Shown here: positions 1 to 64,000 of the stretch, in pieces | Layout of the letters: each line of letters opens with the position of its first letter | Position numbering within the stretch: position 1 is the first letter of the stretch | Origin: Elusimicrobiota bacterium | GTDB lineage: Bacteria > Elusimicrobiota > Elusimicrobia > UBA1565 > UBA9628 | Assembly (NCBI GenBank): GCA_023249645.1 | Contig: JAHFCF010000004.1 | Coordinates: 821 to 64,820, forward strand | DNA length: 64,000 nt | Direction: 5' to 3' | Made by a program: the position numbers and the translations under genes | The notes under the pieces: generated by a model | Seen by the model: the letters and a program-made list of their open reading frames with translations, nothing else | What the model was told of the DNA's origin: nothing | Databases searched by the model: none

Positions 1-437
1 GCGTTGAGCACGACCTCGCGCAGGAAGCGCGCGAAGAGTAGCCCGCCGAAGAGGATCAGGAGCGCGCCGATGAGGATGGGCAAAAAAAGCGCGAAGCGCT
101 CCAGGAGCTCCGAGACGACGGTCAGATTGACCGCGTTGGCCGCCGAGACGATGAAGATGAAGAGGATGAACCAGTAGATGAGGAAGGAAAGGACATAGGA
201 GAGGGACTTGCCCATGCCCAGGCGCGCCAGGATCTCATTGATGCCGATCTTGCTGGTATAATCGTCGAGCTTGGCAGCCGTGAGGGCGCGGTCGCAGACC
301 GTGCGCAGGGCCCGCGCGATGAACATGCCCAGAAGCAGCAGAAGCAGGGCCGCCGCCATGCCGGGGATATGCGTGATAAGGCGATTATAGGCGTCGACGA
401 ATGGGTTTGTCATCGGGTCCAATGATGTGTTGTTCAT
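1..437 (-). CDS. Partial (N-terminal part) membrane protein, mechanosensitive-channel-like with 'conserved TM helix' type hydrophobic repeats; runs off the window edge
   Basis: Reverse-strand ATG at 435-437 gives MNNTSLDPMTNPFVDAYNRL.. followed by several hydrophobic helices; open to position 1. Not in ORF track because truncated. Confidence 0.4.
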   Translation of the reverse strand, partial: MNNTSLDPMTNPFVDAYNRLITHIPGMAAALLLLLLGMFIARALRTVCDRALTAAKLDDYTSKIGINEILARLGMGKSLSYVLSFLIYWFILFIFIVSAANAVNLTVVSELLERFALFLPILIGALLILFGGLLFARFLREVVLN

Positions 438-497
438 GGCGCTATTCTAGCACAAATGGGGTCAGGCCTTGAGTTTTGACTGAACGGCGGGATGGAT

Positions 498-986
498 CTA
501 CGAGGATTTCCAGGCGTGCTCTGAGACCACTTTTTCGAGTTGCTTCGTGGGCGTTGCCGCTGGTTTTTGTGAGGGTCCCTGATCGCCTTGGGTCGATGGC
601 GGGGCTAGATGGTTCGAACCTTTTGCCGTGCCTTGAGCGCCAGATCCTTGTGTCTGCTGGTGCTGGAGACCTTGGCTTCCTGCGATGATCACTGTAGCGG
701 CTTTATTGGCATCAGCATTGCTGATGGCGCTGGAGAGTGTTTTTGCACTTATGGCGGAGGTATCTTTTCTGTCCATGTTTTCAGGTGTGACTGCCGAGGC
801 ATCTGGTGAGGGAGCCAGTTGCTCGGCGGTCAGACGAGCGCATTTTTCAGCCGAGTCTGGGTTCTCTAACGCAAACAGGCATTGATCGAAGTCCTTGGAG
901 GGGGTGGGGATGGCTTGCGTCTGGAGTGGCCAGGCCAGCAGCAAGGCGGCGGTCAATCCGCTCAAAGGATAAGGATGAACTTTCAT
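498..986 (-). CDS. Hypothetical secreted low-complexity (Ala/Thr/Gln/Ser-rich) protein
   Basis: Internal Met of the 205-aa ORF (MKVHPYPLSGLTAALLLAWPLQTQA) is a clear signal peptide; rest is low complexity. Confidence 0.4.
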   Translation of the reverse strand: MKVHPYPLSGLTAALLLAWPLQTQAIPTPSKDFDQCLFALENPDSAEKCARLTAEQLAPSPDASAVTPENMDRKDTSAISAKTLSSAISNADANKAATVIIAGSQGLQHQQTQGSGAQGTAKGSNHLAPPSTQGDQGPSQKPAATPTKQLEKVVSEHAWKSS

Positions 987-1134
987 GGTTTTCTCGGTGC
1001 GCCATAGTGTAGACTGAAAACTCCATTTTCGCCATAGGTCTTTAGGCCTATACGCTCCTAGGTCCAAGGGCCTATTTTCCAAGTCGCCAAATTCTGTTGC
1101 GCCGTCCGTTTCCATATGCTACCATCACCGCCCG

Positions 1135-2604
1135 ATGATTCGATTCGGCACGGGCGGTTGGCGAAGCCTGCTTTCCGACGAGTTCACATTCCCCAACGTC
1201 CGGAAGGTGGCGCACGTCATCTCCGCTTTGGTCAAGGAACATCCCGACTACGGCGTCAACTCGCCGGACTACAAGGCTTTCCTGGGATCATCGAAGCCTG
1301 GCCCCGTCCCCCTGGTCGTCGTCGGTTATGACACGCGCTTCCTCTCCGATGAATGCGCCCGCGAACTCTGCGCCGTCTTCGCCTTGGACGGCGTCAAGAC
1401 CATCCTCTCATCGACGGACCTGCCCACTCCGGCCGTGGCGGCCGCCATCGTGGCCAAAAAAGCCATCGGCGGCCTCATGATCACGGGCTCTCAGAGTCCC
1501 GCCGCCTACAACGGCATCAAATGGATGCCCTTCTGGGGAGGGGCGGCCACGCCGGCCGTCACCGAGGACATCGAGCGCCGCGTGGAGCTTCTGGGCTCGC
1601 AGACGATCAAGACCATGTCCGTGGCCTTGCAGGAATCCTGGATCGAGACCACCGATCTGCGGCCCCTTTATTTCAGGCAACTTTCGTCTCTTTTGGATGT
1701 GAAGGCCATCCGCAAGGCAAGGCTCAAGGTCGCTGTCGATGTCATGCATGGCTCGGCCCGCCATTATCTGCGGCCCCTTCTGGAGAGCCTGGGCGTTGCG
1801 GTCGTCGCCCTGCATGAGAACCGCGACGTCCTCTTCGGCGGATGCGCGCCGGAGCCCTCGCCATCCTCTCTGACGGAGCTCTCTCAACTGGTAGTCAAGA
1901 AGAGACTGGCCTTGGGGCTGGCCTGCGACGGCGACGGCGACCGATTCGGCATCCTTGACGCGGGGGGGCGCTGGATCTCTCCCAATGAGGTTCTGGCCCT
2001 GGCATTGGATCACCTGGTGACCCATCGAGGCTTGACGGGCAAGGTGGCCCGCAACGTGATGACGTCCCATTTCGTGGATGCCGTGGCCAAATCCCACGGC
2101 CTGGAAGTGCGCGAAACGCCGGTCGGCTTCAAATTCATCGGAGACTTGATGCGCACCGGGCAGTTCCTTTTAGGTGGCGAAGAGTCCGCGGGGCTCGCGG
2201 TCCGCGGCCACGTTCCAGATAAGGACGGCGTCTTGGCCTGTCTCTTGATGCTGGAGCTGGTCGCTTGCGCCCGCCGACCCCTCACGGAGGTACGCAGCGC
2301 GCTTTTCAAGCGCGTTGGGGCCTTCCATTCCACCCGTCAGGACTTCGTCATGGCCAAGCCGCGAGAGATCCAGGAGCTCGACGAGAGGCTGCGCCTCAAG
2401 CCGCCCTTGGACTTAGCCGGCGGCTCGGTCTGGCGCATCGACCAGTCCGATGGGTTCAAGTTCATCTTCCGCGACGGCAGCTGGCTGGGGCTGCGTTCCT
2501 CCGGCACGGAGCAGGTGTTCCGCCTCTACGCCGAGGCGCATGACCCCAAGAGGCTCGCCGCCCTGGTCGCCGCTGGAAAACAGCTTCTGCAGGGGAGATT
2601 CTGA
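1135..2604 (+). CDS. Phosphoglucomutase/phosphomannomutase family (alpha-D-phosphohexomutase)
   Basis: N-terminal FGTGGWR, GYDTRF, DGDGDR metal-binding loop, GGEESAG; active-site serine loop reads TGSQSPAAYNG instead of canonical T-A-S-H-N-P. Confidence 0.85.
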   Translation: MIRFGTGGWRSLLSDEFTFPNVRKVAHVISALVKEHPDYGVNSPDYKAFLGSSKPGPVPLVVVGYDTRFLSDECARELCAVFALDGVKTILSSTDLPTPAVAAAIVAKKAIGGLMITGSQSPAAYNGIKWMPFWGGAATPAVTEDIERRVELLGSQTIKTMSVALQESWIETTDLRPLYFRQLSSLLDVKAIRKARLKVAVDVMHGSARHYLRPLLESLGVAVVALHENRDVLFGGCAPEPSPSSLTELSQLVVKKRLALGLACDGDGDRFGILDAGGRWISPNEVLALALDHLVTHRGLTGKVARNVMTSHFVDAVAKSHGLEVRETPVGFKFIGDLMRTGQFLLGGEESAGLAVRGHVPDKDGVLACLLMLELVACARRPLTEVRSALFKRVGAFHSTRQDFVMAKPREIQELDERLRLKPPLDLAGGSVWRIDQSDGFKFIFRDGSWLGLRSSGTEQVFRLYAEAHDPKRLAALVAAGKQLLQGRF

Positions 2605-3902
2605 TGGCTAAGATCGCTTCGATCCGCGCTTTGGAGATCCTGGATTCCCGCGGTTTTCCGACCGTGGAGACCGAGGTCCGCTTGGATGACGGGACCGCGG
2701 CCAGCGCGCTGGTGCCCAGCGGAGCGTCTACCGGCGAGCATGAGGCCGTGGAACTCAGAGACGGCGACAAGGCCCGGTTCAACGGCAAGGGTGTTTTGAA
2801 GGCCGTTTCTCATGTCGAAGGCCCCTTGCAGAAGCTCTTGAAGGGTACAGACCCTCGCGACCAGGCGGCGCTCGACAAGGCCTTGATCGCTGCGGACGGC
2901 ACCGCCAACAAGGGCAAGCTCGGCGCCAACGCGCTTTTGTCCGTCTCCATGGCCGCCTGCCGCGCCGCGGCGCTCTCGGCGAAGATGCCGCTCGTCAGCC
3001 ATCTGCGCAAGACTTTCGGTCTGCCTGAGGGGGAATGGCTCCTGCCGACGCCCATGCTCAATGTCATCAACGGCGGCAAGCACGCGGACAGCGGCTTGGA
3101 CGTGCAGGAATTCATGCTGGTTCCCGTGGGCTGCGGATCTTTCCATGAGGCCCTGCGCGCGGGAGCCGAGATCTATCAGGCTCTCAAGAAGATTTTAGTA
3201 GGAATGAAAATGACCGTCTCCGTCGGTGATGAGGGCGGCTTCGCTCCCCAGCTCAAGGACCATGCCTCGGCCTTGGATGTCCTGACCGACTCCATCGCCA
3301 AGGCCGGCTATGCCGGCAAGGTGCGTCTGGGACTCGATTCCGCGGCCAGCGAATTCTACAAAGACGGCGCCTATCGCTTCGAGGGAAAGCCGCGCACCGC
3401 GGCGGAGATGACGGAGATCTACGGCTCTTGGCAGAAGAAATACGGCATCATCTCTTACGAGGATCCCTTAGCCGAGGATGATTGGGACGGCTGGAAGCAC
3501 ATGACCGGCAAGCTCGGGACCGAGGTCCGCATCATCGGCGACGACCTCTTCGTGACCAACCCCGAACGCTTGAAGCGCGGCATCAAGGAGAAGACAGCCA
3601 ACTCCATCCTCATCAAGCTCAACCAGATCGGGACCGTGAGCGAGACCGTGGAGGCGATTAGGACCGCGCATGCGGCGGGCTACTCCACCGTCATCTCGCA
3701 CCGCTCCGGAGAGACCGAGGATGCCTTCATCGCGGATTTCGCCGTGGCCATGAATGCCGGAGCCATCAAGACCGGCGCGCCCTGCCGTTCGGAGAGGTTG
3801 GCCAAGTACAATCAGCTCCTGCGTCTAGAGCGCGACTTGGGCACGAAGGCCCGCTATGCCGGGGATGCGTGCTTCAAGCTGGCGTCTAAGACGGCGCGCT
3901 GA
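2604..3902 (+). CDS. eno: Enolase (phosphopyruvate hydratase)
   Basis: MAKIASIRALEILDSRGFPTVE..., SGASTGEHEA, full-length 432 aa with classic enolase motifs; start overlaps preceding stop (TGATG). Confidence 0.97.
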   Translation: MAKIASIRALEILDSRGFPTVETEVRLDDGTAASALVPSGASTGEHEAVELRDGDKARFNGKGVLKAVSHVEGPLQKLLKGTDPRDQAALDKALIAADGTANKGKLGANALLSVSMAACRAAALSAKMPLVSHLRKTFGLPEGEWLLPTPMLNVINGGKHADSGLDVQEFMLVPVGCGSFHEALRAGAEIYQALKKILVGMKMTVSVGDEGGFAPQLKDHASALDVLTDSIAKAGYAGKVRLGLDSAASEFYKDGAYRFEGKPRTAAEMTEIYGSWQKKYGIISYEDPLAEDDWDGWKHMTGKLGTEVRIIGDDLFVTNPERLKRGIKEKTANSILIKLNQIGTVSETVEAIRTAHAAGYSTVISHRSGETEDAFIADFAVAMNAGAIKTGAPCRSERLAKYNQLLRLERDLGTKARYAGDACFKLASKTAR

Positions 3903-3944
3903 GTCCGAGTTTTTGGCCGGCCCATGCTTCTCGTCTCATTGTGA

Positions 3945-3950
3945 TATAAT
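3945..3950 (+). promoter_or_regulatory. Candidate extended -10 (TGaTATAAT) promoter element upstream of ftsB
   Basis: tgaTATAAT at 3942-3950, ~20 nt upstream of ftsB start in an AT-rich 70-nt gap. Confidence 0.3.
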
Positions 3951-3971
3951 TTAATTTCTATTCTCTCTCCC

Positions 3972-4268
3972 ATGAACATCTCGTCTCAGGTCACCTGGCT
4001 GCGCGTCCGATGGATCAAGGTTTTGGCGACCATCGGCCTCCTCGCCGTCTTTTTCGGCGGACGCGGTTTCCGCAGCCTGACGGCCAATTGGCTCGAGCTG
4101 CGCCGGCTGCGCCGCGAGATCGCCCAGCTGGAAGCCGCCAACACGAAGGCCGAGGCGCGCTTGAAGGAGCTCAAGGGCAACGACACGGCCTTGGAGCGGG
4201 AAGTCCGCAAGGTCGGTTTCCTCAAATCCGGAGAGATCGAATACCGTTTTGAGCCTCCCAAGCATTGA
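3972..4268 (+). CDS. ftsB: Cell division protein FtsB/DivIC family (septum formation initiator)
   Basis: 98 aa, N-terminal TM helix followed by coiled-coil (LELRRLRREIAQLEAANTKAEARLKELK); position immediately after eno as in many proteobacteria. Confidence 0.8.
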   Translation: MNISSQVTWLRVRWIKVLATIGLLAVFFGGRGFRSLTANWLELRRLRREIAQLEAANTKAEARLKELKGNDTALEREVRKVGFLKSGEIEYRFEPPKH

Positions 4269-4861
4269 ACCCGCCCATGGCTGATATTTTTCTCAGACAA
4301 TTGGCCGTCGGGCCGATGCAGAATTTCTCCTATCTCGTCGGCGCGGCTGCCGGCCAGGAATGCGTGGTCGTGGATCCGGGATGGGACGCTGAAAAGATCC
4401 TCGCCTCCGCTCGCTCCGAGGGGCGCCGCATCGCGGCGATCCTGCTGACCCACGGGCATTTCGACCATCTCGGGGCTCTCAAGGAGCTCTCGCGCGCGGT
4501 TCCCGTTCCCGTGATCTCTTCTCAGGGCAAGGACCAGGATGCGGCCTTCGCCGGTCTGGAATTGCGGTTCCTGCATACCCCCGGGCATACCCCTGATTCC
4601 CAGTGCATCCTGGCCGCGGGCCAGCTCTTCACCGGGGACACCCTTTTCCTTGACTGCTGCGGCCGCACGGACCTGCCAGGATCGAGCCCCGCCCAGATGC
4701 ACCAGAGCCTGCGGCGTCTGGCGGAGTTGCCTGCGCCGACGATGATCTGGCCCGGCCATGATTACGGACCCAAGCCTTCCGCGACCTTGGGCGAAGTCCT
4801 CCAGTTCAACCCCTATCTGGCGGCCGCCACCCTGCAGGATTTCCTCAAACTGGAGGGATGA
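4265..4861 (+). CDS. MBL-fold metallo-hydrolase (glyoxalase II-like)
   Basis: THGHFDHLGAL, HTPGHTPDS, GDTLF, HDYG motifs; ATGA overlap with ftsB stop and with lgt start. Confidence 0.75.
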   Translation: MNPPMADIFLRQLAVGPMQNFSYLVGAAAGQECVVVDPGWDAEKILASARSEGRRIAAILLTHGHFDHLGALKELSRAVPVPVISSQGKDQDAAFAGLELRFLHTPGHTPDSQCILAAGQLFTGDTLFLDCCGRTDLPGSSPAQMHQSLRRLAELPAPTMIWPGHDYGPKPSATLGEVLQFNPYLAAATLQDFLKLEG

Positions 4862-5652
4862 TGCAGCCTGTCTTGTTTTCTTTTTTGGGCTGGCGCTTCT
4901 ACAGCTACGGCCTGCTGATCGCTGTGGGCGGTCTGGCTGCGTACCGGCTCTGGCATTCGCAGCGGCGCTCGATGGGCCTGCGCAGCGACGAAGATTTTTG
5001 GCTCCTGCTCAATTTCCTCTTTTTGGGCGGATTCATCGGCGGCCGGATCCTTTATCTCGTGGAATATGTTCCTTATAGATGGCCTGAGCTCAAGGCGGCG
5101 CTCTTCTCCTTCAACAGCGGCTTTTCCGTGCTGGGGGCTTTCGGCGGGGTCGTGGCCGCTGTCTGGGTATTCGCTTGCTGGCGCCGATGCGGATTCCTGA
5201 GCATGCTCGATCACGTGTGCCTGGGCGCCGCGCTGTGGCATGTCTTCGGCCGCCTGGGCTGTTTTGCCGCCGGCTGCTGCTATGGACGGCCAACAGTCCG
5301 TGCCTGGGGCGTGCGGTTCACGGATCCGTCGTCCATGGTTCCCGTCGGCCTGCGGGGCGTCGCTCTGCATCCGACCCAGCTTTATGAAGCTGCCGGCGAA
5401 CTGCTGATTTTCCTGTGCCTATGGTTAGCGGTGCGGCCGTGTCTGGAGCGAGGACAGATTAAGCCTGGTTTTTTGACCGGAGCTTATTTCCTGGCTTACA
5501 GCATCCTGCGCTTCTCCTTGGAGTTCTGGCGCGGCGACACGGCGCCGGGCCTCGTTGGTTTATCCGCTGGACAGATTCTATCCCTTGGACTCGGATTCGC
5601 GGGCCTTGGACTGATCCTATGGAGGCGTGAAGCGCCATGCATCCTGTCCTGA
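4858..5652 (+). CDS. lgt: Prolipoprotein diacylglyceryl transferase (Lgt), paralog 1
   Basis: Multi-TM protein with GGRILY, HPTQLYE, RFSLEFWRGD Lgt-family blocks; signature region reads GRLGCFAAGCCYGRPT. Confidence 0.85.
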   Translation: MMQPVLFSFLGWRFYSYGLLIAVGGLAAYRLWHSQRRSMGLRSDEDFWLLLNFLFLGGFIGGRILYLVEYVPYRWPELKAALFSFNSGFSVLGAFGGVVAAVWVFACWRRCGFLSMLDHVCLGAALWHVFGRLGCFAAGCCYGRPTVRAWGVRFTDPSSMVPVGLRGVALHPTQLYEAAGELLIFLCLWLAVRPCLERGQIKPGFLTGAYFLAYSILRFSLEFWRGDTAPGLVGLSAGQILSLGLGFAGLGLILWRREAPCILS

Positions 5653-6422
5653 TCCAATACGGAGTCTTCAAGCTCCCCACCTACGGGGTCTTCGTCGCCC
5701 TGGGCTATCTGGCGGGCATCCTGTGGCTGCAGAGCCGCCGGCAGGAGATGGGCCTCGATGAGACGAAGTTCTGGCGCCTCATCTATGTCCTCTTCTTCGG
5801 CGCCATCGCCGGGGGAAAGCTCATGTACTGGGCCGTCTCCTATCGCGAGATCGTTTCCGGCCGGCTTTCCCTGTTCGGCGATCTGCGCTATGGCTTCGTC
5901 TTCTTCGGCGGCGTTCTGGGCGCGGCGGCGCTGGCCTGGGTCGCGAAATGGTGGCTCGGCTTCGAGTTCCTCTCCCTGGCTGATTATTTCAGCGCGGTTC
6001 TGCCCTTGGGTCATGCGGTGGGACGCCTGGGTTGTTTGGCGGCCGGGTGTTGCTATGGCCGGCCGACGACCCTGCCTTGGGGCGTTGTTCTGGGCGGAGA
6101 TCCGGCGAGTTCCACGCCTCTCGAACTCTGGGGAGTGCCGCTGCATCCCACGCAGATCTATGAGTCGCTGGCCAATCTCCTCATCTGGCTCTTTTTAGCT
6201 TTTGCCCTCCTGCCGAAGGTCACAAGTCGCCGCCTGAGAGCAGGAACCGTTTTCTTCTCCTACGCGATCCTCTACGGCTCGGCGCGCTTTGTCATCGAGT
6301 TCTTCCGTTACGATGACCGCGGGGCGTCGCTCTACCCCTTTTCCATCTCGCAGTGGATTTCCCTGGCCGCCATCTTCCTGGCGGCCGGCTTGCTGATGAA
6401 GCGGGGAGTCAAGGCCCGATGA
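5637..6422 (+). CDS. lgt: Prolipoprotein diacylglyceryl transferase (Lgt), paralog 2 (tandem duplicate)
   Basis: Same architecture: GGKLMY, HPTQIYE, RFVIEFFRYDD; signature GRLGCLAAGCCYGRPT; overlaps paralog 1 by 16 nt. Confidence 0.85.
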   Translation: MHPVLIQYGVFKLPTYGVFVALGYLAGILWLQSRRQEMGLDETKFWRLIYVLFFGAIAGGKLMYWAVSYREIVSGRLSLFGDLRYGFVFFGGVLGAAALAWVAKWWLGFEFLSLADYFSAVLPLGHAVGRLGCLAAGCCYGRPTTLPWGVVLGGDPASSTPLELWGVPLHPTQIYESLANLLIWLFLAFALLPKVTSRRLRAGTVFFSYAILYGSARFVIEFFRYDDRGASLYPFSISQWISLAAIFLAAGLLMKRGVKAR

Positions 6423-7363
6423 ACACTCTCCGGGAGCGTTTTATCTGCGAGGAGCTGGGAACTCGTCTCGATAAATTCCTGGCCCTTCGCCTGCCGCGCT
6501 TGAGCCGCGGCCATGTCCAAAGGCTCATCGCCCAGGGGCTGGTGCGGGTGAACGGCCGGACGGCCGAGAGCGACAGGAAACTGGACGCCGGCGACGTGGT
6601 GGAGATGGATCAAAAGCCTGAGAGTTGGGAGGAGCCCTTCGGCTCCTTCGAGGATTGGGTCCTCCATGAAGACAAGCATCTGCTGGTTCTGAACAAGCCC
6701 GCGGGATTGCTCATGCATCCCTTGGGGACCAGCTGGCTCGCCGAGCCGGGGGCCGCCTCCTTCGAGAGGGAGCCGAACCTGGCCGGACTTCTTTTCAAGC
6801 ACCGGCCCCAGGTCGTGCAAACCGGCACGCCCCGTTGCGGCATCGTCCATCGTCTCGACCGCTTCACGAGCGGGGTCCTGCTCGTGGCCAAGACCCCGGC
6901 AGCCTCCGAGGACCTGGTCCGCCAGTTCAAGGACAGGAGCATCGCCAAGACCTATCGCGCCGTGGTCCGCGGCGCGTGGTCGGGCCGCCGCGCTTCGGTG
7001 GACGCGCCGATCGGGCGCAGGCCCGGCCATCGCCGCATCATTGCCACGCAGTTCGGCAAAAAGGCTTCCACCGGATTCACGCTTTTGGAGTCGTGCCCCG
7101 GCGGAGCCTTGGTCGAGGCAAAGCCTTTGACCGGCCGCACGCATCAGATCCGGGCGCACCTTCAGCTGTTGGGGCACCCGGTCATGGGGGATGAGGAATT
7201 CGATCGGAGCGGCGCGGGGAGTCTGGCCGCGCCGCGCCTGATGCTGCATGCCTATCGGATCGAATGCGCCCACCCGGTCTCTGGTCGACGGCTCTCCTTC
7301 CTCGCTCGCATCCCTCGCGACATGCGTGAGTTCTGGAGACTCTGCCGGGGGCAGGGGGCATGA
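6419..7363 (+). CDS. RluA-family 23S rRNA/tRNA pseudouridine synthase (RluD/RluC-like, S4 domain + catalytic domain)
   Basis: S4-like N-terminus (LDKFLALRL..RGHVQRLIAQGLVRVNG), catalytic HRLDRFTSGVLLVAKT motif; ATG at 6419 overlaps lgt2 stop (ATGA). Confidence 0.85.
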   Translation: MNTLRERFICEELGTRLDKFLALRLPRLSRGHVQRLIAQGLVRVNGRTAESDRKLDAGDVVEMDQKPESWEEPFGSFEDWVLHEDKHLLVLNKPAGLLMHPLGTSWLAEPGAASFEREPNLAGLLFKHRPQVVQTGTPRCGIVHRLDRFTSGVLLVAKTPAASEDLVRQFKDRSIAKTYRAVVRGAWSGRRASVDAPIGRRPGHRRIIATQFGKKASTGFTLLESCPGGALVEAKPLTGRTHQIRAHLQLLGHPVMGDEEFDRSGAGSLAAPRLMLHAYRIECAHPVSGRRLSFLARIPRDMREFWRLCRGQGA

Positions 7364-7381
7364 CGCGCGGCTCCGTGCAAG

Positions 7382-7395
7382 GATGATTTTTGTCA
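7382..7395. promoter_or_regulatory. ATGAT-N4-GTCAT inverted-repeat box upstream of Rieske/cyt b/multiheme operon
   Basis: ATGATttttGTCAT at 7382-7395 in AT-rich 115-nt intergenic gap; same box architecture recurs at 11641, 11663, 24934, 58689. Confidence 0.3.
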
Positions 7396-7479
7396 TTTTT
7401 CTTGAGCGCGATTATAACTATGATGCATCTTGAGGATATGGAACAATTTCCTTTATTCCCCGCCGGGAGGGCTTGAGTC

Positions 7480-7914
7480 GTGGAATCCATGACCCGCAAA
7501 AGATTCTTGAACCTGCTCCTGGGCGGCGGCGTGCTGGGCTGCCTCGGCTCGGTGATCTATCCCGTCCTGCGTTATCTGCTGCCGCCCGAACAGGTGGAGG
7601 CCGAGCCGGACACGCTGAAGGCCGGGACGATGAAGGATTTTCCCATCGGAGCCAGCAAGATCTTCAAGTTCGGCCGCCAACCCGTCATCGTGATCCGCGA
7701 CGTCAAGGGCGTCTTCCACGCCTTGACCGCGACGTGCACGCATCTCGACTGCATCGTACAATACAGCAAGGAAGCGGACCTGATCTGGTGCGCCTGCCAT
7801 AATGGGAAATACGATCTGAGCGGCAAGAACATCTCGGGTCCGCCGCCCCGGCCGCTGCAGGCGTTCACGGTGAGCGTCAAGGGCGAGGATGTCCTGGTGG
7901 TGAGGACGGCATGA
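7480..7914 (+). CDS. Rieske [2Fe-2S] subunit of a cytochrome bc/b6f-type complex
   Basis: CTHLDC...CACHNGKY Rieske boxes, N-terminal RKRFLN Tat-like signal; GGAGG RBS 9 nt upstream of GTG 7480. Confidence 0.9.
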   Translation: MESMTRKRFLNLLLGGGVLGCLGSVIYPVLRYLLPPEQVEAEPDTLKAGTMKDFPIGASKIFKFGRQPVIVIRDVKGVFHALTATCTHLDCIVQYSKEADLIWCACHNGKYDLSGKNISGPPPRPLQAFTVSVKGEDVLVVRTA

Positions 7915-8969
7915 ACGTTCTCAGCGGCCAGCTGCTGGATTGGGTCGATGAAAGGCTGCATGTGCGCCCGCTCATCGAGATGGCCCGGCATAAGGCCGTG
8001 CCGGTGCACCGGGGCAGCGTTTTCTATTACGCGGGCGGGGTCTGTCTCTTCCTTTTTATCCTGCAGGTGGCTTCGGGCATCCTCCTCTTGATGTACTATC
8101 GCGTGGGGGCCGACTCTTCCTATGAGAGCGTCCGGTACATCTCCGCGAAGGTGTCCTTCGGCTGGCTCATCCGTTCGGTCCACAGCTGGGGCGCCAACAT
8201 CATGATCTTCTTCGTGCTCACGCATATGTTCAGCGTCTTCCTGATGAAGGCCTTCCGCAATCCCCGGGAACTGACCTGGATGTCCGGCTGCGTCCTTTTG
8301 GGCCTGTCCATGGCTTTCGGATTCAGCGGGTATCTTCTGCCCTGGAACGAGCTGGCCTTCTTCGCCACGAAAGTGGGGACCGACATCATCGGCCAGGTCC
8401 CTCTCGTCGGCCATTGGATGCTCAAGATCGTCCGCGGCGGCGACGAGGTCACGGGGGCGACGCTTTCGCGATTCTTCGGCCTTCACGTGGCCGTGCTTCC
8501 GGCGCTGCTGTCTGTGACCATCGGGCTGCATCTGACTTTCGTGCAGATCCAGGGCATGGCCGAGGTGCGAGAGGCCAAGAAGACCATGCCTTTCTTCCCG
8601 AATTTCTTCCTGCGGGACGCCATGCTCTGGTTGGTGGTCTTGAACGCGGTCGCGATCCTGTCGGTCTTCTTCCCCTGGGAATTGGGCAAGAAGGCCGAGG
8701 CCTTGTCTTCGGCGCCGGCCGGCATCAAGCCTGAATGGTATTTCCTGTCGCAGTACCAGTTCCTCAAGCTCCTGCCGCCGCGCATCCTCCTGATCCCCGG
8801 CGAGCTCTGGGGGATCATGGTGCTCGGTACGACCGGAGGCCTTTTGTTCCTGACGCCCTTCTGGGAGAAAGCCTTGCCTGAAGAGAGGAAAGAGATCGTC
8901 GTCCGCCTGCTCGGTTGGGGAGGCCTGGCCGTGCTCCTGGCCATGACCCTGTGGGGGTACCTCTCATGA
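7911..8969 (+). CDS. Cytochrome b (fused cytochrome b6 / subunit IV type) of the bc complex
   Basis: 352 aa, multiple TM helices with conserved His pairs, PEWYF motif; ATGA overlap with Rieske gene. Confidence 0.9.
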   Translation: MNVLSGQLLDWVDERLHVRPLIEMARHKAVPVHRGSVFYYAGGVCLFLFILQVASGILLLMYYRVGADSSYESVRYISAKVSFGWLIRSVHSWGANIMIFFVLTHMFSVFLMKAFRNPRELTWMSGCVLLGLSMAFGFSGYLLPWNELAFFATKVGTDIIGQVPLVGHWMLKIVRGGDEVTGATLSRFFGLHVAVLPALLSVTIGLHLTFVQIQGMAEVREAKKTMPFFPNFFLRDAMLWLVVLNAVAILSVFFPWELGKKAEALSSAPAGIKPEWYFLSQYQFLKLLPPRILLIPGELWGIMVLGTTGGLLFLTPFWEKALPEERKEIVVRLLGWGGLAVLLAMTLWGYLS

Positions 8970-10201
8970 GGCGCGTGGCGATGACCGTCCTGCTCTCGAT
9001 GCTCACGGCGGGCCCGGCTGCGGCCGTCCAGAACCAATGCGCCGTCTGCCATGCGACTTTGGGCGAGAAGCATCAGGCCATCCTCAAAGCCTTCGACAAC
9101 GACATCCACCGGGAGCGGGGGCTGTCCTGCGATTCCTGCCACGGCGGCAACCCGGCTCTCGACGATGCGGCGGCGGCCATGAGTCCGGATGCGGGCTTTG
9201 TGGGCGCGCCCTCCAAGGCGGACATGCCCAAGTTCTGCGGAAAATGCCATTCCAATCCTGCTTACATGAAGAAGTTCAACCCCTCTCTCCCCGTCGACCA
9301 GGAGCTGACGTACTACACCAGCGTCCATGGACAGAGGCTCAAGGCCGGCGATGCCGCTGTGGCCGCCTGCGCGGACTGCCACATCGCGCACTCCATCAGG
9401 CCGGCCAAGGATCCCACATCCTCCGTCTATGTGAAGAACATCCCGCAGACCTGCGGCAAGTGTCACTCGAATGTCCAGCTGATGGCTCCCTACAAGATCC
9501 CCACCGATCAGCTCGCCCAGTACACCAGCAGCGTGCATGGCAAGGCTCTCTTTGAGAAAGGCGATACCGCCGCTCCGGTCTGCACCACCTGCCACGGCAA
9601 CCACGGAGCCGTCCCGCCGGGCGTCGAGAACATCGGCCAGGTCTGCGGCATGTGCCACGTGCACAACGCGGAGTTCTTCCAGTCCAGCCCCATGGCCAAG
9701 CCCTGGGCCAAACGCAAGTTCCACATGTGCGCCACCTGCCATCATGAGCACGACATCCAGCACCCGACCGCGCAGCTGCTTTCGCCGGACAACGGCATCT
9801 GCATGAAATGCCACAGTCCTTCATCCCCGCAGATCGCGGTCGCTTCCGCCATGCAGAAGAAGCTGGAGTCCATCGAGGACGCTTACCAGCGCGCCCAGAA
9901 GGACATTCTCGCGGCCGAGGAGAAGGGCATGGACATGGCCGAGGCTCGCGATCTTTGGGACGCCTCGCGCATGGCCATGTACCAGTCCAAGACGGCGATC
10001 CATCATTTCAGCGCGGCGAGTGTGGCCGAGGTGGCTGATCCGGGGATCCAGAACGCGGAGAAGGCCGATCAGGCGGCCAAGGATGCGGCGGCGGATTTCC
10101 AGAACCGCCGCATCGGTCTCGGGGTCGCCAGCCTGTTCATCACCTTCCTGGTGGTGGTCATCTACCTCAAGATCAAGGACTTCGAATCGTCCCAGGGCTG
10201 A
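8966..10201 (+). CDS. Nonaheme c-type cytochrome, C-terminally membrane anchored, third subunit of the Rieske/cyt b complex
   Basis: Signal peptide, 9 CxxCH motifs (CAVCH, CDSCH, CGKCH, CADCH, CGKCH, CTTCH, CGMCH, CATCH, CMKCH), C-terminal TM helix; ATGA overlap with cyt b. Confidence 0.85.
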   Translation: MRRVAMTVLLSMLTAGPAAAVQNQCAVCHATLGEKHQAILKAFDNDIHRERGLSCDSCHGGNPALDDAAAAMSPDAGFVGAPSKADMPKFCGKCHSNPAYMKKFNPSLPVDQELTYYTSVHGQRLKAGDAAVAACADCHIAHSIRPAKDPTSSVYVKNIPQTCGKCHSNVQLMAPYKIPTDQLAQYTSSVHGKALFEKGDTAAPVCTTCHGNHGAVPPGVENIGQVCGMCHVHNAEFFQSSPMAKPWAKRKFHMCATCHHEHDIQHPTAQLLSPDNGICMKCHSPSSPQIAVASAMQKKLESIEDAYQRAQKDILAAEEKGMDMAEARDLWDASRMAMYQSKTAIHHFSAASVAEVADPGIQNAEKADQAAKDAAADFQNRRIGLGVASLFITFLVVVIYLKIKDFESSQG

Positions 10202-10208
10202 TCGCTTC

Positions 10209-11630
10209 GTGAATCGGCACGAGAGGCTGGTCGTTCTCATCTGGGTCGCTGGCTCCTTGGCCGGATGCGCCGCCCCTTTGATGCAGGCGTCGACGAAGGG
10301 GGATGCCGAGGCCGCCAGGGCCTGGCTCGACAAGGGTGCGGACCCCGACGTGCGCGGAGGGTATCGCCATGGGGAGACCGCCCTCATGGCCGCCGCGGCG
10401 GGGGGGCATCTCCCCGTCGTCAAGCTTCTCGTGGAACGAGGAGCGAAGGTCAACGCCGCCGGCGATCGCGGAGAAACCGCTCTGATGCGGGCCGTGCATC
10501 ATGGATACCTGCCCATCGTCCAATACCTGATCGAGAAAGGCGCGGACGTCAATCACAAAGGGATACAGGGTACGACCGCCCTGCATTATGCGGCCTGGAG
10601 CAGCCGTGACGAGATCGTCCAATGCCTCTTGGACCATGGCGCTGACGTCAACGCCGCCGACGAGATGACGATCGGCCGTACGCCTCTGGGCCTGGCGGCC
10701 TATTTCGGCGATCAGGCCGTGGCGCAAGTTCTTCTGAGTCGCGGTGCGGATGCGCGCATCCTTGCGGCCAACGGCAAGCTGCCGGCGGAGCTCGCGACCC
10801 AGCGGGGCCATGGGGAGATCTCCCAAATGATCCGGCGCGCCATGGCCGGAGAATTACCCCAGGCGGCGGCATCGGCCCCGGCCTCCTTTTCCGATGAAGA
10901 CATGCCCCAATACCATCTCCGCCAGAAGCCGGACAATTACGCCGTTGTGGTGGGAGTCTCGAACTATGCGGGCCTGCCTCAGGCGCCTTTCGCGCGCCAC
11001 GATGCCCAAGCCGTGCGCGATCATCTCGCCGCCCTGGGCACCCCGCTCGACCACATCCTGTTTCTGACCGACAACGAGTCCACCCGGGCTGGTCTGGTCA
11101 AAACCCTGGAGGCGCGCCTTCCCCGTCTTGCTCAGGAACGCTCCACGGTTTTTTTCTATTTTTCAGGGCACGCGCTTCTCGAACCCAAGACCGGACGCAT
11201 CTTTTTGGCGCCCATGGATGGCGACGCCGAATTCCTTGAAGAGACGGCCTACCCGCTGGAGCGCCTCTCTCAGGATTTGGGAGGGCTCAAGGCGGCTCGC
11301 GTCCTGGCGATGTTGGAATGGGACTTCCCAGGAGTCCAGGAGCCGTCAGTCTCAACTCCAGCGCCCATGGGGAAAATCCTGGCATGGACATCTTCTCGTC
11401 CTGGGGAGTTTTCCGGTACGCTCCCGGAGCAGAGCCATGGGGCATTCACCTACTTCCTGCTGCGCGGTCTCAATGGCGCGGGCCAAGACGGCGCCGGCGC
11501 AATCACGGCCCGAGCCCTCTACGATTATGCATCGGCGCACGTGCAGGAGACAGCGCGCCGGCTCGGCCGCGAGCAGACTCCTCAATGGTCGGCCGTTTCC
11601 GCTGGAGCGGATTCTCTGAGATTCCGCTAG
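10209..11630 (+). CDS. Lipoprotein with ankyrin repeats fused to a caspase-like (peptidase C14) domain
   Basis: GTG start gives lipobox LAGC; >=5 ankyrin repeats (GETALMxAxxxGHLxxVxxLxxxGAxVN); C-terminal YAVVVGVSNY...FFYFSGHA caspase His-Gly block. Confidence 0.75.
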   Translation: MNRHERLVVLIWVAGSLAGCAAPLMQASTKGDAEAARAWLDKGADPDVRGGYRHGETALMAAAAGGHLPVVKLLVERGAKVNAAGDRGETALMRAVHHGYLPIVQYLIEKGADVNHKGIQGTTALHYAAWSSRDEIVQCLLDHGADVNAADEMTIGRTPLGLAAYFGDQAVAQVLLSRGADARILAANGKLPAELATQRGHGEISQMIRRAMAGELPQAAASAPASFSDEDMPQYHLRQKPDNYAVVVGVSNYAGLPQAPFARHDAQAVRDHLAALGTPLDHILFLTDNESTRAGLVKTLEARLPRLAQERSTVFFYFSGHALLEPKTGRIFLAPMDGDAEFLEETAYPLERLSQDLGGLKAARVLAMLEWDFPGVQEPSVSTPAPMGKILAWTSSRPGEFSGTLPEQSHGAFTYFLLRGLNGAGQDGAGAITARALYDYASAHVQETARRLGREQTPQWSAVSAGADSLRFR

Positions 11631-11640
11631 TTTTTTAAAC
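11607..11640 (+). terminator. Weak candidate intrinsic terminator after ankyrin-caspase gene
   Basis: agcgga-(11 nt)-tccgct stem followed by TAGTTTTTT. Confidence 0.25.
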
Positions 11641-11676
11641 ATGACAAATATCATCTTTAACCTTGATGTCTGTCAT
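11641..11676. promoter_or_regulatory. Two tandem ATGAY-N4-RTCAT boxes upstream of the Cyc2-like gene
   Basis: ATGACaaatATCAT (11641-11654) and TTGATgtctGTCAT (11663-11676), 70-100 nt upstream of start at 11743. Confidence 0.3.
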
Positions 11677-11742
11677 TCTCTTGAAAAATAGGAATTGTTA
11701 GATTCTTCAGCCGTTGAATTTTAAAAACAATCAGGGGGAAAC

Positions 11743-13092
11743 ATGCCAGAAGCACAAGGAACCGGGAGCAAAAAATTCGGAGTCGGCTTTATTCTCTTTT
11801 CGGTGCTTTTCACAGCCTGGCTTGTTCCGCCTCTGTATCGCGGGATCCAAGGGATCTGCCCCATGCGGCCGGGCCTTATTAAGGAAGCAGGGGCTGTCCC
11901 TGGCTTCGCCCGCAAATACGGCCTGAGCTGCTCACAGTGCCACACGGCCTGGCCCCTCCTCAATGATTACGGCCGGCAGTTCAAGCTCAACGGCTATGTG
12001 CGCGAACCGGGAAGCAAGGAAGGAGTTTTGGAAGGGTCGGGAGGGTATTGGACTGAGAAGATATTCCCCTGGGGCGTGGTGGCGCGTTCGCGGCCCTATG
12101 ACAAGAACACGACCGTCGACAGGGAGTTCCGCTTCCAACCTATCCAGGACGCGGACTTCTTCGTCGCTGGCGGGGACGCGGCCAAGCATATCTCCTGGTT
12201 CGGAGAGGTCGACGCCAACAACACGACCGACACGGCCTTCAGCGTGAACATGGCCGACATCCAAGCGGGCTACCATCCTAGCCAGTACCTCAACATCATC
12301 GCCGCCCGCCGCGGTTTCTTCGTCATGGATCCCTACCAGAACATCTCCAACTTCGGCAGCCCGACGATCACGGGACGCGCCATCGCCGGAGGCCAGACCG
12401 ACCAGGGCAACCTCTCGGGCAACGTGATGGACCAGACCACCCAGACCATGTTGGCTTTCGGTGAGGTGGACAAAGAGGGATTGGGAGCGCTCTACTACGC
12501 CGCGGGCATGTCGGCCGGAAACGCCAACGACACCGGCACGAGCGCCAAGGCCGGCAACCTGCGCCTGGCCTACGACACGCTCAAGGGCCTCGAGATCGGG
12601 GCCTTCGGCAGCTCGGGACGCGAATACAACGGGCTGGTGGATCAGAACGGCAACCAAGACCGGGTCAAGTTCACCAAATACGGGCTCGACTACACGCTCG
12701 AGGCCAAGGGCTTTGTCAGCCGCGGCGCCTGTCTCGTGTCCAACGAAAAGGACGAACAGTTGGCCAACTCAACGGTGGAGGTGGATGAGAACGGCAATCC
12801 CGTGATCAAGTCCACCACCAAGGCCGCCTATGCCGAACTTCTCTATGTCTATAAGAGGCAGGGCGACACGTTCCCGTTCCTCGTGCCCTTGGTGCGCGAG
12901 AACTGGTACACGACCTTCAACGGCAAGAGGAGCTTCAACTACGTCACGGCCCAGCTGGCCCATTACTTCGCTCCCAACATGAAGGGATTCGTGGAATGGT
13001 CCGGAGACACCAAGCAGGACTTGCAGGGCGTCAATAACGTGAGCTCTGCCAAGAGTTCGCGGTGGAGCCTGCAGTTCGAATTGGGCTTCTAG
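11743..13092 (+). CDS. Candidate Cyc2-like fused monoheme cytochrome c / outer-membrane beta-barrel porin
   Basis: Signal peptide, single CxxCH (CSQCH) within first ~70 aa, then ~380 aa of alternating amphipathic beta-strand-like sequence ending in ...LQFELGF (C-terminal Phe typical of OM barrels). Confidence 0.6.
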   Translation: MPEAQGTGSKKFGVGFILFSVLFTAWLVPPLYRGIQGICPMRPGLIKEAGAVPGFARKYGLSCSQCHTAWPLLNDYGRQFKLNGYVREPGSKEGVLEGSGGYWTEKIFPWGVVARSRPYDKNTTVDREFRFQPIQDADFFVAGGDAAKHISWFGEVDANNTTDTAFSVNMADIQAGYHPSQYLNIIAARRGFFVMDPYQNISNFGSPTITGRAIAGGQTDQGNLSGNVMDQTTQTMLAFGEVDKEGLGALYYAAGMSAGNANDTGTSAKAGNLRLAYDTLKGLEIGAFGSSGREYNGLVDQNGNQDRVKFTKYGLDYTLEAKGFVSRGACLVSNEKDEQLANSTVEVDENGNPVIKSTTKAAYAELLYVYKRQGDTFPFLVPLVRENWYTTFNGKRSFNYVTAQLAHYFAPNMKGFVEWSGDTKQDLQGVNNVSSAKSSRWSLQFELGF

Positions 13093-13111
13093 TCCGACAG
13101 GAGTTCTGTTC

Positions 13112-13639
13112 ATGAAAGGACGAGGCATCGCCGGAGGTCTGGCCATTGCGGCCGTGCTGTGGGGCGCGGGAGAGCTCCGGTCTCAGGATGAGGAGGTCAA
13201 GACATTCCCTTTCGACAAGGGTCCTGAGACCATCGACGTGTCGAGCTATCCCAAGGAACAGCAGGACAACTATCCGGTCTTCGCCGAGAAGTGCTCCAAA
13301 TGCCACACCCTGGCGCGGCCGATCAACTCGCCCTTCGCCCTGCCCGAGGAGTGGGATGCCTACGTCCACAAGATGCAGCACAAGAAGCGTTCAGGCGTGG
13401 ACGCTGACAGCGCCAAGACGATCATCGACTTCCTATCCTATGACTCCTCCGTGCGCAAGAAGGAGATCCTCGCCAAAAAGATCCAGGAGAAGAAGGACGG
13501 CAAGTACGACCTGCAGGCGGTGATGGACGCCGCCGAGAAGCAGGCCCAGACGGCGGCCCCGAAAGATGAATCGCAGCCCAAGGAAGCCGATAAATCTGCA
13601 GCGCCACAAAAGGCGGAGACTCCTAAAAAAGGCGACTGA
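13112..13639 (+). CDS. Periplasmic monoheme c-type cytochrome with Lys-rich C-terminal tail
   Basis: Signal peptide, single CSKCH motif, 175 aa; 20 nt downstream of Cyc2-like gene. Confidence 0.6.
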   Translation: MKGRGIAGGLAIAAVLWGAGELRSQDEEVKTFPFDKGPETIDVSSYPKEQQDNYPVFAEKCSKCHTLARPINSPFALPEEWDAYVHKMQHKKRSGVDADSAKTIIDFLSYDSSVRKKEILAKKIQEKKDGKYDLQAVMDAAEKQAQTAAPKDESQPKEADKSAAPQKAETPKKGD

Positions 13640-13758
13640 CTCTCATTTTTCATCTGACGACGCAAAAGTTTTTTCAAATAGAAGCTGTGCCTTGGAAAAA
13701 GTTCCCCATGGCGACTTGCGGAACGAAAAGTGCTTATTATTTCATCATTTCTTCGATG

Positions 13759-13782
13759 TTTACTTTCAGCGCTGAAAGTAAA
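13759..13782. promoter_or_regulatory. 24-bp perfect palindrome (TTTACTTTCAGC|GCTGAAAGTAAA) upstream of actA; candidate operator
   Basis: Perfect inverted repeat in the 236-nt AT-rich gap before ACIII operon, ~26 nt upstream of a TATAAT (13808-13813). Confidence 0.35.
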
Positions 13783-13875
13783 AACAAAAAAATCTTTCAA
13801 TTTTCAGTATAATTTCATCCCGAGGTCGCCATTTTTTTAGACAATCGGATTTTTAAGACCATTTCACTGGCAGCC

Positions 13876-14928
13876 GTGGTCTTTCTTCGGCTGACCACTC
13901 CGGCCTTGGCCGCGAAGGCTCCTTCCCAGATCCAAAAATCAGCCGCCCTTTTCATCATGAAATGCGCCAAGTGCCACACGATCGGCGCCGGCGACCGCGT
14001 GGGGCCGGATCTGAGGGGGGCCGCTGACAGGCATGAACGCGAGTGGCTCGTGAAATTCATCATGAGTCCGGGAGTCTTTCTGGCCTCTGACCCCGCGGCC
14101 CAGAAACTTCTGGAAAAATACAACGGCGTACGCATGGAGGAGACGCATCTGGCTCGCGCGGACGTGGAAGGCATCCTGGAATATCTCAAGGCCGCCAGCG
14201 CCGGCGGATTGTCCTCGCAGGCGCCTCTTGCCGTCGAGGAAGAGCCCATGCGTCTCAAAGTCCGAATGCCGGAGGAGGGTTTCTCCGTCTTCTGGCCGGG
14301 GCTGGCGTTCCTTTTCCTTCTTTTGGCAGCGGCGGCGGCGCTTTGGCAATTTAGAGGCCATCGGCCGGCGATAGCCCTCTTGTTCGTCTGCGCTGCACTC
14401 GCCTATTGGACCTTCGGCGGCCGGCGCTACTATCACCTTTTGGGGAATCAGCAGGGCTATGAGCCGGTCCAGCCCATCGCTTTCTCCCACGCGCGCCACG
14501 CCGGGAGCCTGGGCATCGCCTGCCTCTACTGCCATTATGCGGCGGAAAGAAGCGATGTGGCGGCCGTGCCTGCGGTCAACGTCTGCATGAATTGCCACGG
14601 CGCCGTGCGCAAGGCTTTCTCTGCCAAGACCCCTTCCCCCGAGATCGCCAAGCTGCTTGCCGTCTGGGAGAAGCATGAGGCCTCGATCCCCTGGGTCAGG
14701 GTGCATCAGCTGCCGGATTACGTCCATTTCACGCACAGGATCCACGTCAACAATAATATCCAGTGCCAGGAATGCCACGGCCCCGTGGAGACGATGGAGC
14801 GCGTCCGGCAGGCCAGCGCGCTCTCCATGGGCTGGTGCATCGCCTGCCATCGCCTCAAGACGGGCGACGCGCCGTCGCACTGGAAGCGCGCCAGCGGGCC
14901 GCTGGACTGTGCGGCCTGCCATTGGTGA
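13876..14928 (+). CDS. actA: Alternative complex III subunit ActA, hexaheme (extra N-terminal class I monoheme domain + pentaheme domain, two TM helices)
   Basis: CAKCH...GP.L class-I domain, two hydrophobic helices, then CLYCH, CMNCH, CQECH, CIACH, CAACHW; GTG start. Confidence 0.85.
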   Translation: MVFLRLTTPALAAKAPSQIQKSAALFIMKCAKCHTIGAGDRVGPDLRGAADRHEREWLVKFIMSPGVFLASDPAAQKLLEKYNGVRMEETHLARADVEGILEYLKAASAGGLSSQAPLAVEEEPMRLKVRMPEEGFSVFWPGLAFLFLLLAAAAALWQFRGHRPAIALLFVCAALAYWTFGGRRYYHLLGNQQGYEPVQPIAFSHARHAGSLGIACLYCHYAAERSDVAAVPAVNVCMNCHGAVRKAFSAKTPSPEIAKLLAVWEKHEASIPWVRVHQLPDYVHFTHRIHVNNNIQCQECHGPVETMERVRQASALSMGWCIACHRLKTGDAPSHWKRASGPLDCAACHW

Positions 14929-14936
14929 GAGAGAAC

Positions 14937-17813
14937 ATGCACGAGCCACCCCAGGACCCATTCAACGCCGGCGACAGCCTGACGCGGCGCGACTTCCTCA
15001 AGCTCCTCTCGACCAGCTTCGCGGCGCTCTCCCTGGTCGGCTGCAAACTGCGCCCGCCCAAGGAAAAGATCATCCCCTTCCTCCAACAGCCCGAGGAGTC
15101 GGTTCCCGGGCTGGCGTCCTGGTATGCCTCGACATGTTCCGGCTGCCCGGCCGCCTGCGGCGTGCTCGCCAAGAGCCGTGACGGCCGCCCCATCAAGCTG
15201 GAGGGAAATCCCGACCATCCTCTCTCTCGCGGCGGGCTCTGCGCGCGCGGCCAGGCCACGGTGCTCGACCTTTACGACTCCCAGAGGCTCCGGACGCCTT
15301 GGCAGGGCGCCTCTCCCATCTCCTGGGCCCAGGCGGATGCGGCCATCATCGCCAAGCTTAAGAAGTCCGACGCGATCCGGATCGTCAGCCGCACGGTCAG
15401 CAGCCCCTCGCTTCTGGCCGCCCTGGAAAAGTTCAAGCAGCGCTTTCCCGCCGCGCGACACATCGTCTACGAGCCCCTGTCGAGCTCGGCCATCGTGGAG
15501 GCCCACCACCGAACCCACGGCCAGGCCGTTCTGCCTCATTATCACTTCGACCGCGCGCGGGTGATCGTCAGCTTTGACGCGGATTTCCTGGGGACCTGGA
15601 TCTCCCCGGTCGAGTTCATCAAGGATTGGTCCGCCAACCGCCGCCTGGACAAGGAGCGCGGGCTCATGTCCTGGCACGCCCAATTCGAGCCCCGCCTCTC
15701 CTTGACCGGGACCAACGCGGATCTGCGCCGCCCGCTCAAGCCCTCCCAGGAATTCGCCACGTTGGCGGCCTTGGGCCGCATGGTCGCCCGTCGGGTGGGC
15801 TGGCAGGGCCCACTGCCCCCGGAGGAGGGGGCCCCCGGCGTGGCTGAGAGCCTCTTGGAGCACACCGCCGGCATGCTCACGGACGCCAAGCGGCGCAGCC
15901 TGGTCGTCAGCGGCTCCCAGGACCCTGACGCGCAGATGCTCGTCAATTGGATCAATGTCCTGCTGGACAATTACGGCTCCACCCTGGACATCGAGCGTCC
16001 CTCCCGGCAGAACCGCAGCGACGATGCGGCGATGGATCAGTTGATCGAAGAGATGAAGCGCGGCCAGGTCTCGGCCCTCCTGTGCCTGGACGCCAACCCC
16101 GCCTATGACCACCCGCGGGCCGCGGATTTTGTCCGCGCCATGGGCCGGGTGCAGCTTTCAATCGCCCTGGCCGACCGCAAAGACGAGACAGCCGCCCTCT
16201 GCGGTTTCCTCTGTCCGCTCTCCCACAGCCTGGAGTCTTGGGGCGATGCCGAGCCCGTGCCCGGCGTCCTGAGCCTGCAGCAGCCGCTGCTCTCCCCGAT
16301 CTTCGAGAGCCGCTCGGCTCTGGAGACCCTGCTGCGCTGGTCCGGCCAGAGCGTGAGCGCCTATGACTTCGTCAAGGAGCATTGGCGCCAGAACGTTTTT
16401 TCTCGCCGCAAAGGGAAGCAGGGCTTCACTTCTTTCTGGGATGAGGCCCTGCGGCGAGGGGCCGTCACGGTCGCGGCCGCTGCCTTGCCTGCCGGTCGAT
16501 TCGTCCCGGACGCGCTCTCCCGCCTGAAGCCTGCGCGACGTCCGGCCAAATCAGGCGACTTTGAGCTGGTGCCCTATGCCAGCACGGCCCTGGGAGATGG
16601 ACGCCAGGCCAACAATCCCTGGCTGCAGGAACTGCCGGATCCGATGTCCAGGGTCAGTTGGGGCAATTACGCCTCATTTTCCCCCGGCGACGCCCAAAGG
16701 CTTGGTCTGGAGGAGGGACGCGTGGTCCGGCTTTCGGTCCCCGGTCGGCAGGCGGAACTCCCCGTCCACATCCAGACGGGCCAGGCCGAAGGCGTGGTGG
16801 CAGCGGCCCTGGGCTATGGCCGCAAGAACGCGGGCCCCATCGCCGCCAACCATCCCATGGTCAAGATGCTGCCTTTGGAACGGGATCTTCTGGGTGGGGC
16901 CGACCTCTATGCCTGGCTCAAGACCCAGACCGTTTCCGTGACCGTGACTCCGGGACGCAGTCCCCTGGCCAAGGTCCAGATCTACGATTCCCTGACCGAT
17001 CCCCTGATGGGCCAGAAGCGTCCTTTTGTCCGCGAGACCACCCTGCAGGAGTACGTCCAGGACCCGCGCAGTGGCAATCCTGAAGTTCCTGAGGAGAAGG
17101 GTCTGTGGCCTCGCCATGAATACAAGGGACACAAATGGGGCATGGCCGTGGATCTCAATTCCTGCATGGGCTGCGGGGCCTGCGTCGTGGGCTGCCAGGC
17201 GGAGAACAACGTCCCGGTGGTCGGCAAGGCCGAGGTGCGCAAGAGCCGGGACATGGCGTGGATACGCATCGACCGCTACTATGAGGATGATCGGACGTCC
17301 TTCCAGCCCATCCTCTGCCAGCACTGCGACAACGCCCCCTGCGAGACCGTCTGCCCGGTCTTGGCCAGCGTCCACTCCACGGAGGGGCTCAGCATGCAGG
17401 TCTACAACCGCTGCGTGGGAACCCGCTACTGCAGCAACAACTGCCCCTACAAGGTGCGCCGCTTCAACTGGTTCGACTACGCGCACCAGGACCTGGTGCA
17501 GAACATGGCGCTCAACCCGGACGTCACGGTGCGATCGCGCGGCGTCATGGAGAAATGCTCCTTCTGCGTGCAGAGGATCTACTCGGCTAAATTCCAGGCC
17601 AAGCAGGAGGGGCGCCAGCTCAAGGACGGGGACGTCATCCCCGCCTGCGCCCAGAGCTGTCCGGCCGACGCCCTGGTCTTCGGGGATTTGAACGATCCCA
17701 ACAGCCGGGTCTCCCGCTTGGCGCGGGATTCGCGCAGCTATCGGGTGCTGGCCGAACTCGGCGTGGGACCGTCCATCTTCTACAGGACCAAGGTCCGTAA
17801 TCGGAGGGTCTAG
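14937..17813 (+). CDS. actB: Alternative complex III subunit ActB (molybdopterin-oxidoreductase-like domain fused to 4x[4Fe-4S] ferredoxin domain)
   Basis: Tat signal TRRDFLK, CSGCPAACG cluster, C-terminal CMGCGACVVGC / CQHCDNAPC / CSNNCPY ferredoxin motifs; ~958 aa. Confidence 0.9.
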   Translation: MHEPPQDPFNAGDSLTRRDFLKLLSTSFAALSLVGCKLRPPKEKIIPFLQQPEESVPGLASWYASTCSGCPAACGVLAKSRDGRPIKLEGNPDHPLSRGGLCARGQATVLDLYDSQRLRTPWQGASPISWAQADAAIIAKLKKSDAIRIVSRTVSSPSLLAALEKFKQRFPAARHIVYEPLSSSAIVEAHHRTHGQAVLPHYHFDRARVIVSFDADFLGTWISPVEFIKDWSANRRLDKERGLMSWHAQFEPRLSLTGTNADLRRPLKPSQEFATLAALGRMVARRVGWQGPLPPEEGAPGVAESLLEHTAGMLTDAKRRSLVVSGSQDPDAQMLVNWINVLLDNYGSTLDIERPSRQNRSDDAAMDQLIEEMKRGQVSALLCLDANPAYDHPRAADFVRAMGRVQLSIALADRKDETAALCGFLCPLSHSLESWGDAEPVPGVLSLQQPLLSPIFESRSALETLLRWSGQSVSAYDFVKEHWRQNVFSRRKGKQGFTSFWDEALRRGAVTVAAAALPAGRFVPDALSRLKPARRPAKSGDFELVPYASTALGDGRQANNPWLQELPDPMSRVSWGNYASFSPGDAQRLGLEEGRVVRLSVPGRQAELPVHIQTGQAEGVVAAALGYGRKNAGPIAANHPMVKMLPLERDLLGGADLYAWLKTQTVSVTVTPGRSPLAKVQIYDSLTDPLMGQKRPFVRETTLQEYVQDPRSGNPEVPEEKGLWPRHEYKGHKWGMAVDLNSCMGCGACVVGCQAENNVPVVGKAEVRKSRDMAWIRIDRYYEDDRTSFQPILCQHCDNAPCETVCPVLASVHSTEGLSMQVYNRCVGTRYCSNNCPYKVRRFNWFDYAHQDLVQNMALNPDVTVRSRGVMEKCSFCVQRIYSAKFQAKQEGRQLKDGDVIPACAQSCPADALVFGDLNDPNSRVSRLARDSRSYRVLAELGVGPSIFYRTKVRNRRV

Positions 17814-17819
17814 AGACCG

Positions 17820-19196
17820 ATGTCTGAAAAACATTTCTCAGTCCTGCGCGTGCCACTCGTCGACGGCGACAAGGATTGCCGGCAGGTCACCCGGGACATC
17901 TGCGCTCCCCTTCAAGTCGGCCCCACCCGCCTTTGGTACATCAGCTTCGCCGCCGCCGTGACGGCCTTGCTCATCGGCGTGACCGCGGTCACGGATCAGA
18001 TCTGGACCGGCATCGGGACCTGGGGCCTCAATAAGACGGTCGGCTGGTCCTGGGACATCACCAACTTCGTGTTCTGGGTCGGCATCGGCCATGCCGGCAC
18101 GCTCATCTCCGCCATCCTTTTCCTCTTCCGTCAGCACTGGCGCACCTCCATCAACCGTTCGGCCGAGGCCATGACCATCTTCGCCGTCATGTGCGCCGGA
18201 GTCTTCCCCGTCATCCACATGGGTCGGCCCTGGCTGGCCTATTGGGTCCTGCCCTATCCCAACCCCATGGGGCCTCTGTGGGTCAACTTCCGCTCCCCCT
18301 TGCTGTGGGATGTCTTCGCCATCAGCACCTATTTCACCATCTCGCTGACCTTTTGGTACGTGGGCCTTCTGCCGGACCTGGCCACCGCGGCCCGGGAGGT
18401 CGCCGAGCCTTGGCGGCGGCGCCTGTACAGCTGGCTGAGCCTCGGCTGGGACGGCTCCCAGAGGACCTGGTCCCACTACGAGAAGCTTTATCTGCTGCTG
18501 GCCGGACTGGCCACGCCGCTGGTCTTCTCCGTGCACACCATCGTCAGCTTCGACTTCGCCACCTCGATCGTCCCCGGCTGGCACACGACGATCTTCCCTC
18601 CCTACTTCGTCTGCGGCGCGATCTTCTCGGGCTTCGCGATGGTGCTCAGCCTCATGCTCATCGCGCGCCGGGTCATGAACTTCGAGGACTACATCACCCT
18701 GCGCCACATCGACGCGATGTGCAAGATCACGCTTCTCACCTCGCTCATCGTCGCTCTGGCTTACTCGACCGAGCTCTTCACCGCCTGGTACAGCGTCAAC
18801 CCTTACGAACGCTTCGCCTTCCTCAACCGCATCGAGGGCCCCTACCACTGGTTTTATCTGGTGATGATGACCTGCAACGTGGCCGTTCCCCAGGCCCTTT
18901 GGTCCAAGCGCGTGCGCACCACGCCCTGGGTGGTGTTTCTCATCTCGATCGCCATCAATATCGGCATGTGGCTGGAGCGCTTCGTGATCATCACGGTGTC
19001 CCTGCACCGGGATTTCCTGCCTTCCAGCTGGACGATGTACCATCCGACCTATATCGAGATCGCCACCTTCATCGGCAGCTTCGGACTCTTCTTCACCTGC
19101 TTCCTCCTTTTCTGCCGCCTGCTGCCGATGATCGCGATCAGCGAGATCAAGGGCGTGCTCCATCACGCGCGCCGCGCCCCGGGGGACGAGTCATGA
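17820..19196 (+). CDS. actC: Alternative complex III subunit ActC (NrfD/PsrC-family quinol-interacting membrane subunit)
   Basis: 458 aa polytopic membrane protein, NrfD-like; position after ActB. Confidence 0.9.
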
Positions 19197-19711
19197 ACCG
19201 CCTCTGGGTGGGGATCTTCGACTCGCACGAGCATCTGTTGCGCGCGACGCGCTTGGCCCGCCAGCGCGGCTTGACGATCCACGATACCTATGCGCCCTTC
19301 CCCATCCACGGCATGGATGAGGCCATGGGCCTGGAGCCGTCGCCCCTGGGATGGTTGTGCTTTCTCTTCGCCATGACAGGTCTGACCTTGGCGCTCTCAT
19401 TCCAATACTGGGTCTCGGTCTTCGACTGGCCCATGAACATCGGCGGAAAATCCTACAATGCCTCGCCCGCGCTGCTGCCCATCGCCTTCGAGTTCACCGT
19501 CCTGTGCGCCGGATTGGGCAGCGTGGCGGCCTTCCTGTTCCTGCGCCGGCTCTCCCCGGGCAAAAAGCCGGCCCTGGGCGGCTTGGGCGCTCTCGATGAC
19601 CGATTCCTGCTGGCCCTCCAGGCCGGGCCCGAGGCCTCCGCCGAAGAACTGCGCCGTTTCCTGCAGACGCAGGGGGCCTTGGATATTCACGAGGTGGCGC
19701 CAGACTCATGA
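19193..19711 (+). CDS. actD: Alternative complex III subunit ActD (DUF3341-type membrane subunit)
   Basis: [26 protein letters not shown]... with two TM helices; ATGA overlap with actC stop; only the in-frame 3' part of ORF 18191..19711 is real. Confidence 0.8.
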
Positions 19712-22056
19712 GGCGAAATCCCCTGCTGGCGGCAGGCCTTCTGCTCGCGGCGGCTGTCCTCACCTTCCTTCTGGCCGCCCGCCGCGACCTTAAGGAGCCG
19801 CACATCCACCTTTTCAGCGACATGATCACTTCTCCCGCCTACCACTCCCAAAGGCCCAATCCGGTTTTTCGCGACGGCCAGACCCAGCAGGCGCCGCCTC
19901 CCGGGACGATCCCCAGGGGATTTACGCCGTTTCATTACGGACCAGGCAGCGATGAGCGCGAGCGCGCCGGCAACGAGCTCAAGAACCCATTGGTGCCCAG
20001 CTATGAGGTCATGACTCGGGGCAAACATGTTTTTGAGAATTTCTGCGCCCATTGCCACGGACTCAAGGGGCGCGGCGATGGGCCCGTGGCCAGGGCTTTC
20101 CCTTCTTTTTCCTTTCCGGTCGCCAGCCAATCAGCCTACGCGCTCAAGGATGGGACTCTGTTCCACATCATCACCTGGGGCCGCAACCTCATGCCCTCGC
20201 ACTCTTCCCAGCTCTCCCAGGCGGATCGCTGGCAGCTCATCTATTATCTGCGCGACCTGCAGCGCCAGGAGATCGTGCGCCTGGGACCTCTGGCCGCCAT
20301 CCCCGAGGATCCGCGCCGGCGGGGCCTGGTCTCCAGGGATTACGGGCGCGAGCTCTTCGCCCAGAACTGCGCGGGCTGCCACGGGGAGGAGGGCCGCCAT
20401 CCCTTGCCGGGCATCCCCACCCTCCATGCTCCCAGCGTGCTGGCCATCGCCGAGGACAGCTATTATTGGGACATCATCAACCATGGGCGCCGCGGCACCC
20501 AGATGCAGGCTTGGAAGGATATCCTGACCGCCAGCCAGATCCAAAGCCTGATCGCCTATATCCGCTCATGGGCGACGCCGGTGACGGAACTCACCAAGAT
20601 CCTGGCTCAGCGCGGCGACTCCCAGCGCGGGCAGACGCTTTTTGCCCGGCAGTGCGCCGGCTGTCATGGAGCCGACGGCCGGGGAGGCATCGGGATCTCG
20701 CTCAAGGCCCCTTCGTTCATGGCGATCGTCTCGGATCAGTTCCTGCGCGACACCATCGCCATGGGCCGTGAGCACACGGCCATGCCCTCTTCCTATGATT
20801 TCAAGCCCGCGGATATCGCGGATATCATCGCGTACTTCCGCAGCTGGTCCGAGGCCGCTGCTGCCTATGTGGATGTGGCGCCCCTGATTTCGGCTGCTTC
20901 GGCATCGAACGGAGCCAAGCTCTTTCAGGCCCGATGCGCGGGCTGTCATGGAGCCAAGGGGGAAGGCGGGATCGGATCGCGGCTCAACAGCGACGGCTTT
21001 TTGGCCATGGCTGACAATAAATTCCTCTATCGCGTGATCGTGGAAGGCCGGCCCGGCACCGAGATGCCCGCCTGGCGCTTCCTCTCAGCCACCGAGCTCG
21101 CCGGGCTCATCGCCCAGATCCGCGCGTGGCAGAAGTCTCCCTCCGTGGTTTTGTCCACCGGGCCGGTCAAGGGCCGCTCTGAGTTCGGCGAAGTCCTCTA
21201 TCAGAAGGAATGCATCAAGTGCCACAGGGCCGGCGGGGCCGGCGATCTGGGAACGCAGATCGGCAATCCCGCCCTCCTGTCACAGGTCAGCGACCAGTTC
21301 CTTTGGCGGACGATCGCCTATGGCAAGAAGGGCACGGAGATGCAGGGCTTCCTCAAGAGGACGCGCAACCCGCTGCCCGAGGAGGATATCGGCCATCTCG
21401 TCGCCTATCTGCGGCAGATGCAAAAAAATCCGCCGCAGGAACTGCTCAAACGAACCTATTCCTGGGCCTCAGCAGCGGACGGAAAAAAAGTTTTCGAGGG
21501 TAAGGGCAAGTGCTTCAAGTGCCACGGGCTCCATGGGGAAGGCGGCAGCGGACCTTCCTTGGGAGGTCCCGGATTTCAGAGAGTGGCTTCAGCCGGCTTC
21601 ATCGCGGCCACGCTGGTGCTGGGCCGCGACAACACGGAAATGAAATCCTATGTCCGCGGCGGCGATGTCCAGCTCGGCGAGGAAGACATCGAGAACGTCT
21701 CGACCTATGTCCGCGGCTTCGAGAAGAATCCGCCTGCCGCGCCCCGGCAGGTGGACCGCTCCGAGATCCAGGTCAAGGCAGGACGCGCTCTCTTCCTGCA
21801 GAACTGCGCCAAGTGCCATGGCCGGCAGGGGCAGGGCTTGCACGGTAAGAAGGAGGGCGAGTTCGCGCCTTCCCTGAACAACGTGGATTTCCTCAGGGCG
21901 GCCGATGACAACTTCCTGCTGGCCACCATCGCCCTGGGCAGGCCCGGTACGCCCATGCCGTCCTTCGCCAAGGGCGACGTCGCAGTCCAACCGCTCCAGG
22001 CCGAGCAGATCCGCCAGGTGGTGGCGTTCATCCGGTCCTGGGAGAGGGGAAAGTGA
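19708..22056 (+). CDS. actE: ActE-like cytochrome c subunit extended by six additional class I monoheme cytochrome c domains (7 CxxCH total)
   Basis: N-terminal TM anchor and ActE-like region with CAHCHG, then CAGCHGEEG, CAGCHGADGRGG, CAGCHGAKGEGG, CIKCHRAGGAGD, CFKCHGLHGEGG, CAKCHGRQGQG each followed by G(T)xMP Met-ligand motif; ATGA overlap with actD. Confidence 0.85.
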   Translation: MRRNPLLAAGLLLAAAVLTFLLAARRDLKEPHIHLFSDMITSPAYHSQRPNPVFRDGQTQQAPPPGTIPRGFTPFHYGPGSDERERAGNELKNPLVPSYEVMTRGKHVFENFCAHCHGLKGRGDGPVARAFPSFSFPVASQSAYALKDGTLFHIITWGRNLMPSHSSQLSQADRWQLIYYLRDLQRQEIVRLGPLAAIPEDPRRRGLVSRDYGRELFAQNCAGCHGEEGRHPLPGIPTLHAPSVLAIAEDSYYWDIINHGRRGTQMQAWKDILTASQIQSLIAYIRSWATPVTELTKILAQRGDSQRGQTLFARQCAGCHGADGRGGIGISLKAPSFMAIVSDQFLRDTIAMGREHTAMPSSYDFKPADIADIIAYFRSWSEAAAAYVDVAPLISAASASNGAKLFQARCAGCHGAKGEGGIGSRLNSDGFLAMADNKFLYRVIVEGRPGTEMPAWRFLSATELAGLIAQIRAWQKSPSVVLSTGPVKGRSEFGEVLYQKECIKCHRAGGAGDLGTQIGNPALLSQVSDQFLWRTIAYGKKGTEMQGFLKRTRNPLPEEDIGHLVAYLRQMQKNPPQELLKRTYSWASAADGKKVFEGKGKCFKCHGLHGEGGSGPSLGGPGFQRVASAGFIAATLVLGRDNTEMKSYVRGGDVQLGEEDIENVSTYVRGFEKNPPAAPRQVDRSEIQVKAGRALFLQNCAKCHGRQGQGLHGKKEGEFAPSLNNVDFLRAADDNFLLATIALGRPGTPMPSFAKGDVAVQPLQAEQIRQVVAFIRSWERGK

Positions 22057-23216
22057 TGAGCGAGAGAGAGGGGATTTTTCGTCCGGATCAAAGGACCGTT
22101 CTGCGGCTCTGCATCGCAGCGGGCCTGGCGGCTTTTGCGGTCGGCCTGTGGAGGGCTCCCCACCGCGCCTGGGCCGGCCTGCTGCTCGGCAATTTTTATT
22201 TTCTGTCTTTGGCCCTGGCGGGAGCCGTCTTCCTGGCCGTGCAATATGCCGCCGGCGCCGGCTGGTTTGCCCTCTTGAAGCGCATCCCCGAGGCCATGAC
22301 CGCCTATCTGCCCGTCGGCGCAGGGCTGGTGGGCTTGCTGGGTCTCTGCGGGCTGCGGGATCTCTATGTTTGGGCCAACCCGGCCACGGCTTCCAATGAC
22401 CCGATCCTGCTGGCCAAGGCGGCGTTCCTCAATGTCCCCGGCTATCTCCTCACGGCCGCGGTCTGCCTGCTCCTCTGGCATTTCTTGATCCGAGGACTCG
22501 TGGCCAATTCCCAAGCCCAGGATGACAACGGCGATCTGGCTTATACGGCCAAGAACGCCCGGTTGTCCTGCATCTTTTTAGTCGTGTTCGCGCTGACTTT
22601 TTCCCTGGTGAGCATGCAATGGCTCATGTCCCTGGAGCCGCACTGGTACAGCACGATCTATCCCTGGTATCTGTTCGGGGGGATCTTCGTCAATGCCGTC
22701 GCCGTCATGACCCTGCTGCTCCTGCTTTTGCGCCATCGGGGGCTGCTGCCGGAGGTGCGCGCCGGGCACCTGCATGATCTCGGAGAATATCTCTTCGCGT
22801 TCAGCGCGTTGTGGGCTTATCTCTGGTTCTCGCAATACCTCCTGATCTGGTATTCCAACATCCCTGAAGAAACCGTTCACTATGCGGCACGCTTTGGTCC
22901 GGGTTGGAACATCCTCTTCTGGGCCAACCCCGTGGTCAACTTCATTGTTCCCTTCATCCTTCTGCTGGAGGAGAGGAGCAAGAAAGACGAGCGGAGGCTT
23001 TTGGCCGCGACGCTGGTTTTGATCGCAGGCCACTGGCTGGATCTCTACCTGCTTGTTTTTCCAGCGATCCTTCCCCGTCCGCTCCTGGGATTCATCGAAC
23101 TCGGGATGTTTTTGGGTTTGGCGGCCGCCTTTCTTTTGCGATTCGATCAGGCCTTTCGCCGAGCCCCGCCGATCCCGTCGCGGGATCCTTTTTTAGGCGA
23201 AAGCCTGCATCATTAG
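22056..23216 (+). CDS. actF: Alternative complex III subunit ActF (second NrfD-like membrane subunit)
   Basis: ~386 aa polytopic membrane protein; start ATG 22056 overlaps actE stop by 1 nt (or GTG 22053). Confidence 0.85.
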   Translation: MSEREGIFRPDQRTVLRLCIAAGLAAFAVGLWRAPHRAWAGLLLGNFYFLSLALAGAVFLAVQYAAGAGWFALLKRIPEAMTAYLPVGAGLVGLLGLCGLRDLYVWANPATASNDPILLAKAAFLNVPGYLLTAAVCLLLWHFLIRGLVANSQAQDDNGDLAYTAKNARLSCIFLVVFALTFSLVSMQWLMSLEPHWYSTIYPWYLFGGIFVNAVAVMTLLLLLLRHRGLLPEVRAGHLHDLGEYLFAFSALWAYLWFSQYLLIWYSNIPEETVHYAARFGPGWNILFWANPVVNFIVPFILLLEERSKKDERRLLAATLVLIAGHWLDLYLLVFPAILPRPLLGFIELGMFLGLAAAFLLRFDQAFRRAPPIPSRDPFLGESLHH

Positions 23217-24863
23217 TTAAGGCTTGAGCACCGCGCCGTCCGGGTGGCATTCCAGGCATTTGGCTCGGAAATCATGCTTGAGCGGCACGCGCTTGTGCGC
23301 GCCGATGTCGTGGCAGCTCACGCAGCCCATCATGTCGGTGTGGGCTTTATGCGGCATGGTCTTGCCGGCGAAGCGCACCGTTTCCGGAGGAACTTTCACC
23401 CCGATGCGGCCGTGGCATTGCAGGGCGCAATAGCTGCCGGAAAGCAGGGGCTCAGAGGAGATGTCGGGAAGATCGGCGTGGAGTTCTCTTCCCGCTTCGT
23501 CGAGGCTGCGGTCCAGAGTGCGCAACAGGACCGAGGCAAGGTAGATGTTGTGCGGGCCGTGGGCTGCTTGCAGGAAGGCGCGTAGACGCTCCGCCCGCTT
23601 CACGGCTGCTGCAGCCGCTGGCTGCGGGGTCTTCTCCAAGGCTGAGCGCGCGGCCGCGATCTTGTCGCCGGTCTTGGTCATGGCGGAATCGAGTTCCGCG
23701 CGCATCTCCTCCAGGATCCCCTGGAATTTGGCGCCGTGGCACTTGACGCAGGATTCGGGGGAAGGCTTCATAGTGTGGCCGCGAAAATCCGTGTCCGGTC
23801 CGGTCTCCGCCTGGTAGTGGCAGCCGTTGCAGTCCACATGGGCCAGATACATGGGGCTGGCCAGCTCCGGCAGGCCCACGGCCAGGTCCGGTCTCAACTT
23901 TCCGCAATAGAGCTGCAGCTGAGCCAAGTGCTTGTCCTCATGGCAGAGGCTGCAGTCGAAGACCAGGGTCGGCGGATGTCCGGCTGGAGCGGCGGCCGGC
24001 GCCGCGGCGGCGGCCGCGCCGGGCAGCTTGAGCGGCTGCTCTTGGGTCTGGAACCCATGCCGGATCTCTTCGTGGCAATGGAAGCAGGCGATGTTGTGCT
24101 TGGTGACGTGGTTTTCGTGGATGAATGGGATATCGCCGTAGCGGGCGAGATTCTCAGGCTGGTTGTGGCAGAGCAGGCAGCGTTCCTGCGGGGCTTTGCC
24201 CTTGCCCTGCACGGCTTCGAGATGGCAGTTCTGGCAGGAGACTCCCTGCCGGGTGACGAAGTCGCGGTGATTGTAGGTCATGTTGCCGAGCTGGAACGAT
24301 TTTTTCGGGAGATCGTGGCAGCCCAGGCAGCCCCCGATGGGCTTGAGTTCCTTGCCCTCTCCGCGCCCGCGGAAATGGCACAGGAAACAGGTATCATAGG
24401 TCACTTCGATATGCTTGCCGACCACGACTTGGGAATGGCAGGAGACGCATCGCAGCTGCCGGCCGCGGCGGGTTTCGGTGATGTGCGGCCGATGATCGAA
24501 GTGGATCCCGCTCTTGGTGAGCACCTTGCCTTGCAGCAGGCGCGTGGCGTGGCAGCCGGAGCGCAAACAGGAAGAGTCCTCGACCTCGGCAAAGGGCTTG
24601 GAGGAGTAGGTGCGGGTCACGTATTTGACTACCTGGGAGAGGGCCTGGAACTTCTTCCAGAGCAGGGTCCGGTGCGAGCTGGGGGGGTAATGACACTCCA
24701 CGCAGGCGATGTGATTGTGCTTGGAGGAGTGCCAGGCTTGGTAATAGGGCTCCATGATGTGACAGGAGCGGCAGAAGGAGGGGCTTGTGGAGTATTTGAC
24801 CAGACCGGCCATGATCAGAAGGACGGCCAGGCCCAGGCCGGCCAGCATCCGGATTGGTTTCAT
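23217..24863 (-). CDS. Membrane-anchored NapC/NirT/NrfH-family multiheme cytochrome c (13 CxxCH + 2 variant CX3-4CH motifs), ImcH-like
   Basis: N-terminal TM helix followed by FCRSCHIMEPYYQAWHSSKH...CVECH (NapC/NirT signature start), then CVSCH, CFLCH, CLGCH, CQNCH, CLLCH, CFHCH, CSLCH, CNGCH, CVKCH, CVSCH, CLECH plus CLRSGCH and CALQCH. Confidence 0.8.
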   Translation of the reverse strand: MKPIRMLAGLGLAVLLIMAGLVKYSTSPSFCRSCHIMEPYYQAWHSSKHNHIACVECHYPPSSHRTLLWKKFQALSQVVKYVTRTYSSKPFAEVEDSSCLRSGCHATRLLQGKVLTKSGIHFDHRPHITETRRGRQLRCVSCHSQVVVGKHIEVTYDTCFLCHFRGRGEGKELKPIGGCLGCHDLPKKSFQLGNMTYNHRDFVTRQGVSCQNCHLEAVQGKGKAPQERCLLCHNQPENLARYGDIPFIHENHVTKHNIACFHCHEEIRHGFQTQEQPLKLPGAAAAAAPAAAPAGHPPTLVFDCSLCHEDKHLAQLQLYCGKLRPDLAVGLPELASPMYLAHVDCNGCHYQAETGPDTDFRGHTMKPSPESCVKCHGAKFQGILEEMRAELDSAMTKTGDKIAAARSALEKTPQPAAAAAVKRAERLRAFLQAAHGPHNIYLASVLLRTLDRSLDEAGRELHADLPDISSEPLLSGSYCALQCHGRIGVKVPPETVRFAGKTMPHKAHTDMMGCVSCHDIGAHKRVPLKHDFRAKCLECHPDGAVLKP

Positions 24864-24933
24864 GATTTTTTGCCTTTGTAATTAGATAGCATATCGCGAG
24901 AGAAAACATGCATGACTTATGTTTTATATAAAT

Positions 24934-24947
24934 ATGACATTTGTCAT
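24934..24947. promoter_or_regulatory. Perfect ATGACatttGTCAT box in divergent region between the NapC-like cytochrome gene and gltA
   Basis: 14-bp box of ATGAY-N4-RTCAT type in 137-nt AT-rich divergent promoter region. Confidence 0.3.
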
Positions 24948-25000
24948 TTTTTTGGACAGGTGATTAGCAATATCATTGGAGAGCAGTCCCAGGAGGCATT

Positions 25001-26289
<1,289 letters not shown>

Positions 26290-26293
<4 letters not shown>

Positions 26294-28098
26294 TCAAGAA
26301 CTTGCAGCTGCAGAAGTGGGTCGAGGAGATGGCCGGGATGTGTCATCCGGACCGCGTGGTCTGGCTCGATGGTTCGTTGGCGGAGCGCCAGCGGCTCGAG
26401 GACGAGGCGGTCACCGGCGGAGATCTGGTGCGGCTCAATGCGCAGAAGCTCCCGGGTTGCTTCTTCCACCGCTCGCAGAGCAACGATGTGGCCCGCACAG
26501 AGCACCTGACCTTTATCTGCACGCGGAACAAGGACGATGCCGGCCCCACGAACAATTGGATGTCCCCGGCGGAAGGCTACCGCCGCGCCGCCGAGATCTT
26601 TAAGGATTCCATGAAGGGGCGCACGATGTACGTCATCCCGTTCTCCATGGGTCCGGTGGCCTCTCCGTTTTCGAAGATCGGCGTCCAGCTGACCGACAGC
26701 GTCTACGTGGCGCTCAACATGCGCATCATGACGCGGGTCGGCAGCGCGGTGCTCGAGAAGCTGGGCGCGGACGGGGCTTTCACCCGCTGCCTGCACGGCA
26801 AGGCGCAGCTCGATCCCGAAAAGCGGCTCATCCTGCATTTTCCCGAGGACAACGCGGTCTGGAGCGTGGGTTCAGGCTACGGGGGCAACGCGCTTTTGGG
26901 CAAGAAATGCCTCTCCCTGCGCATCGCCGGCTGGCTGGCGAGGCAGGAAGGCTGGCTGGCGGAGCACATGCTCATCACGGGCATCGAGCACAAGGACGGC
27001 CGCATCGAGTACGTGGCCGCGGCTTTCCCGAGCGCCTGCGGCAAGACCAACCTGGCCATGCTGATCCCTCCGGAGATCCTGAAGGCCAAGGGCGTGCGTT
27101 ACTGGACCGTGGGAGACGACATCGCGTGGCTCCGAGTCGGTCCGGACGGCCGCCTCTGGGCTGTCAATCCCGAAGCGGGATTCTTCGGCGTGGCTCCGGG
27201 GACGAACTCCAAGACCAATCAGAACGCGATCGCCACCATCCAGCGCAACACGATCTTCACCAATGTCCTCTTGGGCGACGACCTGACCGTCTGGTGGGAG
27301 GGAGGCGACGGCGCGCCGCCGGCGCATGGAACGGATTGGCAGGGCCGGCCCTGGCAGCCGGGCCGCAAGGATGAAAAAGGCGCCCCCATCCTCGGCGCTC
27401 ATCCCAACAGCCGCTTCACCGCCCCGGCCTCGCAATGCCCCTGCCTGTCTCCCCGGTGGGAGGACCCGCAGGGCGTGCCCATCTCCGCCATCGTCTTCGG
27501 CGGGCGCCGCGCGCGCGTGGCGCCGCTCGTCTATGAGGCCTTCGACTGGGCCCACGGGGTCTATGTCGGCGCCACCGTGGCCTCCGAGCGCACGGCCGCC
27601 CAGGTCGGTAAGCAGGGAGAGGTCCGGCGCGACCCCATGGCCATGCTGCCTTTCTGCGGCTACCACATAGCCGACTACTTCGCCCACTGGCTGGAGATGG
27701 GCAAAAAGATCCCGCATCCGCCCAAGATCTTCCATGTCAACTGGTTCAGGACGGGTGAAGACGGCCGCTTCCTGTGGCCCGGCTACGGCGAGAACGCCCG
27801 GGTCCTGGAATGGATCCTCGAGAGGTGTCGAGGCGAGGGCCAGGCCAAGAGCACGCCCATCGGGTATGTCCCGACTCCGGAGGCGCTGGACCTCGAGGGG
27901 CTCGATCTCTCAGCGTCCGCCCTGGAGGAATTGCTGGCGGTGCGTCCTCATGAGTGGGAGAAGGAAGCCGCGGATCATAAGACCTTCTTCGAATCGCTGG
28001 GCCCCAAGCTGCCTCTCGAGCTGAGAGGGCAGCAGGAAGCGTTGGTCGGGCGCCTGGGCGGTGTTGCCGGAGGGGGGACATGCAGACCGAGCCGCTGA
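26290..28098 (+). CDS. pckG: Phosphoenolpyruvate carboxykinase (GTP)
   Basis: ATG at 26290 (ATGA overlap with gltA stop); FPSACGKTNLAML kinase-1a motif, WMSPAEGY, ~602 aa. Confidence 0.93.
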
Positions 28099-28760
28099 TC
28101 GACGTCCACAACGCTTGCGACTGGATCCCTCCCCAGAACAAGGAACTCAAGGAGATGGCGGCGCTCCTCGAGGAGCGCCTCAAGCGCGACCCGAAGGATT
28201 TCTGGGCCTGGGACAACCTGGCCAACATGTGCTTCAGCGAGGGTTTCGTGCTCCACTCCATCGGGATCTACAAGAAGGCCTTGGAGATCCGGCCGGACCT
28301 CGCCGTGACCCATCTGCGCCTGGGCATCGCCTACTACCGGCTGGCCCGTTTGGAAGATGCCATCGCGGAGCTGGGCCAGGCTCTGAAATGCGATCCCAAG
28401 CTGGCCATGGCGCACTACTATCTGGGCTTCGCCCATTACCACAGCGGCAGCCCTGAAGAGTCGCTCAAGCACTTCCAGATGGTCCGCCAGATCAGCCCCG
28501 AGACCCGGATCGTGCATTACCATATGGCTGAGACCTACCTGCAGGAGGCTCGATTCCAAGAGGCGTTCGAGGTGCTCCAGGAGCTGGTCCGCTTCAGCCC
28601 CGGCTCCGCCACGGCTTGGTACAAGATGGGTCAGGCCCTCTTTGGGCTGCACGAGAACACGCAAGCGGTGAAGGCTTTCCGCAAGGCCTTGGACTGCAAC
28701 CCTTTGGACAAGCGTTCGGAGAACATGCTGGACTTGCTGACGAATGTCCCCGATGTCTGA
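28080..28760 (+). CDS. TPR repeat protein
   Basis: Repeated AxxYxxLGxAYxxxGxxxEA-like TPR units; 226 aa. Confidence 0.6.
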
Positions 28761-28794
28761 ATCCCCGACCCGCCGTCAGAGAGGAAAAACACCC

Positions 28795-30024
<1,230 letters not shown>

Positions 30025-30025
30025 T

Positions 30026-32719
30026 ATGGCCGGCGTTCTGAACAGCTTCCAGGCCCGAGGGACGCTCGCCTCCGGCCAGAAGACCTGGGAGATCTTCCGT
30101 CTCGAGGCCCTGGCGGGCCGCCACCCTATTGAGCGGCTGCCTTTCTGCCTGCGGGTCTTCCTGGAGAACCTTTTGCGGCACGAGGACGGCTCTCAGGTGA
30201 AAGAGGCGGACATTGCCGCCGTGGCCGACTGGTCGCGCACGCGCCGCGGCGGCACCGAGACCTCCTTCATGCCGGCGCGCGTCTTGATGCAGGATTTCAC
30301 CGGCGTTCCAGCCGTCGTCGACCTCGCCGCCCTACGCGACGCGGTGCGCCGCCTGGGAGGCGATCCCAAGCGCATCAACCCCCTCGTGCCTGTGGATCTC
30401 GTCATCGACCATTCGGTCCAGGTGGATCGGTTTGGAGATGCCCAAGCCTTTGCCTGCAACACCCGGCGCGAATACGAGCGCAATGGGGAGCGCTATGGCT
30501 TCCTCAAGTGGGGCCAGAAGGCCTTTGGGAATTTTTCCGTCGTGCCGCCGGAGAGCGGGATCGTGCACCAGGTCAACCTCGAGCACCTGGCGCGCGTGGT
30601 CTGGACCCGGGAGGTCGGTGGGCGGCGTCTGGCTTACCCGGACACGCTGGTGGGCACGGATTCCCATACCACGATGACCAACGGTCTGGGCGTTCTGAGC
30701 TGGGGGGTCGGAGGCATCGAGGCCGAGGCTGTCATGCTCGGTCAGCCCATCGCCATGCTCGTTCCCGAAGTCATCGGCGTCAGGCTGACCGGCCGCCTGG
30801 CCGAGGGAGTGACCGCGACCGATGTGGTCTTGACTGTGACGCAGATCTTGCGGCGAAAGGGTGTCGTGGAGAAGTTCGTGGAATTCTGCGGCCCCGGCGT
30901 CGGCACGCTCTCCCTGGCGGACCGCGCGACTCTGGCCAATATGGCGCCCGAGTACGGCGCCACGGTCGGATTCTTCCCCGTGGACTGCCAGACCCTGGAT
31001 TACCTGGCCATGACCGGCCGACAAGACGAGCTCATCCGCCTGGTCGAGGACTACAGCAAGGCCCAGGGTCTGTGGCGTTCCGATTCATCTCCGCAACCGG
31101 ATTTCACGGACGTCGTGGAGCTGGACCTGGACTCGATCCGTTCTTCCCTGGCCGGGCCCAGGCGTCCCTCCGAGCTCGTGGCCTTGGCCGAGTCGCGCAG
31201 CGCCTGGGAAGCGTCTTTGCCCAGCTTCTTGAAAGGTAATTCTGGAGCGGACCCGAAGGAGCGCGTTTCCATCGAGGTGGACGGCCGCCGCTGTGAAATC
31301 GGGCATGGGAGCGTGGTCATCGCGGCGATCACCTCCTGCACCAACACGTCCAACCCGGCGGCGATGATCGGGGCGGGGCTTCTCGCGAAGAAAGCCGTGG
31401 AGCGGGGGCTTGAGCGCGCGCCGTGGGTCAAGACCAGCTTGGCTCCCGGCTCCAAGGTGGCGATGGACTACTATCGGGAGGCCGGGCTGATCCATCCCCT
31501 GGAACGCTTGGGCTTCCATCTGGTGGGATTCGGCTGCACGACCTGCATCGGCAACTCAGGACCTTTGGCAGATCAGATCGTCGAGGCCGTCGTCCGCCGC
31601 AAATTGGTCGTGGCCGCCGTGCTCTCCGGCAACCGGAATTTCGAGGGGCGCATCCACCCTCACGTCAAGGCCAGCTACCTGGCTTCGCCCATGCTCGTGG
31701 TGGCCTATGCCCTGGCCGGCCGCATGGACTTAGACCTGGCCCAAGAACCCCTGGGGACCGCCCCGGATGGGCGTCTGGTCTTTCTGCGCGACATCTGGCC
31801 TTCCAACGAGGAGATCGCCAACGTTGTGAGCCGCTCTGTGAAAAAGGAGTTTTTCACGGCCCAGTACGCCTCTCTGGCCGAAGGCGACGAGCATTGGAAA
31901 TCCCTGCCAGCGGCCTCCGATGAGATCTATGCCTGGGATGCGGGTTCGACGTATGTCCGCCGGCCGCCTTATTTCGATGCTGGCGGTGGCTCGCCCCGGA
32001 CGCTGACGGATATCCGCGGCGCGCGGGCGCTGGCTTGGTTCGCCGATAGCGTCACCACCGACCATATCTCTCCCGCCGGCGATATCGCTCAGGGGTCGCC
32101 GGCAGGGCGCTATCTTCAGGAGCAGGGAGTATCCCCGAGGGATTTCAATTCCTATGGCGCGCGGCGGGGAAACCATGAGGTCATGATGCGCGGGACCTTC
32201 GCCAATATCCGCATCAAGAACCTCATGCTGCCCGGCGTGGAGGGAGGCGAGACTGTTCATCTGTCGGAAGGGACGCGGATGCCGATCTTCGACGCCGCCA
32301 TGCGCTATCAAACCGAGGGAATCGGGCTCGTCGTCCTCGCGGGTCGGGAGTACGGCTGCGGTTCTTCCAGGGATTGGGCGGCCAAGGGCCCGGCCCTTTT
32401 GGGCGTGCGCGCGGTGCTGGCCGTCAGTTTCGAGCGCATCCACCGCTCCAACCTCGTCGGGATGGGCATCCTGCCGCTGCAGTTCGCGCCGGGACAAGAC
32501 GCCGTCTCCTTGGGCCTGAGCGGCCGTGAACTCTTCGATATTGCCGGCAACGCCGCCGGTCTGACTCCCCGCCAGCGCGTGGAGGTCGTGGCGACGAAGC
32601 CTGACGGCACTTCAGCGCGCTTCGAGATGCTTGTCCGGGTCGATACGCCGGCTGAAATCCAGTATTACCGGCACGGAGGCATCCTGCCTTTCGTGCTCAG
32701 CCAGCTTCTGCGCCACTGA
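30026..32719 (+). CDS. acnA: Aconitate hydratase A
   Basis: 897 aa; VLMQDFTGVPAVVDLAA, TDSHTTM, SGNRNFEGR aconitase motifs. Confidence 0.95.
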   Translation: MAGVLNSFQARGTLASGQKTWEIFRLEALAGRHPIERLPFCLRVFLENLLRHEDGSQVKEADIAAVADWSRTRRGGTETSFMPARVLMQDFTGVPAVVDLAALRDAVRRLGGDPKRINPLVPVDLVIDHSVQVDRFGDAQAFACNTRREYERNGERYGFLKWGQKAFGNFSVVPPESGIVHQVNLEHLARVVWTREVGGRRLAYPDTLVGTDSHTTMTNGLGVLSWGVGGIEAEAVMLGQPIAMLVPEVIGVRLTGRLAEGVTATDVVLTVTQILRRKGVVEKFVEFCGPGVGTLSLADRATLANMAPEYGATVGFFPVDCQTLDYLAMTGRQDELIRLVEDYSKAQGLWRSDSSPQPDFTDVVELDLDSIRSSLAGPRRPSELVALAESRSAWEASLPSFLKGNSGADPKERVSIEVDGRRCEIGHGSVVIAAITSCTNTSNPAAMIGAGLLAKKAVERGLERAPWVKTSLAPGSKVAMDYYREAGLIHPLERLGFHLVGFGCTTCIGNSGPLADQIVEAVVRRKLVVAAVLSGNRNFEGRIHPHVKASYLASPMLVVAYALAGRMDLDLAQEPLGTAPDGRLVFLRDIWPSNEEIANVVSRSVKKEFFTAQYASLAEGDEHWKSLPAASDEIYAWDAGSTYVRRPPYFDAGGGSPRTLTDIRGARALAWFADSVTTDHISPAGDIAQGSPAGRYLQEQGVSPRDFNSYGARRGNHEVMMRGTFANIRIKNLMLPGVEGGETVHLSEGTRMPIFDAAMRYQTEGIGLVVLAGREYGCGSSRDWAAKGPALLGVRAVLAVSFERIHRSNLVGMGILPLQFAPGQDAVSLGLSGRELFDIAGNAAGLTPRQRVEVVATKPDGTSARFEMLVRVDTPAEIQYYRHGGILPFVLSQLLRH

Positions 32720-32748
32720 ACGCCACTCCCGAGTTCCGCAAGTGGATG

Positions 32749-32790
32749 GACTGTGTCCGGACATAGTCGCAACTCTTCGCGCGAAGAGTT
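32749..32790. repeat. Two adjacent GC-rich hairpins (20-bp near-palindrome + 20-bp perfect palindrome) between convergent acnA and cNMP-binding gene; candidate bidirectional terminator/REP-like element
   Basis: GACTgTGTCCGGACAtAGTC (32749-32768, 1 mismatch) and AACTCTTCGCGCGAAGAGTT (32771-32790, perfect). Confidence 0.35.
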
Positions 32791-32894
32791 CGTGGATAAC
32801 TTCTCGTTGGGAGCGATTCTGTCTTGAATAGGAAAGGGGGACGCGCGGCTTTCACTATCAGCTGGAGGTGAAACCGGGCGGCGTAGAACGGTGG

Positions 32895-33356
32895 TCAGAC
32901 TTTCCCGCAGATCCCCAGCAGTTGGAGCAGGGTCTCCTCGAGGCGCTGGGACATGATCAAAGAGAAGCGCTTGTGGAACTCATAGCCGAGAGTAGGATCC
33001 TTCTCGAACTTGCCGCGCAGGCATTTTCCGTCGAAGGAGAGGGCCAAGACCGTGTCCATGGCGCGCGCGGCCATGTGCCAGCGGTAGGGGGGGATGATCC
33101 AGGACCAGCCCAGGATCTCATTGACCCCCAGCGTCTGCACGATGACGTCGCGCGCCGCTGTCGGGATCTCCACGGCGACTTGTCCCTGCCGGATGAGATA
33201 GAAGCGGTCCGCGTTCTCGCCTTCCCGGAAAAGGAACTGGCCCGCGGAGAAGCGCGCGTTGGCCGCGCAGCCTGCCAAGAGCTCGAGGTAGGGTTCCTGG
33301 AGGCCCTTGAAGAAAGCCTGATTTTCAAGAACGCTCTTGAGGCTCTTCTTTTCCAA
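32895..33356 (-). CDS. Cyclic nucleotide-binding domain protein (no DNA-binding domain)
   Basis: 153 aa with cNMP-binding fold features (FLFREGENADRFYLIRQGQV), lacks C-terminal HTH. Confidence 0.7.
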   Translation of the reverse strand: MEKKSLKSVLENQAFFKGLQEPYLELLAGCAANARFSAGQFLFREGENADRFYLIRQGQVAVEIPTAARDVIVQTLGVNEILGWSWIIPPYRWHMAARAMDTVLALSFDGKCLRGKFEKDPTLGYEFHKRFSLIMSQRLEETLLQLLGICGKV

Positions 33357-33360
33357 GACG

Positions 33361-33744
33361 CTATTTCGCCGCGGCTACCTTTTTGTGGCAGTTCATGCAC
33401 TTGCTCACCGCGAAGATCTTCTTGTCTTTATCGATAGGCGAGGTCTTCACTCCATCGTGACAGAAGGCACAGAGCTTGCCGTCTTTCATGTCCTTCATCT
33501 TGAAACCGGCTTCACTGCGCTTCTGCGCAAAAAGAGGCTCCTTGCCTTCGTGGCATGCCGGGCAGCCTGATCGGTCGCCGTGGCTTTTATGTTGAAAAGT
33601 GACTGGCGCCATCTTGCCGACCTTGTCGAACACGATCTCTACCGGCGCCTTGGCCTTATCATCTGCGGCCAGGATCGGCTTCCCCACGAGGCAGCTTGCA
33701 GCCACCAAGACGACCATCACCAGATAAGAAGACATTCTTCGCAT
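33361..33744 (-). CDS. Periplasmic triheme cytochrome c7/c3-family (PpcA-like)
   Basis: Signal peptide then ~85-aa mature domain with CPACH, CAFCH, CMNCH and Lys-rich spacing typical of cytochrome c7. Confidence 0.8.
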   Translation of the reverse strand: MRRMSSYLVMVVLVAASCLVGKPILAADDKAKAPVEIVFDKVGKMAPVTFQHKSHGDRSGCPACHEGKEPLFAQKRSEAGFKMKDMKDGKLCAFCHDGVKTSPIDKDKKIFAVSKCMNCHKKVAAAK

Positions 33745-33767
33745 ACGAAGCCCTCCCTTACAGTAAT

Positions 33768-34850
33768 TTATACGCCGCACGGTGCAGCCACACGGGGTGC
33801 CGGCTCGCGGGACAGGATCTCGCAGAACTCGCCGGTCAGCGTTTCGGTGATCGCTTCCGCGGCCTGGATCTCTCCCTTGCGCTTGGCGAGGGTCTCGGCG
33901 ATGACGGCCTCAAGATGGTCGATGTTGTAGAGATGCACGCCTGGGATCTGCGCCGCTTCCGGGTCCACATTGCGGGGAACGCCCAGATCGATGACCAAGA
34001 GCGGTCGGCCCTGGCGGGTCTTGACCAGACCGGCGAGGCGTTCCTTGGTGACGAGATAGTGCGGGCAAGAGGTGGAGGCGATGATGACGTCCATCTCGCC
34101 GATGGCCGCCATGCCTTCCTCGAGACTGACGGCCTGCGCGCCGTATTGAGCGGCCAGGATCTGGCCCCTGCCGGAGTCGCGGTTGGCGATGGTAAGTCGC
34201 GTGCCCTTGCGCTCCAAGAGATGTTGGGCCGCGGTCTCCGCCATCTTGCCGGCGCCTACCAGAAGGATGCGGTGCTGGGTCGTGTCCGATGACAGGATCT
34301 TCTCGGCCATGGCCACGGCCGCGCCTCCGCAGCTGCAGATGCCTTGGGCGATTCCTGTCTGCGAGCGGACGTTCTTGCCCGCGGCGAAGGCGGCCTGGAA
34401 GAGCTTGTTGAGAAGCTTGTCCGTGTGGCGCGCTTGATGAGCCTGCTGGTAGGCGGTCTTTGTCTGCCCCAGGATCTGATGCTCTCCGACCACGATGGAA
34501 TCGAGTCCGGAAGACACCCGGAAGAGGTGCTGGACAGCAACCCGGCCGCGCCGGCTGAAGATGTGTCCAGCGCTTTCGGGACAGCGCTGGATGAAGAAGG
34601 CGCGCAGGAGGCTCTCGGCGACGTTGGCGTCTTTGGCGCTGGCGTAGCACTCCAGGCGGTTGCAGGTGGAGACTATGACCAAGCCGGCTAAGGAGCCTGC
34701 TTGGCGTAGCTGCTGGAGGACGGAGGGTAGCTGCTCTGGGGAAATGGAGAGGCGCTCTCGGACTTCCACCTTCGCCTCGCGGTGGCTCAGACCCACCAGG
34801 ACCAGATCGGACCAGGCGCTCAGCGGGCCCGACACGGATTCGGAGGCCAT
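33768..34850 (-). CDS. hemA: Glutamyl-tRNA reductase
   Basis: LVGLSHREAKVEVRERL, STCNRLECY active-site Cys, Rossmann GAGKMAE; 360 aa. Confidence 0.93.
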   Translation of the reverse strand: MASESVSGPLSAWSDLVLVGLSHREAKVEVRERLSISPEQLPSVLQQLRQAGSLAGLVIVSTCNRLECYASAKDANVAESLLRAFFIQRCPESAGHIFSRRGRVAVQHLFRVSSGLDSIVVGEHQILGQTKTAYQQAHQARHTDKLLNKLFQAAFAAGKNVRSQTGIAQGICSCGGAAVAMAEKILSSDTTQHRILLVGAGKMAETAAQHLLERKGTRLTIANRDSGRGQILAAQYGAQAVSLEEGMAAIGEMDVIIASTSCPHYLVTKERLAGLVKTRQGRPLLVIDLGVPRNVDPEAAQIPGVHLYNIDHLEAVIAETLAKRKGEIQAAEAITETLTGEFCEILSREPAPRVAAPCGV

Positions 34851-34871
34851 AAAAGGATTATACCATTTCCC

Positions 34872-36806
34872 TCAGAATTTGACATTGACGCCGGCATTGA
34901 CGACGCTGGCCCGGCCGCTGTTGCTCGAGTCGAACTTGTCGACCCAGTTGTCGATGCGGTAGCCGGCTCGTGCCGAGAGATGTTTGTACTTGGGCGGGGT
35001 GTACTCGACGGTCACGCTGCCGCGCGCGATGCGGATGTCGCGGGGCGTGTAGTCGCCGACGGCGCCCACGGTCGAAGCCCAGTGCATCGGCGTCTCTTCC
35101 TTTGACCAAGTATAGGAGCCGTTGCCCAGGACCACGAAGCCCATGGGGAGATTGATACGGCCATGTCCTCCGACCACGGTGTTTTTTTGGCGGTTGGACA
35201 TACCTCCCTCATGCCAGGCAATAGGGCTGGTCTGGGCCGCGACCAGGGTCGCTGCCGCGTTCCCAATGAAGCCGTTGGTGAAATAGCGGATGGTTTCATA
35301 AGAGGTGTCGGCTCCCACGCAGACCTTGTTGGTGGCCGCCCAATTCAAGCTGGCCCTGTAATCGTTGCGGCTCTCGGCATGGTTCCAGGGCATCTGGCTG
35401 CCCGTCCCGTCCATGTATTCCGTCGCGAGCACCATATCCACGCGCTGGGGGAGTGGCACCGTGATGGTCAGGCTGGCATCATTCTGCCGGTTGTTTTGAT
35501 TGCCGAAAGACGAATGGTTGGCTTGAAGGCGTTTGTAATCGGCATCAGCCTCGATCCCGAAGGGAAGCTCGGCTTTCGCGCCCACTCTGAAATTATGCCG
35601 CACATCGCTGTGGGCGGTCTGAGTGTTCTGTCCATTGGGCAGGACCAGGGTGCCGTCAGAGTAATACCCCACGGTTCCTTCGTTATAATCCCCATGGTCA
35701 CGGCGGTTGTCTATCTCTATCTTATAGGCCGCCGTCAGACGGACTGCTTCCACGGGTCTGTAGTTGGCGTTAAAGTCGCCCTTGAGGTTCGTCTTGTCCA
35801 TCTGGCTGCCATTGCCCTTGTTGCCGATAGGGCTGACGTAGCCGCTGTTCTCCTCGACTTGATAGGCGTTCAGATAGAGCTTCCCGGAGAGAGAAAGGTT
35901 CTGGCGGGCTTTGTAGGCCGCGTTGAGGGCTCCGACGATGGTGTTCCTCTTGTACCCGTTGCTCAGGTTTTCCCGCTGGCGGCCTGTCAAGGCCCCGGTC
36001 AGGCCCAGGTCCTTGCCCATATCCTGGCGGAATTTCAGTTCCGCGCCGGTCATCTGCTGCGCCCCAAAAATGGGTTTGAGCGTACTGTTGATGGCGTGGG
36101 TGTCTTTGGAAGTGTTGGAGTCATCTTTGAATTCGCTGTGCACGATGTCGAGGCTCACGGCGCCGTATTCATTGATGTTGGTCCCCAGGCCGATGATTAC
36201 GTCTCTCTTTGTATTGTTGACGTTGGCGGAGCCGAGCGTCGCGGTGCCTGAGGCGGTGCCCGGAGCCCTGGCCGCCATCGATCCGAATTTTTCCACGGTC
36301 CAGAACTCGGCGGATAACCACTGGGCTGCGTTCTCGGGATTGAGGAGGATCAGGTCGATGTCTGATTCCGTGCGCCGGACGACAAACTCCGTCGTGGTCG
36401 CGATATCCACGGTGGTGAAGTGGGTGGTCGGCTGCCAGGCTCCTTTGAGGATGATCCCGGTCCGGGCGTAGTCCTGGCGGTGGTGCATCGTGTCCACTTT
36501 CGCGCTGATCCTCAGGTTGTCTTGGTAGTCAGCGTTTAAAACACCGTTTTCTTCCGTGCTTCCGATATCCTTAAGCGAGAAATCAAAGAGTCCCTGCTTG
36601 CCCTGATTGGCGAGCTTGACGTCGCCGTGCATGTCTCGATAGAGCTTTCCGTCATATTCCTGGACACGGCCCCGGCTCTGTTCGAAGTCCAGATGAACAA
36701 AGCGCATGGCCACGGCATTGTCCGTGGCGGCAGCCGCATCTTCCTCGGCGCGTGCGGACCAGGCGCCGGCGCCCATCAGCAGGCCGATCAATAGGAATCG
36801 TGTCAT
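34872..36806 (-). CDS. Large outer-membrane beta-barrel protein, candidate MtrB/MtoB/PioB-type porin partner of the upstream decaheme cytochrome
   Basis: Signal peptide (MTRFLLIGLLMGAGAWSARA), ~640 aa of Gly/Asn/Tyr-rich alternating sequence, C-terminal ...VNVKF; immediately downstream of decaheme gene on the same strand. Confidence 0.5.
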   Translation of the reverse strand: MTRFLLIGLLMGAGAWSARAEEDAAAATDNAVAMRFVHLDFEQSRGRVQEYDGKLYRDMHGDVKLANQGKQGLFDFSLKDIGSTEENGVLNADYQDNLRISAKVDTMHHRQDYARTGIILKGAWQPTTHFTTVDIATTTEFVVRRTESDIDLILLNPENAAQWLSAEFWTVEKFGSMAARAPGTASGTATLGSANVNNTKRDVIIGLGTNINEYGAVSLDIVHSEFKDDSNTSKDTHAINSTLKPIFGAQQMTGAELKFRQDMGKDLGLTGALTGRQRENLSNGYKRNTIVGALNAAYKARQNLSLSGKLYLNAYQVEENSGYVSPIGNKGNGSQMDKTNLKGDFNANYRPVEAVRLTAAYKIEIDNRRDHGDYNEGTVGYYSDGTLVLPNGQNTQTAHSDVRHNFRVGAKAELPFGIEADADYKRLQANHSSFGNQNNRQNDASLTITVPLPQRVDMVLATEYMDGTGSQMPWNHAESRNDYRASLNWAATNKVCVGADTSYETIRYFTNGFIGNAAATLVAAQTSPIAWHEGGMSNRQKNTVVGGHGRINLPMGFVVLGNGSYTWSKEETPMHWASTVGAVGDYTPRDIRIARGSVTVEYTPPKYKHLSARAGYRIDNWVDKFDSSNSGRASVVNAGVNVKF

Positions 36807-36828
36807 GGCATTATCCTCGCTGTGTCCT

Positions 36829-37695
36829 TTAGTTTTTAAACGTCGACGACCTGTCAGAGCCATGGATCTCGAAATGGCAGTCCGTGCAGCGGACCTTCCC
36901 CGTGACGCGCGCCATGCTCGTCTGCGAATGTTCCTTCAGGTGGCAGCCCAAGCACAAGGCCGGCATGGCCTGCTTGAGGAGCCGGTCGTTGACCGAGCCA
37001 TGGACGGCATGGCAGTTGGTGCAACTGTCAGAAACCGGCGCATGCTCGAAAGCGAACGGGCCGACCTTCTCTGAATGGCACTTGGCGCAGAGCTCTATCA
37101 AGGAGTCGGCCTTGAGGTTGCCCTCGACGCCGCCGTGCGGGTTGTGGCAGGAGGTGCAGGTCATCTTCCCTTCCAAAACGGGATGGTGGGAGGGCAGGTT
37201 CATGTCGGTCTTCTGCCGGGTGTGGCACTTGAGGCAGGTCTCGGTCTCGCCTTTGACGAGCGAATAGCGGCCCTCGCCGTTGTGCACGCTGTGACACTTC
37301 AGGCAGTTGACGCCGTTCTGGTTGTGGGCGCCTGTCTTCCACATCATGAGGGCCTTGGTCTCTTTGTGGCAGTCGAGGCAGAACTCGGCGCCCTCCGAGG
37401 TCGTGAGCTTGTTGGGATTGCGGATCGTGGCGTAGCCGGGATTATCCTTGTCTCCGGCCGCGGCCGCGTGCAGAGAGCCCGCGCCGTGGCAGGATTCGCA
37501 TCCGTCCTTGAGCTTCTTGGCGGAGAGGGACTTGCGACCGTGGAAAGTCTTGGCGAAGTTTTCCGCGACTTCGCTGTGGCAGTTGGCGCAGACCTCCGCG
37601 CCCACCTTGGCGGCGGTTTCCGCGGCACGCGGCTGTCGCGCGATGAGGAGCGCGCAGGCCGCGGCGAGGATGAACGAAATTGTTGGAGTCCGCAT
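36829..37695 (-). CDS. Periplasmic decaheme c-type cytochrome, MtrA/MtoA/PioA-like
   Basis: Signal peptide + 10 CxxCH in ~290 aa (CANCH, CESCH, CLDCH, CLKCH, CLKCH, CTSCH, CAKCH, CTNCH, CLGCH, CTDCH). Confidence 0.8.
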   Translation of the reverse strand: MRTPTISFILAAACALLIARQPRAAETAAKVGAEVCANCHSEVAENFAKTFHGRKSLSAKKLKDGCESCHGAGSLHAAAAGDKDNPGYATIRNPNKLTTSEGAEFCLDCHKETKALMMWKTGAHNQNGVNCLKCHSVHNGEGRYSLVKGETETCLKCHTRQKTDMNLPSHHPVLEGKMTCTSCHNPHGGVEGNLKADSLIELCAKCHSEKVGPFAFEHAPVSDSCTNCHAVHGSVNDRLLKQAMPALCLGCHLKEHSQTSMARVTGKVRCTDCHFEIHGSDRSSTFKN

Positions 37696-37808
37696 TTTTG
37701 ATGTCCTCCGTAATTTATGATGAAACATTAAGATTAGTATGACAAAAAGGTCATTTTTTCACAATGACGGACATTATGGAAAAAGGATGACGTTCGCCGG
37801 TTAAATCA

Positions 37809-38564
37809 TCAAGGAACGACTTGATTTTCCGCAAGGACGAAATTGGCGATCCCATCCTGCAGATCGTGAGGACAAGTCGCTTGGCGCAGATGGGGTTCGT
37901 CCAGAAGACGTCCCTGGGAGCCCTCGATCTCGATGAAGCCTTTGTCTCGGAACTCGGCCAGGGCGCGGCTCACACCCTCCGGAGTCGTCCCCACGATCTG
38001 GGCCAGTTCCGTGCGCGTCTCCTTGAGGATGAATTTTTTGCCGCCGAGAGCCTGGCTGGCCCGGAGCAGGATCGCCGCCAGGCGCGCGTTGACCGAGCAG
38101 ACCGTGAGGCAGTGCATCTGCTCCTCGGCGCGTCCGAGTTCCCGCGCAAATCTCTGGAGAAGGAGCCGCAGCATCTCTTGGTCCTGCCCGAAGATGGTCC
38201 AAAAATGATTTTTTTCCAGGAAGCAGATGGTGGAGTCTTCCATCGCCTGCCCCGTGCAGGCATAGAGCCTGTCGGCGAAGAATGAGCGGTCTCCGAGAAG
38301 ATTCGGGGCGTCCACGATGCGCACGATCTGGCTGCGTCCGCTCGGGCTTTCCTTGAAGAGCTTGATGCGGCCACGGCAGATGAAATACACCCCTGTCGGC
38401 CGGTTGCCCTGGTAGAAGAGGATATTGCCCTTGCGGTAGGTGTTGGCCGTCATGAACTGCTGACCGCGCTTCCAGGCTTGCGCGGACACATGCTCAAAGA
38501 ATGGAAGACGACGGATGGGGCAGGAACGCCCCAGGTGGCTGCAGCAGTCTTTTTTATCCGGCAT
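37809..38564 (-). CDS. Crp/Fnr-family transcriptional regulator with N-terminal Cys cluster (Fnr-like)
   Basis: N-terminal DCCSHLGRSCP, cNMP-binding-like core, C-terminal HTH (TRTELAQIVGTTPEGVSRAL). Confidence 0.8.
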   Translation of the reverse strand: MPDKKDCCSHLGRSCPIRRLPFFEHVSAQAWKRGQQFMTANTYRKGNILFYQGNRPTGVYFICRGRIKLFKESPSGRSQIVRIVDAPNLLGDRSFFADRLYACTGQAMEDSTICFLEKNHFWTIFGQDQEMLRLLLQRFARELGRAEEQMHCLTVCSVNARLAAILLRASQALGGKKFILKETRTELAQIVGTTPEGVSRALAEFRDKGFIEIEGSQGRLLDEPHLRQATCPHDLQDGIANFVLAENQVVP

Positions 38565-39324
38565 AGGAGTGCAGGCCGCTCATGAGGTAGTTGACGCCGA
38601 AATAGGTGAAGAGGACGAAGGCGAAGCCGGCGACGGAGAACCAAGCCATGCTCCGGCCCTGCCAGCGGTGGGTGCGGCGCAGGTGGATGGCCGCGGTGTA
38701 GACGATCCAGGTGATGAGCGACCAAGTCTCCTTGGGGTCCCAGGACCAATAGGAGCCCCAGGCCTCGTTGGCCCAGACCGCTCCCAGGATGATGCCCGCG
38801 GTCAGCAGAAGATAGCCCAGCCCCATGGCCCGCTCGTTGAAGCGGTCCAGGGCTTGGTCCGTGTCGGTCGTGAGGTAAACGGCGGAGGCCAAAAAGGACA
38901 AGGCCAGGGCGGCGTAGGCCAGCATGATGACGCTCACGTGCAGGAGCAGCCAGTTGGAGCGCAGGGCCGGCACCAGCGGCGCGACCGTCGAATCCAGCAA
39001 GGCGCACAGTCCAAGCAAGGCCAGGCTCAGAGCGCTGATCGCCGGTCCCAGCCAGTCTCCGGGGGCCAGGCGATGGAAGCAGAAGGCCAGAGCCGTGATG
39101 CCCCACGACATGCTGACCAGCGACTCGAATTGATTCGCCAAAGGAACGTGGCCTGAAGCGCGCCAGCGATACATAAGGAAGAGTGTCTGCAGCAGCCAGG
39201 CCGCCGCCAGAGCCGCGTGGCCTGTCCGCCGCAAGCCGGGCTTCGCGAACATATAACCCGCCGCATAGAGGATCAGAGCCGCTAGGTAGAAGGCGAAGGA
39301 GAGATTGAGGAAGGTCGCGTTCAT
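38554..39324 (-). CDS. ccsA: Cytochrome c-type biogenesis protein CcsA (system II heme handling)
   Basis: WGSYWSWDPKETW WWD-domain motif, polytopic; internal Met MNATFLN chosen as start; ATGA overlap with ccsB stop. Confidence 0.9.
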   Translation of the reverse strand: MNATFLNLSFAFYLAALILYAAGYMFAKPGLRRTGHAALAAAWLLQTLFLMYRWRASGHVPLANQFESLVSMSWGITALAFCFHRLAPGDWLGPAISALSLALLGLCALLDSTVAPLVPALRSNWLLLHVSVIMLAYAALALSFLASAVYLTTDTDQALDRFNERAMGLGYLLLTAGIILGAVWANEAWGSYWSWDPKETWSLITWIVYTAAIHLRRTHRWQGRSMAWFSVAGFAFVLFTYFGVNYLMSGLHSYAG

Positions 39325-40352
39325 TTTTTCCTCCGGAGGAATGTCCACGTCAGTCCGACGGTGAGGAGAAGAAATCCGGCATAGACCAGCGGCACGCCAG
39401 GGTCCCGGCTGACCAGGAGGCTGGAATACTGGGGATTCTCGGGATCGTAGCCGGCTTGATAAAGGGTGTAGCCTCCCCAGCGCAGGGGCTGGTTGACCTC
39501 GATGGCGCGCCGCACGGCGACCCATCCGCCCTGGATGATGGCGACCTGGCTGTGGAACTGCTTGATCTTCCCGAAGGCGGGTTCGTAGGAGACTTGATAG
39601 CGGCTCTTGGCTTCTCCGTGGAAGTCAGGGAATCGGGCGAAGGCCCAGTGTTTTTCAGAGCCTTCACGGTCCGTGATCTCCAGGTGCAGGGCGGGATTCT
39701 GGGGCGCTGAGGAGCGCGTGGCCGGACCCTGGTTGTCGATGATGAAATCAGGGAAGTACTCTAAGACTTTGATCTGGATGGCTCCGGCGCGCAGCAGCGC
39801 CGTGGCGCCCGGCTGGACGTCGAACTTCTCGCTCCAACCCTCACGGCGGCTGGTCACGGTGAGGCTGTGCAGGCCGGAGTCATAGTACTCGATGCCGAAG
39901 TCCTCGAGCTTGACGGAGAAAGGCAGCCGGAAGCCCTGGGGGCCCTCGGTCATGTTCTTGCTTTCGCCCACGCTCAGGGGGAGGCTCCCGTGCAGGCCCA
40001 GGATCGCGCTGAGCATCCCTCCGATGAGGATCGTCAAGACCGCCAGGTGGGTCAAGAGCACGTCGAGGCGCAATCGCACACCGCGCGTAAGGAGAACGCC
40101 GTCGCGCGGTGCCTGGCCCTTTCCATACAGCCAGGCATGGATCTGGCGCTGCCAGGTGCAGAGGGTCAGGTTGATCCCCAAGAGGCCCAGGAGAGCCGTG
40201 AAGAGGAGGGAATGGTAGATGTCTATTTTGGGGAGCAGGGTCCCTGCCACGCAGAGGAGGAGCAAGGCGAGCAGGAGTCCATAAAGGAAGGGGGGTGAAG
40301 CCAGAAAGTCCAAGGCTTTGGAGACAGTGCCTTCCTTATTGTGATGGGTCAT
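39321..40352 (-). CDS. ccsB: Cytochrome c biogenesis protein CcsB/ResB (system II)
   Basis: 343 aa, N-terminal TM helices, large periplasmic domain, C-terminal TM; partnered with ccsA. Confidence 0.85.
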   Translation of the reverse strand: MTHHNKEGTVSKALDFLASPPFLYGLLLALLLLCVAGTLLPKIDIYHSLLFTALLGLLGINLTLCTWQRQIHAWLYGKGQAPRDGVLLTRGVRLRLDVLLTHLAVLTILIGGMLSAILGLHGSLPLSVGESKNMTEGPQGFRLPFSVKLEDFGIEYYDSGLHSLTVTSRREGWSEKFDVQPGATALLRAGAIQIKVLEYFPDFIIDNQGPATRSSAPQNPALHLEITDREGSEKHWAFARFPDFHGEAKSRYQVSYEPAFGKIKQFHSQVAIIQGGWVAVRRAIEVNQPLRWGGYTLYQAGYDPENPQYSSLLVSRDPGVPLVYAGFLLLTVGLTWTFLRRKK

Positions 40353-42195
40353 GTCGTTTCTGGTGTTCTAGCCGGGTCTTGCCGGTTATCCAGGCCCAGC
40401 TCATGGGGTAGACTTCGGGGTCGAAGATGGTCCAGTAGAGGTGCCAGACCAGGATGGCCAGGCAGGCGAGGACAGCTTCCATGAAGTGGATCAGCAGGCA
40501 TAGATCGATGAACCATTTGGACAGGAACCTCAGCGACAGCTCACGCCACCAGGCCACGCCGCCGGTGACAATCATGATGCCGCTGCCCCACATCAGGGCC
40601 CAGTATTCGGCCTTCTCGATGTAGTTGAAGCGGTCGAATTTTGGCGGGCCGCCGCGATGTAAGAGATTGTACCGCTGCAGTTGCAGAAAGTCCAGGAAGT
40701 CGCGCCAGCGCGGAGAGAGGGCCTTGAGCTCTCGGCGTCCTTCCGGGGTGGCCGTGAGCCAGTAGAGGTGATAGGCGCCCAACGTGAGGAAGATCACGGC
40801 GAAGAGGCGGTGCAGGAAGGCGCGCTGAGCCGCGCCCGCGGCGCCATGGAAGACAGCCTGAGCCCAGAAGGCTTCTGGGTATGTATGGCAGAATCCCGTG
40901 TAGGCCAGTCCGATGAACGAGACGAGAAGGATGAGATGCTGTATCCGCTCATTGCGGCTCATCCGCAGTTCCTTGGGATCGTGCGCGTGATCGGGGCCGA
41001 GGAGGAGTTTGCGCTTGTGGTCCAGAAAATTATGGAGGAGCATGCCGCCGATGGTCGCCAGGATGAGCCAGATGTAGATCTTGCGGACGGTCTGAAGCAC
41101 CGTCTCGCGGATGTCGCGCGAGGTCGTGGAGAAGGTCATGTGGACCTTCCCCAGATGGACCAGCTCTCCGGCGCGGCTGTGGCAGGCGCCGCAGGTTTTC
41201 TGGAGGTTCGCGGGATTGACCGATGAATCGGGGTCCGAGGAGGGCAGGATGTCATGATAGCGGTGGCAGGAGGCGCAGTTGGCTGAGGCCAGGTTGCCGG
41301 CCACGAAGGCTACTCCGTGGTAGCTGTCCAGGTAGGTCCGGGCGGGGTCGAGGGGCATGCCAAATTTGGCGATGAGCAGTTCCGAGCCGTGGCAGGCGCT
41401 GCAGGTCTTGACGATGGAGCCGGTGTAGACCATGGAACCGGGCTCCTTGTGGGCCGTGATGTTGTGCTCTCCGTGGCAATTCGTGCAGACCGGCGCGTCC
41501 TTGACCCCGGATGCGGACTTCACCCCGTGGATGGAGCGTGAATAAGCAGCCAGAGCTTTCGGGTGGCAGCGGCCGCAGGTTTGGGGGATGTTGAACTTGT
41601 AGGCGCGGCTTCGGGAGTTGTTGGAGAAGTTGAGATCATGCGCGCCGTGGCAGTCGATGCAGACCGCGGCCTTGGAATCTTGGTGTTCCAGCATGGCTTT
41701 CCCATGCACGCTCGCCGTGTAGGTGGAGAAAGGCTCTAGGCCGAACTTCCCTTTGAAGTCGAGCTTCTGGTGACAGCGGTTGCAGGTCATCGGGATGCGG
41801 GAGCGGGAGACCGGAGAGGATGGACCGGAGGTGCGGCTCATTTCATGAGGCGGGCCATGACAGGCGGCGCAGAGGGCGGCGCCCTTGTGGGTTTTTGCTA
41901 AGAGCTTGCCGTGGTCCGAGGAGTGGAGGACTTGCGATATTTTTTGGTGGCAGGCCTCGCAGGAGACCGGCGGTGCCTTGGGATCGTGGGGGACTTCCTC
42001 CTTGCCGGCGTGGCAGGAACTGCAGCCCAGGTCCTTGTGCACTGACTTTTGGAAGCGGGCCGCGTGTATCTGGGGCGCGCCGCTGGCGCGATCGGCATGG
42101 CAGGCCAGGCAGGACGCGTCATCTCCGGCCCATGCCGTGGTCGCGGCCCAGAGCATCCAGGCCACGGCGGAGCAGAACCGCGCCGGGGTCCTCAT
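40336..42195 (-). CDS. Fusion of an 11-heme periplasmic cytochrome c domain with a C-terminal HydC/FdnI-like di-heme cytochrome b membrane domain (CbcL-like quinol oxidoreductase)
   Basis: Signal peptide (MRTPARFCSAVAWMLWAATTAWA), 11 CxxCH, then 4-5 TM helices with conserved His (Ni/Fe-hydrogenase b-type cytochrome subunit-like); ATGA overlap with upstream regulator gene. Confidence 0.8.
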   Translation of the reverse strand: MRTPARFCSAVAWMLWAATTAWAGDDASCLACHADRASGAPQIHAARFQKSVHKDLGCSSCHAGKEEVPHDPKAPPVSCEACHQKISQVLHSSDHGKLLAKTHKGAALCAACHGPPHEMSRTSGPSSPVSRSRIPMTCNRCHQKLDFKGKFGLEPFSTYTASVHGKAMLEHQDSKAAVCIDCHGAHDLNFSNNSRSRAYKFNIPQTCGRCHPKALAAYSRSIHGVKSASGVKDAPVCTNCHGEHNITAHKEPGSMVYTGSIVKTCSACHGSELLIAKFGMPLDPARTYLDSYHGVAFVAGNLASANCASCHRYHDILPSSDPDSSVNPANLQKTCGACHSRAGELVHLGKVHMTFSTTSRDIRETVLQTVRKIYIWLILATIGGMLLHNFLDHKRKLLLGPDHAHDPKELRMSRNERIQHLILLVSFIGLAYTGFCHTYPEAFWAQAVFHGAAGAAQRAFLHRLFAVIFLTLGAYHLYWLTATPEGRRELKALSPRWRDFLDFLQLQRYNLLHRGGPPKFDRFNYIEKAEYWALMWGSGIMIVTGGVAWWRELSLRFLSKWFIDLCLLIHFMEAVLACLAILVWHLYWTIFDPEVYPMSWAWITGKTRLEHQKRHDPSQ

Positions 42196-42944
42196 TGGGG
42201 AGACTGTTCGAGGGAGATGTTTTCGAGGGCGGTCCGGTTGCGGACTTCGATGGCCTTTCCCGTGAGACGGATGAGGCCCCGGTTCTGGAAAGAGGAGAGG
42301 GTGCGGATCACGGTCTCCGGAGAGAGTCCGAGATTCTCCGCGATGTCCCGACGGCTGTAATGGAAATGGCCATGGCAAGGCAGGGCGGCCGCCGGCGCGG
42401 GCGGGGTGCGCAGCGAGATGAGGAAGTTCGCCAACCGGGCTTCGGCCGAGCGAAAGGCGAAACTAAAGACCCGGTCCATGCTCTGGCACATGTAGCGGCT
42501 GACCCGGCGCAGGAGCCGTTTGGGAAGCTCCGGCTCATGGGAGGCTAGGTAGTCCACGAGTTCGCGCGGCAGGAAGCAGACCACGGATTCGCGCATGGTT
42601 TCCGCCGAGGCGCAATAGGACTGTATGCCCAGGAAAGGAGCCTCGCCCACCAGGTCGCCGCAGGAGTGATACATGAGCGTCAGTTCGCGTCCGCGCTGGT
42701 CGGATTTGGTGATCTTGACGTCGCCGACGCAGAGGATGAAGATGCCTTGGGGCGTCTCGCCCTCCTGAAAGATGAACTGATGGGTCTTGTAGCGTCGCAT
42801 TTGGCGTTGGGTCCGGAAGTGTTTCATGGATTCGGGCGACAGAAAGTTGAAGAAGCAGCGCTTGCGGCAGTCGCAGTCGCGGCAATGCTCGGCCGGCTGG
42901 AAGGGACAGGACAGGGGAGATGTGGGGGTTCTTTTGTATCCCAT
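42192..42944 (-). CDS. Crp/Fnr-family transcriptional regulator with N-terminal Cys cluster (Fnr-like), paralog 2
   Basis: N-terminal CPFQPAEHCRDCDCRKRC, cNMP-binding-like core, C-terminal HTH (SRRDIAENLGLSPETVIRTL); stop overlaps start of CbcL-like gene. Confidence 0.8.
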   Translation of the reverse strand: MGYKRTPTSPLSCPFQPAEHCRDCDCRKRCFFNFLSPESMKHFRTQRQMRRYKTHQFIFQEGETPQGIFILCVGDVKITKSDQRGRELTLMYHSCGDLVGEAPFLGIQSYCASAETMRESVVCFLPRELVDYLASHEPELPKRLLRRVSRYMCQSMDRVFSFAFRSAEARLANFLISLRTPPAPAAALPCHGHFHYSRRDIAENLGLSPETVIRTLSSFQNRGLIRLTGKAIEVRNRTALENISLEQSPQ

Positions 42945-42969
42945 GCGGTCGCAATGATCCTTAATCAGA

Positions 42970-43842
42970 TTACAATATTTTTATGAGGTGGCGCAGGAAG
43001 GCGTTCGTGGCTTTGTCGTTGCGGTGCGCCTTGCGCACCAGGACTCCCAGGGGCCGGGACAGCTTCTGGTCGGCGAAGCGGCGCAGGCAGAGGCGATGGT
43101 CGTCGGCCACGGTCGGTTCAGGGACGATGGAGACGCCCATGCCGCTGGAGACCGCGCTTTTGATGGTCTCGATGTTGTCGAGCTCCAGGCGGAGCTTGGG
43201 GTGCGCGCCTTTTTTGCGAAGGATCCGGTCGATGGCCTTGCGCGTGGGCGTGCCGCGGTCGAAGGCGATGAAGTCGACTCCCGAGAGATCGCTCAGATTC
43301 AGCTCCGCCCGGCGGGCCAGGGGATGGCTGCGGGGCAGGATGAGGACGAGCTCTTCATCGCCGAGGGAGATGATCTCCAGATTCCGGCGCTTGACGGGAT
43401 AGGCCATGATGCTCAGGTCGCAGTGTCCGCGCAGGATGTCGTCGCAGATGCGGCTGGCCTTCTGGTAGTCGACCTCCACCTTGACCTCGGGATGGCTCTT
43501 GAGGAAATCCCGCAGGTAGCGCTGCAGGACATAGGGGCCCACGCTGTAGATGGCCGCGATGCGCAGCTTCTGCGCGGAGTCGGGCGCGATGGATCGCATG
43601 CGGGCGGTCATCTTCTCGTAGTCGGCCACCAGGCGTTTGGCCGTGCGGAAGAAGATCTTTCCGGCGGGGGTGAGCTTCAGATGCCGGCTGGTCCGGTCCA
43701 GGAGCGGACGGCCGAGGGACCTCTCGAGGTTCTTGAGCTGCTGGCTGACCGCGGACTGGGTGAGATAATTGAGCTGCGCCGCTTTGGAGAATGTCCCGGT
43801 CTCGATGAGATCACGGAAGATGCGCAGGCTTTCCAGATGCAT
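42970..43842 (-). CDS. LysR-family transcriptional regulator
   Basis: N-terminal HTH (LRIFRDLIETGTFSKAAQLNYLTQSAVSQQLKNLE) + substrate-binding domain; divergent from hdrC. Confidence 0.85.
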   Translation of the reverse strand: MHLESLRIFRDLIETGTFSKAAQLNYLTQSAVSQQLKNLERSLGRPLLDRTSRHLKLTPAGKIFFRTAKRLVADYEKMTARMRSIAPDSAQKLRIAAIYSVGPYVLQRYLRDFLKSHPEVKVEVDYQKASRICDDILRGHCDLSIMAYPVKRRNLEIISLGDEELVLILPRSHPLARRAELNLSDLSGVDFIAFDRGTPTRKAIDRILRKKGAHPKLRLELDNIETIKSAVSSGMGVSIVPEPTVADDHRLCLRRFADQKLSRPLGVLVRKAHRNDKATNAFLRHLIKIL

Positions 43843-43956
43843 GCAGGACAGTATACTAAAACTATTAGAAAGCCTTATAGAGGCATAAGGAGAAATCGTT
43901 AACGGCCGCAGGTGAGCGCATGATATGATGGACGCGACGCTGAGGAGGATCCTTCC

Positions 43957-44550
43957 ATGGCCCTGGAACAGACGATCAAATACGAGGCGGAGCGCGACAG
44001 GGATTTCGCCCGATGGGTGATGGACCAGAGCGGCGGAGACAACCTGCGGCACTGCATCCAGTGCGGGATCTGCAGCGCCACCTGTCCGTTATCCTTGTAT
44101 ATGGACTACACCCCGCGCCGTCTCATCAACCTGGCTCGGGAGGGCTTCAAGCAGGAGGTCTTAAGCTCGTTTACGATCTGGCTGTGCGCCAGCTGCTATG
44201 CCTGCCGGGTGGAGTGCCCCAAGAAGATCCAGGTGACGGACATCATGTACGCCTTGAAGCGCCGGGCCATCCAGGATGGCGTCTATCCGCGGCGCTTCCC
44301 CATCCCGGTGCTGGCGCGCGAGTTCGGGCGCATGATCTTCCTCTTCGGCCGCGTGAGCGAGACCCTGCTCGTCATCGACCTCTTCTTGCGCACCAGCTGG
44401 TTCAAGTTCCTGAGCATGACCGGCCTGGGCATGGACCTGCTGCGGACCGGCCGCATGTCGTTCCTTCCGGAGCGCATCCAGCGCCGCGCCGAGCTGCGCC
44501 AGGTCCTCGATGCTCTGGATGCCGAGGAGAAGAAGGAGGCGTCCCGATGA
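43957..44550 (+). CDS. hdrC: Heterodisulfide reductase subunit C-like (2x[4Fe-4S])
   Basis: CIQCGICSATCP and CASCYACRVECP ferredoxin motifs, 197 aa. Confidence 0.85.
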   Translation: MALEQTIKYEAERDRDFARWVMDQSGGDNLRHCIQCGICSATCPLSLYMDYTPRRLINLAREGFKQEVLSSFTIWLCASCYACRVECPKKIQVTDIMYALKRRAIQDGVYPRRFPIPVLAREFGRMIFLFGRVSETLLVIDLFLRTSWFKFLSMTGLGMDLLRTGRMSFLPERIQRRAELRQVLDALDAEEKKEASR

Positions 44551-45407
44551 GATATCTCTATTTTCCGGGCTGTTCTTTGAAGGGCACGGGCAGAGCCTAT
44601 GAAGAATCCCTGCTGGCGGTGTTCGGGGCCTTGGGCGTCGAACTCCAGGAGATCGACGATTGGAACTGCTGCGGCGCCACGGCCTACATGTCCGTGGACG
44701 AGACCAAGTCTTATGCCCTGGCCGGCCGCAACCTGGCATTGGCCGAGCGCGAGGACCTCGATGTGATCGCGCCTTGCAGCGCCTGCTACCTGGTCCTCAA
44801 TAAGACCCAGAAAGGACTCGCCGAGCACCCCGAGCTTCATCGCAAGGTGGTCAAGGCTCTGAAAGCCGGCGGGTTGGACTACAAGGGAACGGTCAGGGTC
44901 CGGCATCCTCTCGATGTTCTGGTCAATGACGTGGGCTTGGACAAGATCGCCGCGCTGATCAAGAACCCGATGAAGGGACATCGGTTCGCGACCTATTACG
45001 GCTGCCAGATCGTGCGGCCCTATGCGACTTTCGACGATCAGGACGATCCCATGACCATGGAGAAACTTCTCAAGGCTGCGGGCGCCGAATGCGTGAGTTA
45101 TCCCTTGAAGACCCGCTGCTGCGGCGGCAGCCTCACGGGGACGCTCCCCGAAGTGGGGCTGCGGCTGGCCTACATCCTCATTAAGGAAGCCAAGAAGCGC
45201 GGAGCCGAGGCGATCGTCACGGTCTGTCCGCTCTGCCAGTTCAATCTGGACGGCACCCAGGGACAGATCGCCAAGAAGTATGAGCGGGTCGATCTGCCCA
45301 TCGTCTATTTCACCCAGATCCTGGGGTTGGCTATGGGGATCTCCGCTTCAGAGCTGGGTCTCACGCGCGGGATCATCCCCGCCCAAGCCGTCCTGGCCGG
45401 GAGGTAA
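44547..45407 (+). CDS. hdrB: Heterodisulfide reductase subunit B-like (CCG domains)
   Basis: MRYLYFPGCSL..., two Cys-rich CCG-type domains (CCG, CPLCQFN); ATGA overlap with hdrC. Confidence 0.85.
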   Translation: MRYLYFPGCSLKGTGRAYEESLLAVFGALGVELQEIDDWNCCGATAYMSVDETKSYALAGRNLALAEREDLDVIAPCSACYLVLNKTQKGLAEHPELHRKVVKALKAGGLDYKGTVRVRHPLDVLVNDVGLDKIAALIKNPMKGHRFATYYGCQIVRPYATFDDQDDPMTMEKLLKAAGAECVSYPLKTRCCGGSLTGTLPEVGLRLAYILIKEAKKRGAEAIVTVCPLCQFNLDGTQGQIAKKYERVDLPIVYFTQILGLAMGISASELGLTRGIIPAQAVLAGR

Positions 45408-45410
45408 GCC

Positions 45411-47408
45411 ATGGAACATCCCCAAGAGAAGAACGGTCGGCCCCGCATCGGTTTCTACATCTGCCATTGCGGCTCCAACATCGCCAGCATGATCGACGTG
45501 GCTGAGGTCCAGCAATACATCGCCGCGCTCCCTGGCGTGAAAGTATCGCGCGATTACAAATATATGTGCTCGGATCCGGGCCAGGAGATGATCGCCCAGG
45601 ACATCCGCGAGCACAAGCTCGAACGCCTTGTCGTGGCCGCCTGCTCGCCGAACCTGCATGAGGAGACCTTCCGCAAGGCCGCGGTCAAGGGCGGTCTCAA
45701 TGCTTTCTATTTCCAGATGGTCAACATCCGCGAGCACGCCGCCTGGGTACACACGGATAGGAGATCCGCGACGGAAAAAACCAAGGATCTGGCCCGCGCC
45801 GCGGTCTATCGGGTGCACTTTCACAAGGCGCTCGAAAAGCGGCAGGTTCCGGTCAGCCCTGAGGTGCTTGTGGTGGGGGGAGGGATCGCCGGCATCCACG
45901 CGGCCCTGACCCTGGCCAACGCGGGCAAGAAGGTGACCTTGGTCGAGCGCGAGGCCACCATCGGCGGACACATGGCGATGTTCGACAAGACCTTCCCGAC
46001 TTTGGACTGCGCGGCCTGCATCCTCACGCCTAAGATGTCGGCGGTCAAGTCGCATCCAAACATCACGCTCTGGACCTATTCCGAGGTGGTCCAGGTGGAA
46101 GGATATGTCGGCAACTACAAGGTCACGGTCAAGCGAAAGCCGCGCTATATCAAGGAAGACCTCTGCGTCGGATGCATGGAGTGCATCGACGCCTGCGTGT
46201 TCAAGGAACCGAAGTTCTCCGACAAGTTCAACCAGGGCCTGGGCAAGCGCAAGCCCATCTACATCGACTTCCCACAGGCCACTCCCAAGGTCGTGCTGAT
46301 CGATCCGCAGACCTGCATCCAGTTCAAGACCGGCAAGTGCAAGAAGACCTGTGTTGAGTCATGCGACCGCGAGGCCATCGACTTTGCTCAGAAGGAGGAG
46401 ATGCGGGAGCTCCAGGTCGGCGCCATCGTGCTGGCCACGGGCTTTAAGACTTTCGACGCCAAGCGCGAGCCGCATTACGGCTACGGCCGCTACCCCGGCG
46501 TCTTCACGGCGCTCGAGATCGAGCGGCTGGTCAACGCCTCGGGCCCTACGGCCGGTGAGGTTGTTGGCAGAGATGGGAAGCACCCTCGGGCCGTGGGGAT
46601 CATCCACTGCGTGGGCTCGCGCGACGAGAAGACGAACAAGTGGTGCTCGCGGGTCTGCTGCATGTACTCCTTGAAGCTCGCGCACCTCATCCAGGAGCAT
46701 TCCGGCGCCGAGGTCTACAACTTCTACATCGACATGCGCGCGCCAGGCAAGGCTTATGAGGAATTCTACGACAAGCTCCTTGCCGAGGGCGTCCATTTCG
46801 TGCGCGGCCGCGTGGCCGAGGTCACGGACTGGGCCATGACTCCTGAAGAGGAGGGCCGACTCGTCCTGCGCGTGGAAGACACCTTGGCCGGCTTCGTGCG
46901 CCGCATCCCGGTCGACATGGTGGTCCTCTCCACGGGCCTCGAGCCCCAGGCGGACGCCCAGGCGGTCCGCCGTTGCTTCAACATCGGCTGCGGCAGCGAG
47001 GGCTTCTTTCAGGAGCGTCATCCCAAGCTCGCCCCGGTCAATACCTTCACGGACGGCATCTTCATCGCGGGCGCTTGCCAGGCGCCCAAGGACATCCCGG
47101 ACACCGTGGCCCAGGCCGGGGCCGCGGCGGCCGAGGCTCTGGTCCTCATCGATTCAGGCCATGTGGAGCTCGAGCCCAACACCTCGTACGTGGTGGAGGA
47201 GGAGTGCAGCGGCTGCAAATCCTGCGTGCCGCTGTGTCCCTACACCGCCATCTCCTTCGATGGGGAGAAGAAGAAGGCCATGATCAACGAGGTGCTCTGC
47301 AAGGGCTGCGGGGTCTGTGTCGCGGCCTGCCCGTCAGGCTCGATCAGGCAGAATCTGTTCGATGACGATGAGATCTTCAGCGAGATCGAGGGGGTCATGG
47401 CGAAATGA
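45411..47408 (+). CDS. hdrA: Heterodisulfide reductase subunit A (FAD, multiple FeS)
   Basis: 665 aa, VVGGGIAGIHAAL FAD motif, multiple CxxCxxCxxxCP clusters, N-terminal CHCGSN. Confidence 0.9.
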   Translation: MEHPQEKNGRPRIGFYICHCGSNIASMIDVAEVQQYIAALPGVKVSRDYKYMCSDPGQEMIAQDIREHKLERLVVAACSPNLHEETFRKAAVKGGLNAFYFQMVNIREHAAWVHTDRRSATEKTKDLARAAVYRVHFHKALEKRQVPVSPEVLVVGGGIAGIHAALTLANAGKKVTLVEREATIGGHMAMFDKTFPTLDCAACILTPKMSAVKSHPNITLWTYSEVVQVEGYVGNYKVTVKRKPRYIKEDLCVGCMECIDACVFKEPKFSDKFNQGLGKRKPIYIDFPQATPKVVLIDPQTCIQFKTGKCKKTCVESCDREAIDFAQKEEMRELQVGAIVLATGFKTFDAKREPHYGYGRYPGVFTALEIERLVNASGPTAGEVVGRDGKHPRAVGIIHCVGSRDEKTNKWCSRVCCMYSLKLAHLIQEHSGAEVYNFYIDMRAPGKAYEEFYDKLLAEGVHFVRGRVAEVTDWAMTPEEEGRLVLRVEDTLAGFVRRIPVDMVVLSTGLEPQADAQAVRRCFNIGCGSEGFFQERHPKLAPVNTFTDGIFIAGACQAPKDIPDTVAQAGAAAAEALVLIDSGHVELEPNTSYVVEEECSGCKSCVPLCPYTAISFDGEKKKAMINEVLCKGCGVCVAACPSGSIRQNLFDDDEIFSEIEGVMAK

Positions 47409-47920
47409 ATAAGAATTCAGAGTCCGTGCCTTCCGGGAAAGGAGAAAGTCTTCCCTCCAGGCACGGCGGGCCCATGCCCGCCGAGCCTAAGATCGTGGCG
47501 TTCTTCTGCAACTGGTGCACGTACACGGCCGCGGACCTGGCCGGCGTCTCGCGCCTGAAATACGCCCCCAATGTCCGCGTGATCAGGGTCATGTGCTCGG
47601 GCCGGGTGGACCCTCAGTTCGTCTTGGACGCCTTTGCGCGCGGGGCTGACGGGGTCCTGCTGGGCGGCTGCCATCCCGGCGACTGCCACTATGCGGAGGG
47701 CAACTACAAGACCCTTCGCCGTATGCGCATGTTGGCCCGCATGCTCAAGGACATGGGCATCCATGACGGCCGCTTCCGCCTGGAGTGGATCTCCGGAGCT
47801 GAGGGCGACAAGGTCAAGGCCGTGGTCAATGACATGACGGCCAAGGTGCGCGCCCTGGGTCCATTGAACATGCCCGATAGATTCAAGGAATGGGACAAGG
47901 AGATGGTCCATGCCCGATAA
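47405..47920 (+). CDS. mvhD: Methyl-viologen-reducing hydrogenase delta subunit (MvhD)
   Basis: IVAFFCNWCTYTAADLAG...MCSGRVDP...GGCHPGDCHY MvhD-family Cys pattern. Confidence 0.85.
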   Translation: MNKNSESVPSGKGESLPSRHGGPMPAEPKIVAFFCNWCTYTAADLAGVSRLKYAPNVRVIRVMCSGRVDPQFVLDAFARGADGVLLGGCHPGDCHYAEGNYKTLRRMRMLARMLKDMGIHDGRFRLEWISGAEGDKVKAVVNDMTAKVRALGPLNMPDRFKEWDKEMVHAR

Positions 47921-48875
47921 ACCCAAGGTCGCTTTTTACTGGTGCGCGTCCTGCGGAGGCTGCGAGGAGGCGGTCGTGGACCTGGCCGAGGACATCCTCA
48001 AGGTCGTGGAGGCCGTGGACATCGTTCTCTGGCCCGTGGCCATGGACTTCAAGAAGACCGACGTGGAAGCCCGGTCGGACAAATCCATCGTGGCCGCCTT
48101 CATCAACGGTGCGATCCGCACCTCCGAGCAGGAGGAGTGGGTGCGCCTTCTGCGCCGCAAGTCCCAGGTCGTGGTCTCTTTCGGCGCCTGCGCCAACTCC
48201 GGCGGCATCCCGGCTTTGGCCAATCAGTTCAAGAAGGAGGATATCCTCAAGTTCGTTTATGAAGATGCCCCTGGCATCGATAATCCCAAGAAAACCAGAC
48301 CGCAGCTTGAGAGCCAGGATGAGGGCCGCACCCTGACCCTGCCTGAGTTGCGCGCCATGGTCCGTTCTTTGGACCAGGTCATCGACGTGGACTATTACCT
48401 GCCCGGCTGTCCGCCGACCCCGAAGATCATCATGGCCGCGGTCGGAGCTTTGCTCTCCGGCAAGCTTCCCACCCGCGGGGCGGTACTTTCGCCGGATGTG
48501 GCGCTCTGCGAGGAGTGCCCCCGCAAGGATTCTAAGCCGGCCGACCTGGCTTTGACCGAGTTCAAACGGCCGCATCAGGTCCAGATCGATCCTGAAAAGT
48601 GCCTCTTGGCTCAGGGCCTAATCTGCATGGGCCCGGCGACCCGCGGCGGCTGCGAGGCGCTCTGCCCCGCGGGAAACATGGCCTGCACCGGCTGCTTCGG
48701 ACCGACCTCTCGGGTCAAGGACCAGGGGGCCAAGTTCGTCTCCTCGGTCTTCTCCAACATCGTGTCCAAAGAAGAAAAGGAGATCGACTCGGTCTTGGAC
48801 GGCATCCCGGACCCCATCGGGACCTTCTACCGTTACGGCCTCTCCAAGTGCCTCTTGCGGCGCAAGCTGAATTAG
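47910..48875 (+). CDS. mvhG: [NiFe] hydrogenase small subunit (MvhG-like)
   Basis: WCASCGGCEE proximal-cluster motif, GACANSGG, multiple distal FeS Cys. Confidence 0.8.
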   Translation: MPDKPKVAFYWCASCGGCEEAVVDLAEDILKVVEAVDIVLWPVAMDFKKTDVEARSDKSIVAAFINGAIRTSEQEEWVRLLRRKSQVVVSFGACANSGGIPALANQFKKEDILKFVYEDAPGIDNPKKTRPQLESQDEGRTLTLPELRAMVRSLDQVIDVDYYLPGCPPTPKIIMAAVGALLSGKLPTRGAVLSPDVALCEECPRKDSKPADLALTEFKRPHQVQIDPEKCLLAQGLICMGPATRGGCEALCPAGNMACTGCFGPTSRVKDQGAKFVSSVFSNIVSKEEKEIDSVLDGIPDPIGTFYRYGLSKCLLRRKLN

Positions 48876-48884
48876 GAGCCCATC

Positions 48885-50408
48885 ATGGAAAAAACAGCTC
48901 AAAAAGTCTGGGACCAGGCGCAAGGCCAGGCCAATGCGGATTATATGCGCCGCCGACGGGTCTCGATCGACCCCATCACCCGACTCGAAGGCCATGGGAA
49001 GATCGAGATCTTCCTGAACGACCAGGGCAATGTGGACCGGGCCTACCTCCAGATCCCGGAACTGCGGGGCTTCGAGGTGTTCAGCCAGGGCCGTCCGTCC
49101 GAGGACATGCCGCAGATCACTTCACGGATCTGCGGGGTCTGTCCCACGGCGCACCACATGGCCGCTGCCAAGGCTTTGGACGATCTCTACCAGGTGGAGT
49201 GCCACCCCGTCGGGCGCATGATCCGCGAGTTGGTCTACAACACCTTCATGCTCGAGGACCATGCCCTGCACGTGTACATCCTGGGAGGGCCGGATTTTAT
49301 TGTGGGCCCGGACGCGCCCAAGGAACTGCGCAATGTGGTGGGCGTCATCGGCAAGGTGGGCCTTGAAGTGGGCAAGAAGGTCATCTCCACGCGCCGGCGC
49401 CTGCGCAGCATCATCAACTACGCGGGCGGCAAGGTGATCCATCCGGTCCTGGGCCTGCCGGGCGGCGTGGCCAAGGGAATCTCTCCGGACCAGATCAAGG
49501 AATTCCAGGAGATCGCCAGGGACGGGCTGGAATTCGCCAAGTTCACGCTGCAGGTCTTCAAAGACATCGTCCTAAAGAACGATTCCTACGTGAAGCTCAT
49601 CACCTCAGATGCCTTCACCCACAAGACCTACTACATGGGTCTGGTGGATAAGAACAACAAGGTGAACTTCTATGACGGGGATGTGCGGGTCGTGACTCCC
49701 GAGGGCAAGGAGTATGCCCGATTCCCGATCCGGAAGTATCTGGAGCACATCTCAGAGCATGTGGAGCCTTGGAGCTACATCAAGTTCCCGTTCCTCAAAC
49801 AGGTGGGCTGGAAGGGTTTTGTGGAGGGGGGGACGAGCGGGGTCTATGCCGTGGCACCCATGGCCCGCTTGAACGCGGCCGAAGGCATGGCGACGCCTGA
49901 GGCCCAGAAGGCTTATGAAGAATATTTCAAGGTCCTGGGCGGAAAACCCGTCCATCACACATTGGCCAATCATTATGCCCGCGTGGTGGAGATGATCCAG
50001 GCGGCGGAGCGGATCGTCGAGCTGGTCCATGACCCGAAGATCACCTCGAAGGAATTCCGCACCATCCCGACCAAGACCCCGACCAAGGGTTTCGGCGCCG
50101 TGGAAGCGCCGAGGGGGACCTTGATCCATCATTACGAAACTGATGAGAAGGGTCTCATCCGCAAGGCGAACCTGATCGTGGCGACTTTGAACAACTCGGC
50201 CCGCATCGCCATGAGTGTGGACAAGGCGGCCAAGGGTTTGATCAAGGGCGGCCAAGTGAACGATGGATTGCTCAATCAAGTCGAGATGGCCTTTCGGGCT
50301 TATGATCCGTGCTTCGGCTGCGCCACGCACACGCTGCCGGGCGAGATGCCCTTGGTGGTGACCTTGCGCGATCTCCAAGGCGGGGTCATCCGGGAGATAC
50401 GCCGATAA
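48885..50408 (+). CDS. mvhA: [NiFe] hydrogenase large subunit (MvhA-like)
   Basis: RICGVCPTAH N-terminal and DPCFGCATH C-terminal Ni-binding motifs. Confidence 0.9.
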   Translation: MEKTAQKVWDQAQGQANADYMRRRRVSIDPITRLEGHGKIEIFLNDQGNVDRAYLQIPELRGFEVFSQGRPSEDMPQITSRICGVCPTAHHMAAAKALDDLYQVECHPVGRMIRELVYNTFMLEDHALHVYILGGPDFIVGPDAPKELRNVVGVIGKVGLEVGKKVISTRRRLRSIINYAGGKVIHPVLGLPGGVAKGISPDQIKEFQEIARDGLEFAKFTLQVFKDIVLKNDSYVKLITSDAFTHKTYYMGLVDKNNKVNFYDGDVRVVTPEGKEYARFPIRKYLEHISEHVEPWSYIKFPFLKQVGWKGFVEGGTSGVYAVAPMARLNAAEGMATPEAQKAYEEYFKVLGGKPVHHTLANHYARVVEMIQAAERIVELVHDPKITSKEFRTIPTKTPTKGFGAVEAPRGTLIHHYETDEKGLIRKANLIVATLNNSARIAMSVDKAAKGLIKGGQVNDGLLNQVEMAFRAYDPCFGCATHTLPGEMPLVVTLRDLQGGVIREIRR

Positions 50409-50884
50409 AATCCCGCACGGTCGTTCTGGCGTTGGGCAACGAGATCTTGGGCGATGATGCCGTGGGTTTCCATGCGGCCCGTCGGCTGCGCTCTGAGTTC
50501 GGCCCCGAGGTCGAGGTCGTTGAATCCGGCGAATCCGGCCTGGCTCTGCTCGACCATCTGGAAGGCTGCGAGAGGGCCGTCATCCTGGACGCTGTGGCTA
50601 CGGGAAAGTGTCCTGCAGGGACGATCCTCTCTTGGGATCGCGAGGATTTCAGGCGCTGCGTGGCTCCCAATCAGCATGCGGCCGGCCTGCCGCATATTCT
50701 AGAATTAGCTGAGCAGCTGGGCATGGGATTTCCTCGCCAGCTTCGGGTGGTGGCCATGGAGGTCCAGGATCCGACGATCTTCAGGGAGAGTCTGACTCCG
50801 GAGGCTCAAAAGGCCCTCCCGGATCTCGTGGCCGAGGCCCGACGCATCCTGGCTGCGTGGGGGCATTCGCCATGCACGAACTAG
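50405..50884 (+). CDS. Hydrogenase maturation endopeptidase (HycI/HybD/FrhD family); start codon unclear
   Basis: VVLALGNEILGDDAVG...LLDHLEGCERAVILDAV protease-family blocks; no canonical ATG/GTG near motif, start may be TTG ~50432 or upstream overlapping mvhA. Confidence 0.6.
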   Translation: MKSRTVVLALGNEILGDDAVGFHAARRLRSEFGPEVEVVESGESGLALLDHLEGCERAVILDAVATGKCPAGTILSWDREDFRRCVAPNQHAAGLPHILELAEQLGMGFPRQLRVVAMEVQDPTIFRESLTPEAQKALPDLVAEARRILAAWGHSPCTN

Positions 50885-51279
50885 GGATCATCAAGCAGAT
50901 CGTCTCTACGGTCTGCGACCAGCTTTCCGAGCAGAAGATCAAGTCTCGCGGCGCGGTCAAAAAGATCAGCTTCAAGATCGGCGCGCTGGAGCTTCACGGC
51001 CAGGAATCCTTCCGCCAGATGTTCGGCGTCGAGTCCCAAGGCACGCCTTTGGAGGGCGCATATCTGGTTTTGACTGTCGTGCCGGCCGCGATCAAGTGTT
51101 CGTGCGGTCACGAAGGTCCGGCTGGGGGCGTGGATCATCATTCGGACATGCCCATCGCCGAGTGTCCTTCCTGCGACAAGGTCTGCCGCGTGGAGGGGGG
51201 GCGCGGCGTGGAAGCAATCGATCTGGAAGTGGAAGAGCCGGCTGTGAAGAAGCCCCGCCGAACCGCCAAGAAGTCTTGA
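50872..51279 (+). CDS. hypA: Hydrogenase nickel insertion protein HypA
   Basis: MHELGI start, CSCGHEG...CPSCDKVC zinc-finger pairs. Confidence 0.8.
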   Translation: MHELGIIKQIVSTVCDQLSEQKIKSRGAVKKISFKIGALELHGQESFRQMFGVESQGTPLEGAYLVLTVVPAAIKCSCGHEGPAGGVDHHSDMPIAECPSCDKVCRVEGGRGVEAIDLEVEEPAVKKPRRTAKKS

Positions 51280-51292
51280 ATTGTTTCTTTGC

Positions 51293-51838
51293 TTATCCTT
51301 GTCCAGTTTCATCTGGTACCCTGAAGCCTATTTGCTTGGGTGGATCTTCAGGTTGGGTTAGGATTTCTCGGATGGTATCGAAGAGGGACTGTATCTGTTC
51401 GTCATGGCCGGTTACTTGGTGCTCAATTTTCTCGAGTTTTGCGAGCGCCAGAGCTAGATCTTTATGGGTGTTTACCAGCTGGCGCAGACGGTTGAACACG
51501 CGGACGATCTGAATGCTGGCCGTAACGGCGACCGGGCTATTAAGAACGAAGGCCGCGGCAACAGCGCCGTGCTCGGTGAAGGCATAAGGCAATTTTCTGT
51601 ACCCGCCATGTCGTGCACTTGATGTCGCAAATTGCGACATCAAGTTCTTGAACTCTGCCCGGTTCAGTTGAAACATGAAATCATCCGGGAACCTGGATTT
51701 ATTGCGTTTGATTTGTTCGTTGAGGCGAGCGGTTGAAACGCCATAGAGATCGGCGAGGTCCCGATCCAACATGACTTTTTGTCCTCGGATGATGGAGATG
51801 CGGCGCTCTATGAAGTCGATTTTAATGAGTTCTTTCAT
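51293..51838 (-). CDS. ORF6N-domain (KilA-N-like) DNA-binding protein; low-GC, likely horizontally acquired
   Basis: IRGQKVMLDRDLADLYGVSTARLNEQIKRNKSRFPDDFMFQLNRAEF...KLPYAFTEHG is the typical ORF6N block; GC of the gene (~50%) clearly below flanks. Confidence 0.75.
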   Translation of the reverse strand: MKELIKIDFIERRISIIRGQKVMLDRDLADLYGVSTARLNEQIKRNKSRFPDDFMFQLNRAEFKNLMSQFATSSARHGGYRKLPYAFTEHGAVAAAFVLNSPVAVTASIQIVRVFNRLRQLVNTHKDLALALAKLEKIEHQVTGHDEQIQSLFDTIREILTQPEDPPKQIGFRVPDETGQG

Positions 51839-51893
51839 TTGAATCCCCCTGACTATATACGATTGACCCCCTCATTTAGTTCCCGCATGATGC

Positions 51894-51928
51894 GGAATTG
51901 GAGGTCATAAATTATGACCTCCAATTCC
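51894..51928. repeat. 35-nt perfect hairpin (16-bp stem, 3-nt loop) immediately upstream of the ORF6N gene
   Basis: GGAATTGGAGGTCATA-aat-TATGACCTCCAATTCC. Confidence 0.5.
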
Positions 51929-51974
51929 CTGTGTGATGGTGGGATGCTATCGCGTTTTGCGATACCAGGGCCTA

Positions 51975-52910
51975 TTAAAATTTAAGATTAGGCCGGAAGA
52001 TGAGCTGGCCGCTGGAAGGGATGCGGTAGGTTTCCAGGTTGCCTGAATACTTGTCCCTGCTGTTCCAAAGATAACCGAAGCCCACGCTCAGGATGGCCTT
52101 GTGCCAGGTCAGAGGCCAGTTTTTCTCCATGAGGAAGGTGTGGCCCACGGCGTGGAGGTCGTGTTGGTCGAGGTCGATGCGGTATTCGAAGGCGCTTGAA
52201 AGCAGCCATGACCAGCGCGTGCTCTTGAAGTCGGTCCGATCGCGGCGCAAGCCGATGTAATAGGTGTCGAGGATGTTGCTGTTGTCGTGGAGCTTGGCCC
52301 CGAAGCGGTAGCTCCATTTCAGGCGGCGGTTTTTCGTTTCCTGATCGCCCTTGATCTTGGCCTCAACCTCGATCCAGTGGTCCGGGATGAGGCGATTGGA
52401 GAGGATGTGGTAGTCCCCGCAGCTGGCCAGATACCCCACATAGCCGCGCTCGCGGTGCCCCCGGACTTTGCGGCCCTCGGAATAGTCGATCACCTTGCCG
52501 AAGAACGCGGTGAAAGCCCACGGCTCTTCGAAGCCGGCGGTCAGGGCCTCGACGATATTCGCGCTGGGGGAGGTCTGGGCGTGGTCATAGAAGGAGGGTT
52601 CATTCTGGCGGATGAGGACCCCTGCCAATGGCATGGGGTTGACGCTGGCCTCCAGCACCATGAAGCGCGGGACCAGGGCGTGGGCGAGCATGTCGCGGTA
52701 GGTGTTGAGCTCGGGTTTTTCCACGTCGTTCTCATCGGCTCCAGCCACGAAGGGCACAGTCAAGGACAGCGGGGTGTAGTAGGGGTCGAGCTCCAGATCG
52801 AGGCTCGTCTTCCCCAACGCGCGGGCATCGCTGGCAGTCAGGAGTAGGGCCGCGGCCCAAAGCAAGTTTCGGCGCACAGGGTGAGGACTATCCTGTGACT
52901 CGGATGTCAC
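51975..52910 (-). CDS. Hypothetical outer-membrane/secreted protein (C-terminal Phe)
   Basis: Signal-like N-terminus (LLWAAALLLTASDARA), Tyr/Trp-rich, ends ...FRPNLKF. Confidence 0.45.
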   Translation of the reverse strand: MTSESQDSPHPVRRNLLWAAALLLTASDARALGKTSLDLELDPYYTPLSLTVPFVAGADENDVEKPELNTYRDMLAHALVPRFMVLEASVNPMPLAGVLIRQNEPSFYDHAQTSPSANIVEALTAGFEEPWAFTAFFGKVIDYSEGRKVRGHRERGYVGYLASCGDYHILSNRLIPDHWIEVEAKIKGDQETKNRRLKWSYRFGAKLHDNSNILDTYYIGLRRDRTDFKSTRWSWLLSSAFEYRIDLDQHDLHAVGHTFLMEKNWPLTWHKAILSVGFGYLWNSRDKYSGNLETYRIPSSGQLIFRPNLKF

Positions 52911-52925
52911 GAGGGCTAGGTCCTA

Positions 52926-53903
52926 CTAGTACTTGCCGTTATAGCCAAACCCCACGGTCATGCCCGTGATTATCTTGGCATTATGGTCGGCATTCATGCT
53001 GTTGCTGGGGGCGGGCCCTAGGACCTTCCCAGAGCTGTAATAGGTGGCGATGACAACCGCCCTTGCCAACGGTAGGACGTTGACGGATATTGCTCCTTGT
53101 CCGGAAATCGCTTGATTTCCGTAGACAACAATGCGGCCGTTCACTGTCGTGCTGAATCGTTTGTTCGGTTCACCGAACCGGCCCAGCACCTCGATCCCGA
53201 CGGCCGGTGTTGTCGCTGAAGTGGAGTGTGTTTGGAGGCTGGGGCCGTACGACTCCCATCGGCAGTATTGGCCGCCGGTCACCTGGGTACATATCCAGTT
53301 TCTCCCTCCAGAAGAGTAAGAACAATTCCCATCAACGCCGACATCGCAGCCTTTTTGAAGGTGGGTGATGCCGGCACCGCCGATGGCCTCCACATAAACG
53401 AGATTTTTATCTGTCTCATCGCCTAGCTGCTTGCCTGCGGCCAAGCCCAGCAGAACGCCAGTGAAGCCCTTTTCTCCCTGTCCTTTCAATAAGTCCAAGT
53501 TGTTCTGGCCTGAGCCGGTCTTCATGGAGTCAATGGCCGCCTTGAGCGCGACGTAGCCGCGGTTATGACCGCGTCCGGCTAAGCCGAATTCCGCATCCGC
53601 CGAGTACGTCTGGCCAACACCTCCCGCTGCGCCTACGAACCTGCCGCCAACGCCTCCGACGAATGTGGCGAAGTCGTCCCAACTTCCCTTAAAATGCCCC
53701 TCAACCATCCCGCCCGCTTGAGGCGAAGCGCTGCCGTCTTGGGTTCCCGCGGTGGGTTTTACGGGGACATTCCACCCAGCGATAGACCCGCCCTGAAGGT
53801 CAAGGAGCACACCATCACCCTCAAAGGCCCAGGTGCCGCTTGAGAAAATAGCTGCCGACAGCATCAGCGCGCCGACAGAAAAAATCAATCTATTCTGTTT
53901 CAT
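52926..53903 (-). CDS. Hypothetical Gly-rich secreted/outer-membrane protein
   Basis: Signal peptide (MKQNRLIFSVGALMLSAAIFSSGTWA), Gly-rich repeats, ends ...GYNGKY. Confidence 0.4.
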   Translation of the reverse strand: MKQNRLIFSVGALMLSAAIFSSGTWAFEGDGVLLDLQGGSIAGWNVPVKPTAGTQDGSASPQAGGMVEGHFKGSWDDFATFVGGVGGRFVGAAGGVGQTYSADAEFGLAGRGHNRGYVALKAAIDSMKTGSGQNNLDLLKGQGEKGFTGVLLGLAAGKQLGDETDKNLVYVEAIGGAGITHLQKGCDVGVDGNCSYSSGGRNWICTQVTGGQYCRWESYGPSLQTHSTSATTPAVGIEVLGRFGEPNKRFSTTVNGRIVVYGNQAISGQGAISVNVLPLARAVVIATYYSSGKVLGPAPSNSMNADHNAKIITGMTVGFGYNGKY

Positions 53904-54060
53904 CCGAGTCGATCTCCTTGTTCGTGGGATGCTTCCCACCTTGCCTACAGGATTCTAGCAGAGCCGCGCTCGGCCGATATGGGTCTTTAGGGCAGAAAAA
54001 TAGAAGTCTTTAGACCCACTCCGCGTGGGACTTTCGACCTATGCTGTTTTTTGAGGGGGG

Positions 54061-54546
54061 TTATCCAGCGACCCGGATGCTGGTGATCTCGTCGTTCTGG
54101 CGGATCGCGTCCACGACGTCTTGGCCGGAGGTCACCTGGCCGAAGACCGTATGCACGCCGTCCAAATGCGGCGTGGGCACATGCGTGATGAAGAACTGCG
54201 AGCCGTTGGAGCAATGGCCGGAGAGTTTTTCACCCGAGGCCCGGTCGTGCTCGCAGCTCCCCGCGTGCGCCATGGACAAAGCGCCCTTCGTGTGTTTCAA
54301 GCCCGGCCGGATCTCGCAGTCCGTGGCATAGCCCGGACCGCCCGTGCCCACGCGCGGCCCGCCCGCGCGGCTCAAGGGGTCGCCGCCCTGGATCATGAAA
54401 TCCTCGATCACCCGATGCCACTTCTGGCCGTCGTAGAACTTCTTATTGGCCAGCTTCTCGAAATTTTCGATGGTCTTGGGGCATTCCTTGTCGAAGAGCT
54501 TGATCACGATGTTGCCGCGGCTGGTGACGATGGTCGCTATTTTCAT
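54061..54546 (-). CDS. ppiB: Peptidyl-prolyl cis-trans isomerase, cyclophilin type
   Basis: [30 protein letters not shown] cyclophilin motifs. Confidence 0.9.
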
Positions 54547-54578
54547 GAGATGAGCGTAGCAAATTATGGTCTTTTGAA

Positions 54579-55049
54579 TTAAGGGAGTTTTCGGAAGTAT
54601 GTCTTCACGACTTGTGGAGATTCAGCGCAGACCCATGCGGAAAAGCCTTTTTTGACCGCCAAGTCCACCAGGGGGGCCGGAGGGAACGGGGTCGTCACTT
54701 CAAGCAGCATGCCGGATGGAAGTGCCTCCATTTCCAAAAGCACGGCATCCATGGGCCGCTCTCCTTTCTCAATCAGGGGTCGAGCGTCGAACCTCCGTGC
54801 GATTCTGGCCCTATCGAGCCAGGCCGGAGGGTTCGCTGCGCCGCCAGCCTCAGCCACGTCCGCGTCCGGCAGACCCGTGGCCCGGCGTAGTGTGTTGATG
54901 AGATGCGCCAGCCCGATTCCTCCCGCATCGGCCACTTGGCGCAGGGTGGCCACTTTCGCGATGGTTTTACGAAGGATGGGGTTGCGAAGTTTCTGGAAAT
55001 GCGGGGAAAGTGCCATGAGCGTTTCCTCAAGCTCTGGATAGGCCTCCAA
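54579..55049 (-). CDS. Hypothetical protein (DUF1858/DUF2249-like two-domain protein)
   Basis: 156 aa, no catalytic motifs recognised; sits between ppiB and the DUF438-like gene. Confidence 0.4.
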
Positions 55050-55099
55050 AAGCTCGGCCAGCCGCGTCTCCGGGGTGATGGATATGGGAGGCTGCGCGC

Positions 55100-56344
55100 T
55101 CAGGGATTCTTCCTCCCGTAGCTGAGCAGGCGCTGCTCGCCTTCAAGTCGGCGCAGAGCCGTTATATCCCGAGTGACCTCCAGCACGCCTAGGTAGCCCC
55201 CGTCTTTGCCGCGCACCGCCAAATACTCGATGTGAATGAATTTTCCTTTGAAATTGATCCAAAACGAGGCGCGAGATTCGCGTCCAGCCTTGAAGTCGTC
55301 CAGTATTTTCTCGACGACGTGGACGGAGGCGGGCGGATGGCAGTTTTGGACCTGGCGCCCCAGAATGGCTTCGTTGCGGTCGAATATCCTATCCGCGCCC
55401 TGAGTAAAGTAGCGCACGGTGTCGTCTTTGTCCACAAAGGTCAGATCGAATGGGAGTGTGTGGAGGATGGCGGTGAGCTCTTCGAGCGAGAGGCTGCCGC
55501 TGGGCATAAGCAGCGCGCCGGTTGGCGCGGCCATCTTTTTTGGACCAGCTGCCGGACCGCGGACCGCGGACCCCGGTTCGGGAGGGATCAAGCAATAGCC
55601 GACCTCCGGGCTTTGGCGGTCGACCTCTGCCCACTCCATTTCAGTGAGGCTGTCGAGGCTCATGGGGAACAGGATGTTCTCTTCTTTATAGATCATTTCC
55701 TCGACAGCGGCCAAGGCCGGCTCGACGGCGAGCTTGGCCGCGGCTTGGAAGCCGCCGCTATCCGAGTCCGCCGCGGCCGCGAGGGCTTCGCGGGCTGCCC
55801 GGAGAAGGGCGCGAGCCTCATCGTGCTTGCCCCACATCACCTTCGAGGGACCTTGGATGCCGTGCCTCTCCAAGAAGGGAAAAAGAAGATACTCTTTGCG
55901 CCGATAATGTTTGTCCACCTCCGCCACTGCGTCCAGGCGGGCTTTAAGAGCTGAGGCGAAGTCCCTTGCCGCAGCCGTCTCAGGCTGCGAGGCGAGGGCC
56001 GCAAGCAGGCTCTTGGCCGCGGAGGTTTCCCGCTCGATAGCCCGGTTCTCGGAGAGGAAAACGGAGACCGGGTGCCCCGGGGGAGGCTGCGGAGCCGGGC
56101 TCTTCTTGACCAGGCCTTTGAGCGCCTGGCTATGCACGTCGCAGAGCTTCTGGATCTCGGTGACGGGCATGCCATCGGCCAGCAGTTCCTGCTCCACCTG
56201 CACCACGAGCTCGTAAGGCACCTCGCCCAACAGGCGCGCGAGTTGGACGCGCACTGCCTCGGGGGCCTCGCCTTTGTGGAGCTGGAGGATCATGTGCTTG
56301 AGCAAAACTCGTTTCCTTCGTGCGTCATCTGTGAGCTCGCTCAT
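55100..56344 (-). CDS. DUF438 / hemerythrin-like / PAS-like domain protein (nitrosative-stress associated)
   Basis: Domain-like blocks only; immediately downstream of qNOR on same strand. Confidence 0.45.
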   Translation of the reverse strand: MSELTDDARRKRVLLKHMILQLHKGEAPEAVRVQLARLLGEVPYELVVQVEQELLADGMPVTEIQKLCDVHSQALKGLVKKSPAPQPPPGHPVSVFLSENRAIERETSAAKSLLAALASQPETAAARDFASALKARLDAVAEVDKHYRRKEYLLFPFLERHGIQGPSKVMWGKHDEARALLRAAREALAAAADSDSGGFQAAAKLAVEPALAAVEEMIYKEENILFPMSLDSLTEMEWAEVDRQSPEVGYCLIPPEPGSAVRGPAAGPKKMAAPTGALLMPSGSLSLEELTAILHTLPFDLTFVDKDDTVRYFTQGADRIFDRNEAILGRQVQNCHPPASVHVVEKILDDFKAGRESRASFWINFKGKFIHIEYLAVRGKDGGYLGVLEVTRDITALRRLEGEQRLLSYGRKNP

Positions 56345-56381
56345 GACACCCTCCGACGCTGCGCGTGCTGCTGTAGCTTCC

Positions 56382-58661
56382 TTAGAGTTTGATGCCCAGT
56401 CGGTCCCAGACCGACTCCCCATCCTGAATGGCAGCGGCCTTGAGGTGCGGGTAGGTCGTGAACAGGAAGTATGCCAGGGGCAGGACTCCCAGAACGATGA
56501 TGATGGTATCCGGTATGATGCGCAGGTTGCCTAGCAGCTGAACCCCGCCGCGTTCGAAGAAGGAAGCATCCCGCGCGGCCCAGAGGCCCTGCGTGTAGCT
56601 TGTCCAGGCCTGTGCGATGCCCACTGGGAAGAGTGTTCCCAGTGCCATGGCCATGAGCCCGCCGTTCATCCCCCAGAAGGAGACCTTCAGGAGCTTGTCG
56701 TTCCAGACCGAGTCCTTGACCATGCCGCGCCAGGAGAACAGCAGCAGCCCGATGGAGAGCTGGCCGTAGACCCCGAAGAGAGCGGTATGCGCGTGGTTCA
56801 TGGTCAGGTAGGTGCCGTGCTCGAAGTAGTTGACGATGGGCAGGTTGATGAGGAACCCGAACACTCCGGCGCCCAGGAAGTTCCAGAAGGACGACGCCAC
56901 CAGGAAGTACATGGGCCAGCGGTAGGGGAAGCTCTCCCCGTGCCTGCGGACCGCGCGGAACTCCATCATGCCCCTCACGACCAGGCCGAAGAGAGGCACC
57001 GGCTCCAAAGATGAGAACACCGAGCCCAGGGCCAGCCACAAGGATGGGCCGCCGTACCAGTAATAATGGTGCGCGGTGCCCAGGATGCCGGTGAGGAACA
57101 CCAGGGCGGCGGTGAAGTACCCGACCATCAGGGCGGAGCGGGCTGAGGCCAACCCCATGCTCACCAAGAGCAGCGAGATGACGCCCACCCCGAAGAACTC
57201 GAATATGCTCTCCACCCAGATGTGCACCACGAACCAACGCCAATAGTCGGCGATGCTGAGGTGGGTTCCCTTGCCGTAGAAAAGCCCGAACCCGAAGAAG
57301 GCCACCACCAGAACGGCGCTGAACACGTAAAAGCCGACCAGGGAGCTGTATTCGCTGTTCTCGCGGTTGATCACATGCCGGCCCACGGCCCGGTACACGA
57401 TGAGCAGCCAGGCGATGAGGCCGCCGAAGAGCAGGATCTGCCAGACCCGGCCCAGTTCCAAGTATTCCCAGCCTTGATGCCCGAACCAGAACCAGAGGTT
57501 CCCGAGCAGGCCCTTGATGCCCAAGAGCTCTCCGGTCAGGCTGCCCACGGCGACCAGGACCACGGCGGCGAAGAGGCCGTGGACGAGCAGGCGCTGGTTC
57601 TTCGGTTCGCGGCCGCCAACGATGGGAGCTAGGTAGATGGCTGAGGCGATCCAGGTCGTGGCGATCCAAAAGATAGCCAGCTGCAAGTGCCAGGATTTGG
57701 CCACGCTATAGGGGATGAGCTTGCCGACGACCGGCAGATAGAACGTTCCTGGATGCACGGTGTAGTGGGCCAAGAGTCCGCCGAAGGTGGTCTGCAGAAG
57801 CAGCAACGAGATGACCACCAAAAAGAACTTGGCCGCCGCCACCTGACTGCCGGTCAGAGGCGTGCGGATGAGTTTCTCAGCCAGGGCTGGCCCCGCGGGA
57901 TCGCCGTACCAGATGTGGTAGTGGTGGATGAAAAAGATGAATAGGCCAAGGACCAGGAACAAGGACAATATGCCGCCCAGGCTCCAGAGGTAGACCTCCG
58001 CGGTGGGCACGTTGCCCGCAGCGCGGTCGGCCGGCCAATTGTTCGTGTAGGAGTAATCCTTGCCAGGGCGGTTGGTGGAAGCGGCCCAGGCGGTCCAAAA
58101 GAAGAAGCGGCCAAGCTGCAGGCGCTCCTCCGCTGTGGGCACGGCGCCAGGCAGGATGCCGTAGCGCTGAGCGCCGTTGGCGAAGGTATCCTCCCAGTGG
58201 CTGCATACGTCCGTCAAAGCAGCGTTCTGCTCCGCGGACAAGGCGAGGGTGTCCTTGTCGGCGTCATAGCGGTTCTCTCGGATGATGCGCCGCGTCTTCA
58301 TGTCCACCGCGTCGCGCTGGTCCTCGGCGAGCTCCGCGTAGGACTTCGCGTAGGTCTGCGTCGCGACCTGTCCCCGGACCGATTCGACGATGATGTGCAA
58401 GGTTGCGGCGGAGAACTCCGGTCCGCGCTGTGAGCCGTGTCCCCAGACGCTGCCGTGGTCCATCAGGCCGTAGCGCTGGAATACGCCCTGGCCGACCATG
58501 ATGTCAGCTTTGGCGAACAGGGCTTGCCCCGAAGCGGCAAGCACCTGGCCCGGATACGGCGGCACTCGGTTCGCCATATGCGCGCCGCCCGCCAGCAGTC
58601 CTCCCAAAGCGATGAAGAAACTCAATATTGCCGCCCGCCTCAGATTTTTGACTGTCATCAC
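56382..58661 (-). CDS. norZ: Quinol-dependent nitric oxide reductase large subunit (qNOR, NorZ)
   Basis: 759 aa: N-terminal periplasmic extension + 12-14 TM heme-copper-oxidase-like core with conserved His (HHYHIWYG, HHYYWYG). Confidence 0.9.
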   Translation of the reverse strand: MMTVKNLRRAAILSFFIALGGLLAGGAHMANRVPPYPGQVLAASGQALFAKADIMVGQGVFQRYGLMDHGSVWGHGSQRGPEFSAATLHIIVESVRGQVATQTYAKSYAELAEDQRDAVDMKTRRIIRENRYDADKDTLALSAEQNAALTDVCSHWEDTFANGAQRYGILPGAVPTAEERLQLGRFFFWTAWAASTNRPGKDYSYTNNWPADRAAGNVPTAEVYLWSLGGILSLFLVLGLFIFFIHHYHIWYGDPAGPALAEKLIRTPLTGSQVAAAKFFLVVISLLLLQTTFGGLLAHYTVHPGTFYLPVVGKLIPYSVAKSWHLQLAIFWIATTWIASAIYLAPIVGGREPKNQRLLVHGLFAAVVLVAVGSLTGELLGIKGLLGNLWFWFGHQGWEYLELGRVWQILLFGGLIAWLLIVYRAVGRHVINRENSEYSSLVGFYVFSAVLVVAFFGFGLFYGKGTHLSIADYWRWFVVHIWVESIFEFFGVGVISLLLVSMGLASARSALMVGYFTAALVFLTGILGTAHHYYWYGGPSLWLALGSVFSSLEPVPLFGLVVRGMMEFRAVRRHGESFPYRWPMYFLVASSFWNFLGAGVFGFLINLPIVNYFEHGTYLTMNHAHTALFGVYGQLSIGLLLFSWRGMVKDSVWNDKLLKVSFWGMNGGLMAMALGTLFPVGIAQAWTSYTQGLWAARDASFFERGGVQLLGNLRIIPDTIIIVLGVLPLAYFLFTTYPHLKAAAIQDGESVWDRLGIKL

Positions 58662-58693
58662 GTATCCCCCTTTCAGATATTCAAGAGCATGAC

Positions 58694-58710
58694 TGCTATC
58701 AATGATAGCA
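58694..58710. promoter_or_regulatory. 17-bp palindrome TGCTATCAaTGATAGCA in divergent norZ / rrf2-hcp promoter region; candidate Rrf2 (NsrR-like) operator
   Basis: Perfect 8-bp arms; overlaps an ATGACtgctATCAA box (58689-58702); TATAAT at 58723-58728. Confidence 0.4.
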
Positions 58711-58731
58711 TAATAGTACTATAATACCACA

Positions 58732-59124
58732 ATGAAGATCTTGAATATGTCGCAGGGAGCCGTACTCGGCCTTCACGCGGTCATGTGCCTCTCCAAAAGC
58801 GACGGCCAGCCCGTCACCACGCAGGAGGCGGCCGAGCTGCTGAAAGTCTCTCCGGCGCACCTGTCCAAGATATTCCAGCGTCTGGGCAAGGCCGGCCTGG
58901 TAAAAGCCTTGCGGGGTCCGAGCGGGGGTTATCTGCTGCAGAAGGCGCCTTCTGCCATCCGTCTTCGAGACGTGTTCGAGGCCCTTGAAGGCCCTTTCCC
59001 CATGAACCGTTGTCTGTTGTCTCGGCCGCGCTGCGCTTGGGACAAGTGCATGCTGGGGACCATGCTCCAGGACGTCCATCAGATCGTGGCTCGCCAGTTC
59101 GAAAAAAGATTATCTGATCTTTAA
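58732..59124 (+). CDS. Rrf2-family transcriptional regulator (NsrR/IscR-like, three-Cys cluster ligands)
   Basis: N-terminal wHTH (VTTQEAAELLKVSPAHLSKIFQRL), C-terminal CLLSRPRCAWDKC. Confidence 0.85.
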   Translation: MKILNMSQGAVLGLHAVMCLSKSDGQPVTTQEAAELLKVSPAHLSKIFQRLGKAGLVKALRGPSGGYLLQKAPSAIRLRDVFEALEGPFPMNRCLLSRPRCAWDKCMLGTMLQDVHQIVARQFEKRLSDL

Positions 59125-59140
59125 AGGGTATAATATGTAA

Positions 59141-60799
59141 ATGTTCTGTTATCAATGCGAGCAGACGGCCAAGGGAACGGGATGCACGGTGGCGGGGGTG
59201 TGCGGAAAGGACGCCACGACGGCCAGTCTGCAGGATCTGACGGTCTATGCCACGAAGGGCCTTGCCATGGTCGCGCATCGGGCGCGCCGGCTCGGGGTCA
59301 AGGATGCGGAGATCGACCGCTTCGTCCTTGAGGCTCTCTTCACCACAGTGACCAATGTCAATTTCGACCCAGAGCGGGTGCGCGGTTTCATCCTGCGCGC
59401 GGTCAGCCTGCGCGAGAAGGCCAAGGCCCTTTATAAGGCAGCCTGCGGCCGCCAGGGGGAGACCCCTGAGGAGTTCTCCGGGCCGGCGGTCTTCACCCCA
59501 GCCGCGGATGTGTCAGGGATGGTCAATCAGGCCGTTCGCATCGGCATCCTGAAAAGGAAGGAAGCCAGCGGTGAGGACGTCACCGGTCTGGAGGAGCTCT
59601 TGACCTACGGCTTGAAGGGCATGGCGGCTTACGCGGACCATGCCTTGATCCTCGGCCAGCAATCCGAGGAGGTCTTCGCTTTCTTCCATAAGGCTCTGGA
59701 CTATCTGGCGCAGTCCAACAAGACCGCCGGCGATCTGCTGGCCTGGTGTCTGCGCTGCGGGGAGATAAATCTCAAGGTCATGGAGCTTCTCGATCGGGCC
59801 AACACCGGCGCCTATGGCCAACCAGTTCCGACGACGGTGCGCGTCGAGCCCATCCAGGGCAAGGCCATCGTGGTTTCGGGGCATGATCTGAAGGACTTGG
59901 AACAGCTTCTCAAGCAGACTGAGGGCAAAGGCATCAATGTCTATACCCACGGTGAGATGCTGCCGGCCCACGCCTATCCGGGCCTCAAAAAATACAAGCA
60001 TCTCGTGGGCAACTACGGCGGGGCTTGGCAGGACCAGAAAAGGGAGTTTGCCGCCTTTCCCGGCGCCGTGCTCATGACCACCAACTGCATCCAGAAGCCT
60101 GAGGAGTCTTATAAAGGAAGGATATTCACGAGCGGTCTGGTGGCTTGGCCGGGCGTCACTCATATTAAGGAAGGGGACTTCTCGACCGTGATCCAGGCGG
60201 CCTTGGCGGCCACGGGGTTCACGACGGATGGGCCGGACAAGACCATCCTGGTCGGTTTCGGGCACAACGCGGTCTTGGGCGTGGCGCCTCAGGTGATCGA
60301 GGCGGTCCAGGCCGGCAAGATCCGCCGCTTCTATCTCATCGGAGGCTGCGATGGGGCCAAGAGCGGCCGCAACTACTACACGGACTTCGCCCGGGCCGTG
60401 CCCAAGGACTGCGTGATCCTGACCTTGGCTTGCGGCAAGTACCGGTTCAACAAGCTCGACTTCGGAGATATCGGGGGTATCCCGAGGCTCTTGGATTGCG
60501 GCCAATGCAACGACGCCTACTCGGCGATCAAGATCGCCGTAGCCTTGGCCGGGGCCTTTAAGTGCGGAGTCAATGACCTGCCCTTGTCCATGATCCTCTC
60601 CTGGTACGAGCAAAAAGCCGTGGTCATCCTCCTGACCCTGCTCTCCTTAGGCATCAAGAATATCCGCCTGGGGCCGAGCCTGCCGGCCTTTGTGACGCCC
60701 AGCGTGCTCAAGATCCTGGTGGAGAAATTCGCCATCAAGCCCGTCTCGACTGCGGCCCAAGACCTCGAGGCGACGCTGGCGATGTCTGTTCAGGCTTAA
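59141..60799 (+). CDS. hcp: Hybrid cluster protein / hydroxylamine reductase
   Basis: MFCYQCEQTAKGTGCTVAGVCGK N-terminal cubane Cys motif, 552 aa. Confidence 0.95.
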   Translation: MFCYQCEQTAKGTGCTVAGVCGKDATTASLQDLTVYATKGLAMVAHRARRLGVKDAEIDRFVLEALFTTVTNVNFDPERVRGFILRAVSLREKAKALYKAACGRQGETPEEFSGPAVFTPAADVSGMVNQAVRIGILKRKEASGEDVTGLEELLTYGLKGMAAYADHALILGQQSEEVFAFFHKALDYLAQSNKTAGDLLAWCLRCGEINLKVMELLDRANTGAYGQPVPTTVRVEPIQGKAIVVSGHDLKDLEQLLKQTEGKGINVYTHGEMLPAHAYPGLKKYKHLVGNYGGAWQDQKREFAAFPGAVLMTTNCIQKPEESYKGRIFTSGLVAWPGVTHIKEGDFSTVIQAALAATGFTTDGPDKTILVGFGHNAVLGVAPQVIEAVQAGKIRRFYLIGGCDGAKSGRNYYTDFARAVPKDCVILTLACGKYRFNKLDFGDIGGIPRLLDCGQCNDAYSAIKIAVALAGAFKCGVNDLPLSMILSWYEQKAVVILLTLLSLGIKNIRLGPSLPAFVTPSVLKILVEKFAIKPVSTAAQDLEATLAMSVQA

Positions 60800-60812
60800 G
60801 TAGAATACACCC

Positions 60813-60998
60813 ATGAAACTCTCCATAAAAGTCGCGGCAGCGTTCCTGTCGGTGGTTTCTCTGGCGCATCTGCTCAGGCTGGTGATGCGATGGCCCATCA
60901 CGATCAACGGCCTGGAGGTCCCTCTGTGGCTGAGCGCTCCGGCCTTCCTGGTGACCGGGGCTCTGGCCCTTTGGCTCTGGCAGGACCATAAGGTCTGA
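60813..60998 (+). CDS. Small hypothetical 2-TM membrane protein
   Basis: 61 aa, two hydrophobic helices; weak. Confidence 0.25.
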   Translation: MKLSIKVAAAFLSVVSLAHLLRLVMRWPITINGLEVPLWLSAPAFLVTGALALWLWQDHKV

Positions 60999-61029
60999 GT
61001 CTTTTGTCGGGTTCCTGGGCAAACAGACC

Positions 61030-62088
61030 ATGTCCATCGGATATTTTTCTTTGGCAGCACTGGCCGTTGTCATGGGGTTGGTGCTTTTCCTACCGTTCTC
61101 CGTCAAAAAGGTGGAGGAGGAACTGGAAGCCTTCCTCTTCGTTGTGGGAGCGCTGGCAGTCACGGTCTCGGGTCGTTGGAGTTTGCAGCTGGTCCGGGAA
61201 TCTGTCATCGAACCGATCAAAATCGCATCCGCCGTCCTGATCGGAGGAGTTTTATTTCGTATGGCTCGCTCCCGCATCCATCGGGCGGTCCTGTCGATCG
61301 AGCGATCCTTGGGCTTGCCCTTGGCCATGGCCGCCATTATTCTCATCCTGGGATTAAGCTCAAGCTTCATTACTGCCATCATTGCCGCGCTCATCCTGGC
61401 CGAGGTCGTGACTGCCTTGAAGCTCGAGCGCCGCTATGAGCTGCGCTTCGTTGTCTGCGCCTGCTATGCCATCGGACTGGGTGCAGCCTTGACTCCTCTG
61501 GGCGAGCCACTCTCCACCATCGTGGCGTCTAAACTCCAAGGCCCGCCGCACTATGCTGATTTTTTCTATTTGGCCCGGCTCCTGGCTTGGTGGATCGTGC
61601 CAGGCATCGCGCTTGTCGCCGGGATCGGCGCCTGGAAGGTCGGCAGGCCTGTCCAGAGCCGGGAGACGCTTCGGGAAGACAAGAGGGAAGACTTTCAGGA
61701 TATCGTCCTCCGAGCCGGGAAGGTCTACCTTTTTGTCATGTCCCTGGTGTTTCTGGGAGCTGGTCTGGCTCCTCTGGCGGAGCAGGCCACGGCCCTGGCC
61801 CCTGACTGGGCTCTATTCTGGCTCAACTCCCTCTCCGCGGTCCTAGATAATGCCACTCTAGCCGCGGCCGAGGTGGTTCCTTCTATGAGTGGTACGAAGA
61901 TAACCTATGCGCTCCTGGGTTTGCTGATCTCAGGCGGCATGCTCATCCCGGGAAACATCCCCAACATCATCAGTGCAACCAAACTCGACATCCGCAGCCG
62001 GGAATGGGCTGTGGTGGCGATCCCGTTGGGTTTGGTGATGATGGCAGGCTGTTTCGTCTCGCTGCTCTGCCTGCACGCTACTTTTTGA
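61030..62088 (+). CDS. Polytopic membrane protein (DUF1646-like putative transporter)
   Basis: 352 aa, ~10 TM helices. Confidence 0.5.
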   Translation: MSIGYFSLAALAVVMGLVLFLPFSVKKVEEELEAFLFVVGALAVTVSGRWSLQLVRESVIEPIKIASAVLIGGVLFRMARSRIHRAVLSIERSLGLPLAMAAIILILGLSSSFITAIIAALILAEVVTALKLERRYELRFVVCACYAIGLGAALTPLGEPLSTIVASKLQGPPHYADFFYLARLLAWWIVPGIALVAGIGAWKVGRPVQSRETLREDKREDFQDIVLRAGKVYLFVMSLVFLGAGLAPLAEQATALAPDWALFWLNSLSAVLDNATLAAAEVVPSMSGTKITYALLGLLISGGMLIPGNIPNIISATKLDIRSREWAVVAIPLGLVMMAGCFVSLLCLHATF

Positions 62089-63727
62089 GTTCCAGCGCAG
62101 CTTGGCGTTTCGTCCAGTCATAAAGGCGGCGCACCTCTTCTGTCCGTTCGCCGCTCTGCAGGGCTCGCTCGTAATAAGTTAAGGCTTCCCTATATTTCTT
62201 CTGCTGCGACAGCGCCACGCCCATGTTCGCGTTGGCTTCCACGTCGTTGGGAGCGATTCGAAGCCCGCGTCGGAGCCAGTCTTCGGCGGAGGCGAGGCGG
62301 CCTTGTTCGATCTCGATCTGGCCGATGGCGCTGTAGGACTTCGGCTGGCTCGGATCGATGCGCACGGCCTCGAGGAAATGCTCCAGAGCCTCGCCGTGGC
62401 GTTTTTGCTTCTCCAAGACGGTCGCCAGATTGAACTGGGCCACGGCATTGGGCGGCGTGACCGCGATGGCTCGCTGCCAAACGGTCTCATCATTTTCCCA
62501 GGTGCCGGTCTGGATGAAAGTCATCATGCCCAAAATGCCTAACAGAGAGATCGCCAGCGGCTTGAGCAGGAGGGGGGAGGCCAGCTTGCGGATCTCCCAG
62601 GCGAGGGCGATGAAGACGCCGATGAGCGGGATGTAGGTGTATCGGTCCGCCATGGCGTGTCCGCCCACCTGGATGAGGCCGGCCATGGGTAGGAGCGTGA
62701 TGATGTACCACAGCCACCCGAAAAGAAGATGGGGTCGTGCCTTGGAATTTTTTATGGCGATGAAAGTCAGGCCGAGCAGTAAGATTGCAGCGGCTGTAGC
62801 TTCCCAATGCGGCAAAGAGGCCCCTGGATGGGGATAGAACACGGCCAGCCCCACGGGCCAGAGCATCTTGCCCAGGTAGGAGACATAGGCCACGAGAGCG
62901 TTGGATAGCCGAACGCTGAAAGAAAGATTCTGCAGTTGAGAGATGGCCCCGACGGAGCCCTGGGCCCATAGGGTCGCGAGCCCCAGGGCGAGGGACATTC
63001 CGAAGAGAGGGATCTTTTCGCAGAGCAATCTTCCAGCTCCGAGCGAGCGGCGGTCGAGCGGCCAATAATCGAGCAGGAGCAAGGCGATGGGAAGCGTCAC
63101 GGCCACTGGTTTTGACATGAGGCTCAATCCAAAGGCTGCGGCGACGGCAAGATAATTTTTCATGTTCGGCGTGCGCGCATAGCGGACATAGGCCAGTAGG
63201 CTCAAGAGCCAGAAGAAGGCGCATAAAACATCCTTGCGCGAGCTGATCCAGGCGACGGACTCGACGTGCAGGGGGTGAATGGCGAAGAGCCCGGCGACGA
63301 AAGCCGCGCATCCTCTCGCGCCTGTCAGCCTTTGAAGGAGGATGAAAAGAAGGAGGGTGTTGGCGACATGAAAGAGGACGTTGGTCAGGTGATAGCCGCA
63401 TGGGTTGGAGGCGCTCAGGTCATGGTCGAGCATGAGCGAGAGCATGGTCAAAGGGTGCCAGTTGCCTGCCGCGGTCCCAGTGAAGGCCCAGCGCGCGCTC
63501 TCGCTGGTGAGGCCCGCCGCCACGTCAGGGTTCTGCGTCACGTAGGGCTCATCGTCCATGGCGATGAAGCCGAGGCTTGGCGCGCGGCTGTAGGCGGCGA
63601 AAGTCGCCAGCGCTAAGGCCGCGCAGAGCATCAGGGTGGAAGAAAACGAGGATTTCCCGGGAGGATGGATGTCTTTGCGAACGGTTTTCATCTCGGCGAT
63701 ATCATACCAGGCTTGGAGGGGAATCAC
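62078..63727 (-). CDS. Membrane protein with C-terminal TPR repeats (PMT/TMTC-like glycosyltransferase family 39-like)
   Basis: ~11 TM helices N-terminally, 3-4 TPR units C-terminally (AIGQIEIEQGRLASAEDWLRRGLRIAPND...). Confidence 0.55.
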   Translation of the reverse strand: MIPLQAWYDIAEMKTVRKDIHPPGKSSFSSTLMLCAALALATFAAYSRAPSLGFIAMDDEPYVTQNPDVAAGLTSESARWAFTGTAAGNWHPLTMLSLMLDHDLSASNPCGYHLTNVLFHVANTLLLFILLQRLTGARGCAAFVAGLFAIHPLHVESVAWISSRKDVLCAFFWLLSLLAYVRYARTPNMKNYLAVAAAFGLSLMSKPVAVTLPIALLLLDYWPLDRRSLGAGRLLCEKIPLFGMSLALGLATLWAQGSVGAISQLQNLSFSVRLSNALVAYVSYLGKMLWPVGLAVFYPHPGASLPHWEATAAAILLLGLTFIAIKNSKARPHLLFGWLWYIITLLPMAGLIQVGGHAMADRYTYIPLIGVFIALAWEIRKLASPLLLKPLAISLLGILGMMTFIQTGTWENDETVWQRAIAVTPPNAVAQFNLATVLEKQKRHGEALEHFLEAVRIDPSQPKSYSAIGQIEIEQGRLASAEDWLRRGLRIAPNDVEANANMGVALSQQKKYREALTYYERALQSGERTEEVRRLYDWTKRQAALELKK

Positions 63728-63775
63728 AATTTCCTGAAAAATGGTATAATGGTTTCAGAGAAGTCGGAGGATCCC

Positions 63776-63946
63776 ATGGCATACAAGATCAGTGAAAAAT
63801 GCAACGCCTGCGGCACCTGCTTTGATACCTGCCCTTCCGAGGCTATTGTGAAGGGCGATCCGCGCTATCAGATCGACGCCGAGAAGTGCATCGACTGCGC
63901 GGCTTGCGAGTCGGCCTGCCCCGAAAGCGCCATCGCTGCCGCCTGA
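63776..63946 (+). CDS. 2x[4Fe-4S] ferredoxin
   Basis: CNACGTCFDTCP and CIDCAACESACP motifs in 56 aa from MAYKISEK. Confidence 0.8.
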   Translation: MAYKISEKCNACGTCFDTCPSEAIVKGDPRYQIDAEKCIDCAACESACPESAIAAA

Positions 63947-64000
63947 GCCTAGCAGATCCTCGGCAGGGCCTCGCCGCTGGGCGCGTCGAGGATGCGTTCC

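Follow-up and report, generated by a model that had tools for sequence, protein, structure and literature searches.

Our analysis identifies a Cyc2-family cytochrome-porin in the Elusimicrobiota, encoded on the plus strand at 11743..13092 of a 64,000-nucleotide stretch of DNA from an Elusimicrobiota bacterium (hereafter the window). The product is a 449-aa fusion of a monoheme cytochrome c with a 16-strand outer-membrane porin, and the data presented here establish both its membership of the Cyc2 family and this architecture. The gene is followed at once by one for a small secreted cytochrome, which is a conserved neighbor of the cyc2-like gene. On balance, we favor a model in which the porin takes electrons from Fe(II) and hands them to this partner cytochrome, and thence to respiratory complexes. 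No genetic marker of microbial Fe(II) oxidation is more widely used than Cyc2. The Elusimicrobiota are known chiefly as fermenters, and lately also as respirers of oxygen or nitrate; to our knowledge they are not established as an iron-oxidizing phylum.

The cytochrome module and its N-terminus

The translated gene is identical to the 449-aa cyc2-like product called in public assemblies and occurs in the samples of ERZ27279563 and SRR14366756, and a chance open reading frame at this position is excluded by the 115 homologues that conserve its motifs and by conserved synteny. We applied the Cyc2 criteria of Keffer 2021, namely a CXXCH, an AxPxFAR[Q/K][T/Y] motif, a PxL motif, a length of at least 365 aa, and an OprO/OprP-like barrel of ~16 strands. 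The combined AxPxFAR[Q/K][T/Y]/CXXCH/PxL consensus is held to be unique to Cyc2, and members of the family are at least 365 aa and typically more than 400 aa long (Keffer 2021, PMC8406198).

All of these features are present in the window protein. Its sole CxxCH is a CSQCH heme c attachment site (C63-H67; 11929..11943, plus strand), whose residues C63, C66 and H67 are invariant in an alignment of 91 sequences; the conserved H178 is among the candidates for the sixth heme ligand. Ahead of it lies A51-V-P-G-F-A-R-K-Y59 (11893..11919, plus strand), the Cyc2-defining AxPxFAR[Q/K][T/Y] motif, while the PxL motif P71-L-L73 (11953..11961, plus strand) begins four residues past the CXXCH (H67-T-A-W-P71) and is at least 90% conserved at both P71 and L73. 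The resulting order of AVPGFARKY, three residues, CSQCH, three residues and PLL fits the published Cyc2 consensus, and the spacing from AxPxFAR to CXXCH is identical to that in other motif-bearing groups (P0106-P0115). Together with the length of the protein and the 16-strand, OprP-like barrel described below, these motifs support the assignment to the Cyc2-type fused cytochrome-porins that was made in an earlier, sequence-only reading of this DNA, including its observation of exactly one CxxCH near the mature N-terminus.

The AF2 model places an N-terminal hydrophobic helix at residues ~9-35 (KKFGVGFILFSVLFTAWLV; 11767..11847, plus strand), which is presumed to be the core of the signal peptide. 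A conserved insert of ~25 residues parts this helix from an AGA↓VP site, making the signal-peptide cleavage site an atypical one. Within the insert lies the clade-specific motif C39-P-M-R-P43 (11857..11871, plus strand), in a region modeled with pLDDT < 50. The Cys-Pro-x-Arg-Pro insert is conserved in the core Elusimicrobiota clade; outgroup members lack it, and their signal peptides are of the ordinary kind that ends in AxA↓[VI]P. The earlier reading had named a CxxCH inside the signal peptide as grounds for abandoning the assignment; as CSQCH sits past the hydrophobic helix, 12 residues after the AxA↓VP site, the heme motif lies outside it.

The porin barrel and its relatives

The AF2 model of the 449-aa protein (pLDDT 88.7, pTM 0.83) contains 16 strands, in agreement with the ~16 that had been expected, and they form a beta-barrel across residues ~110-449 (12070..13089, plus strand) that ends in a ...QFELGF beta-signal; failure to predict a barrel had been the other structural ground named for abandoning the assignment. 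The C-terminus as a whole reads ...WSLQFELGF, with alternating hydrophobic residues and a final Phe. Gly, Ala, Asn and Thr are abundant in the barrel and Tyr is outside the eight commonest residues, so that its former description as a Gly/Tyr/Asn-rich barrel ending in Phe holds for Gly, Asn and the Phe and fails for Tyr. The phosphate porin OprP (12% identity) is the top structural match of the barrel, followed by general porins. Scans of the 449-aa protein against Pfam and NCBIfam, neither of which contains a Cyc2 model, gave no match, and a profile search of PDB sequences gave no meaningful one.

The protein has ~100 close homologues, and all homologues from named organisms save one are from Elusimicrobiota, where they are annotated as hypothetical proteins. 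Among 91 family members, Pfam detects Porin_4 in five and Porin_O_P (PF07396) in one. Comparison by hhalign with one other motif-bearing cytochrome-porin group gave 99.8% probability (E 3.8e-28, 354 columns), and with a second such group 99.3% probability (E 1.2e-20); the superfamily comprises 4,216 clusters at 50% identity (E<=1e-3). Alignments by phmmer to cytochrome-porins from outside the Elusimicrobiota span only the N-terminal 8-21%, the remainder being detected by profile methods. Of the two motif-sharing groups, A4 is large and mainly metagenomic, its few named matches being Acidobacteriota, Thermoanaerobaculia and Hyphomicrobiales MAGs, and in group A5 Steroidobacteraceae, other Gammaproteobacteria and Zoogloea predominate, with Ca. 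Electronema also present. Gallionellaceae, Zetaproteobacteria, Acidithiobacillus and Leptospirillum are absent from the A4 and A5 matches listed. The closest relatives outside the Elusimicrobiota are found in Acidobacteriota, Steroidobacteraceae, Zoogloea and cable-bacteria genomes, which are not classic iron oxidizers.

The partner cytochrome

The partner gene (13112..13639, plus strand) encodes a secreted monoheme cytochrome c of 175 aa, whose tail is rich in Lys, Glu, Ala and Pro. The gene has its own AGGAG ribosome-binding site and starts 19 nt 3' of the cyc2-like gene; it is the monoheme cytochrome gene noted earlier, for which the gap had been given as 20 nt. The protein has a signal peptide and one CSKCH, encoded at 13292-13306, with the invariant Met88 encoded at 13373-13375, both on the plus strand; C61, C64 and H65 are likewise invariant. 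AF2 predicts a helical structure, with block-mean pLDDT of 85-97 across residues ~41-140. A CXXCH, a distal Met, an all-helical fold and a signal peptide mark it as a class I monoheme cytochrome c. The top Foldseek matches, 3a9f and 2blf_B, have a probability of 0.99 with non-significant E-values, and HMM matches to SorB, QH-AmDH and c-551 all fall under their cut-offs; read with these limits, the nearest relatives by fold and by HMM are the C-domain of cyt cz, SorB and the heme domain of QH-AmDH. At least 23 pairs of cyc2-like and partner genes share a contig, some of these contigs being only 2-7 kb long, and the two genes carry consecutive locus tags in three NCBI MAGs.

Genomic neighborhood

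Upstream of the pair is a complete bc-type complex (7480..10201, plus strand), made up of a Rieske protein (7480-7914), a cytochrome b (7911-8969) and a cytochrome c (8966-10201) that has nine hemes and a TM helix at its C-terminus. Downstream lies an alternative complex III (ACIII), ActA-F (13957..23216, plus strand), in which ActA (13957-14928, with six hemes in the 13876-14928 ORF) is followed on the same strand by ActB (14937-17813), ActC (17820-19196), ActD (19193-19711), in the ActE position a protein of 782 aa that has seven cytochrome c domains (19708-22056), and an ActF-like protein (22053-23216). The cyc2-like gene had been placed directly between these two complexes. Both flank it as stated, but a gene for an ankyrin-repeat and caspase-domain protein with a LAGC lipobox (10209..11630, plus strand) intervenes on the bc side; an ankyrin protein also adjoins the homologue in locus L089.

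ACIII adjoins the cyc2-like gene in four of the nine loci examined, one of which also has a caa3 oxidase, and no such adjacency was seen in three of the nine. It is directly 3' of the cyc2-like gene in the window, L001 and L006, the last two repeating the gene order of the window, while in L004 both ACIII and the caa3 oxidase are immediately upstream. In L005 and L091 a multiheme/Mo-pterin/FeS/NrfD complex lies 2-8 kb from the cyc2-like gene. To describe the position between bc complex and ACIII as the genomic context reported for cyc2, as the sequence-only reading did, overstates the case: in Acidithiobacillus cyc2 heads the rus operon, and only a few lineages of Zetaproteobacteria have ACIII, which has been judged not to be required for Fe oxidation there.

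Elsewhere the window contains TCA-cycle genes and a NiFe hydrogenase, a DmsE/MtrA-family decaheme cytochrome (above the NCBIfam cut-off) beside an MtrB/PioB-like porin (34872-37728), a 13-heme NrfH/NapC-like protein, an 11-heme cytochrome-b fusion, and the system II cytochrome c maturation genes ResB and CcsA. Minus-strand ORFs at 24944-28261 were considered as partners and rejected as spurious; they overlap plus-strand citrate synthase-like and PEP carboxykinase-like genes, identified from their translations, and a Pfam scan of four of these ORFs gave no match.

Upstream boxes and probable regulation

Two palindromic boxes precede the cyc2-like gene. The first, ATGACAAATATCAT (11641..11654), is ~100 nt 5' of the start and is a candidate operator of the CRP/FNR family; it conforms exactly to ATGAY-N4-RTCAT, whereas the second, TTGATGTCTGTCAT (11663..11676), deviates by one mismatch, and the two boxes of this form that had been reported thus reduce to one exact and one imperfect copy. 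The exact pattern occurs three times in the window against 0.19 expected, at 7383, 11641 and 24934, and each copy is intergenic and upstream of a cytochrome operon. The box recurs upstream of the cyc2-like operons of L003 and L091, and a CRP/FNR-family protein is encoded in the window at 37809-38564. A CRP/FNR-type regulator probably controls the cyc2-like operon through ATGAC-N4-GTCAT-like boxes common to other cytochrome operons. A scan of 11560-13950 for sigma-70 promoters and terminators gave background levels; no sigma-54 promoter was found upstream of the window gene, with one each in L006 and L091, and no Rfam family in the window.

Comparison with known systems

The window protein resembles Cyc2PV-1 of Mariprofundus ferrooxydans PV-1 (Cluster 1; PMC8406198) in its presumed signal sequence, single CXXCH, AxPxFAR[Q/K][T/Y] and PxL motifs and ~16 strands; the two fall in a common length class of ~430-480 aa and share OprO/OprP as structural homologue. 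The Elusimicrobiota clade differs in the additional Cys-Pro-x-Arg-Pro insert ahead of the AxPxFAR motif, and the barrel of the window protein has no detectable pairwise similarity to the non-Elusimicrobiota cytochrome-porins recovered. Leptospirillum Cyt572 and the diverse Cyc2 Cluster 3 proteins resemble the window protein by description, being divergent fused cytochrome-porins from beyond the Proteobacteria with low barrel conservation. OprP and OprO (PDB 2O4V, 4RJW) stand apart, with 12% identity, no heme module in OprP and no Porin_O_P match for the window protein.

The A. ferrooxidans rus operon has the order cyc2-cyc1-cup-coxBACD-rus. It shares with the window an outer-membrane cytochrome-porin gene followed at once by one for a periplasmic c-type cytochrome, and respiratory complexes nearby, the caa3 oxidase operon adjoining the gene in L004. 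The systems differ in that Cyc1 is a diheme c4 whereas the window partner is a monoheme, cyt cz/SorB-like protein, in that no rusticyanin or Cup gene was seen, and in that the window neighbor is ACIII instead of the cox genes.

The window gene is not unprecedented. A Cyc2-like gene was published in 2021 for Elusimicrobiota MAG 13 from acid mine drainage, a MAG abundant at 403 uM Fe(II) (Grettenberger & Hamilton 2021, PMC8357290). That report concerns the same phylum and likewise takes a Cyc2-like gene to indicate possible Fe(II) oxidation; it was based on BLAST and a tree for one MAG and left the partner, the ACIII synteny, the insert and regulation undescribed (PMC8357290). The principal study to compare the genomes of free-living Elusimicrobia makes no mention of iron, porins or multiheme cytochromes. 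Clade-specific features are the Cys-Pro-x-Arg-Pro N-terminal insert and the FNR-like palindromes upstream of several cytochrome operons.

Proposed function and alternative explanations

We infer an Fe(II) oxidase activity for the cyc2-like protein from its family membership and synteny. By analogy with the family, dissolved Fe(II) would enter the pore and be oxidized at the single heme. The 19-nt spacing and the conserved adjacency suggest that the electron would then pass to the co-transcribed periplasmic cyt cz/SorB-like monoheme cytochrome, with His/Met ligation; from there, to judge by synteny, it could travel downhill to cytochrome c oxidase, or uphill via ACIII or the bc complex to the quinone pool.

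A true Cyc2-family cytochrome-porin may nonetheless have a role other than lithotrophic Fe(II) oxidation, a reading that we hold to be unlikely, if far from negligible. Electrons might flow outward from quinol through ACIII or the bc complex to the small cytochrome, on to the heme of the porin, and out to chelated Fe(III), a redox shuttle or another soluble acceptor outside the cell; or the protein might oxidize another dissolved donor, for example Mn(II), or serve to detoxify Fe(II) or to sense redox state. Proximity to the genes of a quinol:cytochrome c oxidoreductase is silent on direction, and the window is rich in machinery suited to outward transfer, with its MtrA-family decaheme and MtrB/PioB-like porin and its 13-heme and 11-heme proteins, for which the TCA-cycle genes and NiFe hydrogenase would supply electron donors; taken together, these genes suggest that the organism may be an organotroph or hydrogenotroph with outward extracellular electron transfer. 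Cyc2 homologues are present in many organisms without known iron oxidation, including nitrifying Nitrospirales and a Mn(II) oxidizer, and have been proposed to act in Mn(II) oxidation. Among Cyc2 homologues, those of the diverse Cluster 3 are regarded as the most uncertain in function (Keffer 2021, PMC8406198), and the FNR-like boxes and CRP/FNR regulator suggest that the controlling signal is oxygen or redox state and not iron. What speaks for Fe(II) as the substrate is that the family members assayed biochemically (A. ferrooxidans Cyc2, Leptospirillum Cyt572 and Cyc2PV-1) all oxidize it, and that the pore, being narrow and having a single buried heme, is believed to pass only small dissolved ions such as Fe2+, which disfavors bulky chelates and shuttles. 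The cyc2-like gene of L004 also comes directly after a caa3 oxidase operon, an association with an oxidase that recalls the rus operon.

That the protein is instead a common diffusion porin of the anion or phosphate type, in which the N-terminal CxxCH is incidental or non-functional, could be argued from the match of its barrel to OprP and then to general porins, from the few relatives that match Pfam Porin_4 or Porin_O_P, and from the lack of a cytochrome Pfam match for the 449-aa protein. We consider this very improbable, given that C63, C66 and H67 are invariant in the 91 sequences along with FARKY and PxL, that the cytochrome module is common to thousands of proteins of other phyla, and that a cytochrome c gene is the conserved neighbor and ResB and CcsA are encoded in the window; the protein itself has no PF07396 match. 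The nearby multiheme genes, with the 9-heme protein upstream and ActA downstream, might instead suggest that the protein is the porin of an MtrAB/PioAB/MtoAB-type complex and forms a sheath around a distinct multiheme cytochrome. A barrel of 16 strands falls short of the ~26 needed around a decaheme, the protein carries its own heme motif, and another porin, MtrB/PioB-like and paired with a decaheme, is encoded at 34872-37728, making this reading extremely remote.

If the favored model of Fe(II) oxidation holds, the cyc2-like gene and its partner, often with ACIII or a caa3 oxidase, would constitute a concrete electron-uptake pathway for the Elusimicrobiota, and soil and groundwater members of the phylum would join the candidate iron oxidizers. 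This significance is limited because Cyc2 homologues are already known to be very widespread, an Elusimicrobiota case is in the literature, and function cannot be read from sequence alone.

A bolder and rather doubtful extension is that the Elusimicrobiota proteins form a distinct Cyc2 subfamily, in which the mature protein keeps the conserved W-x2-P-P...C-P-x-R-P insert and the porin, the partner and an ACIII with a seven-domain cytochrome make up one hard-wired module. The insert might then serve as an unconventional anchor, or its cysteine might act as an additional ligand of the heme or be cross-linked to it. Were this so, free-living Elusimicrobiota would be lithotrophic (or bidirectional) iron cyclers, and a CRP/FNR-type regulator would co-regulate the module with the MtrAB-like and other multiheme systems. 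The partner cytochrome and the N-terminal insert offer biochemical handles on the transfer of electrons from a single-heme porin to the periplasm.

The cyc2-like protein and its relatives

Our analysis assigns the 449-aa protein encoded at 11743-13092 (+), which is identical to P0001, a protein called in several public assemblies, to the Cyc2-type fused cytochrome-porins. As far as tested it displays the published features of Cyc2, and the assignment, made by these features, is to the family as a whole. Cyc2 proteins are described as having a signal peptide, a single CXXCH, at least 365 aa and a porin of 16 strands with structural homology to OprO/OprP; the motif AxPxFAR[Q/K][T/Y] just before the CXXCH is, by the same account, found only in Cyc2, and a PxL four residues past it is a further mark (Keffer et al., 2021, PMC8406198). 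The protein studied here begins with a hydrophobic helix and ends in ...WSLQFELGF, and CSQCH (C63-H67, nt 11929-11943) is its sole CxxCH, just as the sequence-only reading had claimed. Its heme region, A51-V-P-G-F-A-R-K-Y59-G-L-S-C63-S-Q-C-H67-T-A-W-P71-L-L73, contains both motifs at a spacing that matches other motif-bearing proteins. Scans against Pfam and NCBIfam, two libraries without a Cyc2 model, returned zero matches.

Profile-profile comparison of the cyc2-like family with two motif-bearing groups (probability 99.8%, E 3.8e-28, 354 columns; and 99.3%, E 1.2e-20, 239 columns) reveals homology to both that extends well past the heme module. A direct search with the protein recovered 115 proteins, about 100 of them full-length relatives and all annotated as hypothetical protein; the named organisms are Elusimicrobia/Elusimicrobiota throughout, bar one distant gammaproteobacterial sequence. 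Among 1.84 billion cluster representatives, a search by profile yielded 4,216 relatives at E<=1e-3. A handful of relatives match Pfam Porin_4 or Porin_O_P.

In members of the core Elusimicrobiota clade, the hydrophobic helix is set apart from the AxA|VP site by a conserved segment some 25 residues long, with the pattern W-x2-P-P-x2-H-x3-[HR]-x-C-P-[VIL]-R-P-D-G (11818-11871, +, residues 26-43 in the window protein, with W26, P29-P30 and C39-P-M-R-P43). The insert is specific to this clade, as outgroup members have ordinary signal peptides ending straight at AxA|[VI]P. Structural model confidence is low over the segment, and reading it as a lipobox was ruled out.

Cyc2 is already well described in the literature (including Keffer et al., 2021, PMC8406198), and a Cyc2-like gene has been reported by BLAST and tree in one acid mine drainage Elusimicrobiota MAG (PMC8357290); the gene studied here thus extends a known family. 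Iron, porins and multiheme cytochromes go unmentioned in the chief comparative analysis of free-living Elusimicrobia, which does record alternative complex III (ACIII) in its lineage IV. So far undescribed are the partner cytochrome, the linkage to ACIII, the insert at the N-terminus and the candidate shared operator.

Partner cytochrome and gene neighborhood

The locus had been described correctly from sequence except in minor details. The predicted monoheme cytochrome does follow the cyc2-like gene (13112-13639, +; 175 aa, secreted, one CSKCH, its own AGGAG in front), at a distance of 19 nt rather than 20. Its family (147 hits) is conserved, with C61, C64, H65 and M88 invariant; the closest named members are Elusimicrobiota, and more distant relatives of about 130 aa include one from a Rhodothermales MAG. 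The predicted structure is helical and lies closest in fold to the C-terminal domain of cytochrome cz (3a9f) and to SorB (2blf_B), consistent with the sub-threshold HMM matches to SorB, c-551 and the heme domain of quinohemoprotein amine dehydrogenase. In at least 23 cases the two genes of a pair occur on contigs of identical length, some just 2-7 kb, and three NCBI MAGs give them consecutive locus tags.

The pair was said to lie directly between a bc-type complex and ACIII. Both do flank it, although an ankyrin-repeat and caspase-domain lipoprotein gene (LAGC lipobox; 10209-11630, +) separates the bc set of Rieske protein (7480-7914, +), cytochrome b (7911-8969, +) and 9-heme cytochrome c (8966-10201, +) from the cyc2-like gene. 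In locus L089, too, the homologue has an ankyrin-repeat protein (12068-13468, -) as a neighbor. Downstream, the ACIII is complete: ActA (13957-14928), ActB (14937-17813), ActC (17820-19196), ActD (19193-19711), a 782-aa protein in the ActE position (19708-22056) and ActF-like (22053-23216), all on the forward strand.

Across nine loci, comprising the window and eight fetched loci with cyc2-like homologues, ACIII directly follows the pair in the window, L001 and L006, while L004 has ACIII and a caa3 oxidase operon ahead of it. L005 and L091 carry a multiheme/molybdopterin/FeS/NrfD complex 2-8 kb away, and L003, L089 and L090 have no ACIII/oxidase or multiheme/NrfD-type complex in the vicinity. 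The order of cyc2-like gene, partner and respiratory complex parallels the rus operon (cyc2-cyc1-...-cox) of A. ferrooxidans. The ActE-position subunit (781/782 aa) is built of seven class I cytochrome c domains in tandem, with 7 CxxCH, and is kept in the window (19708-22056, +), L001 (17816-20164) and L006 (17808-20153).

A candidate shared operator

The window contains three perfect matches to the palindrome ATGAY-N4-RTCAT where 0.19 would be expected, each in the promoter region of a cytochrome operon: upstream of the Rieske/bc operon (7383-7396), the cyc2-like gene (11641-11654) and a 13-heme gene (24934-24947). Two boxes had been claimed before the cyc2-like gene; the second (11663-11676) has one mismatch, as does a box upstream of a decaheme gene (37764-37777). 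Exact boxes also precede the operon in L003 (9329-9342) and L091 (about 163 nt before the gene). FNR/CRP sites have this 5-4-5 geometry, and the window has a gene for a CRP/FNR-family regulator (37809-38564, -), which, we propose, may use the palindrome as its operator. Other lineages instead have a sigma-54 promoter and NtrC-type activators at this operon: TGGCA-N6-TTGC lies about 55 nt (L006) or 80 nt (L091) before the start, a histidine kinase and an NtrC-type sigma-54 activator flank the operon in L005, L006, L089 and L091, and L089 and L091 also have a gene with a sigma-54 DNA-binding domain nearby.

Proposed model of electron transfer

The Cyc2 model is the best-supported reading of the module. 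Dissolved Fe2+ would enter the narrow pore and reduce the single heme of the cyc2-like protein, which would pass the electron to the co-transcribed periplasmic partner; from there it could reach cytochrome c oxidase or, running uphill, enter the quinone pool through ACIII or bc. The analysis shows the architecture, motifs and conserved linkage of the pair, and we infer heme attachment, substrate and the direction of electron flow.

The chief alternative has the module running outwards or working on a different substrate, and several observations support it. The DmsE/MtrA-family 10-heme cytochrome (36829-37728, -; TIGR03508 score 233, NCBIfam cut-off 192) is encoded just ahead of an MtrB/PioB-like porin of 663 aa (34872-36863, -; weak Pfam match), and a c7-type triheme cytochrome (33361-33780, -) comes after hemA; together these look like a second extracellular electron transfer module of MtrAB/PioAB/MtoAB type (34872-37728 and 33361-33780). 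The window also encodes a 13-heme protein whose membrane-anchored N-terminus is NrfH/NapC-like (23217-24863, -), an 11-heme protein with a fused membrane domain of cytochrome b561/FdnI-like type (40336-42378, -), a NiFe hydrogenase, Hdr-like proteins and enzymes of the TCA cycle. In the literature, nitrifiers and a Mn(II) oxidizer carry Cyc2 homologues, as do many organisms not known as iron oxidizers. The nearest nameable relatives outside Elusimicrobiota belong to Acidobacteriota, Steroidobacteraceae, Zoogloea and Ca. Electronema.

Other genes in the window

The genes for system II cytochrome c biogenesis proteins ResB (39321-40352) and CcsA (38554-39525) adjoin the 11-heme gene. HdrD-like (CCG domains) and HdrA-like flavoprotein/FeS genes, followed by the NiFe hydrogenase small and large subunits (44013-50408, +), encode a possible alternative electron source or sink for the cytochrome network. 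Two prolipoprotein diacylglyceryl transferase (Lgt) genes lie in tandem at 4858-5652 and 5637-6422 (+).

Follow-up and report, generated by a model that had tools for sequence, protein, structure and literature searches.

How electrons enter or leave alternative complex III (ACIII) is still debated, and the complex has been defined in the literature with an ActE subunit that carries one haem and is dispensable in Flavobacterium. An act operon from a genome of the Elusimicrobiota, in which ActE holds seven haem-binding motifs, raises the question of what such an extended subunit is for, and with which partners it exchanges electrons. The operon lies in a stretch of DNA of 64,000 nucleotides (hereafter, the window), and the coordinates of the relevant features are collected in Table 1. 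The answer that we favour, with a probability of roughly 55%, is that the seven-haem ActE would work as a built-in periplasmic conduit between ACIII and outer-membrane partners, most likely for the uptake of electrons from Fe(II).

Table 1. Position of the act operon and its neighbouring features in the window
Feature	Position	Strand	Description
Cyc2-family fused cytochrome-porin	11743-13092	+	449 aa, one CSQCH; from motif and AF2 model
Small monohaem cytochrome c	13112-13639	+	175 aa, CSKCH; candidate periplasmic adaptor or shuttle
Gap before actA	13640-13875		236 bp, AT-rich; TATAAT and signal-peptide-like ActA codons
ActA	13876-14928	+	Six-haem form, 350 aa counted from GTG; 6 CxxCH; 6btm_A match
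ActB	14937-17813	+	Fused molybdopterin-like/FeS subunit; 6btm_B match
ActC	17820-19196	+	NrfD-like quinol-binding membrane subunit; 6btm_C match, PF03916
ActD	19193-19711	+	Two-helix membrane subunit; PF11821, two hydrophobic segments
ActE	19708-22056	+	782 aa; ActE core plus six-domain extension
ActE core, aa 1-207	19708-20328	+	N-terminal TM helix, linker, ActE monohaem domain (CAHCH, aa 113)
ActE extension, aa 208-782	20329-22056	+	Six tandem class I (His/Met) cytochrome c domains
ActF	22053/22056-23216	+	Second NrfD-like membrane subunit; 6btm_F and 6f0k_F matches
13-haem membrane-anchored cytochrome	23217-24863	-	Convergent neighbour; NrfH/NapC-like N-terminus; membership in the system uncertain

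The act operon and its two multihaem subunits

The genes actABCDEF are six co-directional ORFs within positions 13876-23216 of the window, with gaps of 8 nt (actA/actB) and 6 nt (actB/actC), ATGA overlaps at the actC/actD and actD/actE junctions, and a GTGATG overlap between actE and actF. Sequence comparison with solved structures relates ActB to 6btm_B (1e-180), ActC to 6btm_C (2e-185), and ActF to 6btm_F (2e-66) and 6f0k_F (2e-54); a Pfam search assigned ActF to no family, and this subunit was identified through the PDB matches. Pfam recognises Molybdop_Fe4S4 and Fer4 domains in ActB, as corresponds to the four-cluster FeS subunit, NrfD (PF03916) in ActC, and PF11821 over the full length of ActD (2e-49). 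In translation, ActB also shows the Tat motif TRRDFLK, together with LVGC, which resembles a lipobox. ActA, ActB, ActC/ActF, ActD, and ActE are all recognisable as ACIII subunits by sequence and domain matches, and the locus is, on this basis, a genuine and complete ACIII of an Elusimicrobiota genome, with a predicted quinol:cytochrome c oxidoreductase activity. The affiliation with this phylum was derived from the homologues of enolase and of the operon.

A preliminary description of this DNA had proposed a complete ACIII in the canonical order actA-F, with no terminal oxidase in the operon. Both points are borne out, as each subunit matches the solved ACIII structures (ActD through PF11821) and no oxidase is found among the operon ORFs. 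In fact, oxidase genes were found in none of the ACIII loci with a seven-haem ActE that were examined, and a qNOR gene is present in the window, 33 kb from the operon. The assignment of the locus to Qrc was ruled out, since ActD, ActE, and ActF are present and the NCBIfam values for QrcA (67) and QrcC (223) fall below the cut-offs of 180 and 400, respectively.

ActA contains six CxxCH motifs (aa 30, 216, 237, 297, 321, and 345) and is organised, according to hydropathy and sequence matches, into a class I monohaem domain (CAKCH), a membrane hairpin of two helices (~14287-14421), and a pentahaem domain, which holds five of the motifs in aa 216-349 and matches 6btm_A (1e-48) and 6f0k_A (8e-34). 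The protein aligns to 6btm_A in two segments, residues 12-109 (7e-10; residues 46-144 of 6btm_A, with PF00034 at aa 21-106) and residues 166-327 (5e-36). A signal-peptide-like stretch, with which the signal peptides of ActA homologues align, is read in frame upstream of the GTG at 13876, in a region that holds no ATG, GTG, or TTG start codon, and the true start of ActA is probably located upstream of this GTG, with ATT 13849 or ATT 13861 as candidates. Regarding the haem-expanded ActA that had been claimed for this locus, the extra N-terminal domain and the six haems stand, but the expansion had already been published for Flavobacterium johnsoniae, whose six-haem ActA bears an extra N-terminal haem domain that is mobile and unresolved by cryo-EM (PMC8552683). 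Six-haem ActA is also common in Bacteroidota among the matches listed in a profile survey of genome contigs.

Each of the seven CxxCH motifs of ActE (aa 113, 221, 316, 410, 502, 602, and 700) precedes a G..M(P) Met-ligand motif, and Pfam detects seven separate class I cytochrome c stretches (PF13442, 3e-73; PF00034, 6e-64). Motifs and model agree that each of the seven domains is a class I cytochrome c, with predicted haem attachment. Residues 17-205 match 6f0k_E (2e-22) and residues 30-186 match 6btm_E (2e-24), and ActE chains are also the best Foldseek matches of the ActE model. The TM helix is placed at aa 6-24 by both hydropathy and the model, and the protein has no lipobox, because no Cys precedes aa 113, whereas the ActE subunits of the solved complexes have been described as lipid-anchored. 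The AF2 model is helical, with a pLDDT mostly >85 and a pTM of 0.71, and its confidence drops at aa 191-200, the junction between core and array. Pairs of domains match dihaem class I cytochromes (cytochrome c4, CcoP, and actinobacterial QcrC), and no solved structure found by Foldseek spans more than about one quarter of ActE (best TMq 0.17). The reading of the N-terminal ~200 aa as true ActE, of the remainder as six tandem His/Met class I domains, and of 13 haems in total by CxxCH count (six in ActA and seven in ActE) had been advanced from the DNA sequence, and the homology check and the Pfam annotation agree with it.

Conservation and age of the six-domain array

More than 80 ActE clusters of 766-808 aa, with 47-71% identity, keep all the haem motifs. 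The idea that the 782-aa ORF is an artefact, in which a frameshift, a chimeric assembly, or a read-through joined actE to separate cytochrome genes, is rejected as extremely improbable: the only irregularity of the operon is the lack of a canonical start for the ActA signal peptide and no support for an artefact was found, whereas the check proposed in the preliminary description revealed the identical ActE on contigs from three independent samples and these orthologous clusters of equal length and collinear domains, in addition to the translational-coupling overlaps on both sides of ActE and a continuous and confident AF2 model. All seven haem motifs are invariant in the family, as are six of the seven Met ligands, the other one being nearly so; across 43 aligned sequences of the array, the six CxxCH motifs never vary, nor do four of the six Met ligands, and the other two ligands are nearly invariant. 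Eight further loci hold actA-F, full or partial, with a seven-haem ActE, all of these relatives being metagenome-assembled.

The seven-haem ActE is an unusual and distinct form, while the six-haem ActA is not new. Only 2 of the best 150 ActE representatives (50% identity) carry seven haems. A one-haem ActE was found in all 56 control ACIII loci among the matches listed in a contig survey with an ActA alignment, a set that is mostly from Bacteroidota and was retrieved with generic back-translated patterns. One short contig from Elusimicrobiota also appears among the matches listed in that survey. Other ActE variants have two, four, or mixed multihaem counts (P0235, P0353, P0234, P0236, and P0338). 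A metagenome survey with the ActE alignment, whose patterns are those of generic class I cytochromes, returned no true members of the seven-haem family. No published account of a seven-haem ActE was found, and long ActE forms are possibly mentioned in the subscription literature.

Paralogous domains within the array share 30-49% identity, compared with 44-63% for the same-position domains of orthologues. These values rule out a recent tandem duplication as the origin of the six domains and, because same-position domains resemble each other more than paralogues do, they point to an old module. The same array is also fused to the multihaem cytochrome subunit of Rieske/cytochrome b operons (loci L006 and L007) and stands alone with a membrane anchor (P0086). 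As judged from sequence, it is an old and portable module that has been reused on other quinol complexes. The operon represents a conserved ACIII subfamily, with the known six-haem ActA, a helix-anchored ActE with a fixed and ancient six-domain array, and 13 predicted c-haems.

Neighbouring genes and the direction of electron flow

The preliminary description referred to the co-localisation of cyc2 and ACIII in other organisms and overlooked that a Cyc2-family gene lies ~0.8 kb upstream of actA here. Cyc2-like or decahaem/MtrB-porin genes also recur beside the operons of this subclade. A single CXXCH, preceded by AXPXFAR[Q/K][T/Y] and followed four residues later by PXL, defines the Cyc2 proteins (Keffer et al. 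2021, PMC8406198). Searches of Pfam and NCBIfam gave no match for the ORF, which was identified by this published motif: its sequence 'AVPGFARKYGLSCSQCHTAWPLL' fits AXPXFAR[Q/K][T/Y] ... CXXCH ... PXL, and 61 homologues share the motif. The spacing between motif and CXXCH is of 3 residues, in contrast to ~5 in PMC8406198, and recurs in each of these aligned homologues, among them proteins that look canonical. The protein exceeds the established length of at least 365 aa, holds a hydrophobic segment at aa 13-31 (hydropathy) as a putative N-terminal export signal, and ends in F, and its gene has a GGGGG Shine-Dalgarno sequence. Its AF2 model shows 16 long strands (pLDDT 87.5, pTM 0.82), and the Foldseek matches are 16-strand general porins (TMt 0.6-0.7). 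The ORF is assigned by motif and model to the Cyc2-family cytochrome-porins, with a predicted barrel and a putative Fe(II) oxidase activity. Cyc2 has already been reported in Elusimicrobiota (PMC8357290), and the three members tested to date act as Fe(II) oxidases, either in vitro or, for the PV-1 form, through heterologous expression (PMC8406198).

The small monohaem cytochrome encoded next shows a weak match to SorB-like cytochromes. Its N-terminus looks hydrophobic and signal-peptide-like by eye, although the hydropathy scan did not flag it. An orthologue is found directly upstream of ActA in L089 (56%) and farther upstream, with two genes between, in L003 (61%). The length and AT-richness of the gap that follows suggest that cyc2 and actA are separate transcripts. 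A consensus scan for promoters and terminators over 11500-14100 revealed no full promoter and nothing exceeding the shuffled expectation. A perfect TATAAT at 13808-13813, in the same gap, is mentioned as a lead only.

In the window and in L003, a Cyc2-like gene lies upstream of the operon. In L172 it follows the operon directly and in the same orientation, and in L089 it is likewise downstream but encoded on the other strand. Both flanks of L088 carry decahaem and MtrB-porin pairs, with a class I cytochrome after one of them, as in MtoABD. The ACIII operons of the subclade are in this way flanked by Cyc2-like or decahaem/MtrB-porin genes in four different arrangements, which argues for selection rather than chance. 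This recurrence makes an outer-membrane partner plausible and does not fix the direction of flow. The longest contig has the same size as that of a Cyc2-like cluster in 9 of the 25 ActE clusters with at least 57% identity (the window's own counted), and in none of the more distant clusters (<57% identity). L004, L005, L090, and L091, half of the sampled family, carry NapG/NapH/YHS-like genes upstream and no porin-cytochrome, so the ancestral role of the array was probably not related to iron, and its presence beside NapA/NapGH-like genes in relatives suggests a general periplasmic relay.

The window offers further routes for electrons. The 13-haem cytochrome has 13 CxxCH and matches to NrfH (1e-18) and Cytochrom_NNT. 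L002 carries a counterpart in the corresponding place, and L003 a similar gene no more than 9 kb away. Together with this NrfH-like protein, the window encodes a cytochrome b with a 9-haem cytochrome, a CbcL-like protein, and a decahaem/porin pair 11.6 kb downstream of the operon and, because of these routes, Cyc2 need not pair with ACIII.

In the mechanism that we favour, the ActE core would be seated on ACIII as in the solved structures, exchanging electrons with the haem chain of ActA. The six-domain array, connected through the lower-confidence hinge, would act in place of soluble cytochromes as a relay that joins the quinone-coupled core to partners in the periplasm or the outer membrane. 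In the subclade, these would most likely be the upstream Cyc2-type porin, the intervening monohaem cytochrome, and possibly decahaem/MtrB-type porin-cytochromes; the choice of Cyc2 as the most likely partner of ActE follows gene proximity, which is not physical contact. Electrons taken up from extracellular Fe(II) would enter the array and either reach quinone by way of ACIII, uphill and at the expense of the proton-motive force, or exit sideways to terminal reductases or oxidases. That the 13 haems may form one periplasmic wire, and that the complex may run in reverse, had been put forward in the preliminary description as hypotheses. To our knowledge, no ACIII has been shown to carry electrons in the reverse direction. 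Class I His/Met haems are usually high-potential, so the array would be compatible with accepting electrons from Cyc2 at +208 mV. This potential has been reported in PMC8406198. For neutrophilic iron oxidisers, PMC4643136 presents a model that combines Cyc2 with ACIII, and calls the placement of the latter 'highly speculative'.

It is possible, if tentatively so, that ACIII works forward, oxidising menaquinol, and that the array distributes the electrons to periplasmic terminal enzymes. The relatives might use the NapA-like molybdoenzyme as acceptor, and this genome might use cytochrome c-dependent oxidases or N-oxide reductases that are encoded elsewhere in it; the Cyc2 neighbour might then belong to a separate pathway or merely share the hub. 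High-potential His/Met haems suit acceptors at the level of nitrate or oxygen, and the array is found beside NapA-like/NapG/NapH-like/YHS genes in the four ACIII loci listed above, with Nap-like neighbours also in the two Rieske/cytochrome b loci and beside the stand-alone array. Moreover, the forward activity is the only one shown experimentally for ACIII (PMC8552683, PMC5928083), and the extra haem domain of F. johnsoniae ActA performs exactly such a delivery (PMC8552683). Nevertheless, neither Nap-like genes nor a cytochrome c oxidase were found in the window or in the 10 kb around the subclade operons, where Cyc2 or decahaem/porin genes stand in their place in all four arrangements. The qNOR of the window, in turn, draws on quinol and not on cytochrome c, as is the rule in its family.

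We consider it doubtful that ActE forms a rigid haem rod that spans the periplasm and docks on Cyc2 or on decahaem/MtrB proteins, with ACIII reversed to pass electrons from Fe(II) to quinone. The same doubt applies to ACIII, ActE, and an outer-membrane cytochrome as a hard-wired trans-envelope conduit with no diffusible carrier. If true, this would be the first architecture of its kind and the first concrete mechanism for the reverse role postulated for ACIII in iron oxidisers.

Outward transfer, in which ACIII would oxidise quinol in the role of CymA, ImcH, or CbcL and the array would pass electrons through porin-cytochromes to Fe(III), Mn(IV), or an electrode, is improbable. The decahaem and MtrB/PioB-type porin pairs beside the L088 operon and downstream in the window are in line with it, as are the CbcL-like and NrfH-like multihaem quinol oxidases of the window, which are typical of metal reducers. 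However, with these proteins the genome already has dedicated low-potential quinol oxidases, and class I His/Met haems are generally too high-potential for an efficient reduction of ferric minerals. Iron reduction has been proposed for the ACIII-like clusters of MBNT15 (PMC9386147), but the Cyc2 members tested so far oxidise Fe(II) (PMC8406198).

A conserved subfamily with a seven-haem ActE indicates that the exit side of ACIII can be remodelled in the course of evolution, and that a ready-made relay, which also serves Rieske/cytochrome b complexes, can be fitted onto it. Under the favoured uptake of electrons from Fe(II), the recurrent Cyc2/MtoAB-like neighbours in free-living Elusimicrobiota would be a candidate for the step that is missing between iron oxidases of the outer membrane and the quinone pool, which suggests that this poorly known phylum may take part in iron cycling. 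Such a large and stable multi-cytochrome module is, in addition, attractive for structural and bio-electrochemical work.

Comparison with known systems

The ACIII of F. johnsoniae (6BTM; Sun et al. 2018; Lorencik et al. 2021, PMC8552683) has the same six subunits in the same order and is the best sequence match for ActA, ActB, ActC, ActE, and ActF. Both complexes share the extra N-terminal class I monohaem domain of ActA and the Tat signal plus lipobox of ActB. In contrast, its ActE has 162 aa and one haem and has been described as lipid-anchored, whereas the protein reported here has 782 aa, seven haems, and a helix anchor; moreover, the Flavobacterium complex is joined to cytochrome aa3 in a supercomplex, while no oxidase gene lies near this operon. 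The complexes of Rhodothermus marinus (6F0K) and Roseiflexus/Chloroflexus (6LOD, 8K9E) are alike in core architecture and in the ActE monohaem domain, but their ActA has five haems and their ActE one, and their acceptors are caa3 oxidase/HiPIP or auracyanin.

Additional c-type domains at the C-terminus of an ActE core are also found in the four-haem 'ActE-like' protein of the MBNT15 bacterium SHF-111 (PMC9386147) and in the five expanded variants mentioned above. All these proteins have fewer haems, none with the conserved array of six class I domains, and the added domains of P0234 and P0236, judged by reading the sequences, are not collinear with it. The Cyc2/Cyc1/ACIII model of Gallionellaceae and Zetaproteobacteria (PMC4643136, PMC8406198) likewise combines Cyc2 with ACIII in a proposed uphill branch. 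However, those neutrophilic iron oxidisers have a split ActB, an actE that is standard by annotation only, and a soluble Cyc1 that is invoked as carrier, while in this lineage of Elusimicrobiota the relay is fused to ActE. In addition, the locus tags of cyc2 and act are well apart in the two iron-oxidiser genomes tabulated, and here cyc2 lies beside the operon.

A counterpart of the array itself is found in uncharacterised proteins of 890-1050 aa from Planctomycetota, Binatia, and Hydrogenedentes (P0091-P0120; L006 and L007), which carry the same array, collinear, with 33-36% identity along the full alignment and with all CxxCH motifs aligned. They differ in the N-terminus, which is a membrane-anchored multihaem domain and not ActE, and in the partner complex, a Rieske/cytochrome b with a GltD-like subunit whose neighbours are a NapA-like molybdoenzyme and NapG/NapH/YHS-like proteins. 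Finally, cytochrome c4, CcoP, and actinobacterial QcrC have two domains each, compared with six in the ActE array and seven in the whole of ActE.

The ACIII operon and its long ActE

Six co-directional ORFs at 13876-23216 translate as ActA, ActB, ActC, ActD, ActE and ActF of alternative complex III (ACIII). Pfam assigns ActD to PF11821 (2e-49) and detects an NrfD domain in ActC, Molybdop_Fe4S4 and Fer4 domains in ActB, multihaem and class I cytochrome domains in ActA, and class I cytochrome c sequence in seven separate places along the 782-aa ActE. In a search of solved structures, ActA (1e-48) and ActE (2e-24) match the ACIII of Flavobacterium johnsoniae (6BTM), while ActB, ActC and ActF reach 1e-180, 2e-185 and 2e-66, respectively; these matches are unambiguous. 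Identity as Qrc was rejected, as the NCBIfam Qrc models score far under their cut-offs. There are six CxxCH motifs in ActA and seven in ActE, each of the latter followed by a Met-ligand motif. The complete actA-F set with a six-motif ActA and a seven-motif ActE, claimed in the preliminary description, is therefore confirmed in all countable respects (ORFs, Pfam, structures, motif counts), and the ATGA coupling that it reported at several junctions is seen at ActC/D and ActD/E, with a GTGATG overlap at ActE/F.

ActA had also been presented as unusually haem-expanded. Its extra N-terminal class I domain is present and aligns with residues 46-144 of F. johnsoniae ActA (7e-10). The ACIII of that species holds the same domain, published there as the site of a "sixth haem"; it is mobile, and cryo-EM did not resolve it (PMC8552683). 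Moreover, a scan of species genomes with an ActA alignment matched at least dozens of Bacteroidota loci along the whole ActA length. Because of the published haem and these full-length matches, the expansion is already known, and the ActA of the window is ordinary. A signal-peptide-like stretch (IFKTISLAAVVFLRLTTPALAA, followed by KAPSQ) lies at 13810-13878, in frame 5' of the GTG at 13876, and lines up with orthologues' signal peptides. It lacks both an ATG, GTG or TTG start and a Shine-Dalgarno sequence, in contrast to nearby genes, which show clear GGAGG-like sites; candidate starts are ATT at 13849 or 13861. A perfect TATAAT (13808-13813), inside the AT-rich 236-bp gap 5' of actA, hints at an actA promoter separate from cyc2, and a consensus promoter scan found no -35 element to match it.

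A frameshift or an assembly error fusing separate genes, which would have undermined the long ActE, is excluded: the identical 782-aa protein is encoded on contigs of three independent samples, a search of 5.8 billion proteins yielded over 80 clusters (766-808 aa, 47-71% identity), the haem motifs are invariant, and the same act genes surround a seven-haem ActE in eight further loci. The clusters originate from Elusimicrobiota and Planctomycetota MAGs and are labelled only "c-type cytochrome". In the family alignment (n=27), none of the seven haem motifs varies, nor do the seven Met ligands apart from one, which is nearly invariant; when distant relatives are included (n=43), the six C-terminal haem motifs are invariant.

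Reviews give one haem for ActE (PMC8076601; PMC9386147). The same count was obtained in all 56 control ACIII loci from the ActA-alignment scan (Bacteroidota, Acidobacteriota, Ignavibacteria and Bdellovibrionales), where ActE, taken from the longest ORF, measures roughly 180-320 aa. When the ActE core (aa 1-205) was searched against 1.84 billion representatives, the best 150 were mostly one-haem proteins of 180-260 aa and included only two seven-haem proteins; the other forms were a few two-haem and two four-haem proteins, one fusion with an unrelated multihaem domain, and ActD-ActE fusions. Variants among individual homologues (P0234, P0236, P0235, P0353, P0338 and P0254) show ActE extended repeatedly in evolution, and the literature mentions an ActE-like protein with four haems from an MBNT15 genome (PMC9386147). 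As to whether polyhaem ActE occurs elsewhere, the more than 80 clusters give a positive answer. No description of a seven-haem ActE was found in the accessible literature, outside which lies a key 2013 review of ACIII variants. Judged from sequence, the seven-haem variant of ActE is conserved, apparently undescribed, and assembled from a reusable module.

The ActE array as a portable module

ActE starts with a single hydrophobic helix (residues 6-24) and appears to be helix-anchored, because no cysteine precedes residue 113; solved ActE subunits, in contrast, are described as lipid-anchored. In the AF2 model (overall pTM 0.71), residues 26-72 are predicted to be disordered, as expected for an arm wrapping ACIII. 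The ActE domain occupies residues ~75-195, confidence dips at residues 191-200, and six helical domains of ~95 aa each follow, with pLDDT mostly >85. The predicted chain agrees with the domain succession first proposed, and we read it as a defined array (aa 208-782) and a hinge joining it to the core. Solved structures cover at most one or two ActE domains (best TMq 0.17). Identity among the six array domains is 30-49%, versus 44-63% with the same-position domains of a Planctomycetota orthologue and 46-62% with those of a stand-alone homologue; the array is old, with a fixed domain order.

Distant matches of 890-1050 aa from Binatia, Hydrogenedentes and Planctomycetota carry the same six-domain array, but hold a membrane-anchored multihaem N-terminus where the window protein has ActE. 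They share an operon with genes for a GltD-like flavoprotein, a Rieske protein and cytochrome b, downstream of which come those for an NapA/Fdh-related molybdoenzyme (under the NapA cut-off), two NapG-like proteins, one NapH-like and one YHS-NapH-like protein, and a further ferredoxin. A 647-aa form, consisting only of an anchor and the six array domains, has the same neighbours. In four ACIII loci with 51-54% identity (L004, L005, L090 and L091), which make up the more distant half of the sampled seven-haem-ActE family, NapG/NapH/YHS/NapG-like genes stand directly 5' of actA. The set found near the array (a long NapH-like protein, a YHS-domain NapH-like protein, NapG-like proteins, a ferredoxin and the molybdoenzyme) appears to be a periplasmic redox system not yet characterised. 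The recurrence of the array on two unrelated quinol-oxidising complexes, ACIII and Rieske/cytochrome b, beside the same periplasmic redox set argues that it would be a general periplasmic relay.

The Cyc2-family gene and its surroundings

The proximity of cyc2 to ACIII, previously cited only for iron oxidisers, holds here as well, since a Cyc2-family ORF overlooked at first lies upstream of actA. It holds one haem motif (context AVPGFARKYGLSCSQCHTAWPLL) and fits the published definition of Cyc2 (AXPXFAR[Q/K][T/Y], CXXCH, PXL four residues downstream, minimum length 365 aa; PMC8406198). Its homologues form ~100 clusters, nearly all of them derived from MAGs of Elusimicrobia and labelled "hypothetical protein", which keep the motif, and the weakest matches resemble canonical Cyc2. 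The AF2 model (pLDDT 87.5, pTM 0.82, 16 long strands) matches 16-strand porins. Cyc2 has been reported earlier in Elusimicrobiota, with no mention of ACIII (PMC8357290). For the enolase encoded in the window, every top match that carries a name belongs to Elusimicrobia. The elusimicrobial Cyc2-like proteins conserve a segment, W-[LV]-x-PP ... C-P-[VM]-R-P (window 11840-11870; alignment A4, columns 55-66), past the hydrophobic N-terminus and ahead of the haem motif. The other Cyc2-like matches lack this segment, which may be an atypical lipidation site.

The small monohaem cytochrome encoded next received no family assignment and could serve as an additional subunit or as a shuttle. Orthologues are found just 5' of actA in the related locus L089 (3589-4041) and nearby 5' in L003 (2609-3130). 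The latter locus also encodes an ankyrin-repeat protein in the same position (1-1064), in which the caspase domain was not seen, and a gene similar to that of the 13-haem cytochrome within 9 kb. The cytochrome b and nine-haem cytochrome can be assigned as a Cbc-type quinol-oxidising pair.

Features of the window and of related loci
Feature	Position	Strand	Remark
Two tandem overlapping prolipoprotein diacylglyceryl transferase (Lgt) paralogues	4858-6422	+	
Cytochrome b and overlapping nine-haem cytochrome c	7911-10201	+	5' of ankyrin/cyc2/ACIII block
Ankyrin repeats + caspase (C14) domain protein	10020-11630	+	between cytochrome genes and cyc2
Cyc2-family fused cytochrome-porin	11743-13092	+	unannotated, ~0.8 kb 5' of actA
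Small monohaem cytochrome, 175 aa, CSKCHTLARPIN	13112-13639	+	between Cyc2-like gene and actA
13-haem cytochrome, NrfH/NapC-like membrane anchor	23217-24863	-	convergent with actF, zero intergenic bases
Three-haem cytochrome	33361-33780	-	second electron-transfer cluster, 33361-42378
MtrB/PioB-like porin	34872-36863	-	second cluster
Decahaem cytochrome	36829-37728	-	second cluster
11-haem cytochrome fused to cytochrome b561, CbcL-like	40336-42378	-	second cluster
Hdr/Mvh-like set: CCG-domain protein, HdrA-like flavoprotein, NiFe hydrogenase small and large subunits	44013-50408	+	
[quoted passage not shown]
Nap-like gene set beside array	L006 4054-16499; L007 3974-18823; L004, L005, L090, L091 1-4200		
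Decahaem + MtrB-porin pairs around ACIII	L088 1-3827 and 13804-21088		

Proposed outer-membrane partners and direction of electron flow

The position of the Cyc2-like gene relative to the ACIII operon varies: it is upstream in the window and in L003, immediately downstream and co-directional in L172, and downstream but in opposite orientation in L089. The 25 ActE clusters at >=57% identity (the window's own counted) include nine that pair with a Cyc2-like cluster, as inferred from the identical size of each cluster's longest contig, and the more distant ones include none. The statement that the operon lacks a terminal oxidase holds, and no cytochrome oxidase gene is present in the loci of the window's subclade or in the other related ACIII loci examined.

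The window encodes an ACIII with all its subunits, among them an ActE of seven haems, and, close by, a Cyc2-family protein. According to the solved structures, the ActE core would exchange electrons with the ActA haem chain; anatomy and context suggest that the array would relay them between this core and partners in the periplasm or outer membrane, standing in for soluble cytochromes. Electrons would enter from Fe(II) via Cyc2, an uptake that we favour because His/Met haems are normally high-potential and because outer-membrane cytochromes replace the Nap-like set in the window's subclade. A further reason is Fe(II) oxidation by those Cyc2 homologues that have been tested to date (PMC8406198). 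From there, the array could pass the electrons to ACIII running in reverse, to terminal enzymes, or to both.

That ACIII instead oxidises quinol while the array hands the electrons to periplasmic terminal enzymes remains a strong alternative, since forward running is the sole demonstrated activity of ACIII and fits the Nap-linked relatives. Outward metal reduction through ACIII and the array may occur, but the haem type is a poor match for it.

The original interpretation is thus partly supported: the conserved seven-haem ActE stands and its genomic link to Cyc2 and MtoAB-type genes is real, while the special character of ActA is lost. Although the evidence is entirely metagenomic sequence, this ACIII is of solid interest for bioenergetics and iron-cycling research. 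In L088, a 62%-identical relative where a Rieske/cytochrome b/dihaem c complex also follows, pairs of a decahaem cytochrome and an MtrB/PioB-type porin occupy both ACIII flanks, and a class I cytochrome comes after one of them, in the order also seen in MtoABD.

Follow-up and report, generated by a model that had tools for sequence, protein, structure and literature searches.

The DNA analysed here (the window: a stretch of 64,000 nucleotides from an Elusimicrobiota bacterium) contains a gene for a 15-heme cytochrome whose stop codon touches that of the last gene of an ACIII operon. This locus raises the question of what kind of cytochrome the gene encodes and what place it takes in the electron-transfer network. 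[quoted passage not shown]

Modular architecture of the 15-heme cytochrome

The gene (23217..24863, minus strand) is a complete open reading frame of 548 codons and a stop, and its product is a membrane-anchored pentadecaheme c-type cytochrome of the NapC/NirT superfamily. As originally predicted, the protein carries 13 CxxCH motifs together with one Cx4CH (C99-LRSG-C104-H) and one Cx3CH (C479-ALQ-C483-H) variant; it has 31 cysteines in total. Because 20,000 shuffles of the protein's own residues gave a mean of 0.12 and a maximum of 3 CxxCH motifs, the 13 observed are far above chance. The count of about 15 hemes presumes that the Cx3CH and Cx4CH sites are matured by System II machinery (ResB/CcsA). 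An identical protein is present on public ENA and Logan contigs. Conservation was read from an alignment of 117 homologs of 49-75% identity (A1) and from 147 divergent representatives aligned with hmmalign. All 15 heme sites were invariant across A1, and twelve core sites were found in at least 142 of about 144 divergent representatives. Since this 12-heme core is almost invariant, the co-loss of His ligands with heme sites among the 147 representatives was uninformative.

The N-terminus had been assigned to the NapC/NirT/NrfH group, and profile searches bore this out. Residues 7-146 (24426..24845, minus strand), with hemes 1-4, constitute an NrfH/NapC/NirT-type tetraheme quinol-dehydrogenase module recognised by TIGR03153, PF03264, the NrfH structure 2j7a_C (E 2.7e-9) and Foldseek, whose top structural match for the cytochrome was NrfH. 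Pfam PF03264 matched residues 8-89 with 31.8 bits, above its gathering score of 24.1. The NrfH model TIGR03153 matched residues 7-146, including all four hemes, with 67.5 bits; the match spans positions 7-136 of the 138 in the model, and the score is below the equivalog cut-off of 134.2 bits. The NapC/NirT subfamily model TIGR02161 was not among the matches for the cytochrome. The only hydrophobic segment (residues ~3-26) contains a single transmembrane anchor at residues ~6-25 (24789..24848, minus strand), which AF2 models as a helix (2-25) and which aligns with the NrfH transmembrane helix; C31 of heme 1 lies five residues after the segment, and the single helix leads straight into heme 1.

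Heme 1 reads C31RSC34H35-I-M37, the CxxCHxM form of NrfH, and its putative Met ligand M37 was invariant in A1 and found in 127 of 139 divergent representatives. K71 and Y86 were likewise invariant in A1 and Q77 was kept in 113 of the 117 homologs; these three residues would surround a putative counterpart of the NrfH/ImcH menaquinol-binding pocket at the outer membrane face. The Cx4CH site (24549..24569, minus strand) lies at the position expected for NrfH heme 3. Its C99, C104 and H105 were invariant in the 117 homologs, and we regard it as a true heme site because a two-residue deletion turns it into a plain Cx2CH in 9 of them.

NrfH of Desulfovibrio vulgaris (PDB 2J7A/2VR0), the quinol dehydrogenase of NrfHA, shares with the cytochrome the single transmembrane helix and the CxxCHxM heme 1. 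M37 corresponds to NrfH Met49 and H49 to NrfH H61, and a lysine falls within one residue of NrfH Lys82. Unlike NrfH, however, the cytochrome has eleven extra C-terminal hemes, a Cx4CH heme 3 and no separate nrfA nearby (none was recognised in the window ORFs that were searched with Pfam), and its pocket helix has K-x5-Q, as in ImcH, in place of K-x6-D. The NrfH equivalog is a tetraheme protein of ~140-160 aa partnered by nrfA, a description that the 548-aa cytochrome does not fit.

Three c3/c7-like hemes follow (hemes 5-7: C159, C179 and C210; residues ~150-215; 24219..24416, minus strand), recognised by Pfam Cytochrom_c3_2, Cytochrome_C7 and Cytochrom_CIII; among the divergent representatives the motifs of hemes 5 and 7 were present in 144 of 144 and that of heme 6 in 144 of 145. 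A further module, missed by the original prediction, occupies residues ~216-470 (23454..24218, minus strand) and comprises hemes 8-12 (C229, C260, C304, C345 and C372), a variable Ala/Pro linker (270-300) and a three-helix bundle (383-460), with an invariant H438-N439. Positions 244-496 of the A1 profile matched residues 268-502 of the OcwA chain 6i5b_A (E 2e-14), and a Foldseek search with the isolated model of residues 196-470 returned OcwA and then NrfA at ranks 1-8, each with a probability of 1.00. Judged by profile and predicted structure, hemes 8-12 and the bundle are homologous to OcwA and the NrfA superfamily, which also includes MccA and HAO. The five consecutive hemes and the bundle align with those of OcwA from Thermincola potens (PDB 6I5B), including its PSxMY and G(V/E)HN motifs. 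OcwA differs in being a soluble cell-surface nonaheme cytochrome of a monoderm; its N-terminal half resembles c554, and two of its hemes are open. The module described here, by contrast, has an NrfH-type anchor before it and a c7-like tail after it. In contrast to NrfA, the cytochrome has no CxxCK motif.

The tail (residues 471-548, hemes 13-15; 23220..23453, minus strand) is a cytochrome c7-like triheme: PF14522 (Cytochrome_C7) scored 56.7 bits against a cut-off of 24.8, and residues ~500-542 weakly matched PDB c7 structures (E 0.0035-0.0054). The first of its sites is the Cx3CH motif (23412-23429, minus strand), which was present in about 105-110 of the 147 divergent representatives. Its C479, C483 and H484 were invariant in A1, and conservation, by which the original prediction had proposed to check the variant motifs, thus holds for both of them across the 117 homologs.

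Relationship to ImcH and extent of the family

ImcH has been described as a protein of 495-519 aa with three N-terminal transmembrane helices (a membrane domain of ~130 aa) and seven hemes, the first of which is an atypical Cx3CH beside the membrane with His/Gln ligation. Its family has 6-10 heme sites in ~480-600 aa, with a heme spacing of about 135/159/208/317/434/454/494, and the ImcH-type sequences that we examined carry CGxxCH at heme 1; Q77 of the cytochrome is the counterpart of the Gln in that ligation. Our ImcH query consisted of residues ~100-290, rebuilt from the OCR of a preprint supplement, with the numbering checked against published ligand positions. Used as a database query, this stretch retrieved only N-terminal fragments, none longer than 342 aa, and the comparisons cover this N-terminal part of ImcH. 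BLASTP against the rebuilt fragment gave 29% identity over 104 aa only (residues 6-104 of the cytochrome; E 4e-10), and an HMM built from the ImcH N-terminal fragments matched only residues 21-87 (39.7 bits). Homology to the available N-terminal part of ImcH is thus restricted to ~70-100 residues around hemes 1-2.

Could the cytochrome nevertheless be an ImcH ortholog and, like ImcH in Geobacter, act beside CbcL as the quinol oxidase for high potentials? The NapC/NirT core detected by BLASTP is common to both, the K-x5-Q-x8-Y spacing of the quinol-pocket triad K71/Q77/Y86 is identical to that of ImcH K173/Q179/Y188, and relatives of the cytochrome show synteny with CbcL-type genes. We consider orthology highly improbable, however, since the cytochrome has one transmembrane helix and not three, CxxCHxM and not Cx3CH at heme 1, and 15 hemes and not seven. 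In addition, homology to the ImcH fragments ends after heme 2-3, heme spacing matches that of ImcH for hemes 1-3 only and departs thereafter, and the NrfH model fits the cytochrome better and over a longer span (67.5 bits, positions 7-136) than it fits the ImcH fragments (45-53 bits, positions 3-109). A 2018 survey of ImcH, furthermore, reported no homolog in Elusimicrobia. The comparison that the original prediction had called for therefore speaks against its assignment to the ImcH family: on sequence comparison, the cytochrome is related to ImcH but is not an ImcH. Both ImcH (GSU3259, Geobacter sulfurreducens) and the cytochrome combine a NapC/NirT-derived quinol site with a longer periplasmic multiheme domain, co-occur with CbcL-type proteins and have the motif FCxxCH(x)xMEPxYxAWxxSxHxxVxCVECH; no mtrAB lies beside imcH, whereas genes of the 15-heme family show synteny with cbcL-type genes and, at several loci, also with mtrAB-like ones.

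The family to which the cytochrome belongs is large, distinct and without a characterised member. The cytochrome has at least 1001 homologs; at least 583 species-level genomes carry a relative, and the family forms 470 clusters at 50% identity (E 1e-30 or better), with database labels that read only 'NapC/NirT family' or 'cytochrome c3 family' protein. The phyla that carry it include Elusimicrobiota, Omnitrophota, Planctomycetota (including anammox bacteria), Methylomirabilota and Desulfobacterota-type lineages. The relatives listed from the genome scan all came from uncultured genomes, and Planctomycetales bacterium ZRK34, with the protein QNN20962.1, is a cultured carrier. The 2018 survey listed a CbcL homolog, A2506_03110; the next locus tag, A2506_03115, is a member of the 15-heme family. 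Literature searches returned nothing relevant on a 15-heme NrfH fusion or on an Elusimicrobia account of this protein. The three longest relatives (1321-1441 aa) carry an additional domain of ~870 aa; a fusion to CbcL was considered for them and rejected, as this domain is a heme-free polytopic membrane domain.

Genomic neighbourhood and the junction with actF

The pairing with a CbcL-type protein that had been noticed in the window is real and is stronger among relatives than was then apparent. A CbcL/MtoC-type gene (40336..42378, minus strand; true start probably near 42195) encodes 11 CxxCH motifs and a diheme cytochrome b domain (Pfam Ni_hydr_CYTB at residues 473-654, with c7/c3 domains) and lies 15.5 kb from the cytochrome gene. 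It represents the usual operon partner of the family: of 70 loci, 32 have a full-length CbcL/MtoC-type homolog as the immediate same-strand upstream neighbour of the family gene, and 44 have one no more than 6 kb away. The idea that ImcH and CbcL types occur together in one 20-kb stretch consequently stands for the CbcL-like protein but not for the ImcH identity of the other.

The window also contains a block at 34872..38564 on the minus strand in which Pfam recognised a Crp-family regulator (37809-38564), an MtrA-like decaheme cytochrome (36829-37728) and a porin-like protein of 663 aa (34872-36863). Counterparts of these genes are clustered with the family gene in relatives. In one locus (L089) the order is Crp, MtrA-like, porin-like, CbcL-like and 15-heme family gene, and Crp, MtrA-like and porin-like homologs co-occur with the family gene in four others (L016, L019, L064 and L072); overall, 19 loci had MtrA-like genes near the family gene and 8 had porin-like genes there. 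Among the 40 loci with full flanks, NrfCD-type (Cbc4-like) modules were present in 12 and Rieske/cytochrome b in 13. The window itself additionally holds ACIII with a seven-domain class-I cytochrome c, a Rieske/cytochrome b complex and qNOR. Linkage is weak in this genome, because the window copy of the 15-heme gene is monocistronic and lies 10-15 kb from the MtrA, porin and CbcL genes, so that the parts are dispersed.

The gene that the cytochrome gene abuts is actF-like (22053..23216, plus strand), the last of the ACIII operon, and follows ActD and the gene in the ActE position. It encodes an NrfD-like polytopic membrane subunit with weak similarity to ActC (22% over 214 aa). The zero intergenic space described originally was confirmed, as the actF stop TAG (23214-23216) directly adjoins the complement of the cytochrome TAA (23217-23219); the genes are, however, convergent (tail-to-tail) and not head-to-tail. 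The statement that neither side has a terminator needs qualification: a terminator-like hairpin with a T-run (GATCCCG-TCG-CGGGATC CTTTTTT; 23171-23195, plus strand) falls within the final 45 nt of actF and appears in the minimum-energy fold, yet with one such hairpin against 2.3 expected it is not above chance. RNA folding of the junction was unremarkable (z about 0).

Such an arrangement might suggest that the cytochrome serves ACIII specifically as its redox partner and that the stop-to-stop junction is a sign of coupled expression or antisense control. In its favour, the gene converges on actF in the window and again in L088, the nearest relative, two loci (L030 and L069) have ACIII no more than 6 kb away, and NrfD-family operons, to whose modules ActBC is homologous, hold the same tail-to-tail position elsewhere, with gaps of -4 to +7 nt (L010, L011, L072 and L080). 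We find this role very unlikely nonetheless, considering that only 2 of the 82 other loci have ACIII close by, that the gap in L088 is 35 nt, and that the junction is ordinary in structure. Convergent genes cannot be co-transcribed, and the cytochrome's own predicted complete quinol site would make ACIII unnecessary. Nor does the protein appear to be an ACIII subunit: its gene is on the strand opposite the act operon, and ActA structures (8k9e, 6f0k) matched weakly (E 0.0014-0.023). The zero-spacing junction is not conserved and adjacency to ACIII is limited to this lineage; the abutment is a lineage-specific version of a recurrent NrfD-family operon neighbourhood, with no special overlap mechanism.

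Upstream, an AT-rich divergent intergenic region (24864..25000) separates the 15-heme gene from citrate synthase and contains a perfect palindrome, ATGACATTTGTCAT (24934-24947), that fits the CRP/FNR-type box TGAY-N4-RTCA. Boxes of this type number 12 in the window against 2.9 expected (0 of 100 shuffles reached 12), and the promoter region of qNOR has one as well. Only 5 of 78 loci have a CRP/FNR-like box immediately before the family gene, against a background of 3.3%, so that the box is not family-wide.

Proposed role at the quinone pool

We favour, with reasonable but far from full confidence, the reading that the cytochrome is an inner-membrane gate for electrons from quinol to the periplasm in a cytochrome network of the extracellular-electron-transfer type. 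A gate at the quinone pool is suggested because relatives co-transcribe or cluster the gene with CbcL/MtoC, NrfD-type, Rieske/cytochrome b and MtrA-like/porin-like genes. The protein would be anchored in the inner membrane and face the periplasm, and is built of four modules: the transmembrane helix with the NrfH-type tetraheme, the three c3-like hemes, the OcwA/NrfA-like pentaheme module with its helix bundle, and the c7-like triheme. The motifs with their conservation, the module homologies and the neighbourhoods were observed directly, whereas we infer that quinol is oxidised, which way electrons flow and which partners take them: quinol would be oxidised at heme 1, with protons released to the periplasm in an electroneutral manner as in NrfH, CymA and ImcH, and electrons would pass from heme to heme until they reach partners in the periplasm or the outer membrane. 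The role would be that of CymA in Shewanella and ImcH in Geobacter, filled by a distinct family. CymA is a membrane-anchored quinol dehydrogenase of the NapC/NirT type that serves a porin-cytochrome conduit, the role that the cytochrome would share, and both cluster with mtrAB-like genes in some genomes. With its 4 hemes, CymA depends on soluble shuttles in the periplasm, whereas the cytochrome has its own 11-heme extension. CbcS (Cbc4, CbcSTU) and ActA (ACIII) are also membrane-anchored multiheme subunits that work with FeS/NrfD-type quinone modules, which are frequent operon neighbours of the 15-heme family; they differ in having 4-6 hemes and in lacking a quinol pocket of the NrfH type themselves.

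Two other roles have to be set against this one. The homology of hemes 8-12 and the helix bundle to OcwA and NrfA raises the possibility of a fused 'NrfH-NrfA-like' enzyme, in which quinol oxidised at heme 1 would supply electrons to an open heme 8, where a small substrate would be reduced; the candidates are nitrite, NO, hydroxylamine, sulfur oxyanions, and chelated metals and shuttles. Heme 8 (DRC229LLCH) aligns with OcwA heme 5, the counterpart of NrfA heme 1, whose distal site is open in those proteins, and the invariant H312 aligns with the first His of the OcwA distal-pocket motif HH380/381; OcwA reduces nitrite and hydroxylamine, and the box type shared with the qNOR promoter would also fit. 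Such an enzyme is nevertheless improbable. Besides the lack of CxxCK, two extra invariant histidines after heme 8 that are not in OcwA (H249 and H252) could close the site, and the conserved His and Met residues suffice to six-coordinate every heme: for the 14 hemes besides heme 1 there are 14 candidate ligands outside the motifs (12 invariant His, H505 and M338), which is consistent with an electron wire in which all hemes are six-coordinate. Furthermore, three more hemes follow the OcwA/NrfA-like module, as expected of a relay, and the neighbours are electron-transfer modules and not enzymes of the N or S cycle.

The same chain might instead run in reverse, taking electrons from a donor outside the cell or in the periplasm and reducing quinone, as in Mto-type Fe(II) oxidation or electron uptake; CymA has been proposed to act in this way in Sideroxydans. 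According to the literature, organisms that reduce metals and organisms that oxidise them both have members of the CbcL/MtoC and CymA families, MtrA-like and porin-like genes adjoin the CbcL/MtoC-type gene in the window, and ACIII with its seven-domain cytochrome c, Rieske/cytochrome b and qNOR suggest high-potential acceptors. Sequence gives no direction, however, and NrfH-type modules are known from experiments mainly as quinol oxidases; we regard the reverse mode as unlikely.

To our knowledge, CymA, CbcL/MtoC and ImcH are the only recognised families of inner-membrane quinol oxidases or quinone reductases for extracellular electron transfer. A bolder proposal, which we put forward as doubtful, is that the 15-heme family may be a fourth class of quinone-pool gate beside these three and one that keeps a substrate-accessible heme in its OcwA/NrfA-derived module, a single-polypeptide 'NrfH-NrfA-type' quinol:substrate oxidoreductase and wire found alongside CbcL- and NrfD-type modules in many uncultured phyla. 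The joining of an NrfH-type quinol site to an OcwA/NrfA-type module is a clear case of module grafting in the evolution of multiheme cytochromes, and the cultured carrier ZRK34 would make the functional hypothesis testable. The family is widespread, and its CbcL/MtoC-, NrfD- and MtrA/porin-type neighbours are habitual. If the gate role is true, surveys that count only CymA, ImcH and CbcL would underestimate the electron-transfer capacity of groundwater and sediment phyla.

Heme motifs, conservation and spread of the family

The open reading frame at 23217..24863 on the minus strand was confirmed: it starts with ATG and encodes a 548-aa protein with only one hydrophobic segment (residues ~3-26). 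As originally predicted, the protein carries 13 CxxCH motifs, one Cx4CH (C99-LRSG-C104-H105) and one Cx3CH (C479-ALQ-C483-H484); it has 31 cysteines in all. When its residues were shuffled 20,000 times, CxxCH arose 0.12 times on average and at most 3 times, versus the 13 observed.

Searching a 5.8-billion-protein collection yielded no fewer than 1001 homologs; the best 120 share 49-75% identity with the window protein over almost its full length. Among these 120, those with a named source are mostly labelled "NapC/NirT family cytochrome c" or "cytochrome c3 family protein" and come from metagenome-assembled genomes of Elusimicrobia, Deltaproteobacteria, Riflebacteria, Coatesbacteria, Eisenbacteria and Planctomycetota; the closest named relatives are Elusimicrobiota. 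In an alignment of 117 of the 120, all 15 heme sites are invariant, both variant motifs included, and the 13+1+1 arrangement is kept in 106 members. A two-residue deletion converts Cx4CH to Cx2CH in nine members, which shows Cx4CH to be a genuine heme site on a par with the canonical motif; its position is that expected for heme 3 of NrfH. Outside the motifs, M37, K71, Y86, M338 and twelve histidines (49, 124, 127, 151, 199, 249, 252, 269, 312, 438, 508 and 523) are invariant, with Q77 present in 113, and D96 and H505 each in 116, of the 117.

The family is widespread. Searched exhaustively with an HMM, 1.84 billion 50%-identity representatives gave 470 matches at E≤1e-30 and 1272 at E≤1e-10; in the best 147 representatives, heme sites 1-12 are almost universal (at least 142 of ~144) and the C-terminal triheme occurs in ~105-110. 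Three public representatives from outside the window (P0324, P0350 and P0363; 1321-1441 aa) have a heme-free polytopic membrane domain of ~870 aa, of unassigned function, in front, replacing the single transmembrane anchor. Scanning one genome per species, we found a relative in at least 583 genomes. The best 80 of these are all uncultured and further include anammox bacteria, Omnitrophota, Firestonebacteria, NC10/Methylomirabilis, Nitrospinae and Acidobacteriota. Among cultured organisms, one carrier came to light, Planctomycetales bacterium ZRK34. No described member of the family was found in the literature searched.

Modular architecture and relation to NrfH, ImcH and OcwA

The predicted NapC/NirT-type N-terminus was borne out. 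Pfam Cytochrom_NNT matches residues 8-89 above its gathering score, and the NCBIfam NrfH model TIGR03153 matches residues 7-146 (67.5 bits, below the equivalog cut-off; model positions 7-136 of 138), covering all four NrfH hemes. By sequence, the closest solved structure is NrfH of D. vulgaris (E 1.3e-7 with the whole protein, 2.7e-9 with the N-terminus); in the ungapped part of the alignment, C31/H35/M37 fall on NrfH C43/H47/Met49, H49 on H61, and K70/K71 on or adjoining Lys82. An AlphaFold2 model (pLDDT 84.6, pTM 0.78; helix at 2-25) has NrfH as its best PDB match, over 80 residues at an rmsd of 2.4 Å.

The protein had also been called ImcH-like, a label that did not hold up. ImcH (GSU3259 in Geobacter sulfurreducens) is defined in the literature by three N-terminal transmembrane helices, an atypical Cx3CH heme 1 with His/Gln ligation, six further CxxCH motifs and a length of 495-519 aa, and its quinol pocket conserves E127, K173, Q179 and Y188. 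Our query covered GSU3259 residues ~100-290 only, rebuilt from OCR of a supplement with its numbering verified by published ligand positions. In a pairwise BLASTP this fragment matched the window protein at 29% identity over 104 residues (E 4e-10), spanning only the end of the transmembrane helix, hemes 1-2 and the next helix. Used as a search query, the same fragment brought up N-terminal fragments of ImcH type, each with CGxxCH followed by CVECH at +25 and CEQCH at +49 residues; the HMM made from 69 of these scored 39.7 bits against the window protein, over residues 21-87 only. On the NrfH model these fragments reach 45-53 bits (model positions 3-109), so the window protein has both the higher score and the longer match. 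What the two have in common is the pocket helix, where K71-x5-Q77-x8-Y86 reproduces ImcH K173-x5-Q179-x8-Y188 in exact spacing. From the defining features and the ImcH fragments compared, we conclude that the family forms a sister lineage inside the NapC/NirT superfamily, has a pocket helix resembling that of ImcH and is not itself an ImcH. A 2018 survey of quinol oxidases in extracellular electron transfer recorded no ImcH homolog in Elusimicrobia and listed the CbcL homolog A2506_03110; the directly following locus tag, A2506_03115, is a member of the present family.

The original prediction did not include a further module, related to OcwA and NrfA. Against all PDB sequences, the best match of the profile of the 117 homologs was OcwA of Thermincola potens (6I5B; E 2e-14), ahead of NrfH, pairing profile positions 244-496 with chain 268-502. 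The paired motifs are DRC229LLCH/DRCLKCH, C260/VTCQVCH, C345/VTCVDCH, C372/DSCSSCH, PSPM338Y/PSVMY and the bundle motif GEH438N439IYLA/GVHNYDLA; OcwA CTQCH, which lies opposite a variable linker, is probably the counterpart of C304. The full-length structural model matched NrfA and MccA weakly. When residues 196-470 were modelled separately (pLDDT 80.7), OcwA came out on top (ranks 1-2), followed by NrfA of G. lovleyi, E. coli and W. succinogenes (ranks 3-8); each hit has a probability of 1.00, yet E-values are only 0.008-0.05. Taken together, the module matches indicate a transmembrane helix followed by an NrfH-like tetraheme (hemes 1-4), a c3-like triheme (5-7), an OcwA/NrfA-like pentaheme with helical bundle (8-12) and a c7-like triheme (13-15).

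This relationship raises the question of whether heme 8 is a catalytic heme with an open site. Hemes 5-9 of OcwA coincide in space with hemes 1-5 of NrfA, and the distal site of OcwA heme 5 is open, beneath the His-His motif HH380/381. Heme 8 occupies the position of OcwA heme 5 in the HMMER alignment; the invariant H312 stands opposite the first His of the HH motif (chain index 351), and M338 is aligned to a Met of OcwA, a protein with one His/Met heme. However, two invariant histidines (249 and 252) that OcwA lacks follow shortly after heme 8, the His preceding the HH motif in OcwA is missing from the family, and the conserved candidate ligands number 14, for the 14 hemes besides heme 1. Ligand counting misled in the case of OcwA, according to its authors. 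We treat a catalytic role for heme 8 as an unlikely alternative.

The actF junction and the genomic neighbourhood

The last gene of the alternative complex III (ACIII) operon, actF (22053..23216, plus strand), ends in TAG at 23214-23216, and the stop codon of the cytochrome gene, TAA, is read from the complement of 23217-23219. The stops thus abut with no intergenic base, as predicted, in a convergent, tail-to-tail orientation rather than the "head-to-tail" first described. The accompanying claim that neither side has a terminator needs qualifying: a terminator-like hairpin with a T-run lies at 23171-23195 on the plus strand, within the last codons of actF, but such sites at the junction are not above chance (1 versus 2.3 in shuffles), and RNA folding there is no better than in shuffled sequence (z = -0.27 and +0.26). 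On its 5' side, the cytochrome gene shares a 137-nt AT-rich region with a divergent citrate synthase gene and is therefore monocistronic in the window.

We examined genes within 6 kb of the family gene at 82 non-redundant loci. ACIII genes occur at 2, a large CbcL-type cytochrome at 45, Rieske/cytochrome b at 25 and an FeS/NrfD (Cbc4-like) module at 16. With the window's CbcL-like protein as query, a full-length homolog lies within 6 kb at 44 of 70 loci with enough flank, and directly upstream on the same strand at 32, in support of the proposed link with a CbcL-type protein. MtrA-like genes are found near the family gene at 19 loci, a porin-like gene at 8 and ResB/CcsA at about a dozen, and a bc-type complex is often in one operon with it. 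One relative (L089, 66% identity) has the order Crp, MtrA-like decaheme, 651-aa protein, two CbcL-like genes, family gene and FeS, then a further gene cut off by the contig end; the 651-aa protein lacks a Pfam match and is a homolog of the porin-like protein in the window. The nearest relative (L088, 75% identity) has the family gene in translational coupling with an NrfD-type gene upstream of it, itself preceded by a partial ORF of unassigned family; the family gene converges on actF with a gap of 35 nt. At four other loci (L010, L011, L072 and L080), the family gene lies tail-to-tail with a CbcS-FeS-NrfD operon, whose NrfD gene it meets at distances of +7, +4, +3 and -4 nt, respectively. Since tight NrfD junctions recur and ActF is itself NrfD-like, the 0-nt abutment is a compact version of a recurrent neighbourhood and not a peculiarity of ACIII, and the special meaning first attached to it found no support.

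The window holds all the parts that are clustered in relatives, but scattered. The ACIII operon (13876-23216, plus strand) comprises actA (13876-14928), actB (to 17813), actC (17820-19196), actD (to 19711), an ActE-position gene (19708-22056) and actF. The ActA-like protein has six CxxCH in total; ahead of its c7/c3-type multiheme part, the N-terminus holds an additional cytochrome c domain of class I (PF00034, residues 21-106). ActE is usually monoheme, so the 782-aa ActE-position protein, with seven tandem class-I (cbb3-type) cytochrome c domains, is unusual; a 779-aa version stands at the same place in L088. A module of Rieske protein, cytochrome b and nine-heme cytochrome c (Paired_CXXCH; 7477-10201, plus) is 65-78% identical to the one after the family gene in another relative (L003). 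Between it and ACIII are ORFs for an ankyrin-repeat protein with a caspase (Peptidase_C14) domain (10020-11630, plus) and, directly 5' of actA and preceded by two FNR-like boxes, for a 449-aa protein without Pfam match (11743-13092, plus).

On the minus strand, 34872-42378 encodes, in order of transcription, a CbcL/MtoC-like protein with 11 CxxCH and a Ni_hydr_CYTB (cytochrome b) domain (40336-42378), ResB and CcsA of System II cytochrome c biogenesis (38554-40352), a Crp-family regulator (37809-38564), an MtrA-like decaheme (36829-37728) and a 663-aa porin-like protein with a weak MtrB/PioB match (34872-36863). Elsewhere, a nitrogen-oxide stress or respiration set (55100-60799) consists of a hemerythrin/DUF438/PAS protein (55100-56422, minus), a quinol-type NO reductase (qNOR) with an N-terminal cytochrome-c-like domain (56382-58661, minus) and the hybrid cluster protein Hcp (59141-60799, plus). 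A LysR regulator (42970-44052, minus) lies upstream of genes for an HdrD-like CCG protein, an HdrA-like FAD/FeS protein and small and large [NiFe]-hydrogenase subunits (44013-50408, plus), and two tandem paralogs of prolipoprotein diacylglyceryl transferase (Lgt) are at 4858-6422 (plus).

Candidate regulation and proposed role

The intergenic region between the cytochrome and citrate synthase genes contains the perfect palindrome ATGACATTTGTCAT (24934-24947). With 12 copies in the window, the CRP/FNR-type pattern TGAY-N4-RTCA is enriched over the expected 2.9 ± 1.7, and 0 of 100 shuffles contained as many. Six boxes fall inside intergenic regions or on their borders: one (7384) precedes the Rieske gene, two (11642 and 11664) precede the ORF ahead of ACIII, one (24935) is between the cytochrome and citrate synthase genes, and two (58649 and 58690) are at the qNOR start. 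These six may mark a common regulon, and a Crp-family gene is present in the window and in the clusters of several relatives. A box directly upstream of the family gene was found at 5 of 78 loci elsewhere and is not general.

Our best reading is that the family gene encodes a putative quinol dehydrogenase of the NrfH type, anchored in the membrane and fused to a relay of 11 hemes, of which the OcwA/NrfA-derived module is part. The porin-cytochrome-type cluster at 34872-42378 suggests a capacity for extracellular electron transfer in this Elusimicrobiota-like genome, and it is a cytochrome network of this type that the protein would serve.
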